A stretch of 64,000 nucleotides of DNA from Chrysomallon squamiferum (Eukaryota; Animalia; Mollusca). The stretch is taken from positions 6,448,001-6,512,000 of the forward strand of contig CM022679.1 of the NCBI GenBank assembly GCA_012295275.1. Reading direction: 5' to 3'. Positions 1 to 64,000 of the stretch are shown in pieces; positions within the stretch are counted from its first letter, which is position 1, and each line of letters opens with the position of its first letter. The position numbers and the translations under genes were made by a program. The notes beneath the pieces are model-generated. The model ran no database searches. It saw only the letters and a program-made list of their open reading frames with translations, and was not told the DNA's origin.

Positions 1-275
1 TTCAGCAAATAAAGTTTTTTTATTTTATCATCTGTTTATTACTGCACATATAATGATAATTAAAAACTGTATTTTCCCTTGCAAAGCTGTAAATTCTACT
101 GAGAATGATAACTAATGTTTTATATTAAGTTTATAGTAAAACTGAATTGACTGATACTTTAATTCTCATTAGCTTTATACAAGCTAAAATATATTTTTAT
201 ATTTAAAACCCAGAATTCAAATAATACTACTTCCACTAGCAATAATAACAGACTGAAGAAGAACTGTAAACCCAC

Positions 276-1708
276 CAATGGACTGATGTCCCTGTGAAGC
301 TGCAAAATGAAGAGCAGTTCTTTGTTTAGCATCATAGCCTGATGGATCAACTCCACTTTCCAGCAACTCAACAACTATGGGACAAAGCAAAAACCCAGTA
401 TAAGATAGAATTGAAAGTTATTATATAAATTTTATAAAATTAATTTCAACATACATTCTTTTCTTCAACACATGAATTACAGTGATTTATTAATTTCAAA
501 TTTTATATTTAAACACTAAAAATATTTTTTTGTGTGACAGCACATATTCATACAACACAAACAGAAACTAGTTTACAGCCACATAGGATAGTTTTATGAT
601 TCTATATGTCCAGGGAAATGAACTTTATAATCACTATAATTAATTTTAAATATTATTTTAGAAACGTCTGATTAGTTGAAATGTACATTTTTAATATAAG
701 ACATTATATATTTTAATACTGGTTAGTGTTAGTCACAAAGTCAAAAATAAAATAATTTTCTAAAAGTCATGCATTCACTGCCATGAACAGAGAATAAAAG
801 ATTAGGCACCTACATATAAGTACATGCATGTACATTCAAATGGTGATATACACACAGATATATACAGGAAAATAAATATTTTACACATACCTTGAATATA
901 ATCATTTTCAGAAGCTGCTGTTCGTAATTTTCTGTCATCTGAAGAAGATTTTGTTTTTAAATATTAATTAAACTTGAAGTTAACTAATGTGCATGTTTAC
1001 AATTTAGAATTCATATACATGTATATAAAAAAATCATCTGGAAAAACCTAATATCTCAACAGTTATAAATAAATAAATATATTTCTTGAAACTTTGTGTT
1101 ACCTAGAATATTTCTTCCTGTTGTTTTCCCACATTTGAATTCTTTCAGGCGTTGCTTTCTGTGAGTGCATGATGGTCTAATTTTATTTATATGGCTGTCC
1201 TGGTTATAAGAATATCCTCTGTTGAATGGAATTAGACACATGAAATGAAGCCCAGCTGGTGGTTCTGGACTCCAGTGGGTAAATTCAAAGTGAGGTGATT
1301 CAAAGTTTTGAACCTGTAAAAATTAATTACTCACAGATAATGATACATACAAATATTTACCAAATGTACAACAGACATTAAGCTGCAGAAATTAATTTTC
1401 CAAATGATTAATCTAATAAAAAATAAAAATAAAAACAAATGTATATAATTTAACCCTTTTAATCTCAAATTCTTATTCAGTTAGTGTTGATTCTTTACAT
1501 TATATAACCATCATGCCAGTGTATATCACAATATATTAGAACATATACTACAGTATAATTATATATTAATAATAAATAAAATAAAATAATGCAAATAAAC
1601 TATTGTGACATAACCATTTATAACAATTATCACATTAAAAATATAGTTAACCAAATCATCATTTCATGTATATTTTCGTGTAGATGAAATCTTTCTTTTG
1701 TTCTCTCA

Positions 1709-1746
<38 letters not shown>

Positions 1747-1894
1747 AACCAGGAATCTGGAATGTCTGCAGTTAGTAGAGTTACTCAGGCTAATTTATTA
1801 ATTATAAAACAAAAAACAAACAAATAAATAATACATTATATTCGCCTTCAGAGCTGCTGGTGTCACATCCACTATCATCTGGAGAATCATTCAT
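276..1894 (-). CDS. ANKRD54: Ankyrin repeat domain-containing protein 54 (LIAR)-like, 5' part; 4 coding exons, continues off the left edge
   Basis: Exons 1835-1894 (MNDSPDDSGCDTSSSEGEYN), 1103-1313 (VQNFESPHFEFTHWSPEPP...NKIRPSCTHRKQRLKEFKCGKTTGRNIL), 891-938 (DDRKLRTAASENDYIQ) and 276-374 (VVELLESGVDPSGYDAKQRTALHFAASQGHQSI) join in frame through GT-AG introns with consistent phases 0,1,1,1. The N-terminal SSSEGE motif and RLR.AA..ND...V..LL..G.DP...D.K.RTALHFA match ANKRD54 as I recall it. Confidence 0.8.
1714..1745. repeat. (TG)n microsatellite
   Basis: Direct reading. Confidence 0.95.
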
Positions 1895-2269
1895 ACTCTT
1901 GCAGTGTAAAAAGGTTTGACGACTGCCGATTCATTTACACATCAATTTTCACTTTTTCTTTTACTAAAAGTTTTAGTACCAACATTGCATATTAGTATTT
2001 CAGCAGTTATCTTTTCTTGGACTCCTAGAATCATCCGAAAATTGGTGGGTTATTAATATTATTTTAACTTTTTTAAATTATTATTATTTTGGTGCGACAG
2101 TTCTCATTTTCAGATGTTATTAAAAAACAAACTATTTCATAGTCGTTTTTATTTTTAAATGCAATGCACCCTGAAACAGTAAATAAATATTCAGGTTCGT
2201 TATGATAGAAGGGTCACCCGGAAGTAGTGTACGTCTGCTAACTTTACTTTCAAAAATGTTATAATCATA
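1895..2269. promoter_or_regulatory. Putative bidirectional promoter shared by ANKRD54 and ALG1, with an ETS/GABPA motif CCGGAAGT at 2218-2225
   Basis: Divergent start codons are 375 bp apart. The region is locally CpG-enriched against a CpG-poor background and contains an exact CCGGAAGT motif. Confidence 0.65.
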
Positions 2270-5200
2270 ATGTTATACTCTTTACAGATAATTTTTGCAA
2301 CTCCTTTTGTATTTATATTTTTGTATCTGCTTTTTAATTACTTAGTTAAAGGTGAAAATGCCATTTGCATAGTTGTCCTGGGTGACATTGGGAGAAGCCC
2401 TAGAATTCAATATCACGCTGACTCCTTCGCTCGTGAAGGGTTCAATGTTGACATTGTTGGATATGGAGGTATTTATTAATCTGATGTAATTAATATTTTC
2501 GTTTTAAGATTTTGTGAAAATGTAGGGCTATAATTTAAAAAACCTGTTTATATCACCTTATAAAATTTATTCACAACAAAACTTAATTTTCATTATTTTT
2601 GTAGGTTCCACCCCTCACAAACATATAATTAATCAAGATAAGATTACCTTTCGTCATTTGAAAGAACCACCAGGAATTTTAAAAGGTATTATAATAAAAT
2701 TTGCTTTAGGTTTTATTATTATTAATGTTAATTATAATAATTTTTATTATACATGTGAAAATAAGAAAAGAAATCCATTTTACTTTAGTAATATTATACT
2801 AGTATTAAAAAAAATATTGTAAAAAGATTTTAATTTTCAATTTATAACAGTGTATAAACTATAGTATATAACAGAGTAATGTTAATAGGATTTTGAATGT
2901 GAAGCATAATATTTATAATTGATGAATAAATGAACAGAAAACATAATGGCAGTTCAACTGTTTTTAATTATGTCGGTTACACTTAAGAAAAATTTTGCTA
3001 TATTAGATTACTTTACATAATAATTCTATGAAGAGGTAAAAACGTGCAGCATTTATAATAATTTCATATATAATAATGTTGGATAATATGTTCATATATT
3101 GGAACGATTATGCTTTAAGTTTTACCACGCTTACTGAACTATGTTGTCAAAGTACTATGGCAGACAGTTTCTCTTGCATGGATACTTCTTCTGGCACCCA
3201 AAGCAAAATATATATTTTTACAGGTGAGAAAATAAATTAGTACTTTATATATCTGAACTGTTATTGTATGTGTAAGGGATTGAACTAAAAGCACCCAACA
3301 TAATCTTATTGTTTCACTAAACATATATAAACACCATTAAGGCATCTGAGGTTTATTTCTCTTTGTTTTGACTCCAAGACATTTGGGACATTAATATATG
3401 GTAATATATATGGTATCAAGAAAGAAGTTGTGTATTTTTTGTGTGAGGATGTTTATGCACCTGGCCACACATGTTTTTGTCTTTTTTTTTAATTTTAAAT
3501 TATTTGAATTTAATTCTTTTAAACTTTTATTATTATATTATTTTTTTAAATTAAAGATATATCTTGGTGAAATATTCTAGATAGAAGCAGTAAAAGTTTG
3601 TAGTAAGTTCTTCACTGACTTCTTACAGTTCATCCTCTACTGTATAAAGATATTTTCAATTGTTTTCTTAATTCTGAGAACATTATAATTTAACTTCAGA
3701 ATCCACCTGCTATCCCAACACTTGCTGTAGCATTGGTTGTGTGCTTTATTCGCAGTAGTTATTTGGTCATTGATTGGCACAATTATGGCTACACTATTCT
3801 TGGACTGAGTCTTGGACCATGTCATCCTATTGTAAAATTTTCTAAATGGTAAGCTTAAATTTGCTGAGTTTAAGTTCTATTTTCTGTTTTCAGAATATGA
3901 TGGGATTTTGGGGCTTTTTTTTTTTTTTTTTTTGTTTTTTTATTTCTTTAACAAATAACAACATATAACCATTTTTAGTTACATTTCAGTATGTTGTACA
4001 ATGTTCATGAAATTATTATGTAACTGAAAGATAGATTCATTTTAATTTAGCATTTATTTAGAATTGCACACACACAGACACATATACACACATCTGCAGC
4101 TGATACACTGTTTTGATATTTTCTGACTGGTGCAGATTAAAATACATAATTTAGATTTTTCTTTTTTAATTAAACATTTATTTAATTTTATTCCATTTAA
4201 GGTATGAAAAATACTTAGGAAAATTTGCAGATTTGAATTTTTGTGTGACAAATGCCATGAAAAATGACTTAAGAACAAACTGGAATATAAGGTATGATTT
4301 TATTTCTTACATATAATATAAAATATATTAGTGAAGAATTATAATTAAGATACACATTTTTTTTTTATCTTGTATCAGTATTATTTTTCCAGTGATACAT
4401 ATTGTTTATGTTAAGTAATTAGCAGCAAGGTGTTATTTTTCTTTTAGTAGAATCTAACCTTTTTTGCTGGTTATTCTTAGGATTTGGCTGAATATTTCAT
4501 TTATTAAGTATGTTCTGTCACCAGATAATCATATTCATATTCTGTATACCTATTGAAAATTCTGTGAATGATTTTCTTTTCTCAGTGCAGTAACTCTTTA
4601 TGACAAAGCTCCTGACCAGTTTAAGAAAATATCTGTTAATATGCAGCATTACTTATTCAAAAGATTATCACAAGACTATCCTATTTTCTCAGACAGGTAA
4701 GCAGATAAATGTGTAAATTAAAATTCAGTATATATGTGATGACTGAATCAAATTATTATTAATAAATGAATAAATTATAATATAGATTAAAGAAATTTCT
4801 TTATTGGCTTTTTTAAAGATCTTCAGTCACACCTAAGATCATAGCACAAATATTATATATTTACATTTCACTGTTCAGTACAACTAAAATATTATCTGAA
4901 AAATCTATAAAAATGTTAATTTCATTAGTTTACGAAGATATGCTGGAAAAGTTCTTTTTACATTAGTATATATTTTTTTTCTGGATTGTTTCAGAACAGA
5001 AACTGACAATACAGTGTTTACCAAAATGGATGTTAATAGGGTAATAACACATCAGGAAAACAGACCAGTGCTTCTTGTTAGCAGTACAAGCTGGACAGGT
5101 TGGTTAGTTCATTCTGTGATGGGTTAAATCCTGAATATTCAAGCATATTTTCTCTGGGCAAACACAAATTAAAGGTAGAATATCAGATCATACTGGTGCT

Positions 5201-7186
5201 CAAGCCTTCTACCAACCAGTATCCTAACCATTTTGATAATATACAGAATGGAAATACAGACCTATCTCTAAATTTGAAAAGCATAAATGAAATATATCAA
5301 ACTACATAAGTGTGCCTGTTGACTTACTCTTTCAAAGATTGTATTATGTGATTTTGTTTATGTGGGAAGGTGAGACTAAAATGTTTTTTACTTCTAACTG
5401 TTGTGTATAGTCCATAGTGTTTCTTCTCTTATTTCTCAATACACAAAATTACCTACATTTGACATGTAATGACCAATTGTTGTAAAATACTTTGCAATGC
5501 TGTCAAATATTCATTAATTACTTTAAGCATCTATCTCCGTTTACAGACATGTTCCATGTATTATTTTTAAATATAACCAATGGCATAATCAGTAATATTA
5601 CTAAATCATTTACTAATTACATCAAAGTGTACTAACTTTAAAAATTACATAAATGAAGCTTTTTGTTATTTATTTTTCTAATTTTGCAGAAGATGAAGAC
5701 TTTGGAATTCTTCTTGAAGCTTTGAGAAGTAGGTACATAGGCGGAGTTAAAGCTTTTTTCAATTATAATTAATATTATCATATTTCTGATTTAACATTAA
5801 TAATGTGTCTAATATACATCCTAATTTTAGTTCAAGAATGTTATAATTATGAATACTTTATGTTACATTTTAAAAAATTGCAGTAGCTGAAGAATTCTAA
5901 TAGTGTTGTGTTGTATTGTTTATTAGTAAAATAAATTAGTTTATTTAAAATATATTTTGCCTTTACTGCATGTTTTTTTGTTTAGTAACTCCATTAAGTG
6001 TTTACTTTTTCAACAATTTCAATTATGCTTTCTTGTTTTTTAGGAAATCTCTCTTTCACAGCTTTCATATGGCAGACACAGTTAAAGAACCACACTAAAG
6101 AAAAACTAATTTTATAAAAAAATATATGTTATTGTTTTTAGTTTATGAAAAGAATGTGTCATCATCAAGTGTCAGGTTACCTGATGTAATATGTGCAATA
6201 ACAGGTGAATATTTAACCAATCATATATTTATTAAAAATAAAAAACAAAAAATATCCAACCCAATCAGTTTTTTGTATTTTATATATAGAGGTAATTAAA
6301 GAAAACAATTGAAATAAGTTTTCTTTTTTTATGTAAAATCAAAAATTGAAACTAAACTTGTATTTACTAATTTTTTTGTGAATCAGTACTATAAAAAAAA
6401 TAAGAAGTTGACATTTAAATGATTTGTTTTTCCTTTCACATTACTAATAACCAGGTAAAGGTCCACAAAAACAACATTATGAAAAAGAGATAGAGAAGAT
6501 GAATTTCAAGCATGTCAACATTTGTTTGCCTTGGTTAACACCAGAAGATTATCCACAGCTTTTAGGTACATTTTAAACTGGTGGCTAATGTTGTAATTAT
6601 TTAGAAAATAACATCTTTTTCTTTTAAAGAAATTTATAAAAGATCACTGTTTCATTAGTTAGATGTAAACTTAATAATAAATAATTTATAATCCATCTTG
6701 TTTTCATAATTTTATTTGTTTGTTTGTTGTTGTTATACTGTTACAACTGTTGTCACATAAACTGAATATGGGTTGATGATTTATGCTGTCATAACAAGGT
6801 TAATTTTTAATTTATATATAAGGAAATAAAATTTATATTGTATTTTTCTACATGTCACTAAGCTTTATAATAATTTCCACTGGATTTAATCTTTCACAGT
6901 ATGTGCAGTAACATTTATAGTAAACATGTATTGAATTTTTTATTAAAAAAACAAAAAACAAATTTGTTTAAACATTTACAAACATGTACAAATTAATAAT
7001 AAATTGTGAACAAAGTGAAACTTTTGTTATAAATACATTTTAGGTTCTGCTGACCTTGGTGTTTGTTTACACAAATCTTCCAGTGGACTTGATCTGCCAA
7101 TGAAAGTAGTTGATATGTTTGGATGTGGACTCCCTGTTTGTGCTGTACACTTTGACTGGTTGCTTTTATTTCTATTTTGTTCATTA

Positions 7187-7217
<31 letters not shown>

Positions 7218-8478
7218 TATGTTCTATATCATTTAATTTTTAAATTTTTTAAATTTATTTATTTATTTATATATATATTTTTTGGTAATTAAAGTTATAT
7301 TACCTTTACATCAGTAGAATTTATATAAAATTTATAGTTTCAAAGATTGCTTTTTAGTTAAATAAAACTCATACTAATAGCTCATTTTATGACAAATACA
7401 TCAAACAGTGTAATTATATATTCATTTTTTTAGTATATCTGAGCTGGTGAAACATGAAGTGAATGGATTGATATTTTCAAGTAGTGAAGAACTGGCAAGC
7501 CAATTAGAGGTTACTATTTCATTTAGGAATTGGATGATCATAGGAAACTTGGTTTCCATAATAAGTTTTTATAACACAGAGAGACATAATTATGTTATCA
7601 GTCATCTTATAAATGTCTAAGTAAAACAACTTATTAATAGGATCATTAAATGGTTAAAAAACTGAAAACGAAAACGATATGCAAATAAAAGAATTAAAAA
7701 AATCCTGATGGAATAGTTTATGTCCTAGAAAGTATGGCTAATGAATAAAAATATTACGTTTTATTAACAATTACAATATATGGACATATTAAAAAAAAAA
7801 TTAAAAAAAAAATTAGGTAATAGCATTTTAATTAAAAATTATTATAAACCTAATTTCCCAATGATATCTTTGTATGGTTAAGAGTTGTCAAATAAGAAAC
7901 TGAGAAGTTCAGTTTAATATATTTTTTTCATATTATGTTAGAAAATAAATTTATTCCAGGTTGTATTAAATGTAAAACAGTTACTTCCTCCTTTGTTAAT
8001 ATGTAAAAAGTATAGTTTGAAGTTATTCAAAAGAACTGGAGTTTTTTTGTGTGTGTGTGTGGGTGTGGGTGTTTTATTCAGATTTAATAAAATAATTGTT
8101 TTTTTAACATCTTACATTATAGTACCAGAATTAATTCTATTCATAATGAGATTTTTTGAGATAATCATATTTTAATCCTAACAGAACAAATATTATAGTT
8201 AAATTGCCTCTTTTTACATATTAAAACTAACAATTAATAGTATTTAGTTTTATTTAAATTTATTCTTGTTAATGAAACATGTTAATCTTCATTGAATTTT
8301 TACTTTAACTAGAGAATTTGTCTGATTTCAGTGTCTGTTTCAAGACTTTCCATCAGATCAGAGAAAGTTGAAAAAGTTGCATTCTGGTGTGAAACAATTT
8401 CAGGAGATCAGGTGGCATGACCAATGGAAAAAACTGGTTTTACCTTTGTTTACCCATGAAAAACTGAAAAAAGATTGA
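2270..8478 (+). CDS. ALG1: Chitobiosyldiphosphodolichol beta-mannosyltransferase (GT33), complete, 13 exons
   Basis: Exons 2270-2468, 2605-2685, 3120-3223, 3700-3848, 4202-4291, 4586-4696, 4995-5098, 5690-5728, 6142-6204, 6455-6565, 7044-7158, 7434-7509, 8332-8478 splice in frame. There is an N-terminal hydrophobic anchor and ALG1 motifs [92 protein letters not shown] stop at 8476-8478. Confidence 0.96.
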
Positions 8479-9065
8479 CTTTCAGATCTGAATAAAGCTT
8501 TCATGAAACATATGTAATTTTTTTTTTTTTTGTAATTTTATATGAAAAATTCCATGTTTTAAACAGCTGAACATTTACAAAAAAATATACATTATCTAAT
8601 AGGTGTCAGACAAAACATTAACATAGATTGTTAGGTTAAGAATAAATATTAATTTTAAAATTAGAAATATTAATATAATTTTAATTTCTATAAAAATATA
8701 ATGAGGTATTTATGATTAGATTGTAAAAACCTACTATTTTTATATAATATTCAGAATAAGAAATTATTATTATTATTTAAGCTTATTTCTTTTTTGGGAA
8801 AAAAGTATAGTTTTCACTTAGAAATATTTCATATCTAATTTTTATGTTTCAATATGATATTCCAGAAATTGTGTACATAAAATATTTTACTTGTGTGAAA
8901 TTGTGTACACTGAAGATATTTTTTAATTTATTAAAAAGGGCATAAAAAAATCCAAAAAAAAAGCAATTGATGCAGTTATTTAAAAAATTCTGTATTTTCA
9001 GTGTATTTAGATTATTTCAATAATTTTAGAGACCAAATAATTATATTTGCTTTTAAACTGAAAGA

Positions 9066-9106
9066 AATAAAAACAAATATTTCCATTGTTAATACAAAAC
9101 TTTATT
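9066..9106. terminator. Facing candidate polyadenylation signals: AATAAA on + at 9066-9071 (ALG1) and AATAAA on - at 9101-9106 (myosin XV)
   Basis: Both hexamers are present, converging and about 30 bp apart. Other AATAAA hexamers exist (8491, 8641), so the assignment is tentative. Confidence 0.3.
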
Positions 9107-12100
9107 GTTGTGTTATAAAAATATATATAATGACATAACAGTTATACTCTTAACATATGATGTGATTGCACATGAATACAAAATGTAAATGTTGTATAAG
9201 GCTATGTAGACATTTGTGGTAGATTATTGGACTGATGTAGAAATTATAAACATTTAGTCACATTATTTTAAATTTTATATACATTTACAAAATCTCTGAA
9301 TTTATGAATTTGTGACCTTTTCGATATCTTCATTTCTTAATTTTAAAATAAACATTTTTCACTCAGTTTAATGTGCACTGAATACAAAAATCTTAAAATA
9401 AACAGAGGAATAAAATATATATTCTAAAAGAGTCTTCAAGATTGATCATGTCTGGATTTTGTTAATATTATTTTGTTGTAAATTAAAGGGTGAAAAGAAG
9501 TTGCTGTTTGTCCATAACTAGTTAACTTTGGAAAGAAAAACAGAAAATAAATTACTAACAATTATAAAACAGAAAAGTAACAAATTACGTATATAATAAG
9601 TGGTTAAATTTCCTGCCCTTGTTAACAATACTTGCTCCAAACATCTATTAAAGTTTACCCGTCTGATAGTTCAGAATTTCTAAAAAGCAGTTAAAATAGC
9701 AATGTTCTAATTTACCTATTTTTATTGTATTAAATGAGAAAGTATTTAAAGCATTAAAAATATTAGCTCTTTTCTCTCTAGCAGTAGGTTAAATTTGAAC
9801 AATGAGTAAGCACAGGATGGATTTTCCCCACTATATCACCACCAAGAATTAGTTACAGCATGAAAATTCAAAATCGTATAAAACCAAAAGAAACAAACCA
9901 AACATTATTATTAACATACAAGAGGAAAAAATGTATAATAATAAATTCATAAAGTGAAATGTATAAAACTGAACATACAATTCTGATATCTGGAGACAGT
10001 TATAGAGATTTAATAAATAACAAAAAGTAAAATATGTGTAAAACCAAAAAGAATACCCCACCCACATTTAAAAAAAAAAAAAAAAAAAAAATTGCCCACT
10101 GTTTTCTATGTTTGGAAAAAGATCAGATTTAACAAATTTTCATTTTGAAAAACCACATTCTTCTCATAAGTATTTGTTTAAAATATTTTTAACATTTTTC
10201 CCATTGCATATTAATCAGATTTTCATAAATTTTAATTGTTTATCATCCCTTGTTAAATCAGTTGCATTTGTTAAAGTTTTATAATCCTTGATTTTGTCAA
10301 ATTTATCCTTACATTTTTAAAAAAAGAAGGAAATAACTTTTAAGTCTACTGAGTCAGTTAAAATGAGAAATTTTCAAAATTTTCCTTTTTGAATATAAAA
10401 CCATAACTCTCATTGTTATTTCACTGTATACTCAGTTACGCTGAACCTAACATGAATTTAGAACAAATATTACATAAAAAGCTGCCTGGGCTGTTAGTGT
10501 CATGATCAGAAAGAAATTAAATAGTATAAAAATTTTATTTGGATTTAAATTCAGTAATAAAGTAGTACTTTCAATATAGTTGAAACAATTTATAAATTTT
10601 TGCACATTTTTAATTTTAAATGATGTTCAGAGCATAGAACCAAATCAGAAATGAAAGTCATTAATATAAATATAATATTTTACACGAAAGTAGTTATATG
10701 CATAATATTTTACATGCAAGTTATATACTTAAATCAACTCAACAATTTTGAAATATAAAAAAACAAACTCAGTGTTACTTCTACCATGTATACAAAAATT
10801 TGTGGTAGTAAAGATTATTTCATAAAAAAATTAAAATAAATAAACAACAAAAATAAATAAGTAAATAAACAAATAATAATAGTACAAGTAATAGTAATAA
10901 AAGAAATAAAAGTAGTAATGAAGTTGGTCACAAATACATAGGTAATATAAATCTATAACTATATATATATATATGGAACATGTATGATATAAATAATATT
11001 TTATTATAATCAGTCATCACATAGTTTGTTTTTAAGGAAACACAAGATAGTAGGAATGTTGTAAGTAAAAGGAAACCCAGCAAAATATATATCATACTAA
11101 TTTTGTTTGGCCTATGTACAATTATAGTGCATCACCTATATACAGTATTTCATATCAAAGTAATAAAACATTACTGGAATTCTCAACTGTCAAACTATTA
11201 CACATATTAGTTCCACAACATATGGTGCAGTTATATAAGCACTATAAGGAAATGTAAACTTTAAAATATAGATAATAATTTAAATAAGTGTTTATTCAGA
11301 TTATAGGCCTTTTATAAAAGACATATAAATAGTAATTTTGTGATCTGAATACCTGTTAAAATTATAAGAAAATACTGAAAATAAATTTACCTCCACTCCA
11401 TAAGTCTGATTTTTAGATTATGCTTAGGGAAATAATATTGAAATTATACAATGATATAAAATAGTAATCATAAATAAATAACTAATAAAAAGTAATTGAA
11501 AAAGCAGAAAAAAAGCAGCAAAACAACTATGTAATTATTTTAACAAAACACACAAGATAAATAAGAAAAAGCTAAAATTGTTTCTGATATTGTTTATCAC
11601 AATTTTAGTACAGGAATCCTGCCTGTATTTGTTCATGTTCTCATTATATTCCCCAAAATATCATGGAATTTGTGACACACATAACTGAGAATTCAGTCTT
11701 ATGATGTTATTTAAAATATATTTTAAAGTGTAAGTAATCAGGCACTTGAAGTAAGTAACCAAATTAATATAAAGCCATTAATTTAGTAATATATAAATCT
11801 AAAGTCTAACCTGGCATCCCATCAAGCAAAATGTAATATTTGTTTCTGAATATATACATCAAAAAAGTATAACACATACTGAATATTCAGTGTACAATAA
11901 ACAACATATATAATGTATGTCCAACAAATACATTTTTTACACTATTATGCTCTAAAATTACAAACATATATATATATATATTTGCAAGACAGTAAGTTGA
12001 CAGAACACCATTAGGATTATCTATTAATTTAATCATTATGAGTTAAATGATAACACATTTAAACCTTTTACTGGAGGCATTCACTATGTTATAATAATAG

Positions 12101-13333
12101 CCATACAGAAATGTAAAATTAAAATTTAGGCTTTTTATTAGTGATTTTAAAATCAAATACACTCGTTCTCTCTGTATATACTTTCCAAAGGTTATTGTTT
12201 CACATATCTTAATTTAATTTAGAAAAACTAAAATTTCATAGGTCTATTTTATTCAAGCAAATTATATTTTCAAATTCAGAAATATAAGCTCACAAATTTT
12301 CTGTAAGAAAAAAAAGAATATTCTCATACTCCAAAACTAGTTCATGTATTTTCTAAATATCCTGCTAGTATGTTTTATTGATACTTTTGTCAAAGATGTG
12401 TATTTTATATCCAAGCACAAGATAAAGTAGTAACAAATAAACAGCTTAATAACACTTTTATAAATTAAATATTTTTTTTTTTTAACTGTTCCTTACCCAA
12501 ATGTACATCCTATTAAATATCTATGTAAACCTAAATATTAAAATATTAAAAATAAATATAAATAAATCTTGTATAGTTTGGAAAAAATAAAACCTGAATA
12601 AATTACTTGCAGCAATATAACTAATTTTTTATTATTATTTTTATTTCTTTAAAGTATATAAATGTTTCAATTCCTCCCAAAAACCCAACAACAAATAAAA
12701 TCAGTTTATTTCCAAATTAATTACAAATGAGCCTTTTCCAATATTATTTAGTAATGAAAACATTTGTTTTTGTCTCAAAACAGATGACTTTCAGTTAATT
12801 TTGAGACAGTTTAATACATTCTATATTTTTCAGATTTTGATGATCCACTTTCCAATAGTCTAAATATATTTTTAAGTATTTATTTCTTTTCAGAAGATGA
12901 CCATCATATAATAACATATCTTTACAAAATAGTTTGCTTAACAAACACATTCCAGGTCTGTTGAGACTTTCTTCATTTATTACAAAAAGGGTAAGAGGGT
13001 AAAATAAAAAAAAGTGTAAAAGTTCTATTTATTTGATTTTAAATATATTCACAACTTTTGCTGCAAGCTTTAAGATAGATCATTTCTTCCAGATCAAAGT
13101 GACATTCATAAACAATATTTTCAAATTTCTTTTCATTTCCCTTCTATACAGTAGATACGGAATGCAGAAAAATTATAAATAATTTTAATAGTGAATTAAA
13201 ACAATTTGTACTGTTCTAAAGCATTTAAAAATGCATGTATGTATACAAAACTGTCTTATTTAGATAATTATTTAACAACGTATCGACATTACATAGCAGT
13301 GAATGTCTGCACAAAATGTCAGAAAAAAACAGA

Positions 13334-16300
13334 TTAAGAGAAGCCTTGGACTGGACTTGGCCTGTCTGGTCGTTTGCGGTACTTGTTGATAACTTGCATG
13401 TACTGACCAATCAAATTAGAGATGTCAGATCCCTGAAAATTAAAAACATAATAAATCAAAACCAAATTACAACAATTCACTCTAAACAGATATTTAACTG
13501 TTTCATAATGTTTAATTTCTGTTGATATAAATACTATTAACAAATAATTACATATGTTTCTGAACTGATAATATAACTAAATGTAAAAAAAACCCCATAA
13601 AAATAAAATAAATAAATTTTATAAACAACTGCTTTTGTTTTTAACATCTACACTATAAGTTTATACTGATTTAAAACATTACCTGTCAATTTATGTTCAG
13701 CTAACATAATTTTGATGTCAGATTCTATTATTTTAATACATACCTGGTCAGTTTCTATTCGTAGAATTTTCTGTACCATGAGGTTTCCAATCTTCATGTC
13801 CAGATAGTTGACATTGTAGTCACTGCGATACCGTCTTGTTGATAGGATTTCACTAAATGGATGATGCAGCAAAGTTTCCTGCAACAAAACATTTAAATAT
13901 AATTTACATTAAAAGTAACTGAAATAATAGAATGTTACAATTCATTTTTTCTTCTATATGAAAATGTTGTTTATATAATCAACTAACCTGTGTTCGTTGT
14001 TTTAGGAACTGAATTCCATTCTTATTGACAGCCAACATAACATCTCTTCCAATGTTTGGAATATTCTGAAATGTGAAACAGTATTTAGTTTTTTATATAT
14101 ATCAGTTAACCAAATTCATATGTCCACTTTAGTTACTGTAAATCATCAATTTAATGCAAATGCATCTACAAGATAATTACATTGTTAATCTAAGGTTTTT
14201 GAAACACTTCTGAAAGCTAATAAATAGTTAGAAATGTGCATCAATATATTTTGTTTTGTTTTGTTTTTTGTCTGTATTTTCAAAATGCATTGATAAAAAT
14301 ATGCTTTTTGTATAATAATATGTAGACATAAAAATAAATAATTTCATGTTTTACTACATGTTAAATTTTTCACTCATTTAACACTTTACCTTGACAAGGA
14401 AGAATGTAGACCCAAATAATGACCATCTTGAAAGAATTTCTGAAAAAAATAAAAAAATAAAAACCAAAAACAATTATTAGCATTTGAAACAATCTACTTG
14501 AAGTGCAAATAAATACTGCCATTAGCTGAAATTCAATTTAAACAAAGTTCTTTTTTGAAATATATAATCATTAATAACAAGTTTTTGGATCTATTTATAA
14601 ATTTCACTTTAATATTACTTATTTTAATCCTATCCACAGAATGCTGATCCTGTTAAATGTTCTTTAATTTAATTAATTTTGTCTGACATAAAAATATGAT
14701 GAAGCTTTTTTTATCTGCTGGTCTGATTTCGTTAAAATTTTATTTATATTACTTTTATTTATTTTTATATATATTTATCCACATTATTCATAAATTTGAC
14801 TTTACCAATGAATTTGGCTCTGCAAGCAATAGGGGGTAGTTGCTTGGTCTCCATCATCTTGTCATGGATTCGATTGAGCCACTGCTGTGGTTTCACCTCT
14901 GGGTGATTGCGTAAAGTGCGTGGAATCAGTATATCAAGATCTTTCCTGAAAGAATATTTAAAACATTTATTTATATGAATAATTTTTGTTTTATGAGACA
15001 AAATTCTCTTAAACATTTTTTAAATAATGTATCAGATGAGAAGAAATGAGAAAGAAGAGAGAAATCAGGAAAAGAAAATAAGCACAGAAATATAATGTAA
15101 TACGAAAGCTAGTTAACATTACAGAGTTTGAACAAAAGAAACTGTAACAAACAATAATTTTAATATTAGCAAAGAAAATAATAAAACATTTGAAAAGTAG
15201 TTTTAACTAAGAATAGAAAGTTAATGTATTTATCACAGTGTTTTTCATTTTTTAACCATCTTAAAATTAACATCCTTTTTTTCTTCTTAAAAATGATTTT
15301 CTTTAATAATATTGAAAATATAATTTGATATATTTGCCCATATCCCACAAAACAGAGCTTGCATACACTTAAATGTTTATAAATGCTTTAGTAAATGTTT
15401 AAGTTAACTTACAATGTTGGGATACCAACTTGTTCTTGTCCTTTGTACAACATGGCACCCATCAGAGCTATTTCATCCTGTGAAACAGATTTTGTAAATA
15501 TTGATATTCAAAGCCTTCAGAATTTCTATCTGCCACTTATTAAATTGTTTTATATTATATGTGATTTGAAAATAGTTGCAGCATTCAAATAATATTATTT
15601 TGAATTAGGAGACTAATATGAAGTTCTAATACTATAATGAATATCCATTCACAAATATTGTTATTAAACTTTTTTCCATAAATACTACAATTATATTTGG
15701 TGTTTACTTCCTAATCATCTTGGAATTTAAAAAAAGTTAAAAAATTGGTGTGTGTGTGCTGTATTTCTTTGTGTTCATAATTATTAATTTACTGTCATTA
15801 TAAAGAAGACACACCAATCCATTTAATGAGCACAGTCATTAAAGGATATCTATAAATTCTAAAGTTACATTTTTTTATTCTTCAGTTGATGCAAATGATG
15901 CACTACATATCTTTTTATTATAATATGCAGTTCTTATCTGGCCTGAGTATTTAGTCATTCTTTAATCTTGGTATTATCATAATGAGCCCACCTGATGATC
16001 TCTGCTGATAACTCCCTTATTCAGAACCACAAGCAGACCATCTAAGAAATCCAGAATGCACTGTTCAAACATCATATCCACATAGATTTCATTATCCATG
16101 TGTCGAATTGGGAAAAACCAAACTGTGCGCTGGAAAATTAGATCAAATTCCAACTTCTTGCGGACAAACTCAGCAGTCAAATCCAAGATGTATTCCTCAC
16201 GACTTAGTTTGTTGAATTTTCCATCGCCTGAAACAGATGTTGGTAAGTAAAGGAGGATAAATCACCTTATTTGACAAATTCAAATATTTAAATATTAAAT

Positions 16301-19287
16301 AAGTAAATACAGTTTATAATATTAGTTCCACAATAAGTGGTTCAAAAATTATGTTTATTTTTTTAATGTTCTTTAGCAAAAATGTATTACACCCTGGCAG
16401 GAAACAATGATAAGATGGAAGTATGTAAGACAGAGACTAACTTGAGGAAAGGTCCATCTGATTAATTATACAAATACTGAACATTTTATTTGTAGGTTTT
16501 AAACTTACGAGTTCTGATAAAAAGTGTGTACTCATCCATTTCAATTGTGTCATCAATATTCAGGTCTTGGCAGACGTCAAATATTGCATCTAGCACGATC
16601 TAAAGAAAATACAATACAAAATTACAAAATAATAATATTTAAAATTGAATGTATTTTATTACTAATATATGTGAAGAAAATAACAGTAAGTTAAATAAAA
16701 GATCAAAGAAACTAATACGTTTTGTGATTATAAAAATATATATATATTTTTTTTGTAATAAGTTTAATTTCTCAATTATTCCTTCTTTAAATAGTTTTGT
16801 AAATGACCATTGTGTGTTTATTATATTTCATTTAACTAACTAAAAATGAATTTGACTAAGCATTAATAGCTAAAATTAAATAATATTTCATTAAGAATTA
16901 CAGTAATAATATTTTCATACTTTTTACAATAACCAAAAAAAAATAAAACAATGTTAAATAAAATAAAACTTACAGTACACGACTTGACTTGCAACATTCC
17001 ACCACGGGAGTCTGACCCACTGTAGATGAATGGGAAACGCTTACATGTTCGACCATCCTGTAGAAGTATATATACCAGCTTATTATATGTATTTCTAACT
17101 AAAATGCTATCTAAACTAAGAAAAATAAACTGTAAAAAAATATTATATGCAGATCTTGGGATTGTTGCTGGTATATGTAACCCAACTAGATTTTGTACTC
17201 AAAAAGGGTTTATTTCTTTTCAGCCATGTTCATTACTTGTATAATTGTAAAGAAAGTATAAACAACACAAATCTTAATAACAGAACAAATACTTTTTGAC
17301 TTTTCACTTACTGCTAGTGCCTGTACTTCTTCTCTCAGTGGAACATTTTTTCTTCCTCCATACTTGAAGGTCTTTCTCAGATTCTGAACAACCAAAGATG
17401 CTGATTCTAAAAGAAAATATTAAACACCACATATAAATATAATAAGGAATGAAAGTTAATTAGTATTTATCAACAGTAACAAATATTTACATACATATGA
17501 AGACATTTGATCCGTTTTTGGTTTAATTTAATGAAATATATTTTTCATCTTTCCTCAAAACATTTATTTTCATAATTTTAATATTATAAAAATAATATAT
17601 CCAATAAGAAACAAAAAGAGAAAAAGATAGAATCGACCAAAGTTTTCTGGTTTACAGTATATAAGCTTGTTATATACTCACGACTGAATGTTCTGGTGGT
17701 GTCCATGGCTGTTGTTTCAAGCAGTTTGAACAGATAGGGTCGCAGAGTGTCAGAGCAGTCACAGAAAGCTGCCACCAGTGCAAACAGTCTCCACCCTCGG
17801 ATAGCACTCTTCCTGTAAAAACAATAAAAATCATAGTCATTTACTCACAGCAGTCTTAGTCATTATACTCAGGACAATGTTAGTGCTTTTTATAAATCAG
17901 AGATTATTTATAAGTTAACTGTCTTAATTGCATTATTGTAATGTATTAAAATTATTATCCTATTCCAAACTAAATGAAACCTCTGAAATATATTATTATT
18001 ATTATTATTAGTAGTAGTAGTAGTAGTATGGAGTAATGAAGGAATAGATTTAGTAGCTTCTATTCAGTGAGCTATTCTCACTGGTTAAGAAGGAAGACAT
18101 TTCTGAATTCACATTAAAATCAATCATCATCAAATGAAAACATTATCTGACATAATTATATCATTATATATTTAACTATAAAAATTTCTCAGTTTTACAC
18201 ACTTACCCTTTCATACTTCTGTTACTTGTAGTTTGCTTACACAGTTGACAGTAAACCTCATCTCTCAACTCTGGGTATTTATGGCAAGCCTGAAAAATAT
18301 TTGTAATTATACAAGGTTTTTATTGATATATTAACAGTATATTCCATAAATAATCAATCCTGAGACTGTAGATGCAGCAAAGGCATTTGTTTGATATTTT
18401 TTAGGATCAATGATTTGAGTAAAATATAGCATAAGCAATATATTTAACAAGTAAATATAACCAATGAGAATCCTTTTTTCAAGGCCTTAATGAGTTTTCA
18501 AAATGGTTTAGATTTTTCAAATAATTAAAAAATATAAATAACCGAATTTCTTTTTTCAAGACCTTAATGAATTTACAAATGCTATAAAAATTATTTTCAA
18601 AAGTGAAAAGATATTTCTAAAATTTTAAAACAAAAGTGACCAAAAAATAATATAAAAAAAAAAAAAAAAAAAAAAAAAAATGTATAAAAGATAAAACATA
18701 CTCTTAGAATTTTCATCACACAGTCATAGTCAGTCTGATTGTGTCGCATTGGGTAGTCTCCCATGAACATCATAATGGCTGAAAAATAATTATCAAAATA
18801 TATTTTTAATAACACTACAGCAATATATTTAGATATAAATTATAATATCAGTTATAATATTTAGAAACATTTTATTATGATATATTTAGAAAATATGTAA
18901 ATATATTTCAAATTAATTTATTAATATATTTAGAGTAAAATATTTAACAACATTTAAAAAAAATTCAGTTCTAAATTTTGAATTTTGTTTAAAAAAAAAA
19001 ATAAGAAAATTAACAATGAAAATCCCCTAAAAACTCCACATAAAACAAAAATTAATCCAGAAATATTATAAAATATATTATAAAATAACATTAATAAATA
19101 ATGTATGATTATACAGGTTTGTGTTTGTAATGTTTTTATTTACATTTGATATTCCTCACAATCTGGTAACTGAAAAATATATCATGTCACTAAAATAAAA
19201 TACTCACAAACAAAACATTCCAAGGCCAGCTTGTTGAGTTCATTTGTTGGAAGTTTGAGTAGAGATGCCTGGATTGGAGACTGGAAA

Positions 19288-19350
<63 letters not shown>

Positions 19351-20036
19351 TGAGTAACAGTTTGAAATAGAAAAAAGATAATGAACTATATTTTGTTTGC
19401 AGTGTATTTCATTAAATTTCTTATCATATTAAAAACATATATTTAATAACAAAACATTTTTTTTTTCATATGCAAGTTAATAATAATGATAATAAATTCT
19501 ATTCATATTTTATTGCTTTCATCATTAATTCAATTATGTTCAAATTTTTATTTCATCTATCAGTTTAACTTTTAACAGTATTTAATTTTTTTAATTTTTT
19601 TTTATCATAACATGACCAATAAAAATATCACTTTAGATATGTAAGTAATAACTGTTATAAATAAACTTATACATACATTATTGAGGGGACTTACAGTAGC
19701 TAGTATGAAAAATTACATGCACTAACAAACTCAGGTATGATGTTCTATAATTTACAGATCTGAATCAAAAACTGAAATAAAAGATTTGGGGCAGAGCTAT
19801 AAGATTATTATTATTTTTTTTTTATATTACATCTTTTTGATACTTACACGAGTCCACTTAATAAGATCAGCTTGCTCTTTCCAAGACCAATCAGAACCTG
19901 CAAACAGACATATATTAAACATTAAAAATTTTAAGATTATTATTTAAACTAATTTGAAATTATTATACAACTTGATAAAAAAGACTAATAATACAATACA
20001 AAAAAAAGATATTATTACTATCACTTTTATTATTAA

Positions 20037-20085
<49 letters not shown>

Positions 20086-21367
20086 AAAGTTTTATATTTT
20101 CTGGTACTCCTTTATTCATTTAATTTGTTAAGATGAATTGTTATTTATATATCTATTATTATAATTTTTAAAATCTTAACTAATGTTAATTTTGTTTTTG
20201 ACAGGAATTTATATATTTTCTTCTAAATATTATTATTATTATTATTATCATAATTTTAATAAGAAAATTAGAAAAGTTCACCTATAAGTTTATTTTAATT
20301 AAAAAAAATGTTGAATCTCAATATCAGTAAATAAATTACTATAAACAAATTTAAAACCCCAAAATATATATATATTGAATTAATAAAAGAAAACCATTTA
20401 CACAAAAACAATAATAAAAACAAAATTGAATGATAAAATTGTAGCAAGAAGCAACGTATTAATCTAATATTATGTTAAAATGTTTTTACTTCTCTTTTTT
20501 TTTTTTTTTTTTTTACAAAATTACAAGTTAAATTTGAATTTATTTATAACTTAACTTCCATAAATATATTTTACCTCTCTTCATCTATTATAAAATACCA
20601 ATTTAAAAACAATTTTTAACAGATAAATATTTTGATATATTAAGAAATAAGTAAGTTAACATATGTTTACTTATGAATTAAGGTTGAAACATACTAAATT
20701 AGATTTAATCAACAGTACTATTATTGGTTCACTTATACTGAATTCAGGATATGTGCATTCTATAGAGACTGAGTCTCTGTATAATGTAACCAAAAAATCT
20801 GTCCAAAATTTTTACTACAATGAAATTATTTTAAAATGAAAAAGCAGAATACATGTAAAAATAATGTAATGTACATAACTACAAATACTATATAACTGGG
20901 ATAATCATATATATATTTAAAAAAATAGGAAAATTTTGTTTACAATGTAGAAATATAATAACTGTCAACATGCACCAAAATGAAAAAAAAAAAAAATGTT
21001 TACAAAAGATTTTGATGTGAATCATAAACAGAAAAAACATGTTAATAATAACTTTATATCAAACAAAATATATCATATATAGGTACATTTACTATTATTA
21101 CTTTTATCTGATTTTTTTAACTTTAAGATTTCCCATTTAAAAAAAAAAAAACTGATACATGAAACAAAAAGGAATTTGTTATGCAAGTGTTACTTTAAGC
21201 ATTTTGTTAATGTATTAATGAGCTGGTAATTTGAGTTATAAATAGATGTTGTACAATGCGCACCATCACCACGATGTTTTGACTGCTGCAGATTATGTAA
21301 CTTGGCACTTTCAATTTTCTTAATTGTTCCTCTGATTGAGCCATCCTCTGCACGCAACATCTCAAAC
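13334..21367 (-). CDS. MYO15: Myosin XV second MyTH4 and C-terminal FERM domain exons
   Basis: Exons 21264-21367 ([16 protein letters not shown]), 19848-19897, 19208-19280 ([10 protein letters not shown]), 18702-18778 (IMMFMGDYP), 18207-18289 ([13 protein letters not shown]), 17682-17812 (RGWRLF), 17312-17406 ([11 protein letters not shown]), 16974-17057, 16509-16599, 15992-16227, 15413-15477, 14806-14945, 14390-14439 (WSLFGSTFF), 13988-14065 ([11 protein letters not shown]), 13744-13878, 13334-13432 (..SPVQGFS*). Confidence 0.93.
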
Positions 21368-21835
21368 CTTTAAAGCAAAGTTACAGCATTGGCCAGGAGT
21401 TAGTCAACATCAGCAGGAAAACCAGACAATGATACATATATATAAAACATACACACTCTCACAAACCCCTGCAGTTACTGAGAAACAGTCATTTCTTTTA
21501 ATCCTTCATGGTCTGTATTATATATAAATCATTTGAATTTTTTTAATTAAATGTTTTTTTCTTACAGCAATGAAAATGTTTAAAATTTATTAGTAGAAAA
21601 ATGGAGAACACTAATTTTCCTCTGCATTTAGATTTATTTTTTTAACTGCAGGGTTTGCTCCAGTAGTGATAAATAAAACAAACTGTATATATTATGTGAC
21701 ACACAAAATGTATATAATTATAATAAATTTCAAGATTTTTTTTTAAACCATTTTTCTTTTGTTGAAAATTCTCTTTGTTTACAAAATGTTCTGATTTGTT
21801 TTAATCATAAATTAAAATAAATTTAAATTAATAGC

Positions 21836-21866
<31 letters not shown>

Positions 21867-24547
21867 CTTGTTACTTTATTTACATATTATCTGTCACATA
21901 ACCATGTGATAACAATAAACTGCTATGTACAAATATCTGAACATTATAATATATAAAAATTACACAAATATATTTATAACTTTTCTTGTAAAAATCAGTA
22001 CAAAAAGATAAATTATAAAAAGCTTAACATATTGCTAAAAAAAATGTTAGAAATTTGTAAATAGCAGTTTATCTATAATTTTGTATTAATTTCCACAAAA
22101 TATTATCTTCATAGCAAACACTCAAAGCGTTAGAGATTTTCTATTTCTGCATAAAATCTTTCAAACCTTGACATGTTACAGTTCATTTAGCTGATAATAA
22201 TAATAAATAAAACAAAAACAAAAATAAATAAAAAAACATGTAAATAAGTATCCAAATCAGATCATTTGTAGTGAAAATAATGAAAAATTGAAGGAAACGA
22301 AACAACTAAAACTAAAAACTGAAGATTTTAGTAAAAAATATATTTTATTATATTATTATTTTATTTTGAAGTTAACAACTGTAACATAACTAAGGTCTAA
22401 ACTGTGCAGAAACAGACTAAAACACCTGCAAAAAGAAAAAGACGGTGTCTCCTATATTGAGTGCTTTGTCTGCTGGTGCAGAATGACTGAAAGCAGAATA
22501 TAATGATGGGATCAGTATGGGTTACACCAATGATTTTCCAAACAACAACCTCCTGTTTACATAACCAAATTTTACCTTCTGTATTTGTCCCTTGGCGTCT
22601 GCAATATTTGCAAAGTAACAATCAATATAAAAACAAAAAAACAAAAAACAAAAACAAAAACAAGAATTAAAAAAAAAATGTTTTACTCTAAATAATAACC
22701 AAATAATTGATAAATAATAATTGATATAAAAACAGAGAAACAAAACATACAGTCAAACAGACTGGAAGAAAAAATGTAAAAATATATATATATATATATA
22801 TAATTATTCATATATGTATTTATATGTATACAAATATATGTATAGAAAGAGCTAAACAGACAAATATATTATCTTTAAAACATAATTTATACACATTTTT
22901 GAAATAACCATAATTCTTGAAAAATTTATAAATAAATAAATAAATAAATAAATATTAAAATAATATAATTTTTTAATTTTTTATGAAGAAGGTGTGAGGT
23001 TGAAAATAAACACACACACATACATAGACACACACACACACATCTACATATATAATAAACACATTTGTTTCTTAGATTAATGACAAAAAAGTTATTTATT
23101 TACTTGTCAACACTTTCTCTGAAGTGTAGCATAGCAAATTCCATCATGGAATATTTGCCATCACTCATGTTGACCACTGTCCCTTGACTGGTTTCACTCT
23201 GGTCATCTCGTCCATCCTATTATATTATCAGATTATTAAATATAGAATTCAGTTACAACAAATTAATGTAACATATGTAAAGTATTTATCATTAGTGTTA
23301 TAGATATGTGTTATTTAAACAAGTGGTATCAACAGTTTCTATATGTTTTTATTATGGAAAGATATGGATGTTATGTTAAAATGAAACTTTTATCAAGTCA
23401 TATTCTACTGGTGTTCATAAAGAGTCAGCAGATACCAATTTAAGCTGTGTAAGTGTACTGTTCTTACCACACTGCATAGGAAAATATTCAAGAGTAATTT
23501 CTCTAGCATAAAAAATTATTAACATTTCATGACAAAATACTATAAAAGAAATAATATATCCTTCATTTTGTTATTTGTTTTTATCTTTATATTAATTTCT
23601 AAAAATTATTAAAGGATGGAAAAGCAAAGAAAAAATAATAAATTGCATATCAACAAAAAAAAAGAAAGAAAAGCGAAACACTTACTCTGCTTGGAGGTCT
23701 AGCCAAATGGACCTAAAAGAAATTAAGATGGTAAAAGCTACTAATATAATAACATGCTAGGAATGACCTTTTTGACAGATAAGATATAAATCACAAGAAA
23801 ATAAGTATATTATCCATTTAATTTGTGGATATAAGGATTGTATGTATTAAAATATACTAACTGGCAAAACAGACTTTAGCAAACAATAATTTCATTACCA
23901 GTAAAGAAAACTGACATATTTGAAACAAATTTTAAATAAATGTGCACATATGAAAATAGATACAAAATAAAACTGAAACATACTTCTCTGTTAAATTCAT
24001 TTTCAAAACTTTTCATTTTCTTTCCAAGTATCAAAAGTATAGTTTTGAAATTTAAAAATGTTCTGTTTTGCCACTGGGTGTAAAAAGCAAATACTTAAAT
24101 AAAAACGTAATGAAATGTTACTACTTTGGAGGAAAGGGAAAACAGTTTGCTAAAAATCACAGCACACACCTTCATGTTTGTGGTTTCTATCTCATGTCTG
24201 GCTAATGGTTTCACATACTCAGCTGGGAACAATCCGACCTTGCCATTCAATGATCCATACAGCCATCCTGTAAAACAAACATTAAAAAGTTTATATGCAT
24301 AATGTTTTATATGATCACCTATTAGATGACTTGGTACAAGAACAGAATAACAATTTAGACAATCTTTGGATATATCTTTCATATATATATATGTATATTA
24401 AATGCATAAAGATCATAGATTTCATTTAGGAAAGACATTTCAAACCAACTGCATTTTTTTTGGGGGGGGTTTCTGAAGTTCATTTATTCAAATATCAACT
24501 GAAATCACATTATTTTATTTTCTGTTTGGAAAATAAATATATTCCAC

Positions 24548-24617
<70 letters not shown>

Positions 24618-27600
24618 CAACAATAATAATAAAGGAATTAAAAAATTATTACAAATATACATAGAGACATACAATTTTAAATTCTGTCTTACCATTGTCC
24701 AAATCCATTTCTGTTTCCACCAGTTTTATGATATCACCAGTGCGGAAACTAAGAAGAGTAGACTCACGAGTGACATAATCCTTAGTGGCCACTACATATT
24801 TGTTACCCTGGAAACAAAATAAAATTTAAAATCAGAACAACAGACATTTCACAGTCACTTTAATATAAAGCAGGAGAGTCATTTATGTCTATTTATTGTC
24901 ATATAAAGCAAATTTGAAAAAAAAATTAACTGATAAAAAATTGCCTTTATCTTGAAGTATTTTGATAGTATCTTTTTAAAAGCTGAAAAAATGTTTTAAA
25001 AAATAAAATAACTGGTCAGATAAAGCTGGTTACTCGTTTGTTACAACTCTTGAATGCATGTAAAGGTACACCCAAAAGAGCATGAATATTCTTAAGAAAT
25101 ATTCCTTCAACTGCACCAACTGTCTATCTGGATCAATGCACAAAAAACCAAAAATGTTTACATATTAGTTGATGTCTTAAATAGTTTTTAGGCTGTTAGT
25201 TAGAAAGGGGTAAGTGTCTTACAGATTTGATGTATGATTCTATTTCATGTTCTATTGACTGTTTATGTTATCTTACTTACTCTTTCACTCTCTGAACAGA
25301 ATTTGTCAACCATGTCTTTTAAGTGTTGAGCCTGTTGGAATTAAAAATATTAAAATGTAATAAAATCAAGAAATAATTAAAAATAATATTAACATTTCAA
25401 TTAAAAATGACAAATACTTTAATTTGACATAACATAAATACTTCAGTATAATTTATAATCATGAAAACAAAAATTAAAAACAATATAAACATTTAAGTTA
25501 AACATGATAAATATTTTAAATGTACATACATGTGGTGTGTAAAAAACCACAGACTTGGTTTTCAGATGTAGTTCAAGTACTGTAGTGGTCAGCAGGTTGC
25601 AGTTCACAACATCAACAAATCTGCAATTCAAAATAAACTTTCATCATATATTAAAGAAAAAGGAAAACAAAGATTACTTCTGTTTGAATATTTCAATTAT
25701 TATATTCTCAATGACAAATCTCAATGACCCCACAAAAACAACCCCATATATTTCCTTCAAACATTAAAACACCTTGTTATATACCCAAACAAATCTGTAC
25801 ACACACACACACGCACACACACTCACTCACACACACACACACATACTCACATGCTCACACATACAGACAGACACATACAAATGCATGCATGCATCCAGAC
25901 TCACACACACACACACACACAGACAACAGAAAGAAAAAAAACATATATATTTACCGTATTTCCTCTGATACAGAAAGGAAATCATCAACAATACTCTTTT
26001 CCCTGGTGACCATACGAAGTCCAGTGTGGCTAACACCAAAGTATTTTACTGTAGCATACTGGCCATTTGACTGAAAAATAAAACAATGCAAATTTTCCTT
26101 AAATATATTTTTTGTTAATATTCTTTATCATACATATAAATTATTACAGAATTTTATATTATTAAAAATACAAGATATTTTGTTAATTAAAATAATGTTA
26201 AAAATTCATAGTTAAGCTTTGCAGGAAATAGAAGAAAATTATTTCAGTATGTCTTGCTGATAATTTGACAAGGAGTCAGAATATGTTTGTTATATGACTT
26301 TGATCAATGTTGCTGGATTAGTAATAAAAAGTGCCTGTATAACTTTTGTACAAATATTGTTTTTGATTCAAGCAATAAAACCAGGAAATCCAAAGATATT
26401 TTTACCGCTACTGGAAAGAGCCTGCAAAAGTAAGTTGGCCATTCTTTGGCTGTGTCAACAATGATTCTCTTCACTTTGGTGCTCAGGTCCTGAACAAGGA
26501 AATTTTCTCTATTCACTCCATATCCCTCTGAAACAAAAATATGTTTTTGGAAAATTGTAAATGAATTTTTTATTTATAAATGAATATTCATCTTTTACTT
26601 AATAATTATGTAAAAAAAAGAAAAAAACAGTGAAGTATACTTGTATGTCTGACAGGGATTTATTCAAATGTAGGGACTTAAGAAATATTGAAGTTTTAAC
26701 TAAAGACACACACACACACACAGAAAGAGAGAGAGATAGAGAGAAAAGCTATGTTTTTATTCTTAATAAACTGCTACTATTCTATTCTCACCCAAAGTTC
26801 CTTTCATTTTTATTCTTTCCTCTTTGCTAAGACGAATGCAGCCATTGTTGTAGACATCTTGAACAATCTGACAGTAAATGAGATGAAGAGCCAAAGGTTT
26901 CTCTAGTTTCTCAGCAGGCCAGAAAACCTGAACATAAAAATTTTATTACTTAGTAAATCTTTACAAATAAACATTAAATTTGAAAGTTGTGTATAAAAAA
27001 CATTTTTATTTTCTATTTGAAATTTAAAAAGTGAAATACAAGCACAATAAAACAAAAACAAAACAAAATAAAATTTATATATAATACTATCATATTTGTG
27101 TCTTTATGAACAAATACTCAATCTGTAACTAGTAAATTTAACATAGTTTGTGTTGTATCAATATGTATGGATACTGTAGTACTGTTTATAATGGTGAGCT
27201 ATGTATATTTCATAACCTTTGAGAAATAAATATGATCTACTTGTATATATTGTAATATATAAAATTTTATATATACCTATATACTAATATTTTGGTAAAT
27301 ATATATTACTTATGTATATTTTTATGAATACATTATACTTCTGTACATCTTTGAAAATACTTATGTATATTTAGGTAAATAAATACTACTTGTACTTACT
27401 TTGGTATATAAACAGTACTTATGTTTATTTTGGTAAATGTTACTAATGTAAAGCTTTGTAATGAATTTTTAAAACAATTTTGAGGTTTTATTTTTTGCTG
27501 ACCTCTTTTCTGATCTGCAGAACCCATGGAACTTTATGATACATGAGAAAGAAAGTTTTGTTTTGTGGATACAGTTCAGTGATTGCTTTCTCAAAGGCTG

Positions 27601-30600
27601 CATAGTCAATGTTCAACTTGGGTTGTGGTTCTGGCATCACTTCAGGCTCAATCCGAGTGGCATAAGTCTGTGATTCTGGTTCATCTCGCTCCAAGTGAGT
27701 TGAATATATTGACTCCTTAGGGATATCTTTCTCAATTTTTGTAGAATAAATCCCCGATTCTCTTAATTCTGAGGCCTTGATTTCTTTGCTCTTCTGTGTT
27801 ATTGTGGTTTGTGTTTCAATGACAGCAAATTTCTTTGGTGGTGGTCGGTTTGGCAATGGTGGTGGGACTGGCACTGGTGCATCTGTTTGTATAGGTTACA
27901 TCATTTTTAATATGACAACACATTATTTGATTTAATATAGTAGAAAAAAATAGGAAAAGCAAACTAAAGAATCATCTCACACTTAATGTTTGAATTACAT
28001 ACAAAATACTATATAAAGTAGTTTATTATTGAGTATTATAAACAGTTTAAAACAGGTCCAGAGACTGTATTTTCAAGAAATAGTATCTGGACATTAAAAA
28101 AAATCAACAGCAGAAATTATTAAAAAATATATTGTCTACCTCAATTTGAAACTAACAAATAATAGATATGGCTCAATTTAATTAATGTACCTATATATCT
28201 GCAGATGTTAATGCTGTATTTAAAATATATCATACCAGTTTCAATTTTTGTAGCATACTCTGGGGATCTTGCTCTTTTCAATGTATCTGTGGTCTGTTGT
28301 GCTGTTTCCACCATTCTTTCTACTTTTTCTTCTGGTTTTGTTTCTGCTTTGGAACCTCCTCCCAGTTTCATTTCCAGCAAACGCATTGTATTCACATGAT
28401 CAGCTGTTTCAACTAAAGATTTTGATCTTTTATTTTTTTGTGGTCCCTAAAAGCAGAAAGAAAAACTCTAAATGTAGAACATATTCTGATATTCATTTAC
28501 AATTTAGTATTTATTATTTTTGTGAAAATTCCTAAATTTGAATCTGAAAAGCCAACAAAATGTTTGAGAATTTTTTACTTAATTCATCTCTAGCTGCCAC
28601 ATTTTATACCTTCATATTCATATGTTTCATTCAGTTTAAAATTTACAATTTGTTAACTCTCTGACATGAGATAAAAACTAAAAGAAATAAAAATTCCTGG
28701 ACATTTCAGTCAGGATTGGAAGAAAAAGTTGTCATTTTTTATTTACTTCAAATATACTTAAATGAGTTAAAGGACTTTTTTTTAGAAATGTGTTTTTTTT
28801 TAACAAAATTTAAAATATGAAGATATCATAGTAATTTACAATAATGTATTTTTAACCTCTTCATTCTTTTTCAGTATTGATTTGGGCCGCAGTTCTGGTT
28901 CTTTTGCTGGTTCTGGACGACTCCATTTCTTCTTTCCCATCATTCTGTTGTTGAGATTTCGGGCCACCTGTTCATCAATCTCCAGCTTTCCCACCTCAAC
29001 ATCTTTCTTTTCCTCTTGCTGAACTGGTGGAGGCCAAACCACCCTCCCCACCCTCACTGTTCTAGCACGCCCAGTTTTATCAGTGATGGTGAAGGATCCT
29101 GACTGATCTCTACTGATAGTTGACGCAGGGGGAGGAGGGGGAGGAGGTGGAGGAACTGGAGGGGTCTTCAGCTGAGAATGAAGACGAGGTGATTCGACAT
29201 TTGTTTCTGGTGGTGATGGAGGTGGTGTTGGTGGTGAAGTCAGAGTTCTGACAGGTTTGCTTGTCTGGTCTTCAGAATGTGCTGGGAATTTGATTGTTGT
29301 GATGGTGCCTCCTTGATCCTGTGAACCAATCTGAAAGGAGGAGCTGGATTCAGTACTGACTGACTGAACTGCAGGAACATGGTTCACGTGGTTTACAACT
29401 ATATTACTAGCAGGTGCCCTCTTTTCAAAATTGGACTTGATGAAGGAAACCTTTTTGGGTGCAATGTCAGGGGCAACCACTGGTTTAGCACCAGACTGCA
29501 CAATAATCTTTGGTGCACTGACAGGAGCTGCTACTTCTGAAGGGAAGCCCACATTTGATGAGAAACTGGCATCAGGACTGATAATGCTTGCAGCAGTTAC
29601 CACGGCAGGGACAATGGTAGGCACAACAGCTGGCTGAGATTTCATCTGTTGCAGTTGCTGTCGAAGAATTTCTTGCTCTATGGATTGTTTCAGCAGTTGA
29701 TTTTGAAGCTCCTGTTGCTGAAGAGCAGCTTTCAGAATGGCTGTTTGCTGATTTTGATTTTGGGTATTTTGTTGCTGTTGCAAGGCTGCTTGAATTACAG
29801 CTGCTTGCTGCTGTTGTTGTTGCTGCTGTGCTTGCTAAAAGATAAACAAAATATTATTTTCTTAAATCACTTCCAAAAATGGCCAAAAATAATGTACTTA
29901 AATCATATAAAAAAGAAAGAAAAAGAAACCTCCAAAACAAGACAAAAAACATTCTATAAAAAATAAAAATAAAATAAAACCTTTTAATAGATTCCTGTCA
30001 CTAGATTTATGCAAAAATTTAGAGAAACATAATACATTTTCAGTCATTATTCATAAGGTGTATTAAATTATTCTTTTCATTTCAAAAATATTTCATTTTG
30101 TATTTTTGAACATTATGAAAATAATTTATAAATAATTTGCATTAAATACAACAGCTGTTTTCTGTAATATTCTGTAATGTAATACAGAACTCACAACATA
30201 GGCTTGAAGGACAGCTTGCTGCTGCTGTACTTGCTGCTGTTGCTGAACTTGTTGCTGCTGTGCCAGCTGCTGAGCTACCAACTGTTGAACTGGGTCTGCA
30301 GATAATAAACATGATCATGTCCAATTATATATTAACACTATTTTTTAAAACTATGTTACAGTAATTAAAGAAAAACAAAATGACTATTAAATAATTAAAA
30401 TAAAAAGTAATAAAACAGTTAAATAAGAAAAATAAACATATTTTTACATTAAGCAATTTAACCCTTTAAATTAAGAAAATGTCCATGCTTAAAAAAAAAA
30501 AAAAAAATCCTCCAGATTATTCTCTTTGACATTTCTATTACTATAGTACTGTATACAAAAAAAAAAAAATCAAATAATAATAATCAAGAGCAGAGTTTAC

Positions 30601-33197
30601 ATATATTAGACAAACAGATCAACAAAAATAAATGTACCAGCTGCTGGCAGAATTAAACTGGGTGTGGTCAAGGGTGTTTGGGTAAGTCCAACTCCAAGGG
30701 GTACAGTTGGAATTGTAGCCTGTGATTGGAAAAGAAATCATTTTGAAACAAGTTTTGTTGGCTAAAGGTTTATTAATTTTGCATACATGTGAAAATTGAA
30801 AAACAATAAATAATAATAATAATAAAAATTAAACATCATGTAATTCTAAAAGGTGAACTCAGTGAATATAAGATTTGTAACAAGAATTTCAAGAATCTAA
30901 CTTATTTTTAAATAAAAACAATTCAAAATATTTTATGCTGAAATTATAATTCATTTTTTATAATTACAGACATATTGAAAGATGGGACTTTTTTTCACCT
31001 GAGGAGTCTGTAAGCCAGGAACACCTTTTCCACCACCTTTAATCCTTTGTTCTAGTGACCTGCCATCACTGAGGTCATCATGTTCATTGAGTGCATTGCT
31101 AAACACATCCTCCACCCAGTGAGACCAATCAGAATTGGCACCTGAGACATCTGATGCCACTGACATTCGATCTCTTTTGTCCTTTCTTGATATTGCATAT
31201 TCTGCAGTTCCTGGTTTTATCTTGCCAAGTGCTGGTTTTGCAGCAGATTTAACATAACGAGAGTTCAGTTTAGTAGGTGACAATTCTCCATTTATTTCAC
31301 TGTTAGCAACAATACCATTTGTAAAATATCTCAGATTAATCTTGTTGTTAGATAAATCATGAAGTGCAGACTCAGTCTCCTGAAGTGTTGTAATGTTACC
31401 ATTGGTTACAACACCATTTGTAACACCATTGGCTACTGGTGGTGTAGGTGCTCGTCGTTTGTTGTATCTGACATTCAGTTTGGTATCTGACAATCCAATG
31501 ATGATATCAGTGGGTCGCTGGTTGAGAACACTGGTCATAGAAAATCTGAGAGTTTCATCAAGTTCATTTTTGACAACATTTTTTCGAATCTGTGAATTTT
31601 TTCTTTCATCCCCTCTGGCTTGGGCTTGGTCATAAATATTTATTAGTTCGTCATCCAAACCACTGTTCTGTCTGTAAAAATCTGAAGGTTTTCCAGAATA
31701 AATTGGCTCTTTTCGTGTTGCCCTAGGCAAACTGCCAACAACAACCATGATACGTTCCTTGTCTGGGTTGTGTGGACTGAAATATAAAAAGAATCACAAT
31801 CACAACAATGAACAATATTGTTGTGTCTACCTGTATGTATTATGTTTATTTGGCATGCCTATGAATTTATACATCCTCTACAGCATTTATTAAGCATAAT
31901 CTTCAGAACTCAGTCAATCACAGTTTATTATCAGTCAGAAATCTGAGTGATAATCTATAAAACTAGATTAATATTTACAAATTTAAAGACTGCAGTCAAT
32001 ACAAATTTATAATTATTCACCAATCTGTTTGTGTATGTCGATGGCGACTGATTCTTTCTTGACTTTTGTCACATGACACCAAAAAGAAAGCTTTGCATGT
32101 TGGGAAGCCTGGAACTATTTCCATCTCACTTATAAGGTCAAGGACATAGTCATATCCCATCAATTCATAGTAGTCAAGATCTTCTTTGAGTACCACTGTC
32201 CAGCCATGGGCATTTTCAGACAAACCTCTGTGAAAATAATTAAAAAATAATAAAAATTATAAAATAATAGTAATGACTTTTATAACAAATTATTCCAAAT
32301 AAAATAAAAACTTAAGAAATTAAACCTTAGTAAGGCAGATAAATTTCATTTTTAAAATGTCAGAGAGCAGGTTGAAAATTAATAATAATTAAGATATAAT
32401 TGTACACCAAAACTAATGTTAAATATATTATGTGCACATGAATTTTGTTAATTTAAATTATCTTCACATACACACTTTACACACCCCAAAACTAAATTCA
32501 GAGATACAAACCTTGATTTGAGAAGCTGAGAGGTAAACAGTTCTCCTGATGTCCAAGATTCAACATGCCCAATAAAGTTATGATCTGAGACACATTCAAA
32601 ACAAAAAACAAAATTAATGTTCAATTAACAAATATCTGTTTACAGTGTATCCTTGATAGTTTTATTTACCTAATAACCAGTCTTTGCTAATAATAAAGTA
32701 TGATTTTAAAAAAAGGTTTCCTGAGAAAGAATGGAGACTGACTCATTCCCTTTTACAATGTCAGTATTTACAGAGAACTATTAAATAATCTCTGTTTGAA
32801 ACATAAGAAAGAACGAAGGTCAAAAAGTGGTTTGATTGATAAAAAGAATTAAGAAATTAAGTTAAAGGAGAGATTATGTTTTGAGTTCTTACCATCAGGA
32901 AATTTGACTTCCAGTCCCATGCTGGCCTTTCTTTGATTTGCAACCCATTCTAACAGGCAGGGAGGATAAATTCTGCACAGTTGTGGTTCTATGTTAGCGC
33001 TCTGTAGAACTTTGTGCTGGCAAATGATTTTAAAGGCATTCAAACCTACATCAGACACATATCTGAAAAACAATTATTTTAATATTTTATAATCACATAT
33101 ATATTCATAATGTTTTGCAAAAATATGAAAATTAAGATTTCATGATTATTTTCAGAAATACATCTATCTATCTATCTATCTATCTATCTGTCTATCT

Positions 33198-33258
<61 letters not shown>

Positions 33259-34208
33259 AAAAAATGTATATATCAAAACAAAACCTAAACCTAAAATATT
33301 AATACATATTTATATTACCCAGTTTAATATGCGAATTATTCTACACAGAGAAAATGTCAAACTCACTTGAGAAGGTATTTGAAGAGAGTTGGACTTGCAG
33401 CAAAGCAGCTGAGACAGCAGGCCAAGAGAAGCCAGGCCCGCTCTGCATTCACCAGGTTTTGATTCTTCCACGTTTGGTTAACAAGCTGACACAGGATTTC
33501 ATCCCTCAGTCCTTCATGCTGCAATCCCTGTTTGAAAACAGTATTAAAATATTAGATTTTTAAACATGAAGTAATAAGGGTTTTGAAATCTAGCTTTGAA
33601 ATATCAATTTCAATATGCCTAGATTGTTTTGTTGTAATTAGTTTTTAATAGTAGTTATTATAGTAGTATAACATACTTAGTGCAGTTATATACTTATTTA
33701 TTAACATTTTCATTATCATTATCATTAAATACAATAATACTAATAATTTTTTAAAAGATAAGTGACTACATAGATTGTTTTAATCCATATGTAACTTTGT
33801 GTACTCTTCACTGGTATTTTGTACCTTTCTGGCCAATAAATTGCTATGTATAAAACTTTTGTTTTTGGTATTGGCTTTTTTATTCACATATTTTAAAACT
33901 AATGCAGCTTAGAGGAAAGATGAAATAATAATAGTTACCATTTGAACAATGTAGTCAGCCAAAACCTTTAGTCGTTTTTCACTCATATTTTGATCCATCA
34001 TGAAACGCAGTATCTGACAAACACAGAACAAAAAATGTTATTTATTTATACTTTCATGCTTTAAAAATACTAACTGCATATATAGAATTGTTTCTTTCTT
34101 TAAAGATAACTAAATTTGATTTGTAACTGATTTATTATGAAAAATATAAAGTTCTTGCAAAATGCTTTATTCAGATTATTTTTAAAATGTTTTATTGATG
34201 ATAAATAA

Positions 34209-34240
<32 letters not shown>

Positions 34241-34441
34241 GTTTGCAGAACGATTGTAAAAATATCATCCAGATCTATAAGGATATGCATTTTCATATGA
34301 AAATGTATGCACAGTCATATAAAAATAACAACTATACAATCTTACCAGTTTGAAAGTGGAGATGGATCTATGAGTGAGTTCTTCTCCTTGTACAGATGTA
34401 AGAGGTGATCTGATTGGCTCAGCCTGAAATCCCCATGTTGG

Positions 34442-34485
<44 letters not shown>

Positions 34486-35801
34486 ATAAAAATAAGAATT
34501 ACTTCAATATCAAACTTATTCAACATTTAAAATACTTTTATATTTTATATTTTAAGAATATATTTAGCCTCTATCCAAAAATCCAGCAAATCCAGAAATC
34601 TAGACACCTCCAGTCCCAGATAAAGGGTTCACTACCTGTACATGAAATATTGTAAAGAGCTTTCCTTTTATTATTATTATGCACAATCCACAACTATGTA
34701 TTTTAAAGAAAGAAATCATTTCCTTGTTATTGTTATTATAAAAATTTCAGTCCATATAGTATCTTGCTAAAACATTTTAATGGCATTTACTAATTTAATA
34801 TTGCTATCATATATGATAGTAAATTGTGATTTTTAATCAATTTCATTGTCTGTCAATTACCTTGAAATAAACACTGGTGTACTTGCTAAATGCATGAGAG
34901 TTGATGTCAATGGGTAGTCTGTAGTCCATGTCAATAGGTCGCAGGTCACTGCTCACAGCAATTACTTGATCTGTAGAGTTAATCAGTCGGTACTCTGAAA
35001 CCCAAAAGGTTAAAGTTGTTTACATTTTCAAAGATTTTCTGTGTTACTAAAACGTATAGATTTAAAAAAAAAAAAAAAAAAAAAAAATTTGGGATTTATG
35101 TGTGTATGTGCACATTTGTCTTTTCGTATATTAAGTTATTTTCATTTGATCAGTTATTAGATGATCAGAATAAAACTGATCTGACAGGAATAAAACATCT
35201 TTTATGCCTTCATATCAACAAGAATGCACAAGCCGTGGTAATTTGGTAAATCAGCTATAAATACTGGCTGGAATAGGACATGGGCTGTCAATACATAAAT
35301 CAGAACAGCTAAAAAGTACATGTTGTCAGCAGTTTTTCACATTACACTAAAATCAGAAACTAATTACTTACAGTGTTAATGTTTTCAGTGAAAGAATATA
35401 TGTTGTTTGATGCTATTTCAACAGAATTATATATATATGTTTTTCATTTTATATTTAACATGATTAAATTTAAGACCTATGACTTAGTACAGTTTGAAAA
35501 ACAAAATCCAATGTCACAACACCTTGGGTTTTTCTTAGAAGTTAATAGCTGGGGACTGGAAACATACAGTAAACTTTAATACAAGGAACACAGGTTTCAG
35601 GTGGGCAGGGGTACACAGGGTTAGATCCTTTGACCAATCAAACATAACATATACACTGTACCACTGAGAAACAGATTAAATAATATGCACTTTATGTATA
35701 AATACCACCACTGTAAAATTTAATACCAGGGTGATTGTAGTTTTGCTGTTATGTACAGTGAATTTTGAAATTTAAAAGCAAATAAATAAAGAAAGAAATG
35801 C

Positions 35802-35839
<38 letters not shown>

Positions 35840-38800
35840 TTTGCACCATATAGGTGTTCTAAATGATATACAAAATTATTTAAATGTTTTAGAATGCTGA
35901 TCACTAACCATCTAGTTTGTTGTATATGAAAGCCAGTTCTCCAGGAATTTCCAGATTGGCCACACTGGCAGCTTCTCTGGCTGCTTTCTCCTGCAAATAA
36001 ATAAATAAATATGTATAAAATAAATTGGTATATGCTTGTATGTACATATGTAAGGTGAGGATTGTGAGTGTGTATTCTTTCTGATTATATTAATTTTTAT
36101 GTTTGTATATATGTGTGTGTGTGTGTGTTTATGTATGTAATGAGAGAGAGTCAGTGTATACAGGCTTACAGTTTTAAGAACAAGACTATTAATTTTTAAA
36201 CAAATTGATCAAACCATGAATATGATAAGTATGTAACTGCACTAGGTATATTATATTATTATAATAACTACTATTAAAAACTAATTACAATAAAATCAAA
36301 ATATATATATATATTTCAAAGCTAGATTTCAAAACCCTTCTTACTTTATTTTCAAAAATCTGAACAACATAAAAAAGTAAGAATTTCCCTTCCATTAATT
36401 GGAAGCATTAATCAAGCACTAAGAATTAATTTTATTTATTTACTTATATAATTATTAACAAGTTTTAATAAAAGTGTTTTTATATTTAACATTAAAAATA
36501 TTACAACTCACTCTTTGTTCTCTCTCCATTTTTTCACGTTCTTCCTGTTTTCGTCTAGCTAATTTCTCAGCCTCAATTTGCTGCCGCATTTCTTCTCTTG
36601 CCTGCAAAGTAGTTTAAATAATGTAATGTAATATTCATAAAGCCTGATTAATTCTGTTTTCTTTTAAAAACATTCATAATAATAATAATAATAGATAAAA
36701 CAAACAAACAAATATAACACCACTGACTCAGAAATGGTCTAAGAACTGGATTTTAAAGTAAAACCTTTCTTAAAGAAAATTTAATTTAGTTTATTTATGC
36801 TAATGCAGATGCATTAGATGCAAAGGCCTAAATATATTTATACTATTCTTATTATATTTAATATAGATGTATACATATTGTTTAAAATACATTCAGTATA
36901 TTTACACATGTTAAATAATAATAATAAATAGATGGCAACACTTACAACCAGAAATCTGCGCCGCTGCATTCGCATGCGATGTTGAGCCTGAAGCAAGATG
37001 ATGCCATGACGAAGTACTTGAAACTGCCGTCTGTAACAATCAAAGACAAAATATATTTCTTCGCTGAGAAAATACACAACACATAGAGTACATTATCAAA
37101 GAAAGAGGACAAAAATCCAAAAAGCCCCAGGCAAGACAATCTAGTCAAACCAGACATTATAGGGAAAACATTCTAGGCTGCTGTTATTTAGAAAACAAAT
37201 CCTCATAAACATTCTTTCAAATTACTGAGATACTGTAATAGACATAAACAGTATTAAACACAGATATACATACACATAGACATATACACACAGACACATG
37301 TACATATGTGCATTGTTTTAAATATTAAATATACACACATTCATACCAAGAACTTATTTACCCAGTTGTGTGACTTGATAGAATGTGAAAGATAACCATC
37401 AGAGAGATATATTTGTTTTGACATATGAAAGCTAATTTACATTACAGATTCAAGTGCAAAAAGATAAACCAAGTAAGTGGTTCCTTGATAAAAGTTCTAT
37501 TCCTACTAATAAAAATAAAAGGAATCATAAGCCTAGAAATTCTTAATTATTTAAGTAAATATCATATACATTGGTAAAATTGTCTTTGTTGAAAGGTGTC
37601 TGGATAACAGTTGCATATTAATGTTATTTTATTGAAAGGTGCCAGTTAATTATAGTTATTTCATCTACTGATTTGATATTAAATGATAATGAGATGTCAA
37701 AAAGTAGGTGCATATTAACAAAGATGAATTATTTACACATTTCAGAAATAATGTAACATGCAACTAAATAAAAACAGGGATAATTATGACTCATTTCTTG
37801 TTTTGTAATGTGTTAAATCAAATAACAGCTCTATGATATGGATACTGTGTTAAACAGAGGTCACAATGTGTGTGTATATATAATATTGTTTTTGTTTTTA
37901 ATTTATAATATTTTTTAGATGAAACTGTAATTGAACAATTGCTTAACAACATCTAATCATACGTAATATTAACAGTTATCTTGTGCAAGAAATACCCTGT
38001 AAAAATCATATGAAATATGAAATCCACAGCCATCCATCACTCAATGGGCAGTTCTTATCAGCTAGCAGTAAAAAGGTCTTTATATGCACCTTCCCCCAGC
38101 TAGGAATACAATTCACTGGCTTTTCTTAAACAACTCACAGTGAGATGAGATGAGATGAGAAATGGCAAACAGGCAGCCTGAGGACTGACCCTCTGACCCA
38201 CAAAGACAAATGTGTCATTTAGAAATGTCTTACAATTATGTGTGAAGCATCATTTCAAACAATGAACTCAGTCAACAATTTTTTATATTTTTTATATTAA
38301 TTCTTTAACTATGAACACATACATCAGGACAAATATTACTGTAGAAGTTAAAGGATTTAAAAATGAAACAATGTACAGTTTTCTCATGGTCCTTTCTGTT
38401 TAGAGGGTAGTAAGAGAAGTAATGTTGTAAGAGAAGTACTTATAAAACTTTAACAGTTCACTCCATTTATTCAATGTCATTGTAGACTATGAATGCATAT
38501 GTAATACCAGATAACATACTGTGGTTTAATTTGTTTCTTAGTTTGATATTTTTTTCATTATACCAATAATAAACAGATTAAATAGATTAAAAACAAACAA
38601 ACAAAAAATACAAAAAAAAAAAAACCCACCTGATTCAAACACACCACACTAATAAAGATATACACAATAAAACAGAAACAAGATAAATTACAAAAATAAA
38701 AAATGTCTAACTACATACATTTTTAATAGTGTAGTCTTATATTTTGTGACAAACACACACACTTCATTTAATAAGATTTAAAAAGATATTTCAAAGTGTC

Positions 38801-41800
38801 TTTGTATTTTACTCCCTTGAAAACATCTTTTTTTTCTTCCTCTTTTATCCTTGACTTTTTTTACTTGATACATATTATAAATAGATTACCAAGTTTTTTT
38901 CAAAATTTCTTTTGACTGTTATGTTAGAATACAAGCTAAACCTTCAAAACATACAAAGCTGTGTGTATTATAATAAATTGTATGTGTTAATAGTAGCACA
39001 TAATAATAGCCCTTTGCTACCTTTAAGAAACACTCATACACACTTTTATACATGCATTCAGACATACACATAAATATATTCACACACACACACATACACT
39101 TGCACAAAACATAAACTTATAGAAGCACAGATAAACACAGATAAACTGTTAGAAGCATATCAATTTTCTATGTCAAACAGTTATTACCAGGCAACACTAA
39201 ATAATAAACTTTACATGAATCATTTCAGTACAATTCAAAATATGTGTTAATGAAAACCTATACCAACATTCACATGTGTGGCTCTTAAGCAAAGTAAACC
39301 AAATAAAATAACGAGATTTTCTAAAATTGTTAAATTAATGAAGTTACAGGCCAAGTGCTTAAACATAAAATTTATTTGATGTTTGTGGTATGAAGTTTTA
39401 AACCGATGGTTTCAGGGCAACAATCTAAACAGGCATTAAAGAAAATTTATTTGCAGTTTCACCCATCTTTCACTGTTTTATAGAATGAAAGTGATTTGTA
39501 AAGACTGAAACAGCAAGGTACACCTTTATTAAACCATAGCAAGGGTTTAAATCCTAAATCTTGATGCAAAATAAAATGTAGACTGTGACATAAAGTAATG
39601 GTGTTTAAAATACAGTAAAAATGTAATGAAGAGATACAAGATAAATAAATACATTATGAGGGTTTGGTATTTAAGCTGTGTTATTATTACTATAGGCTAC
39701 AAGGCTAAACCTTGATATTTCTTATTAAGATATTATGTAATTAAATTAAATTTCAAGGTCACAGACTAGAATCATATTTTATGTGTATTTTAAGTAGAGA
39801 TATAAAACAGGGTTAGACAGTGATATCTTATGAAAACTAATTAGTGAATATATTTTTTATTAATCTGTATAATGTAATCCAAGCAATGAAAAGCCAATAT
39901 ACTTGAACTTTGTAAATTATATAAACATCAACCAATAAAAAGTAATAAAGTGCATACTTAATCAAATTAGTGTGTTTAGATAAATAATTAAACTCCATGT
40001 TTTAATCTTTATTCTTGTTTTCTTGTTTTTCAAAGGTACTAAGTTAAATCTTACAATATTTAATACTTCAAGGCTACATTATATTTAATTTAATTTCAGA
40101 AAATAACAAATAATTGTAATGAAAATCAATAAAATCAATAATTTATTATTATTTTATTTTTTGAAAAAGGTTTATATAAATGCAAATTGACTTCAGTGAA
40201 TTTTACTAACATATTTAACTATTAAGTAATTTGTGAACTCAATACAGATGTAATAAACAGATACATACATTTAATAATGTATTCAGATGTTGTCTTAGTC
40301 TTCTAAAGCTGGAAGCCTCCAGGCATAATATCCACCCAAAATAATTTAGCTTTACAAAGTTAACCACAGGGTAAATTCAGATAACAGAACAGACATACTA
40401 AAACTAACTTATAATATGTGCAGGTAGAAATACTATTGAGAGCAACTGAGGTAGCAAGCAAGACACAAAAGCTCAGCATACAAGTGTGATATATAATAGT
40501 GGCATATAAAGTTTCATATTTTCTGATGCATATAGTATGTTACTTCCTAGTTGAGCAAGTTGAAATATAAACAAGTTCATACTATTGACACCTTTAGCCA
40601 TTCAACAGTACTCATTTCATAAGTTTATAAATTACTGGCTTATTATCAAGATGAGTAACTTAAAATTGTTAGCTAGCTTTTGCATAAAAATTAAGAAAAT
40701 ACATACATTTTTTTTTACTTAGTTGGTTGTAATGTGTTTGTATAGAGGAAGATAAATTGCAAGAGTAGGTTCAGACTGTGTGGAATGCAAATGAGTTTCA
40801 TCTTCTCTTGAAATCTGGGTACCTTAATCATTGGCTGTTACATGTAACATATTTGTTACAGCTGTTCAGCATCAGTGAAGAAAATGGTGGATATTAGATG
40901 GCAGTTAATTATAGTAGTGCATATTTTACTAAAAGTTTAGGCATATTCCAATTAAAAGTATGTCTGCTTTTCTTGCACATGTACCAATCACAAAAACTAA
41001 ACTTACATAATGAAGGATTTTCTCATTTTAACTAGGCTTTGTATATTTTTTATATGTTTTTTAATAGGATTTTCTCATTTTAACTAGGCTTTGTATATTT
41101 TTTATATGTTTTTTAATATTAAGTCTTTATAACATAATTTAATTATGATCTAAAATTGGATGACATTATTTTAATAGTATGACTTGAAATAAGACTTATT
41201 TGGTGTACATTTCAACCGAGAGACCCTTGAAAATACCTCTCAACCAAAATCAGTATACACAATATATGCAGTTATAATTATTACATGATTAGCAAAACAA
41301 AAGAATTACGTGATTATCATTGTTCAAAACAGATTTGGCTTACACAACAGATTAATCTAAATAATATTTTTATTTTTACCTTTCAGTCTGTAATTATAAT
41401 TTCATGGTTGATATATTTAAGAGAAAACTCTGGCAAGCCAAACCAGTTTAACTAAAGATTGATGATCTGATGTGACATTTATACGTGTCCTCGTCCTGTA
41501 GGTTAAGTTTATTCATGAATTAGAAAAATCCTGCATGTAATACTAGAGCTATGCTACAACAAGATATTGAGATTGGAATTTTTGTTTTAGCTTGGGACTC
41601 AGATAGGGTGGATGCATTTAGCAGAGATACTCAGAATACTGGGTTATTGGGTTTTCATATCGTGACTGTTTGCACAATAAACAAAGTACTGAAATAGCAA
41701 AACAAAAAATGTAATAGTAAAGTACAGTAACTTGATGACTTTTCTATTCGTCATGTTTCCATAACTGTTTTTGTTGTTGTGGACACTCCTAAAATTCTGG

Positions 41801-42763
41801 TAACAAAAGGTGAACTGGTTATGCTTGGGGTTATTTTTCACTTTCCCCCCCAAACACATAAATTTAGTTCAAACTTGTATTTAATTAATAATGTTTGACT
41901 GTACTCGGTTGGGTAAGACTTATGGTTGTAACAGTAACACTATGAAAATAAACCAATGAAGAGAACAAAAATTATTAAAGAAACAGTGAAAAATTCCTTC
42001 ATATAAATTACACTCCATGCTTATGTGATAATTATATCTCATACTTGAGACTGTTATATTTTAATTATATTACATCAATATTATATCTCATAATTGTAAT
42101 ATATACAATAGAAAATACAGAATTAAAGCACACCTACCTCTGATATTCAACTGTATAATATGTAATTGTCACATGATTGTCAATGTAGTGATAAATAATT
42201 ACACACACACACACAGACATATATATATAATTGTTAAAGACTGTTATTTAATTATTTATCACTACATAGACAATCATGTGACAATTACATATTATACAGT
42301 TGAATATCAGAGGTAGGTGTGCTTTAATTCTGTATTTTCATATTTCAAGTATTTCCATGACAGGGTTATTTACAGAACTTTGCTCAAAAGAAAATTAATA
42401 AGAAGACTTACCCCACCTCTTAACAATGTACAGAAGTCATCCTAAACAAAATCCAATGTCTAGTCCACTAATACTATCAGATAAAGGTTGTAAGTAGCAG
42501 TGCATTTTGATGCATTGTTAATCTGACACACTTGTATGTATAGTTAATTATCTATCAATTGTATAAACCATCTGTGTGATGTATCAGCTGGTTATATCAA
42601 ACATTATTTTTTTTATCAGTATCAGTTCATATCCAATATCAGTCACTCACTGATATTTTTCCCCTGTTTTATTTAATTAATTAATGAATTTATTTTTTTT
42701 TTTTTATCACTTTTAATTTATCATTTTTAATTCTATCTTTTACGTCGAGTACTACTCATAATA

Positions 42764-42832
<69 letters not shown>

Positions 42833-43452
42833 ACTAATAAATAATTTAAAACGTTGATGACTTTGTCAAAATTTTAACATTGCACAGATAACAGAATTGA
42901 TAAATGAAAGTTCAGTTATCAAAGTCTATATCCAACACTTAAGAAATAATAATTTGCCCTCATTTTTATTAAAAACAACAATTTAATATTTTTATATATC
43001 TTATAATCACTATAAACAGAGGCAAGATATGATGACTAGATAAATTTCTGTGTTTTTGGTCAATAACTATTTTCATTTCAATAAGTTATATATATTGTTC
43101 AAAGTTACTTCTTCAGTAGTTAATTGCTGGTTAAGATCTCAAAAGACTGTTCTGAAAAAAAATTGTATTTACAATATAATTAATAAATTGTTATTTAAGA
43201 ACTATTTGGCTTTGATATTTTTGTAGGTAAAAATGAAATCAATAAATATGAATTTACTACTGTAGAAAGCATTTAATTTAATTTAGTTTTTGTATTATAG
43301 GATTATGGGATAAAAGAAATAACTGATTATTGTCTTAAAATAACACCTTTATCCTGATTAGGTTAAATAGTGAAGACAGCTCAAAAGGGCCTCACTGCAT
43401 TCAGTCATTCTAACCTTCCCAGGATACAGCTCATATATAAAGACCTTAGCTA

Positions 43453-43485
<33 letters not shown>

Positions 43486-46400
43486 TGATTTAAATATAAG
43501 AAGGACATAAGTGAATAAATATTTACTATATTTTCAGCAAAATAAATAAATATCAATATAACGAGATACTAAATAACTATAAAATAATAAAATGTGAATA
43601 TCAAAAAATAAAATAATAAATTAATAATAAAAATATTGTTATTGTTTTTTTTAAACATTAATTTATTTATAATTTCATTTCAATATTTGTTAATAATTTA
43701 TAACGTGTTTATTTTAATTTATAAAAACTTTAAATCACTTTATTAAAAAAATGTTTTAGTATTTTTATATGTATTACTGTTTTATTATTGTTTTTAGGAA
43801 ATAGTTCTAGGAAATAGTATAATTAAAATCAGTGATTAAAATAATAATTTAAAAACCGTTTTAAAAAGTCCAATAATTAGCATAACACACCAAATAATTT
43901 GTCCTGACTTTTTAAAATTTATGTAAATATTTCTATGTTTTGTTAATAATTTGTCAAATATTGTTTATTTATGATGATCAAGTGTTTATTTATTTATAAC
44001 ATTCTGCTATCTACTATCATATGTTATCACTGACATTGTTAGATAACTGGCTTAGTGATCTGTACACAATAAATATTTATTTCTTGCAGAATAGTTTTTA
44101 TGGATTACAATCTTTATTTGAATGCATTGCTTTAGCAACATGCCACACCCTGTTAATAAACACAATAAGTTCAAATGAATGACTAAGTAAATACACATGA
44201 GCTATAAATATTTTTTAATTTGAAAGAGTTTATTTTAAGCAAAATATTTCTGTTCACATGATTTTAATATCAAACTATAATAAAATCTGATTCTGTAAAA
44301 ATAATTAAAAATTCCAACTTCCAGCCTTACTTTACAAGTTTTAAAACAATGTAAAAAAAGCAACACACACACACATTTATAAATTTTACTATTAAGTCAA
44401 CCTGAATACATTTTGGCTGCATTTTCTTCTTAATTAAAAGTTCTTTTATACTGTCTGCTTATTAACAGTTTGTTTAAATTTATTATTAATAATAATTCTA
44501 CTGCTCTGACAAAACTCTGTCTGCTTAATAACAATTCCATTATATTGACTATTAACAACTTTTGTTTCATAACTAATTTAGAAACTTTTCCTTCTGAAAT
44601 ATTTTGCTACACTATTAATAAAATGTTCATTACATCTGCTAGATAAAAATGTTTTACTACAGAAACAGTTATTTTATGTCTTTGAAGGAATGAGGGTAGC
44701 CTAAAGCAAAGAAACTATTAAAATATTCCAACATGTGTCATCTCAGTGGAACCTACAATCTGATATGCAACATTTGTGCTTTGTGATTTCATGCTCTGAT
44801 AGAGTAAAGATGTGACAGCACTTAATCCATTGTTAAAGCTGCTGAATATCTGGAAGCAGTTTATTTATTGTTATAAACTTTCATATATTTAGCAACCAAA
44901 AACCATAAAATGATGGGATCAATTTAAGTAGTTGTTCAAATTCATAACTAACTTTGATTTACATGAATATTCTTTAGTGTTTGTGAACTGTATTAATACA
45001 TTAAGTTGCTGGATGTACAGAATACACAGAAATGTCAACGGAAGTTTTAAGCTAGCAGACAATATATATTTTTGTGTTTTTTTAAATTGTTTAAATCCAG
45101 TGATAACTTTGGTTTTCTTAGATGTTGTTTGATATATGCGAATTAAAATATTTCATGATTTACTTTTAATATTAAAACACTTTATTTATTATTTTGTGTG
45201 AAAAAAAAAAAAGTACTGTAACAGTACTGACATTCATTCAAAATATAAAACTTAGCCATGAAAAAAAACTGGATCAAAATAAATCAGGTTTTAGTTTGAA
45301 CCAAATTTTGTCTTCAACCAACAAAATAAAACCAAAATTTTTTAAATCAAGACTTACCTTCATATCAGTTAACCAGAATACTGTCAAGCAACAAAGAATG
45401 TTATTTCCACAATGAAAACTGAAACTCCATAACATTTCAAACTCTAAAACATAACTCAGTACAAACACATACACTATGTGATAAATAAAATACACAAAAT
45501 CATTCATCAAATAAAATATGATTATTAACAGTCTAAATGTAAATATCACTATTTCTGATCCAGTAAACAAAATGCACCATTTCAGGTCATACACTGCAGT
45601 TTTGTTATTATTCAATTTCTCCTGTTTGTGACTATTATGTATACTGAGATTGGCGGCTGTTTTCAATTCACAGCTTGTGAAATGTCTTATTGATTTACAG
45701 TCATTCTATCTTACTGAATTTCACAAACATAAAAAAAAATAAATTGAATGGTACCAGGTGTTTTGATGACTGTACGGTTAAAAATATTTTATTATTTTGT
45801 TGATATGACATATATTTGGAGGAAACCTGAGGAGCAAAATCTTATTGATATAATTATTATGATTAAAGAAAGAAGTAATTATTTCCTTTTATTATTCTGC
45901 ATGCTCAAGTATTTGTTTTTCTTTAAAAAATAAAACAATAAAGCCTTTTTGTGTTTAGTATGAACCTCATTTTACTAAATAGTATTATTATTTGTATAAA
46001 ATCTTTTTTAAATTTTGAATATTTTAAACAGACAGATAAGCAAACAATATTTTATTACTGTGTCTATCAAAGAAAAAAAAAATGTCATGATCTTTATACT
46101 TTCAATTAGTTTTTCAAGTCACTGTGATTTAACAAACACCCCTCCCACACACACATATACACATACAAACAGACATAAAAGCAGATGTCTGTATACCCAC
46201 CAATAAAAACAGTACATACAGAGATATATAGAGAGATAGAAAGAAAGAGGGAGGTTATTTTCTACTTTTTGGGGGGAGAAATTTCTGGTACAAGGTGACA
46301 CACAAAATTTACTTGTACTGCTGGGATCAGATCAAGTTTCACCTACAACTTTAACCCTGCCATTGTAATAAGCAAAAGGCAGGTTTATGTGTTTACATAC

Positions 46401-46894
46401 AACTATTACATTTTTTTGTTGAAATTTAAGTCAAAACCTTTTTAGAGCTTATGTGATTTATGCACAACAGAAATACCATGTGTAAAATTATCTTAAATAT
46501 CTAAAACATTAAACAAAACCATTTCAGTATATTTACATTATACTGATTCTACCATCCCATTAACTTTATTATAGTGGGTCACTACTATTATGTTATTAAT
46601 AAGAAAAAAAAAATAATATGGTTATAATTTGAATCACTGTGTCAGGAAAAATCATTACTGGTTGAAAGTCATGCTAATTTATTCTGAAATAATTTGTATT
46701 AGTATTGATTAATAAATATTATTATTATATTTTTAAAGTCAATTTCTGAAATTATTCTAAAAAAATAAGAAATATATTAAATCTCACCTTTGATGTAATA
46801 TAATCATATTTAAAAATAAAATATCTATGTAATGCTAAAGCTTACCTTTTGATGTATGTTTCAATTTAAAAAAAATATAATCATGTTCTTGTGT

Positions 46895-46961
<67 letters not shown>

Positions 46962-49900
46962 ATCCTGCAATCACATTATGTAGTGGCAAAATAAGATGAT
47001 GAGATGAATTTCTATATTTTCAGGTCCTGACCAAACATAAGCTTTTTGGGACAGAACTGCATTTACTAAAAAAAATACTTGTTATTGACATATTGCTCTA
47101 AGTTCCATCTTTTGGATTCAACTGGTGATTTAAATCTTAAAAGACCATTTTGAAAAAAACAAATAAACTGTTGTTATTTAATTGCAGAATAAAAGAAGTA
47201 ACTGGTTACTGTCTTAAGCTATCAGCTTTATTCAACTTAGGTGGTATGGCTCATTGCAGCTTGGCTGAATCAGCCCTTTCTTTCCTTCACAGAATTTAAC
47301 TATCTTAAGACAGTAACCAGTTATTCTCAGAATATATTAGTGACTTAAAAGTTATCATATTGTTCCAAAAAAAATTAAATCTTACCTTTTGATATATCTT
47401 CTGAAAGCTGTTTGGATTGTGATGTTTGACTTGCACACTTTGAGAAATCTCTTTCGAGCAAGAAATGTCCGCATGGATTTCTGAATCCGGATGACAGCAT
47501 CAAGCTGGATTTTCAGAGCTTGTCTATCAAGATGTTGCTCAAAATTCTCTTTCATGAACACCTGAGGAGAAACATTGTCATAGTTTTGAAATTCAGATTC
47601 AGAGAGAGAATAATCCGTTGGTGGAAGAAAAGAAGAGTAAGAGTCTGAGTCAGACTGCAGGTCAAGGTCACTGTATGAGTGTTGCTGTCTGAGAGCTAGC
47701 TGAATGGAATTTAGATACTTCTGGACCGTTTCCTTCGTATTTGGTTTTTCATGGCTGATGTTGAACTGCATGTACCCTAGTCTTCTCTTCATTGTGATAT
47801 ATTTATTTCATTTTTTACTTTGAAATTTACCTTTAATATTTATAGAGACTTGTTTAATTATCTTTTACTGGCTAATTTATTACTTATTTCATCTTAATGT
47901 AAAATGCTCATGCAGACAGAAACCAAAACAAATATATTATTTTCTTTGGTTATAACAGACTTTGATATGTTAGTAATTGAAAAAAAAAAAAAAAAAAAAA
48001 AAAATTCAATGAAATAATAAATGTGGAAAAACGATGCAGTAATATTATAATTTATTTTTCAAATTTTGTTAAGGTTTCAGTGATAATTATTTATTTTCCA
48101 TCACAGTTTTTATTTCTGAGTGACAATTTGGTAAAAAAAAAGTTGTATTTAATAAAATTATAAAGATTTTCCTAACAAAAGACCTATTAAACTATTAGAT
48201 ATAAATGTAATTATTATAATATAGTTAATTATGTAATCCTTTATGGCAACCATCTTAGATAACATATAAATTTTTATTCCTTTGTTTTATCTCATTATAG
48301 AAAGAGAAAGAAAGGAATTAAGAGTGAAAAATAGCTATTCGATAATTACTTCAAGCAAATAAAGTTAATGTTTTTGACTAGGATTATAAATAGGCAATTT
48401 AATATCAGTTTGTCTTTCAACAGCAATATAGAACACAGACTTTTATATCTACTCCCAGAAAATATATCTCATTTTTTGAGAAACTAAATTTGACAGTATT
48501 AATATCTATTTTGCAGCCAGTGATGAACCACAACATCAGTGGGTTTTTATATAAAGAAAAAAAAAATTAACCAAATAAGCATCCCAGAAAACAAATTATC
48601 CTAGAGTAATATATTTCAGGTGGAACCAAAACTAATTTAAATTATAATTTCTCAGTCTTAGAAGTGCTTCATCTTTCTGCAGCAATATGAAGATGGAAAA
48701 CTGAGCAAAAATGAATTAACTCCAAATTCCTCCTGGAATACATTAAATTAAATAATATGAATGTTAAATTGTCACCAGTAATATCTCTTTGTTTCCAAAC
48801 ACAAAACAAGATTCAAAACAAGAAGCAGAGAAAATGAATAATCCAACTAAAACACAAATGATAAAGAGAATTTCCTATGAATACTTCAGCCAATTGGACA
48901 AATAGTTGTATGTTAAAATCCTTCTCAGAAAGAATGAGAAACACACAGGTTAAAACTTGGTAGGTGGTGACAAGACAATGGTTTCATCTGACATGTAGAG
49001 ATACATATGTAGTCTTTCATAGTTTTTACTGCAAGTCATTCATCATAGTTCAGACAAGACTAAACCATAAATATATTTCACTTTTTACAAAGTGACAGCA
49101 TTTCCCTGCTCTCAGATTTCTATTCTCCAAGAAAAAAAAAGTTTTAAAAGCTGTAAAATATTTCCATTACAGCAAAATGTTATTCATTTACTGTATAAAA
49201 AATATTTAATTAAAGTTTTGTCACTTTTAAATAAAATATAGTTTTTGAAATTCAGCAGTTTTCAACCAATTAACCTGTCTTGTTTCTGAAGTCCTGTCAA
49301 CATTTGTGTTTGTGTGGACAAACTGGAGGGCCATCCTTCAAATGAACCTGCATTTTTGTCATGTGAACAGTTTAATGTACATTATATTTGGGACTACAAC
49401 AACTGTAGCATGATTAATTTATTTTGTTAACAAAGGTCAAATGTCATTGTTGTAACTAGACAGAAAGTTGACTGTTCTATTCCATACAGGTAATATTTAC
49501 ACTCAAACAAATCTAAAAAAACAGAAATGTCCTCTCTGGTTTGTTTTTTTTTGAAGAAAAAAATGTAAATAATTCTAACATTTTATTCAGATCTTATTAA
49601 GCAGTTGTTTAAGTTCAGTAAATAGAGATTTTGAACAGATTAATATGAAAGCAAAACGGAATAAAATAAAGATTACAAATATTTGTATTTGAGTTCCGGA
49701 ATTCTGCAGACTGTTCTTTGTTATTGTAAATAAGTGAGAAATATAAAGAATTCAGTGAAATAATTTTAATATTTAATTTCATTAAAAATGTCATTAGAAT
49801 CATTCCTGTAGTCATTATCATAACTATTAAAGTCTTAATTTCATCATCACCATTGTTATATTTTTATAAATATAATTTCATGTTATTATTAGCATTATCA

Positions 49901-52575
49901 TTATCATTTTTTTCTTTAGTGCAAAAATGCCTTACTTTTATATATTAAAAGAAATATAAACTTGAATTATAAAGATAGCTTAGCATAATGCTTTGTTTAA
50001 CAAAAAATTAAATACATATATTTTAATTTGGTACTGTTAAATGAGCAAAATATTAGGTTTTATTTATGACAGGGTATTTTAACTTCTTAAAAATAATTCA
50101 ATGTATTAGAATATCATGGATTTATTATTAGTACTATTATTATTATTTTAATTTCTTTGATGATTAAACTAAAATTTTTAATAATTTTATGAATGTTACT
50201 TAAAAACAAATTATTATTAGTACTTATTTCATTGTTGTTGTTGTTGTTATCATTATTTAGCTTTTAATGTTATGATTCATTTATATTTATATATTTTTTT
50301 AATGACACCCCAACACAAAAATAAAATCTGGCTATCAAGTTTCATTGAAATGTAAATAAAAGATATTAATTTTAAAATAAGTTAGAGTAAATTGTTGAGG
50401 TGTAATACTCATATAATACATTGAAAAATAAATATTATTATCTCTGATACTTTTACAATTTCATATAAAATGCAGTAACTTTTAAACAATTTAAAAACAG
50501 ATGTGGATGAAATCTAAACATTATTATTACAGTTTCTCACTGGTTTTATGTCCAGACAATACACCAAAATGTGAGATACTGTCAAGAAACATTGACAGCT
50601 ACCATAATGAGGTGGGAGATCCTTTTTCAAAATAAAAATATTCATTAAATAAGTATGACCAATAGGAGAACAACACAAGACAACTTCATCCTTCCTTGAC
50701 TGTTTGTAAATTAGTTTCCCCAAACTGGCTTTTCCAGTCACCTTTGCCAGTCAGAGATACTATTTTTATTAATACTTTGTTTAAAATCCATGTATGGGAC
50801 AACCATACTAGCATGATGCAAATTCAAAGCAGCCTTAGCGGGTAGGTTTGGATATTCATTGCCCATAATACCAACATCACTGGATAATACTTCTGAAAGC
50901 AACTGAAGTGGCAATCAAGATACAAAAGCTCATAATACAAGTGATATATAATATTGGTATATAAAGTTTCATATTCTCTGATGCATTTAGTGTGTTACTT
51001 CCTAGTTGAGCAAATTGAAATATAAACAAGTTCATACTATTGACACCTTTAGCCATTCAACAGTACTCATTTCATAAGTTTATAAATTACTGGCTTATTA
51101 TCAAGATGAATAACATAAAATTGTTACCTAGCTTCTGCATAAAAATTAAGAAAATAAATGTTTTATTAAACTGCATACATTAAATTTTAATAAGTTTATG
51201 AATGTTACTTAAAAACAAATAAGTACGACCAATATGAGAACAACACAAGACAACTTCATTCTTCGACTGTCTGAAGGTCAGTTTCCCAAAACTGGATTGT
51301 TGTAGTCACCTTGCCAATCAGAGATAATATTTTTTATTAATACTTTGATTAAAATCCATGTAAGGGACAACCTTAGTAGCATGATGCAAATTCAAAGAGC
51401 CTTAGCAGGTAGGTTTGGATATTCATAGCCCATACTACCAATATGACTGAGTAGCCAACAAAAACAAGCTTTTTAGATGCCAAAAAAGATATGGTTTTGT
51501 ATCACCTTCCCAGTTAAGTCAGGTTCCAGCTTCAAACTGCATAAAGTTTTGAGGATATATAAAAGTAAGTCTGTATAAATAATAAATCTGAATATATCTG
51601 AATGCTTAATTCTTTCCAGGGTTTCAGTAATTGCCTGTATTTCAGCAGTGAAAACTGATACTGAATCAGGCAGTCTCTTACAAATTGTTTCAGATGGGAA
51701 CACTGTAACAGAAGAATTATATGTATCTGTATCTGTATCTATATACATATTTATTTATTTATTTGGGAATTTTTGACAGGATGTTTCTTTGTATTTATAC
51801 AGTTTGCTGAACATTTTTTTCTGAAAACTGTATTATTATTATTATTATGATTCCATTATTAATGAATACATTGTCAGTTATACATATAAAAATATTTTAT
51901 CTCAATACCAACAGAAAAAAACTATCAAAACTCACACGTAACAGAGCTAAATTTAACTAAAAGCATGCTGATCAAAATATTGTTTTTTAATTGACACTTT
52001 TGATGTAAGTAAACCAAAACAATGTGTAATAATGAAACTATGCGACAGTTCATAAATATGCTATGAATTCTGACTGTCAACAGAATGTGTGAATGACATT
52101 TACCTTAATATGCTGCTTTTTTTTGTTTTGGTGTTAGGAAGGTAGATTATATGTCTATGATTTGTTCATTTTTTCCTAAAATTCTAAGACTCTTTAATAT
52201 TTAATTATTTTTTGTATCCTTAATATTAAAGAAAGGTTATTTAGAATTCTAGTTTTCTTCATTAATTTTACAGAGGTATAAATAATAAATATTTAGTATC
52301 TGATTTTGTTTAAAATCCTATAAATCAATATATTATAGTATTTCTAATTTTATTTAATGCTACAATTTTTCAGCATTCAATCTTAAATCCTTCTTTTCAG
52401 TTGGATATTTAGATCTAAATTTTTCAGATTTATTAAAACTTTAAATATGAGTGTTAGTTTGAAAAAAAAACCACACTCAACACTTTCAGTTTTTAATCCC
52501 ATAAATCACATATTCTGGGAATTTTAAAGTTAAAAAACCTTTTTTTTTCAAAATCAATCTGTGTGTGTGTGTGTT

Positions 52576-52619
<44 letters not shown>

Positions 52620-55600
52620 AATATATAGATTTTTGAAAAAAAAAAAATGTATTTGTTGGATTAGATGTGAAATTCTAGGTTTTGGAACTAGTTTTAGCTA
52701 AAAGTCACTTTACCATTATTTTATGTAACTTGAATCCAACACAATAAATTGTTTTTCAGAATGTAAACATTCACAATGAAAAATATGAATGTGGTCATAC
52801 TGTAAGCTCTACATCTAAAGCAACTGACAGGAATATTCAATGAAATTAATACAGAGACTGAATATGTTGTTTCACAAGGAAACTGAACTCTTCAGAAGCA
52901 TATCAGGCTTTGACTAATGAAAATGAAGTGAAAACATTTTAAAATTCAATGAACTTTTATACTTGATGTGTATTTCTTTACTGAGCATAAGAGAAATTAT
53001 TCCATTAATCAACAAATTCAAAACAAAATTTAGATTTTCATTACCTTTGTGGCTCCTATCTGGTATTGATCAGCAAACTCTGGACCCTGAGTTTCCAGGA
53101 TTTTAGAGCACACTTCAGATGGTAATGTAGAAGGTGAGATGATGAATTTCCTAGCCAGACACCGATATCTGTCAAAATGAAACAAAAAAAAGTATCATTT
53201 ACATGGAAATGGTCAGTTATGTACAGATTTGTGATTGGGTGGATAGGTTGCTGGTTAAAATGATGGAGGACAAGAATGAAGCACAGTCTGGTCAACAGAT
53301 GAAACAAATTAATTATTGGGAGTAAGTGAATAAATTAATTAATAAATTAACAGATAACAAAATGAATGGAATGGTGGATGCATGGCCACAACAATTACTG
53401 TTGACAGATGGATATATTAATAAAAACATATGAACTAATTGAAAGGAACTACAAAATGTGCTGGACTTAAATAAAGCACATCTGTAAAGATGTTTCCTGC
53501 AATAAACTGACCTGTCAATGAAGTGAGGAAACTTGATTCTGACAGGATACCCCATCTTGCGTATTCTGATGGTCTCCAGCATCCCACTGTATCTGAGCTG
53601 ATCGTGAACCACATCATCCTCAAACAACATCGCTGTCTTGCTGGAATTAGGCTTGATGCATCTCACAAAGTATGGATTACATCTGCAGTAAGATATATTC
53701 AGTGATGAAGTATCTTTGTTACTGAATATTTTAATCATTTATTTAATTACATTAATTATAAATTTGTAATAATAGTTAATGACAGTAGTAATAGTAAAAG
53801 GGGCTGTAACCATGGGTTTTAAAATCATCTACTACTATTATTACAGCTAAATCTTACAACAACACCTTACAGCTACTACAATTATTCCTTGTAGTACTGT
53901 TACTCCAACTACAATGACTACTAACACTGTTATTATCACCACCTCTACTACTACCTCTATCACTATTCCCACCATTACTACTATCACTACCACTACCACT
54001 ACTAATTCCATCAGAACTTCCATCACTTCTGATACAACAAACAGAAAGCTCACCGTGACATGGTGTCAATGAGAGACAGAAGAGATTCAGTGAAGCTGGC
54101 AGCCACTGTAGGTTTCTGTGGTTTTAGAGTCACATAGCGACCAGTTGTCTTACTCAGAGTCTTTGTAATCAGTCTGTCCCTCATGTCCTTAAACATCTGA
54201 GATATCATCTGAAAAAGGCAAAACAAACAAATGTTTAATTAAAAAAAAGGATTGTTGAATGTTTAATGGGATATTCCTGATTTAAAAAAACCCTGTTATC
54301 TATGGTCTTTTAAAGATGATTATATTTTCAAAACATTAATATCTGGTTTTTAGGTTGGAAATATTTGTTTTCTTTGATCTTAAGAACTAGTGGAGGAAAA
54401 ATGATGAATGATTGAATGATTTATTGAATGAATTTCAGCAACTGTAGGTCTCAAGTGCATGTTTCTCTCTTCTACAATTTATTATAATTATAGTAATTAC
54501 AACAACAACAACAACAACAATAAATACCTTATTTATTTATTAATAAAAATAACAGTAATTACAGATGCAATAATAAAACAAAAGCTTTAATAACAAAAAT
54601 ACCTTGTTTTTGCTTTCACACAACAGCTCCACAACATCACTTCTCAAAGTGTCTTTGTTTTTCTCCAGGAAATGGTTCACCTGAAATCAAAATCATTATA
54701 AATAATATATTACGAGATTATATAAAATTCCTGTATATTTTATAAGGAAAAAAACAAAAATTAAGAAAAATGACAGAACAAGCCTGAAATGACACCTGAA
54801 TGCTTTGAGAAAAAGATTTATTTTTAAATAAAAAGAAATGTGTATTTAAATAATTTATAACAAAAGATATTATATTAAAACAATTAATATTTGAAAATAT
54901 TTAAATAACAGACATACGTTATATTTAATCTTTCCAGCATAATGCAGGATACAGAACTCGGGGTCTGACATCCGTGGTTTGCTGTACAAACTGTTTTGAT
55001 GATGGTGGTAGTGACATTTCTCCAGGAAAGAGGAATCTGTTGACTGTAAAAAAATAAAATAAAATAAATAAATAAATAAACTAATTATATAATGTGTACT
55101 GGTAATTTAAAAATAAATATTTTAAAATGGTTTTTTAAAACATTTTTTTTTAAATTTGTATAATGATCATTCTTATACACTGCACACACATCACTGTTTA
55201 TTTCAAAACAATGTTTGGAGTATTTGTTTTCATAATGATTCTAACAAAGAATATGTATATGGAGATTTCTGTTAAATAAGATTAATATACTGAACACCTA
55301 TGCAGTTTTCAGGAAAGTAATATAAAGAAGTGCATTTCTGTTAAACATTTATGTAAGTGATAAAAACAGATTTGATTTCGGTTCAAAGTTCAAATAAGTA
55401 ATGTTAACAGAAAGGATTTGCAAAATTTAGATAAATGAGGTTAATAAATAATGGAAGTTTTGAAATTCAATTAAGTTATGTTATCAAAACACTTTTTCAA
55501 ATAATGTTCAGGAAATTATACAGAGGGATTTTACCTGTGGAAAGTTGCACTCATCATCAAGAATGTGAAGGATTCCTGCAGGTTTGGTTGCTATCAGGTC

Positions 55601-57751
55601 TATGGTTGGCTGGTTGTCCTTGAACTCAATGTGCTGCCAGTGAATCTTCTCCTTTGAATATTCCTTCTGCTCCAGCTTAAATATATGCTGGTTGAAAAAG
55701 AATTGCAATGTCTCATTTGCATAATTAATGCACAACTGCTCAAAACTGTTGGTCTTGAAATCCTGAAAAATAAAACAAAAATATATTAAGAATAGATTAG
55801 AAATATTTTCTTAAGTTTGTTATTTGATGATGATGGCAATAATAATAAGAAGAACATGTCAGATAACCCTTCATCACATGGTTCAGTTTTACAAAAATTA
55901 AACACTGTTATATAAAAGGGTATTAAAAAAAATCATAAATTCTGATAATTATTATATGAATGTAAATAAAACTTATTCTGGTCACAAATTACATACCAAA
56001 AATATAATTTTGTTATAATTTCAGATATTACAAATTAAAAAATGTATTTGTTTTTTAAAACATTATCTTACATACCTCAAAACCAAAGATGTCAAGGACA
56101 GCTAGAGAGGTTGTTTTCTCTCTCTCTGCTCGACATGTGACAGTGTTGATTCGCTCAACCAGCCATGTAAACAGACGACTGTACAAGGCTTTTGCTATGG
56201 CATCTCTGTAACAAAATATTTATATTATTACACAATTATTTATTAACTTGGTTTGACAGTGTAACTGAAATTAAATTTCTATTATTATTATTATTATTAT
56301 TATTTTTAATATAGAATCTTATTATTATGGCTTGACAGAGAAAACTTTGGTCAAATAACAAGATTATTATGTTTTGGATTTAAATTAAAAGTATATTTCT
56401 CTGCTTTAGTTAATAATGTGTTGACTAATTTTCAGTTGTTCCTATTTCAGCCTACACAAAGTAACAAATAATTAATCAACATGTACCTGGCATCCAAAGC
56501 TTGATCAAAATTGTAAGGGGAAATAACTCTATCGCCTCTGGCTTCCTGGAAAAGAAATAAAAACAATTGTTTTAAATATCCATTTTTAAACACTGATATT
56601 TCTCTGACCTTACTGTTTTCATAAATATTGTAAGAGATTCTAATATAAATTTTCATTATTTTAGTTTTAATAAAAACAAAACTTTGTCATTAAAAACAGT
56701 TTATATTGACAGATGTCATATACCCAAAATTTGCATGTCCTGTTAATGAGACAAAAGGTAAATTCTCTATGAATGAAATAAATAATTGATGAGGTACTTA
56801 CTGTAATTTTGCTGACAAGTGCTTGCTTCAGCCATTCATCAGAAAGGCCCAGTAGGTAGGCAATCCATTTGATTTCAGCATCACTGCCTAGTTCAACTGT
56901 GTCATGGTTGTCAGCATTCTGTGGTAAAATTTCAAAAGTTTCTACATTTCAGTATAAAATGTTATAAAAAGTGAAAACACAACATCACAGTGTCCAAACA
57001 TTTGCTTACATTGTTAAAATTAACATGACACAAATAACGTATTTTCAGTTTTAAAAATGAGATGTTAAACTTTAACGTACAGTTTCATTAATATAAAAAA
57101 TATTTGAATTTAATCTTCAGTATCAAAATTTAAAATATAAAAGTTAGGTTAGCACAGCATCAAAATAAAAAAACATTTCATATGCCAGTATTATCATCCA
57201 GAAGATAAAAAAGTGAAGAGATCTCAGTTTCAGATATCCATGGTAAAAGTCTAAAGTTCCAATAGAATTTAAATGAATATCATTATTTTCATTTTAGAAA
57301 ATAATTTTAAAATATTTTTGTTTCAAAAATAAAAAATAATAAAAAATATATTATTTATATTTCTATAAAGTCAATAGATACAAATAACTTATGAATTTCA
57401 AAATATTAATTGACTTTAAAAGAAAAAAGATTATTTATTGTTGCTTATTTCAAGTATGCAATTTTTCAGAAAATAATTTTTAGAAGGTAATTTGTTTAAA
57501 ATTAAGGTTCACAGGTTCAAGCTCACACTGACTGATTTGAAGTAAATATTTCCAACGTGGAGGACAGAAGCTAGAATCTTCAGAACGGTTTCCTGTTCAT
57601 CTTTCTTGAAGTTGAGAATGTCCATGGCTGACCGGACTTTACGGAAGTTTTCTGATTCATCACGGCCTGGGATCTTCATGGTGTCACCCTATGATAAAAA
57701 GTATCTGTTAAACAGCTTTTCAAAACTCTGAATCAGTACACTACATAAATT

Positions 57752-57783
<32 letters not shown>

Positions 57784-58576
57784 AATTAAAAGTAAAGAAA
57801 CAGAAAAATATATTTGTTTTCTGAGAGAAAAATTGAAAAATGCATTGTTTTGCATTTTGGTGTTTAGAAAGTTAAGAATTTTATTTCATTTACATGTAAT
57901 GCTGATTATTTCAAATATGGTAATTTTATATTTATATACTGTTTGTATTCTTATTTATTAATTTATATATGACTAACTAAAAATTAAGGACATATTAAAT
58001 ATTTTTAAAAATATTTTTTTATATTACCTTCACAAGTAAGTTTTAAGCAATAGATATGTTCTAAAAAGAGTTTTAACATATTTAATTCTCTTAAAATATT
58101 ATTATGAATACTAGACAGCTTGATTTTAGTTGTTATGTACAAAATTTTCTGTAAATGTTGAAAATAATGGACCATGAATACAAATTATAAAAACCCAGCC
58201 ACAAATGCTTTTAAAGTCAGTAGCAGGATTGCATCAGTAACTATAAAGTATTTGTTTCCTGTATTTATACCTGACTGAGGTAGAAGTATTTTGAGGAAGA
58301 CTGCAGTCCAAGTTTTGATTTCTCTTCTTCAGTCAGTGCTTCCAACATCTCGTAGAATATGTGATAGTTTCTTTCCTCTGGGGCCTGAATATACAAAACA
58401 TTCATTATTTTATCTCTTATGAAACAAATATCTGCTACATTAATATGTGTGTTTATAATGCACTAATATCAGCAATAGCAATACAGTTTTTAATAATATT
58501 ACAAATTATTAAATATTCTAAGTAAAGATAAATTTGTCATGCTCTTAATTTTGATTTTTCTTTCTTTCTTTTTTTA

Positions 58577-58620
<44 letters not shown>

Positions 58621-61027
58621 GATGTATGCAATTAAAATAATTTTTGGAATAAAAACACTTTTAATTAATTTGTTTTTATTTTTGTTTTTATCTTTTTGAT
58701 TTTAATTTTAATTAATTTAATTTTTATTTTTATTATTATTTTTCTTAATTTAATTTACTTTATTTTACTTTTATTTTTATATTTCATTTTAAGTTATTTT
58801 ATTTTAGATTTATTTAATTTTAAATTATTTTATTTTATTTTTAATTTTTATTTCTTTCTATAAGTTTCATTTGTTATTTTTTATTTTGTTTATAAATTTA
58901 ATTTATATTTCATTTTATTTATTTTATTTGATTATTTATTAATTTGATTTGATTTAATTCAATTTAATTTAATTTTTATTTAATTTAATTTTAATTTAAT
59001 TTATTCTATTTTATTTAAATTTTCAGTTTTATTTTAATATTTTATTTAATAATTATTTTTATTTGAAAAAGATTTAATTTTAATTATTTCATTTTATTAT
59101 TACTTTTATTTTAACTTTTTATTTTTATTTTTATTTTTACTATTTTATTGTTTTTGTTTTTTTATTTCATTTTTATTTGTTGCTTTGTTAATTGTTTTAG
59201 ATTTAATTTTTAGATTTTTAATTTACTTTATCATTATTATTTTTATTTTAATTAATATTTATATATATATTTTATTTCATTCTGTATATTTCATTTAATT
59301 TGTCTTTTTAATTTTTTTTAAATTTCATTTTGTTTATAGATATAGATATATATTTATTTTATTTTAATTTATTTTATTTTAATTTTTTTTATTCATTTAT
59401 TATTATATATTTTTATTTCATTTTTTAATGTTTCAGTTTATTTTAATTTATTTTAATTCCATTTACCTTTTAGAGTAGACCCATCAATTATAAAGTAAAT
59501 CAATGGAGAGAAAATAGTTTACCTGAGTTACTATCCTAGACTTCTCCAGTAAATACTCCATAGTTCTGGCACCAACTATAGAACCTCTGTATCAAAAATC
59601 AAACAGTTATATTAACATTTATATATAAACACATGTGAAGTACATCAAGACATATCATTTTAAATTAAATTAAAACACTTCCGAAAGATACATTTATTTG
59701 TGTGTTTGTATTTTATTGAATATAGACTAGCCATTTCAAATAAACATATGGATACACAGAGCAAGCTAAAAGTCTGACAAGAATGAGTCAAGGTAAATAT
59801 ATTATTGTTATTGATTATCACCTCATCATCATAATGATCACAATCATCATCATAATCATCACAATCATCATAATTAAATTAGTGTTTAAAAAACAAACTT
59901 ACTTCTTGAAGAAAACTTCAATGTATTTCCCAAATCGACTTGAATTGTCATTGCGAATTGTTTTGGCATTTCCAAATGATTCTAGAAGAGGATTTGCCTC
60001 TAAAATCTGTTCTGTGATGAGGTTGTTACCAGATTTGTTCACTGCTGCCAGGTACTGCATCACCAGCTTGGTGCTTTCTGTCTTACCGGCACCACTTTCC
60101 CCACTGGCAAATTAAATATTAGATATATTGTGATATTCTTTTTTCTTTTTGTACATTTATGTCTGATGTTAAATATATCATATTTTTAGTTCATGAATTT
60201 TGTATTTAGCAATGCTTTATTAAGCTTATGTATGTTTTTTTAAAATTATTATCCATTTTTAATAATTTATATTGTATGTGTCTGGGTTTGTGCATGTTTG
60301 TGTGTGTGTGTGTGTGCGTGTCTCTCTCTCTCTCTCTGAATGGCTGTGCATAAATCCATTTGACTATGATAATATATTAAACTATTGTTATTGTCTGACA
60401 TATTTTATGCAAAGAAATTTCTCTCTCTCTATTTTTTTTTTAATATTTCTATTTTTTTTAAATAATATTTTATATTACTTCACTTTACTTTAATTTACTT
60501 TTATATAATTATATTATATATACTTTTTAATATGCAATACTTAGTTATAAACAGCATACATATACAACATTTGCTTGTCACAGATATTATTTATTTTCAT
60601 GGTAGTAACAACATGTTATTATTTCAAAGTCTTAATTTAATATTTTTATTTTATATAAATTTGATAATGAAAAGAAAATAAAGAAAAATAACTAAGCAAA
60701 AGTAAGAAAGAAAGAAAGAAAAAAAGAAAAGAAAAACTTCAAATATCTGTAACCCAGTAGAATAGAATAATTAGTCATAAACTTCAAAAATGACATTTTT
60801 CTGGTATGATGCCAAATACCACCAACTATTTTTAACAAGTGTGTACCTTCCTTCTCATTTAATTCACTAAATAAAATAAAAAAATAATAATAATAAAAAA
60901 AAGAACAGTTAGACATTACATTCTAACCTATTAAACTTTTTTCTTTTTAAAAATAATAAATACAACAAAGAAATTCCATGACAGCATTAAAGTTTAATTT
61001 ACTGTAAGATAAAATAAAGGAAGCTTG

Positions 61028-61066
<39 letters not shown>

Positions 61067-63327
61067 AATTTTTCATTTTCCTTGACACATTTCATTATTC
61101 ACATAATCTGTAATAAAATATATAATGTCAGAGGTATTCAGACACATTATTTAGCTTTGTGCAGGTTAAGTTACGTGCAATCTTCTGGAACAATCTATAA
61201 ACAGTTACTAAACTATTAATTTGTTAGGGCAACACTGAATAAAATAAACTGATTACACCAGTACATGATTATATAAATTTATTTTAGTTTAAAAAATAAA
61301 TAAATAAACAAGAAGAGGAGGAAAAAGGAAAAAACAAATAATTTTGGATAATGGATTGTTATCCTATAATATTATATTATTAGTAAATATTTTGAAATCA
61401 AAGCACATTTTATAGCAGTATCTTTCTCCATCCTTCCATTTCTCACTCTGTCTTCCTTTCCCTCTTTTTTTTTTATTATTCATTACATGTGTAAAAGGCT
61501 TGTTGAATTTTTGTTTATAATTCATCTTTGTTTCCTAAGAAAAGATTTTTGAAATAAAAATTTCGATTTAAAATATTTTAGTTTTTTTATTTCCAAAATT
61601 TAATGTTATAGATAAAAATTCAAATGCATAAGGTGACCTTTTCATCAAACACATTATGTAAATCTAAATATTGGAGTTGAAATATGAGCAGAACAGTTTA
61701 TAACACAACATGTCTATGCATGTTTATTGACACATATATCTTAAATTTGTCTTACTGACATATCATTACTATGAATAAAAAAGATAACATTGTTTCCAAG
61801 TAACATGCAATCAACTTCAGGCTTACAGATAAAGAAATGACCACTTAGAGAACTTGAAAAATGACTTCCTTCTTTCAAAGATCTTTTACTTTAATTTAAA
61901 TTTTTGTATTGCTTTAATCAATGTTACTGAACTGATGGCATGTTTTCCATTCATATAGTTTGTCATCAGAATCTGTGATATATACCTGATTGTGAGGGGA
62001 AGGCATAAAAAAGTATAGTTAGTTTTGGTCTGAAAACTTGATGTTACAAATGTCAAATATTCTACATCAAACAGAAAATTACAAAAAGTCAGGGTTTTTT
62101 GTTTTTATTTTTTTTTTTTTTTCTTTAAAATCTTTATATGTCAACTTTCTTATGTTCTAAAATCATTTTCAAACAAAATTTTTAAAAAAATGTATTTTTA
62201 TTTACAATTATGATAAACAGAATAACTTTTGGAGAAAATAAATTAATAAAATGTTAAGAACCAAGAATATGGGAATTACTTCAGTTTTTATACGCCTGTT
62301 CAAAAGATTTTAAATCTATACTTGTAATATTTTTCTGAGTCTGATTTATGATTTTAAAAACCACAAAAGAAAGTTTTGTTGAATGATAAAATTCTTTTTT
62401 AAGGAAAATGGCCCAGTACATCTTCTTTCTGACAATTTGTAAGGGTTTGATTTATGTCTGGTGGCTTTGTTATGGAAAATAGGTTAATAATCCATTAGTT
62501 TTATTGCTAACAGCCCAAAGGATCTGACTAAACAGACTTACTATTTCAACAAATCTAAAATTTATAAGTCATAAATAAAAACTGAATAAAATGATCTAAC
62601 ATCTGAATTTACCTGATAATTAATAAATAAAACAACATGGCTTCAGATTAATCAAAGTATAATTTGGCCGTATCAACAATTTATCCTCATGTCTGAAAGC
62701 TATGTCTGAGTTATTATTATTATTTTTTTATTATTTAACAAAAAAAGTGTTAAACAATGATGTGTATATTTCCCACAGACTGGCTACAGATATGATCATG
62801 TAGTTCCACTGAACAGAATCAAACTAGCATAAATAATCTTTGATTGCCATTACACCTTGCTACAATGAATATTAAGTGCAAACAACTCAGCATAGTACTG
62901 ACATTTTATTTTGTTTGCCTGCCTGTATTACTTCGATATAATCAGAATATGACAATGAATAAGGATCCATAAATGGGAATACTGCTCTTGTGTTAAGGTA
63001 TAGGGATCTAATAACAGCACATGACAGAATGTGTAGTCAAGTATGTTTAAGAAATGTTGAAGTTATTTGTATGTGCATGTATGCATGCGTTCAATGTTCA
63101 TGCATATCTGACTGTGTCTAAATTATATCCATTAAAGATTTATTTATAATAATAATAGTTCTTTTCATTTAAAAGTAATGAAGTTTAAAAATGCTATATG
63201 AAATTTAAATAAGTTCAGAGTGTAATAAATACCAAGAATATTTGACACTTACCTGATTACCAATACCTGGTTTTCAGTAACTTTCACCATTCTGACATAT
63301 GCTGAACTTGATACTGCAAAAATATGT
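13334..63327 (-). CDS. MYO15: Unconventional myosin class XV (MYO15A / Drosophila Myo10A-like); about 50 exons, 5'-truncated by the window edge
   Basis: A continuous reading frame can be spliced through GT-AG introns with matching phases. Domain order motor-IQx3-MyTH4-(long linker)-SH3-MyTH4-FERM is that of class XV. P-loop GESGAGKT, switch [10 protein letters not shown] and switch II DIFGFE are intact. Stop TAA at 13334-13336. Confidence 0.92.
19290..19350. repeat. (AAT)n microsatellite directly abutting a myosin splice acceptor
   Basis: Direct reading. It reads (TTA)n on the transcribed strand, just upstream of exon 19208-19280. Confidence 0.95.
22576..22598 (-). CDS. Candidate 23-nt alternative microexon (phase 2 in, phase 1 out; K-RQGTNTE-G)
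   Basis: Long U-rich tract, then ttgcag|ACGCCAAGGGACAAATACAGAAG|gtaaaa. It has the same entry and exit phases as exon 21264-21367. Confidence 0.5.
23104..26927 (-). CDS. MYO15: Myosin XV pre-SH3 region and SH3 domain exons, including a 27-nt microexon
   Basis: Exons 26792-26927, 26406-26527 ([11 protein letters not shown]), 25955-26070, 25530-25620, 25281-25331, 24693-24807 ([26 protein letters not shown]), 24170-24267 ([19 protein letters not shown]), 23686-23712 (VHLARPPSR), 23104-23216 ([14 protein letters not shown]). Confidence 0.9.
24549..24631. repeat. (AAT)n/(AAC)n microsatellite
   Basis: Direct reading. It produces the spurious poly-N and poly-L ORFs. Confidence 0.95.
25034..25123 (-). 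CDS. Candidate 90-nt in-frame cassette exon immediately before the SH3 domain
   Basis: ctaat branch-like motif, U-rich tract, ccagatag|ACA...CGA|gtaacc. It gives 30 open codons ([30 protein letters not shown]), phase 0/0 like the host intron. Confidence 0.35.
27230..27445. repeat. Degenerate ~30-bp minisatellite
   Basis: Recurrent tactt(a)tgtatattt..ggtaaat units. Confidence 0.6.
27503..31776 (-). CDS. MYO15: Myosin XV low-complexity tail linker (polyQ, polyproline, Ser-rich)
   Basis: Exons 30999-31776, 30638-30719, 30195-30295, 28857-29834, 28236-28446, 27503-27882 are all phase-consistent. They include the long ORFs 30951..31748 and 28836..29783 and motifs LEQRIKGGG and [13 protein letters not shown]. 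Confidence 0.88.
32021..34994 (-). CDS. MYO15: Myosin XV first MyTH4 domain and following exons
   Basis: Exons 34861-34994, 34346-34444 (PIRSPLT..FKL), 33939-34013 (ILRFMMD), 33367-33527 ([26 protein letters not shown]), 32893-33062 ([10 protein letters not shown]), 32512-32584 (VESWTSGE), 32021-32227 ([13 protein letters not shown]). Confidence 0.92.
33162..33256. repeat. Compound (TATC)n-(TG)n microsatellite
   Basis: Direct reading. Confidence 0.95.
33576..36339. repeat. Inverted repeat pair (29 bp perfect, ~55 bp imperfect) in two different introns
   Basis: aagggttttgaaatctagctttgaaatat at 33576-33604 and its exact reverse complement at 36311-36339. Confidence 0.9.
35909..47561 (-). CDS. 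MYO15: Myosin XV converter, three IQ motifs and charged SAH-like helix exons
   Basis: Exons 47386-47561 ([29 protein letters not shown]), 36946-37030 ([14 protein letters not shown]), 36512-36601 (E/R/K-rich [30 protein letters not shown]), 35909-35990 ([11 protein letters not shown]). Confidence 0.9.
38035..38135 (+). mobile_element. Probable decayed short interspersed repeat; weaker possible copies at ~35170-35285, ~62765-62815 and ~15335-15370
   Basis: tagcagtaaaaaggtctttatatgcaccttcccccag resembles from memory a common gastropod repeat (tagcagcaagggatcttttatatgcaccatcccacagacagg). Not verified by search. Confidence 0.35.
40428..40701. repeat. ~270-bp dispersed direct repeat, copy 1
   Basis: Highly similar to 50885-51155, with an identical core of about 94 nt (40560-40653 vs 51015-51108). 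Confidence 0.9.
41015..41118. repeat. Tandem duplication, 2 x 52 bp
   Basis: A unit beginning ggattttctcattttaactaggctttgtata starts at 41015 and again at 41067. Confidence 0.92.
42111..42339. repeat. Long inverted repeat / hairpin: 91-bp arms with one mismatch and a ~47-nt loop
   Basis: 42111-42201 is the reverse complement of 42249-42339 except at one position (gtcAatg vs gtcTatg). The loop contains (CA)n and (TA)n. Confidence 0.95.
42758..42828. repeat. (AAT)n microsatellite
   Basis: Direct reading. Confidence 0.95.
46890..46955. repeat. (TG)n microsatellite
   Basis: Direct reading. Confidence 0.95.
47199..47323. repeat. 20-bp perfect inverted repeat with an 85-nt spacer (hairpin or small MITE)
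   Basis: taactggttactgtcttaag at 47199-47218 and cttaagacagtaaccagtta at 47304-47323. Confidence 0.88.
47562..47792 (-). CDS. Candidate alternative first coding exon (77 aa, Ser/Asp-rich) in frame with the converter/IQ exon
   Basis: ATG at 47790-47792 has A at -3 and an in-frame TGA six codons upstream. 77 open codons of exon-like GC content run directly into VFMKE. Confidence 0.6.
50500..51760 (-). mobile_element. Decayed, rearranged 3' fragment of an RNase H-containing non-LTR retrotransposon (I/Nimb/Loa-type LINE)
   Basis: ORF 51473..51748 has [18 protein letters not shown]....FIIYTD (RNase H). ORF 50514..50741 has [23 protein letters not shown] (C-terminal zinc-knuckle region). There are frameshifts and stops, and segment ~50650-50878 is duplicated at ~51220-51445. 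Confidence 0.8.
50885..51155. repeat. ~270-bp dispersed direct repeat, copy 2, nested in the LINE remnant
   Basis: Same-orientation match to 40428-40701. Confidence 0.9.
52560..52613. repeat. (TG)n microsatellite
   Basis: Direct reading. Confidence 0.95.
53045..63327 (-). CDS. MYO15: Myosin XV motor-domain exons
   Basis: Exons 63253-63327 ([17 protein letters not shown]), 59903-60103 ([39 protein letters not shown]), 59523-59586 ([11 protein letters not shown]), 58271-58384 ([11 protein letters not shown]), 57527-57688, 56802-56918, 56487-56545, 56076-56205 ([15 protein letters not shown]), 55535-55762 ([13 protein letters not shown]), 54918-55043, 54603-54680 (FLEKNKD), 54054-54208, 53512-53682 ([24 protein letters not shown]), 53045-53168 (YQIGATK). 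Confidence 0.95.
53855..54040. repeat. Degenerate (ACT/ACC)n trinucleotide tract
   Basis: Direct reading. It produces the Val-rich and Ser-rich pseudo-ORFs. Confidence 0.8.
58575..59460. repeat. ~0.9-kb T/A low-complexity tract
   Basis: Almost exclusively ttta/tttta/atttt variants following a (TTA)n seed. Confidence 0.9.
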
Positions 63328-64000
63328 CTGTAAACAAAAATAATATAATTAGAGGTGGTCATAATAAATAATAATAAGATCAGTAGAAGGTGTAGAACAA
63401 GATTAGGAGAAAGTGTACAAGAATATTACATGCAGGTTTCACCATCATAACAACATATAATATAAATGTATATGAAATAATAGTAAAACCAAATAAATAA
63501 ATAAACCCAAAAGAAAACCAGTTTTTAACTGTGAAGAGTGCATTTATTTTCCAAAACATAAGATAAAAAATAAGCAGTTTGTTAAAATTGTAGATATTTA
63601 TTTACTTATTTATTCATTTGTTTTTTACTTACTGACTTATATTGTTGTATTAATAAAATATTAGAGCTGCATATTAAATAGAGGTTGCAGATGTATGAAA
63701 TATTTTCTAGTCACTTATTGCTATGTATTCTAAGTATGTGTTATATACAACAAATAAATAAGAATAGTTTTAATTTCTTTTTATTATATATTACAAATAC
63801 CACTATGTATTGCTGTAACAACATTAAAGAAAAATTTGAAACACATATGCTTCATTATTAACATAATAGGCAGTATGAAAGAAAAGTTACACTCAGATAC
63901 CTTTATCAAATCTTACTACACAATAATTACTATAACACAAATTTCAAATGAAGACAAGAATTAGGGGAGATAACTTTGGTTTGCTTGATCAAGCAAATAA

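What the first reader, a model, noticed from the sequence alone, without database searches (positions are those of the whole stretch)
21462..22452. Crossing long-range RNA duplexes (docking/selector-like switch) between the two alternative exons
Seen, on the transcribed strand: element A (22452-22417, GGAGACACCGUCUUUUUCUUUUUGCAGGUGUUUUAG) is complementary, with G-U pairs and bulges, to B1 (21631-21603, CUAAAUGCAGAGGAAAAUUAGUGUUCUCC) about 800 nt away. The adjacent B2 (21657-21643, CAAACCCUGCAGUUA) is complementary to C (21477-21462, UAACUGCAGGGGUUUG) with one bulge. C lies about 55 nt upstream of the branch point of the 104-nt exon. The order A, B2, B1, C makes the two helices cross, and A also carries UGCAGGUGUUU that could compete for B2. 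All are GC-rich islands in an AT-rich intron. Established: competing base-pairing controls mutually exclusive splicing in Dscam1, 14-3-3 and Mhc. Inference: an RNA-structure switch chooses between the microexon and the long exon.
Basis: partly seen in the sequence, partly recalled or inferred. Interest (0 to 1): 0.72.

Follow-up and report, generated by a model that had tools for sequence, protein, structure and literature searches.

The report
Likely RNA switch in mollusc myosin
In a mollusc myosin XV gene with a 23-base and a 104-base alternative exon, one intron stretch is predicted to pair either with an intronic look-alike or with the long exon's splice site, which likely tunes the exon choice, while the main crossing helix first proposed is no stronger than chance.

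Summary
The locus is a mollusc myosin XV gene (minus strand; nearest named protein Gigantopelta, 77%). The 23-nt and 104-nt exons are both 3n+2 and both splice to the same downstream exon in RNA contigs. A short/long pair recurs in 11 of 15 mollusc species with two or more proteins. Double inclusion or double skipping gives a premature stop.

B2-C beats chance (0 of 383 shuffles). A-B1 does not: 25 of 118 block shuffles match it, its pairing probability is about 0, and A-B2 is weak.

Element E (22415-22376, just 3' of A) pairs with intronic F (-38.4 kcal/mol) or with the long exon's weak acceptor G (-32.5). These are the intron's two best duplexes (0 of 223 shuffles; 1 of 64-83 in stricter controls), and G ranks 1 of 54 acceptors. 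A itself holds a strong unused acceptor.

Likely reading: E masks or releases the long acceptor and tunes the ratio, while frame and decay enforce exclusivity (about 45%). Conservation and covariation could not be tested. It resembles one side of ATE1 and is not a Dscam-type docking system.

The parts
13334..60111 (-). Myosin XV gene (motor, IQ, MyTH4-FERM, SH3, MyTH4-FERM); the 5' end may lie further up
   Evidence: ORFs, tblastn with the Lottia and Elysia proteins, Pfam, named homologues
23104..23216 (-). Upstream constitutive exon, ends in phase 2
   Evidence: RNA joint 23104/22598
22751..22761 (-). Candidate third 3n+2 exon of 11 nt, with a strong acceptor (13.0 bits) and donor (6.9 bits); not seen in RNA
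   Evidence: no joint
22576..22598 (-). Microexon, 23 nt (3n+2); the deeper-covered form in both RNA runs
   Evidence: joints on both sides, contig depth 77.1 and 286.3
22447..22489 (-). Z/A5: pairs with F2 (-18.3; extends E-F), with the 3' end of A (-17.7), or with G (-27.2)
   Evidence: predicted
22417..22452 (-).
22376..22415 (-). Element E, the shared arm: pairs with F (-38.4) or with G (-32.5)
   Evidence: predicted
22112..22184 (-). F (22184-22140), an intronic look-alike of the long exon's acceptor, plus F2 (22137-22112)
   Evidence: 31 of 46 columns identical to G, reached by 16 of 1000 shuffles; poor acceptor, -5.1 bits
21909..22078 (-). Hairpin P2 (-31.3; pair probability 0.97)
21690..21903 (-). 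Hairpin P3 (-25.2)
21643..21657 (-).
21603..21631 (-).
21462..21477 (-).
21399..21405 (-). Likely branch point GACUAAC; CUAAC lies at nearly the same distance from the acceptor in organism B
   Evidence: sequence; 0 of 46 other acceptors have CUAAC within 60 nt; loose end
21340..21388 (-). G: pyrimidine tract, AG and first 28 nt of the long exon; second partner of E; weak acceptor (-2.0 bits against 9.5 +/- 4.1)
21264..21367 (-). Long exon, 104 nt (3n+2), conserved across molluscs and beyond
   Evidence: joint to the downstream exon, depth 10.1 and 17.3; homologues; organism B differs at 15 of 127 letters
19848..19897 (-). Downstream constitutive exon, starts in phase 1
   Evidence: RNA joints

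Best explanation
The 23-nt and 104-nt myosin XV exons cannot both be included, or both skipped, without a premature stop, and intronic element E is predicted to pair either with intronic F or with the long exon's weak acceptor G, which likely tunes which exon is used. E-F would form first during transcription and tie E up, leaving G to the spliceosome. When E reaches G instead, helped by nested hairpins P2, P3 and B2-C that shorten the loop, the AG and the exon's first 28 nt are masked and the microexon form results. Strict exclusivity would come from the frameshift and decay of double products, not from the fold. B2-C is likely an accessory hairpin; A-B1 is likely not used. Shown: exon lengths, stops, three RNA joints, sequence complementarity above shuffles. 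Inferred: every statement about folding in the cell and its effect on splicing.
For: E-F (-38.4) and E-G (-31.3 on the scan grid, -32.5 optimal) are the two best of 6555 window pairs and share one arm. 0 of 223 global shuffles reach either value or the two-partner value. 50-nt block shuffles: 0 of 83 for the best pair, 1 of 83 for two partners. Real tiles: 2 of 49 and 1 of 49, the latter a poly-Q exon. With G fixed: 0 of 71 global and 1 of 64 block shuffles; with G shuffled: 1 of 68. G has the strongest upstream partner of 54 acceptors (-34.5 against -22.2 +/- 3.4) and scores below all but one of 46 reference acceptors. Of 30 E positions paired in both states, the 4 with different partner letters are all A/G opposite U. 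The two states lie 3-4 kcal/mol apart. E-F has p=0.94 before G is transcribed. 3 of 9 blind tiles of this intron (z -5.3, -2.7, -2.5) exceed all 53 control tiles. Both RNA contigs that hold the long exon are spliced at its 3' end and run on unspliced into the intron. Stops at 18772 and 19893.
Against: No orthologous intron could be read, so covariation is untested. Organism B's contig reaches about 545 nt into the intron and laid nothing on C, B1 or B2 at 80%; it likely does not reach E or F. The codon under E-G's 3' helix gives Ala here but Thr in Gigantopelta, Babylonia, Batillaria, Elysia, Pomacea and Nucella, so that helix is young or must co-vary. With E-F forced, the long AG is still predicted paired (0.08 unpaired against 0.00) and the branch point is less open (0.27 against 0.61). 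E-F is favoured, yet the microexon form has the deeper contigs. G is sticky (other partners at -24.7 to -27.2). Window sizes were chosen after E-F was seen. The upstream-to-long joint was not seen in either RNA run.
Confidence: 0.45

Rival explanations
1. The hairpins are neutral by-products of local inverted or direct duplications and UGCA palindromes. The exon choice is set by proteins and splice-site strength, with frameshift decay enforcing exclusivity.
For: All 7 UGCA of the intron fall in the elements. F resembles G and shares its derived Ala codon, as a recent duplicate would. No conservation of C, B1 or B2 seen in organism B. The long acceptor has 3 YGCY motifs (at most 1 in 46 others) and the only CUAAC; recalled as MBNL- and SF1/QKI-type sites. 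The short/long pair is pan-molluscan while these helices are not shown to be.
Against: One arm with two strong partners, one of them on the regulated weak acceptor, is rare in all controls. The arms have no copies elsewhere in the window; the genome could not be searched.
Confidence: 0.3
2. A works as a decoy acceptor, like In100 of caspase-2: it would engage the microexon's donor unproductively and promote skipping, and the fold would control how exposed it is.
For: 12.3 bits; only 4 unused AG sites in 46.6 kb reach that score, and two lie in this cassette. It lies 149 nt below the microexon donor. Its pyrimidine tract is more open with E-F than with E-G (0.74 against 0.43), and the microexon donor less open (0.37 against 0.68). 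No RNA joint uses it.
Against: The CAG itself is no more open (0.44 against 0.53). No conservation data. Contigs drop rare joints. As a recursive site it would leave a weak donor (0.9-3.0 bits against 7.2 +/- 1.9).
Confidence: 0.13
3. One reading: A-B1 and B2-C are crossing, mutually exclusive helices that choose the exon.
For: The sequences and the crossing order are correct; B2-C beats shuffles. Nested-only folding cannot score pseudoknots.
Against: A-B1 is at chance level (25 of 118), has p about 0 and costs 10 kcal/mol. A-B2 is -13.2. Neither helix touches a used splice site or loops out an exon.
Confidence: 0.07
4. In the sampled tissue the long exon is part of a first exon from an internal start near 21800, not an internal cassette.
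For: Both long-exon RNA contigs run unspliced to 21781 and past 21805, and X9 has no contig over 21877-22574. The exon holds an in-frame ATG.
Against: The contigs end at or near a masked repeat. X7 covers 22272-22594. The exon is internal in many full-length homologues, and organism B keeps the branch point and acceptor.
Confidence: 0.05

Closest known systems
Human ATE1 exons 7a/7b, R1R3/R3R4 module (PMC7797038; passages read)
   Same: An element in the intron between the two exons pairs with a 3' splice site and hinders it; two partners compete for one arm.
   Different: In ATE1 both partners are the acceptors of duplicated exons, and the elements are conserved and tested by compensatory mutants. 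Here the second partner is an intronic look-alike (F), E does not pair with the microexon acceptor (-14.6), the exons differ in length and are not alike, and the frame already forbids double inclusion.
Dscam1, 14-3-3 and Mhc docking site/selector systems (PMC6071210, abstract to early methods; PMC11802352, passages)
   Same: Competing long-range intronic pairings at mutually exclusive exons. F resembling G fits the model in which one duplicated arm yields two competitors.
   Different: There the docking site lies outside the cluster, each exon has a selector, and pairing activates an exon by looping out its rivals. Here every element lies between the exons, E has no partner in the flanking introns (best -14.9 and -15.9), and pairing would repress.
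Drosophila srp bidirectional pairing (PMC4691838; passages)
   Different: The srp stems are inter-intronic and each loops out an exon; A-B1 and B2-C lie in one intron and loop out none.
Caspase-2 In100 decoy acceptor (PMC2082412; passages)
   Same: A strong unused acceptor in the intron below an alternative exon's donor.
   Different: In100 needs a downstream PTB-binding U/C domain and was shown to repress. Neither was tested here.

Membership tests
Frame-incompatible mutually exclusive exon pair | Both exons join the same downstream exon and keep the frame singly | tested here: met
   joints in X7 and X9; no stop in either single form
Frame-incompatible mutually exclusive exon pair | Both exons join the same upstream exon | tested here: inconclusive
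   microexon joint seen; long-exon joint not seen in 2 of 2 RNA runs; internal in homologous protein models
Frame-incompatible mutually exclusive exon pair | Double inclusion and double skipping give premature stops | tested here: met
   stops at 18772 and 19893, upstream of many later introns
Frame-incompatible mutually exclusive exon pair | Double products are removed by nonsense-mediated decay | not testable with these tools
   needs decay inhibition
Dscam1-type docking site/selector | One docking site with a selector for each alternative exon | tested here: not met
   A's partners are at chance level; E has no partner at the microexon (-14.6)
Dscam1-type docking site/selector | Docking site outside the cluster; pairing loops out rival exons | tested here: not met
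   all elements lie in the intervening intron; E against introns 1 and 3 gives -14.9 and -15.9 at best
Dscam1-type docking site/selector | Elements conserved, with covariation | tested here: inconclusive
   organism B laid nothing on C, B1 or B2 at 80% and likely does not reach E or F; no other introns found
ATE1-type acceptor masking | Intervening-intron element pairs with the downstream exon's acceptor | tested here: met
   E-G -32.5, rank 1 of 54 acceptors; prediction only
ATE1-type acceptor masking | The same element pairs alternatively with the upstream exon's acceptor | tested here: not met
   -14.6 kcal/mol
ATE1-type acceptor masking | Disruption changes splicing and compensatory mutation restores it | not testable with these tools
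   needs a minigene
In100-like decoy acceptor | Strong unused acceptor below the alternative exon's donor | tested here: met
   12.3 bits at 149 nt, no RNA joint
In100-like decoy acceptor | Downstream U/C-rich PTB-binding domain | not tested
   a U-rich tract lies near 22337-22270 by eye; not scored
In100-like decoy acceptor | Represses the upstream donor | not testable with these tools
   needs a splicing assay

The most novel reading that the evidence does not exclude
The intron is a two-way conformational switch between unrelated exons. With E-F formed, the decoy acceptor in A is bulged out and silences the microexon while the long acceptor is free of E. With E-G formed, the long acceptor is masked and A folds back. 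One fold change would then switch both exons, and an equivalent, co-varying architecture could underlie the myosin XV short/long choice from chitons to bivalves and snails.
Probability: 0.15. Interest if true: 0.8.

Novelty: new variant of a known kind. Interest (0 to 1): 0.5.

Why it matters
The structure-controlled exclusive exons in the papers read here are insect and vertebrate cases, mostly duplicated exons. Listings for molluscs and for myosin XV showed no report of this pair or of such a switch. A compact 1.2-kb intron with a masking arm, an intronic competitor that resembles the acceptor, and a decoy acceptor is small enough for a minigene. It would test whether a duplicated acceptor can be kept as an RNA sponge, and how a microexon is chosen over a long, unrelated exon. 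The short/long choice sits just before the second MyTH4 domain of myosin XV and recurs in chiton, bivalves and gastropods, so it probably matters for the protein even if the fold is incidental.

Tried and rejected
My first helix scorer allowed unlimited loops, gave -102 for real and shuffled introns alike, and was dropped.

Steric hindrance by compaction: the four serial stems leave 201 of 1175 nt between the microexon donor and the branch point, too long for the roughly 50-nt limit (recalled). The pairing that would close the gap (22569-22530 with 21425-21388, -23.8) is at shuffle level (best of shuffles -23.3 +/- 2.4).

F as a third exon: in-frame stop, acceptor -5.1 bits, donor -0.7. An exon starting in A: donors at 3n+2 lengths score 2.1 bits or less.

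No whole genome is held. No orthologous introns: the motif pattern found 0 matches in metagenome, genome and viral contigs; one search gave 4 loci, one a true but short myosin XV fragment that misses this region. Rfam gave two sub-threshold matches.

No variant fell inside A, B1, B2, C, E or F in four organism A runs; with 25 variant rows in 5.1 kb this says nothing. The missing upstream-to-long and microexon-to-long joints are no evidence of absence, since contigs drop rare branches. Earlier findings of the scan: nothing returned. In one search one downstream exon end was off by one base; the stop positions reported come from the corrected. In one search the F and 27-nt acceptors were mis-set; F was rescored and the 27-nt score is not used.

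Full report
Setting. The minus strand from about 60111 to 13334 encodes a myosin XV. Exons match a myosin head and the Lottia and Elysia proteins through SH3 and the second MyTH4-FERM. Of 19 named or Logan proteins compared, Gigantopelta aegis is closest (77% against 47-60%), so the source is likely a related gastropod. No genome is held.

The exon pair. The upstream exon (23216-23104) ends in phase 2 and the downstream exon (19897-19848) starts in phase 1. Between them lie a 23-nt exon (22598-22576) and a 104-nt exon (21367-21264), both 3n+2. Either alone keeps the frame; both together stop at 18772 and neither stops at 19893. Contigs of two RNA runs from one study join upstream to microexon and microexon to downstream (depth 77.1 and 286.3), and long to downstream (10.1 and 17.3). 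No upstream-to-long or microexon-to-long joint is listed; the long-exon contigs run on into the intron. Contig depth is flat and rare branches are dropped, so this shows presence only.

Among 26 named mollusc species examined, 15 had two or more proteins covering the site, and 11 of these show both a short and the long segment: two Patella, Babylonia, Batillaria, Gigantopelta, Mizuhopecten, Pecten, C. virginica, Dreissena, Ruditapes and the chiton Liolophura. The other four show only long (two Magallana), only short (B. glabrata), or long plus a third form (Mercenaria). Three clusters were listed in part (15 of 38, 54 and 20). No protein holds both segments, but these are gene models and a frameshifted product would not be annotated.

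The sequences, coordinates and crossing order are right. B2-C is the best helix with at most one bulge in the intron (0 of 383 shuffles; 8 of 104 real tiles better) and the best 20-mer pair (0 of 18). Its whole domain folds only modestly better than shuffles (z -1.4, 6 of 60). A-B1 (-19.0) is matched by 25 of 118 block shuffles with A fixed, has probability about 0, and costs 10 kcal/mol when forced. A-B2 is -13.2. All 7 UGCA palindromes of the intron lie in the GC islands. Neither helix covers a used splice site or loops out an exon.

What was missed. E (22415-22376) begins two bases after A ends. It pairs with F (22184-22140; -38.4, 34 pairs) or with G (21388-21340; -32.5, 34 pairs), which spans the long exon's pyrimidine tract, AG and first 28 nt. 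These are the two best of 6555 window pairs. Global shuffles: best -23.3 +/- 2.4, with 0 of 223 reaching either value or the two-partner value. Block shuffles that keep the GC islands: 0 of 83 and 1 of 83. Real tiles: 2 of 49 and 1 of 49. With G fixed or shuffled: 0 of 71, 1 of 64 and 1 of 68. G has the strongest upstream partner of 54 acceptors, a few of them placed approximately. It is also a very weak acceptor (-2.0 bits against 9.5 +/- 4.1 for 46 others) with a consensus GACUAAC that none of the 46 has. F resembles G (31 of 46 columns; 16 of 1000 shuffles). The window sizes were chosen after E-F was seen, so the p-values are somewhat generous.

The rest of the intron folds into serial stems P2, P3 and B2-C. 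3 of 9 blind tiles exceed all 53 control tiles, and the arms have no other copies in the window. A holds an acceptor of 12.3 bits, one of 4 unused sites that strong in 46.6 kb.

How it likely works. E-F forms with p=0.94 before G exists and stays 3-4 kcal/mol below E-G in the full ensemble. I infer that E-F is the permissive state for the long exon and that exchange to E-G masks its acceptor, with frame and decay enforcing exclusivity. Against this: with E-F forced, the AG is still predicted paired and the branch point is less open; the favoured state does not match the deeper microexon contigs; G has several other partners at -25 to -27; and folding of 1.4 kb is unreliable in detail. Protein regulation is plausible: three YGCY motifs lie above the long acceptor, against at most one in 46 others (the MBNL label is recalled).

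Conservation. Organism B (runs X10 and X11, one sample) has the long exon with 15 differences in 127 letters and keeps CUAAC and UGUAAC above the acceptor. Its contig extends about 545 nt into the intron and laid nothing on C, B1 or B2 at 80%. Short or co-varied arms could be missed, and E and F are probably out of reach. Only 8 of the 15 differences were listed, none within about 30 letters of the piece ends, so conservation of G is unread. The codon under E-G's 3' helix gives Ala here and Thr in six other gastropods, so that helix is lineage-specific unless E co-varies. Searches for other introns failed.

Comparison. The closest tested system is ATE1, where an intervening-intron element masks either acceptor (PMC7797038, passages). 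Here only the downstream half is met; E does not pair with the microexon acceptor (-14.6). The Dscam-type layout (PMC6071210, first fifth of the text; PMC11802352, passages) and the srp bidirectional layout (PMC4691838, passages) are not met. A resembles the In100 decoy in position (PMC2082412, passages) but is untested. Search listings for myosin XV with mutually exclusive exons, and for molluscs with RNA structure, showed no report of this pair. The library lacks most subscription papers, and I read no supplements; gene tables there could list the exons.

Verdict. Observation partly confirmed; interpretation partly supported, with different elements. New variant of a known kind. Interest 0.5: a likely unreported, mollusc-wide exon choice with a statistically clear but unvalidated competing fold.

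Noticed in passing
window 22761-22751 (-): Candidate 11-nt exon with a 13.0-bit acceptor and a 6.9-bit donor; 3n+2, so it could be a third exclusive exon. No RNA joint seen.
   Followed up: partly
P0309, P0308; P0238, P0260, P0156: Ruditapes and Mercenaria models carry a third, 41-residue alternative at this site. Patella, oysters and Babylonia carry an extra small cassette before the pair.
   Followed up: no
P0187 and P0190: Two Daphnia species give a long and a short segment at the same site; the choice may extend to arthropods, or one model may be incomplete.
   Followed up: no
window 21368-21805 (-): In both RNA runs the long exon is spliced at its 3' end while its contig keeps at least 400 nt of upstream intron: slow acceptor, retention, internal start or assembly merge.
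   Followed up: partly
window 21483 and 21489: Run X7 alone differs at two places beside C; 21489 reads A to G on the transcript, allele or editing. No DNA of that sample was laid.
   Followed up: no
window about 41800-42450: A very strong inverted repeat in the large intron (helix score -123.7, far above all else), possibly a foldback element.
   Followed up: no
window about 50700-51500: Two similar stretches in the ORF list suggest a local direct duplication or repeat element.
   Followed up: no
window 22614-22598 (-): The microexon's acceptor AG is predicted to sit in a small hairpin (p=0.8).
   Followed up: no

Follow-up and report, generated by a model that had tools for sequence, protein, structure and literature searches.

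This locus raises the question of whether a single exon of the myosin XV gene of Chrysomallon squamiferum serves two kinds of transcript, as an internal exon of the full-length motor and as the first exon of a second product from which the motor is missing. Class XV myosins build and remodel actin protrusions in settings such as hair-cell stereocilia, fly bristles and synapses. Myosin genes with a headless product (Myo10, catchin/myorod) are already established, as are hybrid exons. The feature at issue is an extended exon at 47386-47792 on the minus strand of the window, the whole 64,000-nucleotide stretch that was analysed. It is coding-like and partly conserved, and it most likely represents an unannotated headless isoform of myosin XV.

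The myosin XV gene fills most of the window and runs on the minus strand from about 63.3 kb to about 13.3 kb. Its class assignment was set by domain order together with best matches, with the Pfam domains taken from a homolog (P0190); the order of motor, IQ, MyTH4, SH3 and second MyTH4-FERM was found, and the best matches are to class XV proteins. Among 11 mollusc proteins compared, the best match is the myosin-XV-like protein of Gigantopelta aegis (P0190), with 77% identity over the aligned segments, while the remainder show 56-62% identity. Mapping of P0190 onto the window by tblastn yielded 55 exon segments and 54 junctions, of which 49 are reliable; the other five (5/54) lie in poorly conserved parts and were left out of the statistics.

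Within this map, the canonical internal exon at 47386-47561 encodes the end of the converter and the first IQ motif and would be common to both isoforms. A 5,483-nt intron of the full-length transcript (47562-53044), the predicted site of an internal promoter, separates it from the last motor exon upstream (53045-53168), which would be missing from the headless form. On its 3' side a 10,355-nt intron (37031-47385) leads to the tail exons (13346-37030), which the headless form would retain and which carry further IQ motifs, MyTH4, a FERM-like region, a Gln/Pro-rich region, SH3, MyTH4 and FERM, according to the tblastn map against P0190 and the Pfam domains of P0190 and of a Lottia protein, P0006. 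All of these features are on the minus strand. As the initial annotation had stated, the two introns flanking the proposed hybrid exon are the longest among the 54 junctions of the window; the median intron of the 49 reliable junctions is 394 nt. All motor exons lie from 53045 upward, so the predicted leader reading frame would lack the nucleotide- and actin-binding core and keep the tail.

The leader itself (47562-47792, minus strand) begins with an ATG at 47792-47790 that has A at -3 and is preceded by an in-frame TGA at 47810-47808. It continues for 77 codons in frame with the converter exon, and its last codon, CAG, is the canonical splice acceptor, such that the frame reads through the acceptor AG (47563-47562) into the exon at 47561-47386. 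The initial annotation had described this 77-codon frame, its start context and its exon-like GC content, and each of these was confirmed, the letters being as given. More specifically, the frame 5' of acceptor 47562 is open for 82 codons, compared with at most 47 (median 10) at the 48 other reliable acceptors, and among 27,676 intron positions only 78 (0.3%) are preceded by 81 or more open codons. The leader has 41% GC and 44% GC3, where exons have 42% and 43%, respectively, and introns 24% GC; one of the 583 intronic windows of 231 nt reaches its GC content, and the 151 nt above the leader ATG have a GC content of 20%. The codon log-odds of the leader is 0.39 bits per codon, where 29 exons of 30 or more codons have a mean of 0.53 and a minimum of 0.23. 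None of 136 intronic open runs of 50 or more codons scores as high as 0.39 bits per codon, the best reaching 0.15. The leader statistics exceed chance, and the step in GC coincides with the ATG.

The description of the leader as Ser-rich holds only modestly, as 13 of its 77 residues (17%) are Ser; ten of these fall within residues 39-66, which form a Ser/Asp-rich stretch. Residues 39-67 contain five matches to [ST]xx[DE], which we take to be a phosphorylation-site motif, and these are candidate phosphorylation sites. No Pfam family was found on the leader. AlphaFold, run with a 5-sequence alignment, predicts that the leader is disordered except for one helix at residues 19-39 (pLDDT approximately 60-70) and that a long lever helix (77-134) follows it. 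Above the ATG, the candidate 5' UTR (47793-47943, minus strand) contains a TATAAA (47844-47839), a donor-like site after 47831 and two Met-Lys-stop uORFs (47892, 47811), all of which are candidate elements read from the letters alone.

A search with the 135-residue reading frame of the leader and converter exon returned 40 proteins, including XP_009062087.1 of Lottia gigantea (P0006, LOTGIDRAFT_229291). This protein of 2,204 aa has no motor domain and carries a 188-residue leader joined at Q|VFMKE, the same point as in the window. The window leader aligns to the first 70 residues of P0006, and both alignments begin one or two residues after the Met. The alignment score of 66 (shuffle mean 29.4) was reached by none of 1000 shuffles and by none of 805 unrelated control windows, and BLASTP of the leader against P0006 gave 13/34 identical residues with an E value of 6e-4. 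The two leaders share the block EKP...E.VQKYLNS, of which the conserved VQKYL sits, in the predicted structure, inside the sole helix of the leader (19-39). The leader, which had been proposed to be unique, is not confined to this species. Although short, the match lies at the same place relative to both start codons, and a non-coding intron would be unlikely to have kept it between these gastropod lineages.

The Lottia model is the only one among 156 long myosin XV proteins with a converter to show a headless start at Q|VF. No listed RefSeq isoform from Gigantopelta (5), from oysters, scallops and clams or from a chiton is headless at Q|VF or uses the leader. Furthermore, P0006 may be a gene-finder split, because Patella has a motor joined at that point. 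Several other mollusc proteins were considered and set aside. The 2,190-2,270-aa isoforms of Patella, Ostrea, Crassostrea, Liolophura and Dreissena were rejected as headless forms on the presence of a P-loop and motor. Models without a P-loop from Pecten, Mercenaria and a barnacle begin inside the motor and contain motor sequence up to the converter; these were read as truncated and were not counted. The motor-bearing proteins of approximately 2,190-2,270 aa (P0178, P0185, P0213, P0217, P0244, P0249, P0268 and P0274) are about 500 residues below full length.

Leaders at the same acceptor are also found in seven mollusc-like genomic ORFs among the 40 matches, all in frame, with lengths of 104, 118, 177, 260, 353 (cut at its start), 417 and 925 residues. 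Six of the seven begin with Met, the other being incomplete at its start, and all end in Q before VF[ML]KE. The ORFs terminate at the end of the converter exon, as is characteristic of genomic DNA that is read, without splicing, across the two splice sites. Their converter parts have best matches in oysters, clams and scallops, P0011 being identical to C. virginica and P0012 ambiguous. The leaders align within the pairs P0005-P0011, P0005-P0012 and P0010-P0013 (0/1000 shuffles each). The window leader is weakly similar to those of P0005 and P0012 (2/1000 and 3/1000 shuffles, respectively), and its alignment to the other five was not significant by the same shuffling. These seven long leaders are a biased sample, because gene callers favour long ORFs; other genomic ORFs among the 40 matches, including two that are caenogastropod-like, have extensions of 2-49 residues only. 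A motif, [NDE]-x0-2-[VI]-x-[KR]-[YW], occurs in 8 of 9 leaders with shuffle rates of 1-17% each, and the leader that lacks it is the one cut at its start; as this motif was defined after inspecting the leaders, it is a lead and not a test.

Wider searches were made for further leaders. A metagenome scan produced one confirmed locus (L001, 44% identity) from 227 pattern matches, and this has a short extension and no long leader. The 77-residue leader alone gave no match among 73 candidates of 238-2,000 aa, a ceiling that places a headless protein of about 2,200 aa outside the scope of that search. An alignment-based search for further leaders returned only two of its own members, and the ESM Atlas gave IQ-type clusters only, under 0.9, which are leads at most.

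Motor-less models also exist in Biomphalaria (LOC106054111), in which approximately 1,700 novel residues are joined at the same boundary. This leader ends in R, and it probably derives from a separate exon or exons. In the cluster from Biomphalaria glabrata and B. pfeifferi (P0062, P0170, P0171, P0172, P0173), none of the six members has a motor, and five have a novel N-terminus at the converter boundary, of approximately 1,700 residues in four and 323 in one. These snails may thus have one myosin XV gene whose products are largely or exclusively headless. The Elysia model P0124 has a long non-motor N-terminus as well.

Such models bear on whether the leader is truly a start. It might instead be entered via an alternative 3' splice site or from a further upstream exon, as a coding insert or as part of a longer first exon; in that case the motor would be made with its converter disrupted, or a headless form would start elsewhere. 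The leader contains in-frame CAG codons at 47768, 47723, 47702, 47687 and 47657, and the one at 47702 has 10 pyrimidines in the 15 upstream positions, equal to the canonical site. The old C. gigas model P0205 has 75 residues homologous to the P0011 (C. virginica-type) leader and splices the motor into the middle of it via an internal acceptor, and the Biomphalaria models suggest that the boundary can be reached from a separate exon ending in R. However, the splice from exon 53045 to an internal CAG that the initial annotation had named as the mark of an alternative site was not seen, no such joint or loose end being among those listed in four RNA runs, and in one of these (X1) the contig over the leader is unspliced past the ATG up to 47943. 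In addition, the Lottia homology and the GC step both begin at the Met. An insert at TK|VF would, from established myosin structure, split the converter. Entry by splicing is consequently judged quite unlikely, and the leader is better read as the start of a headless product.

The RNA data come from four runs (X1-X4) of one study, in the form of unstranded contigs that do not mark transcript starts; the stretch is also present in one run of unrecorded kind. The canonical exon 47386-47561 is covered by spliced contigs in all four runs and is used internally, with junctions on both sides. In X3 a contig splices exon 53045 to 47561 (a loose end), and in X2 a 7,126-nt contig has 2,373 nt upstream of the canonical exon, showing that the full-length motor is also made by the same gene. 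The splice across the 10,355-nt intron is present in X1, X2 and X3. The transcript cover upstream of 47562 that the initial annotation had called for is present in X1, at 229/229 leader bases, and in X2, at 198/229, and is absent from X3 and X4, which have the canonical form only. The X1 tail contig (4,805 nt) starts at 47563, runs into the tail exons and has exactly two incoming contigs. One is of 978 nt at depth 7.6 and is presumed canonical; the other is of 410 nt (47943-47534) at depth 5.2 and contains, with no mismatch, the whole leader and the 151 nt above its ATG. The bin depths of X1 leave no room for a third. The piece in X2 (47595-47892, depth 4.1) is unjoined to the exon, and the candidate 5' UTR lies under the X1 contig and partly under this piece. 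A loose end of X1 at 47937 was discarded as a chance match of about 21 nt, its letters being absent from the window.

Two features of intronic RNA in these runs pull in different directions. Ordinary intronic pieces have depths of 2.3-9.6, and the leader contigs are therefore no higher than background. The listed intronic cover downstream versus upstream of the exon is at least 0.44 versus at least 0, at least 0.27 versus at least 0.10 and at least 0.61 versus at least 0.12 in three runs, and this excess of downstream cover in 3/3 runs agrees with additional initiation between the two sides. From this count, the pieces at 50941-51156 and 51067-51503 were excluded as repeat copies with 5-10 mismatches. 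The depths of tail and motor contigs (77 versus 7.6 in X1; 281 versus 17 in X3) were not taken as a measure of expression, since the parts of a gene cannot be ranked by the depth of their contigs. Taken as a whole, the RNA evidence is consistent with the headless reading but weak, and the proposal of a headless isoform has gained its independent support from conservation, in Lottia and in the bivalve-like leaders.

The background depth invites a second explanation, in which the leader RNA is nascent pre-mRNA, DNA carry-over or oligo-dT capture at an A25 tract, and the reading frame is an untranslated relic or a product of chance. The X1 leader contig stops 37 nt before this plus-strand tract (47980-48004), beside a masked stretch (47969-48017); in a control stretch, plus-strand A37 and A24 tracts adjoin exons and are masked. 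The absence of the leader from two of the four runs and from the RefSeq models listed agrees with such an origin. Left unexplained by it are the exon-like GC3 and codon use, the latter unequalled in the intronic controls, as well as the Lottia N-terminal homology and the long bivalve-like leaders, and X1 has unique cover at 0/4,607 bases in the rest of the upstream intron. Background RNA over a meaningless frame is thus an unlikely account. The donor-like AAG|GTAAAT at 47831 allows a further variant, in which the internal promoter is real but its first exon is cut off after 47831 and joined by splicing to 47561, with the start at the Met of VFMKE and the leader unused. No 47831-47561 joint was seen, however; the X1 and X2 contigs are unspliced across the site, and a coding-like, conserved leader would be left unexplained, which makes this variant very improbable.

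With these alternatives weighed, it is probable that exon 47386-47792 is a hybrid first/internal exon yielding an IQ-plus-tail headless myosin XV that is real and translated. Full-length transcripts would splice into the hybrid exon at 47561, and the internal promoter predicted in the 5.5-kb intron, at or above approximately 47940, would start the second transcript; the start is not pinned, as the TATAAA lies inside the RNA-covered stretch. The two Met-Lys-stop uORFs would stand before translation start at the leader ATG. The predicted product, of about 2,200 residues (a length taken from the Gigantopelta tail), would consist of the 77-residue leader, a converter stub, the IQ lever and the whole MyTH4-FERM/SH3/MyTH4-FERM tail. 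With the P-loop and every motor exon (53045 and further upstream) missing, it would be unable to move along actin.

How the isoform would act is less certain than its existence. By analogy, the headless form might bind the cargo and light chains of the full motor and hold them, such that delivery would be tuned down or localised. The behaviour of headless Myo10 and of motor-dead fly Myo15 favours a cargo-holding competitor or anchor of this kind. The conserved leader helix, as modelled with its VQKYL block, may be a docking site that positions the headless form, and the adjoining Ser/Asp stretch could act as a phosphorylation switch.

The RNA also contains a second loose end in X3, at the acceptor of exon 37030. 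Its letters, resolved from a mixed consensus, align only with the two arms of an inverted repeat (91 bp, 99%; 42111-42201 and 42249-42339) on the minus strand and finish exactly at a GT donor at 42137-42136 (donor after 42138); no other copy of the 42111-42339 hairpin was found within the window. The loose end points to a second alternative upstream exon within the 10.4-kb intron, the product of which would be motor-less and without the converter and first IQ; cryptic splicing of nascent RNA could also account for it. A broader scheme would join these elements, with a hybrid exon ancestral to gastropods and bivalves, leaders ranging from 77 to more than 900 residues, a helix motif docking a conserved partner and a second start near 42.1 kb, and with tail-only products as perhaps a major output of the gene. 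This scheme is offered tentatively and with rather less than even confidence.

Headless Myo10, on which the cited work reportedly includes that of Raines (2012), resembles the predicted mollusc form in that a MyTH4-FERM myosin gene yields, beside its motor, a motor-less product with the tail retained. The mouse form starts downstream of most motor exons (exon 20), keeps the tail, localises to the membrane and is proposed to be a negative regulator or competitor of the full motor (PMC6345916). Myo10 is, however, of class X and vertebrate, while in the mollusc the start would lie in intronic sequence that extends the converter exon in frame and contributes a novel, partly conserved leader of 77 residues. 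Furthermore, protein and function are established for Myo10, whereas the mollusc form is predicted from sequence and contigs.

For class XV itself, the view that there is no motor-less isoform, to which the initial annotation leaned, calls for some qualification. Drosophila Myo15 (Myo10A/Sisyphus) has a short PE/RE isoform beside three large ones, seen by the most C-terminal antibody only (PMC12237259), from which we infer that PE has no motor. PE begins far down the tail and is without an epitope located around residue 2107, so that both the IQ lever and the first MyTH4-FERM module would be missing from it; the mollusc form, in the same class, would keep both. A second fly study reports that the first MyTH4-FERM module of Myo15 is required for the full Mical effect and that the motor-dead protein acts as if dominant negative, plausibly through its tail holding Mical (PMC8115926).

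Catchin/myorod is a molluscan myosin-gene product in which the motor is replaced by a unique, phosphorylated N-terminal domain (PMC4410989). It is, however, a myosin II rod of thick filaments without a MyTH4/FERM tail, and the tail encoded in the window is MyTH4/FERM/SH3 with no myosin II coiled-coil rod. Hybrid exons that are internal in one isoform and first in another, with longer flanking introns, were described by Fiszbein et al. (PMC8769537). Those were identified in human transcriptomes from junction reads, whereas first-exon use in the mollusc is only suggested, by contigs, and the mollusc extension differs in that it is coding and would remove the whole catalytic domain.

Automatic annotation has already produced motor-less models at the same boundary, in Lottia LOTGIDRAFT_229291 and Biomphalaria LOC106054111, and the literature search found no paper describing either as an isoform. 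Nor did that search, which took in few subscription journals and no supplements, find an IQ-plus-whole-tail class XV isoform or this mollusc exon described. The myosin rod protein of Drosophila is a parallel, and no paper on it was found in the same literature.

A naturally occurring protein with the lever and all cargo domains but without a motor would act as an intrinsic competitor or anchor for the cargo of the motor, an effect that engineered motor-dead mutants have so far mimicked in this class. The arrangement seems to recur, unannotated, in limpets and bivalves. If the hybrid exon dates to the gastropod-bivalve split, mollusc annotations miss a conserved isoform. The short conserved leader motif is a handle for a partner search, and oysters or limpets are accessible material.

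Several other features of the window were observed. In the upstream long intron, the repeats at 50647-50882 and 51217-51449 resemble each other at 87%; in addition, 276 nt beginning at about 50886 correspond at 92% to 40429-40704, so that repeats are shared across the long introns. A motor-domain intron (58659-59455) contains approximately 800 nt of extremely AT-rich, degenerate short repeats. At about 1800-7240 on the plus strand, exon-like open frames belong to another gene, convergent with the myosin gene. No Pfam match was found for two fragments of this gene, and the frames resemble what is presumably an ALG1-type mannosyltransferase. Lastly, Pfam places an ankyrin repeat (Ank_4, E 6e-5) in an exon at 220-417 on the minus strand.
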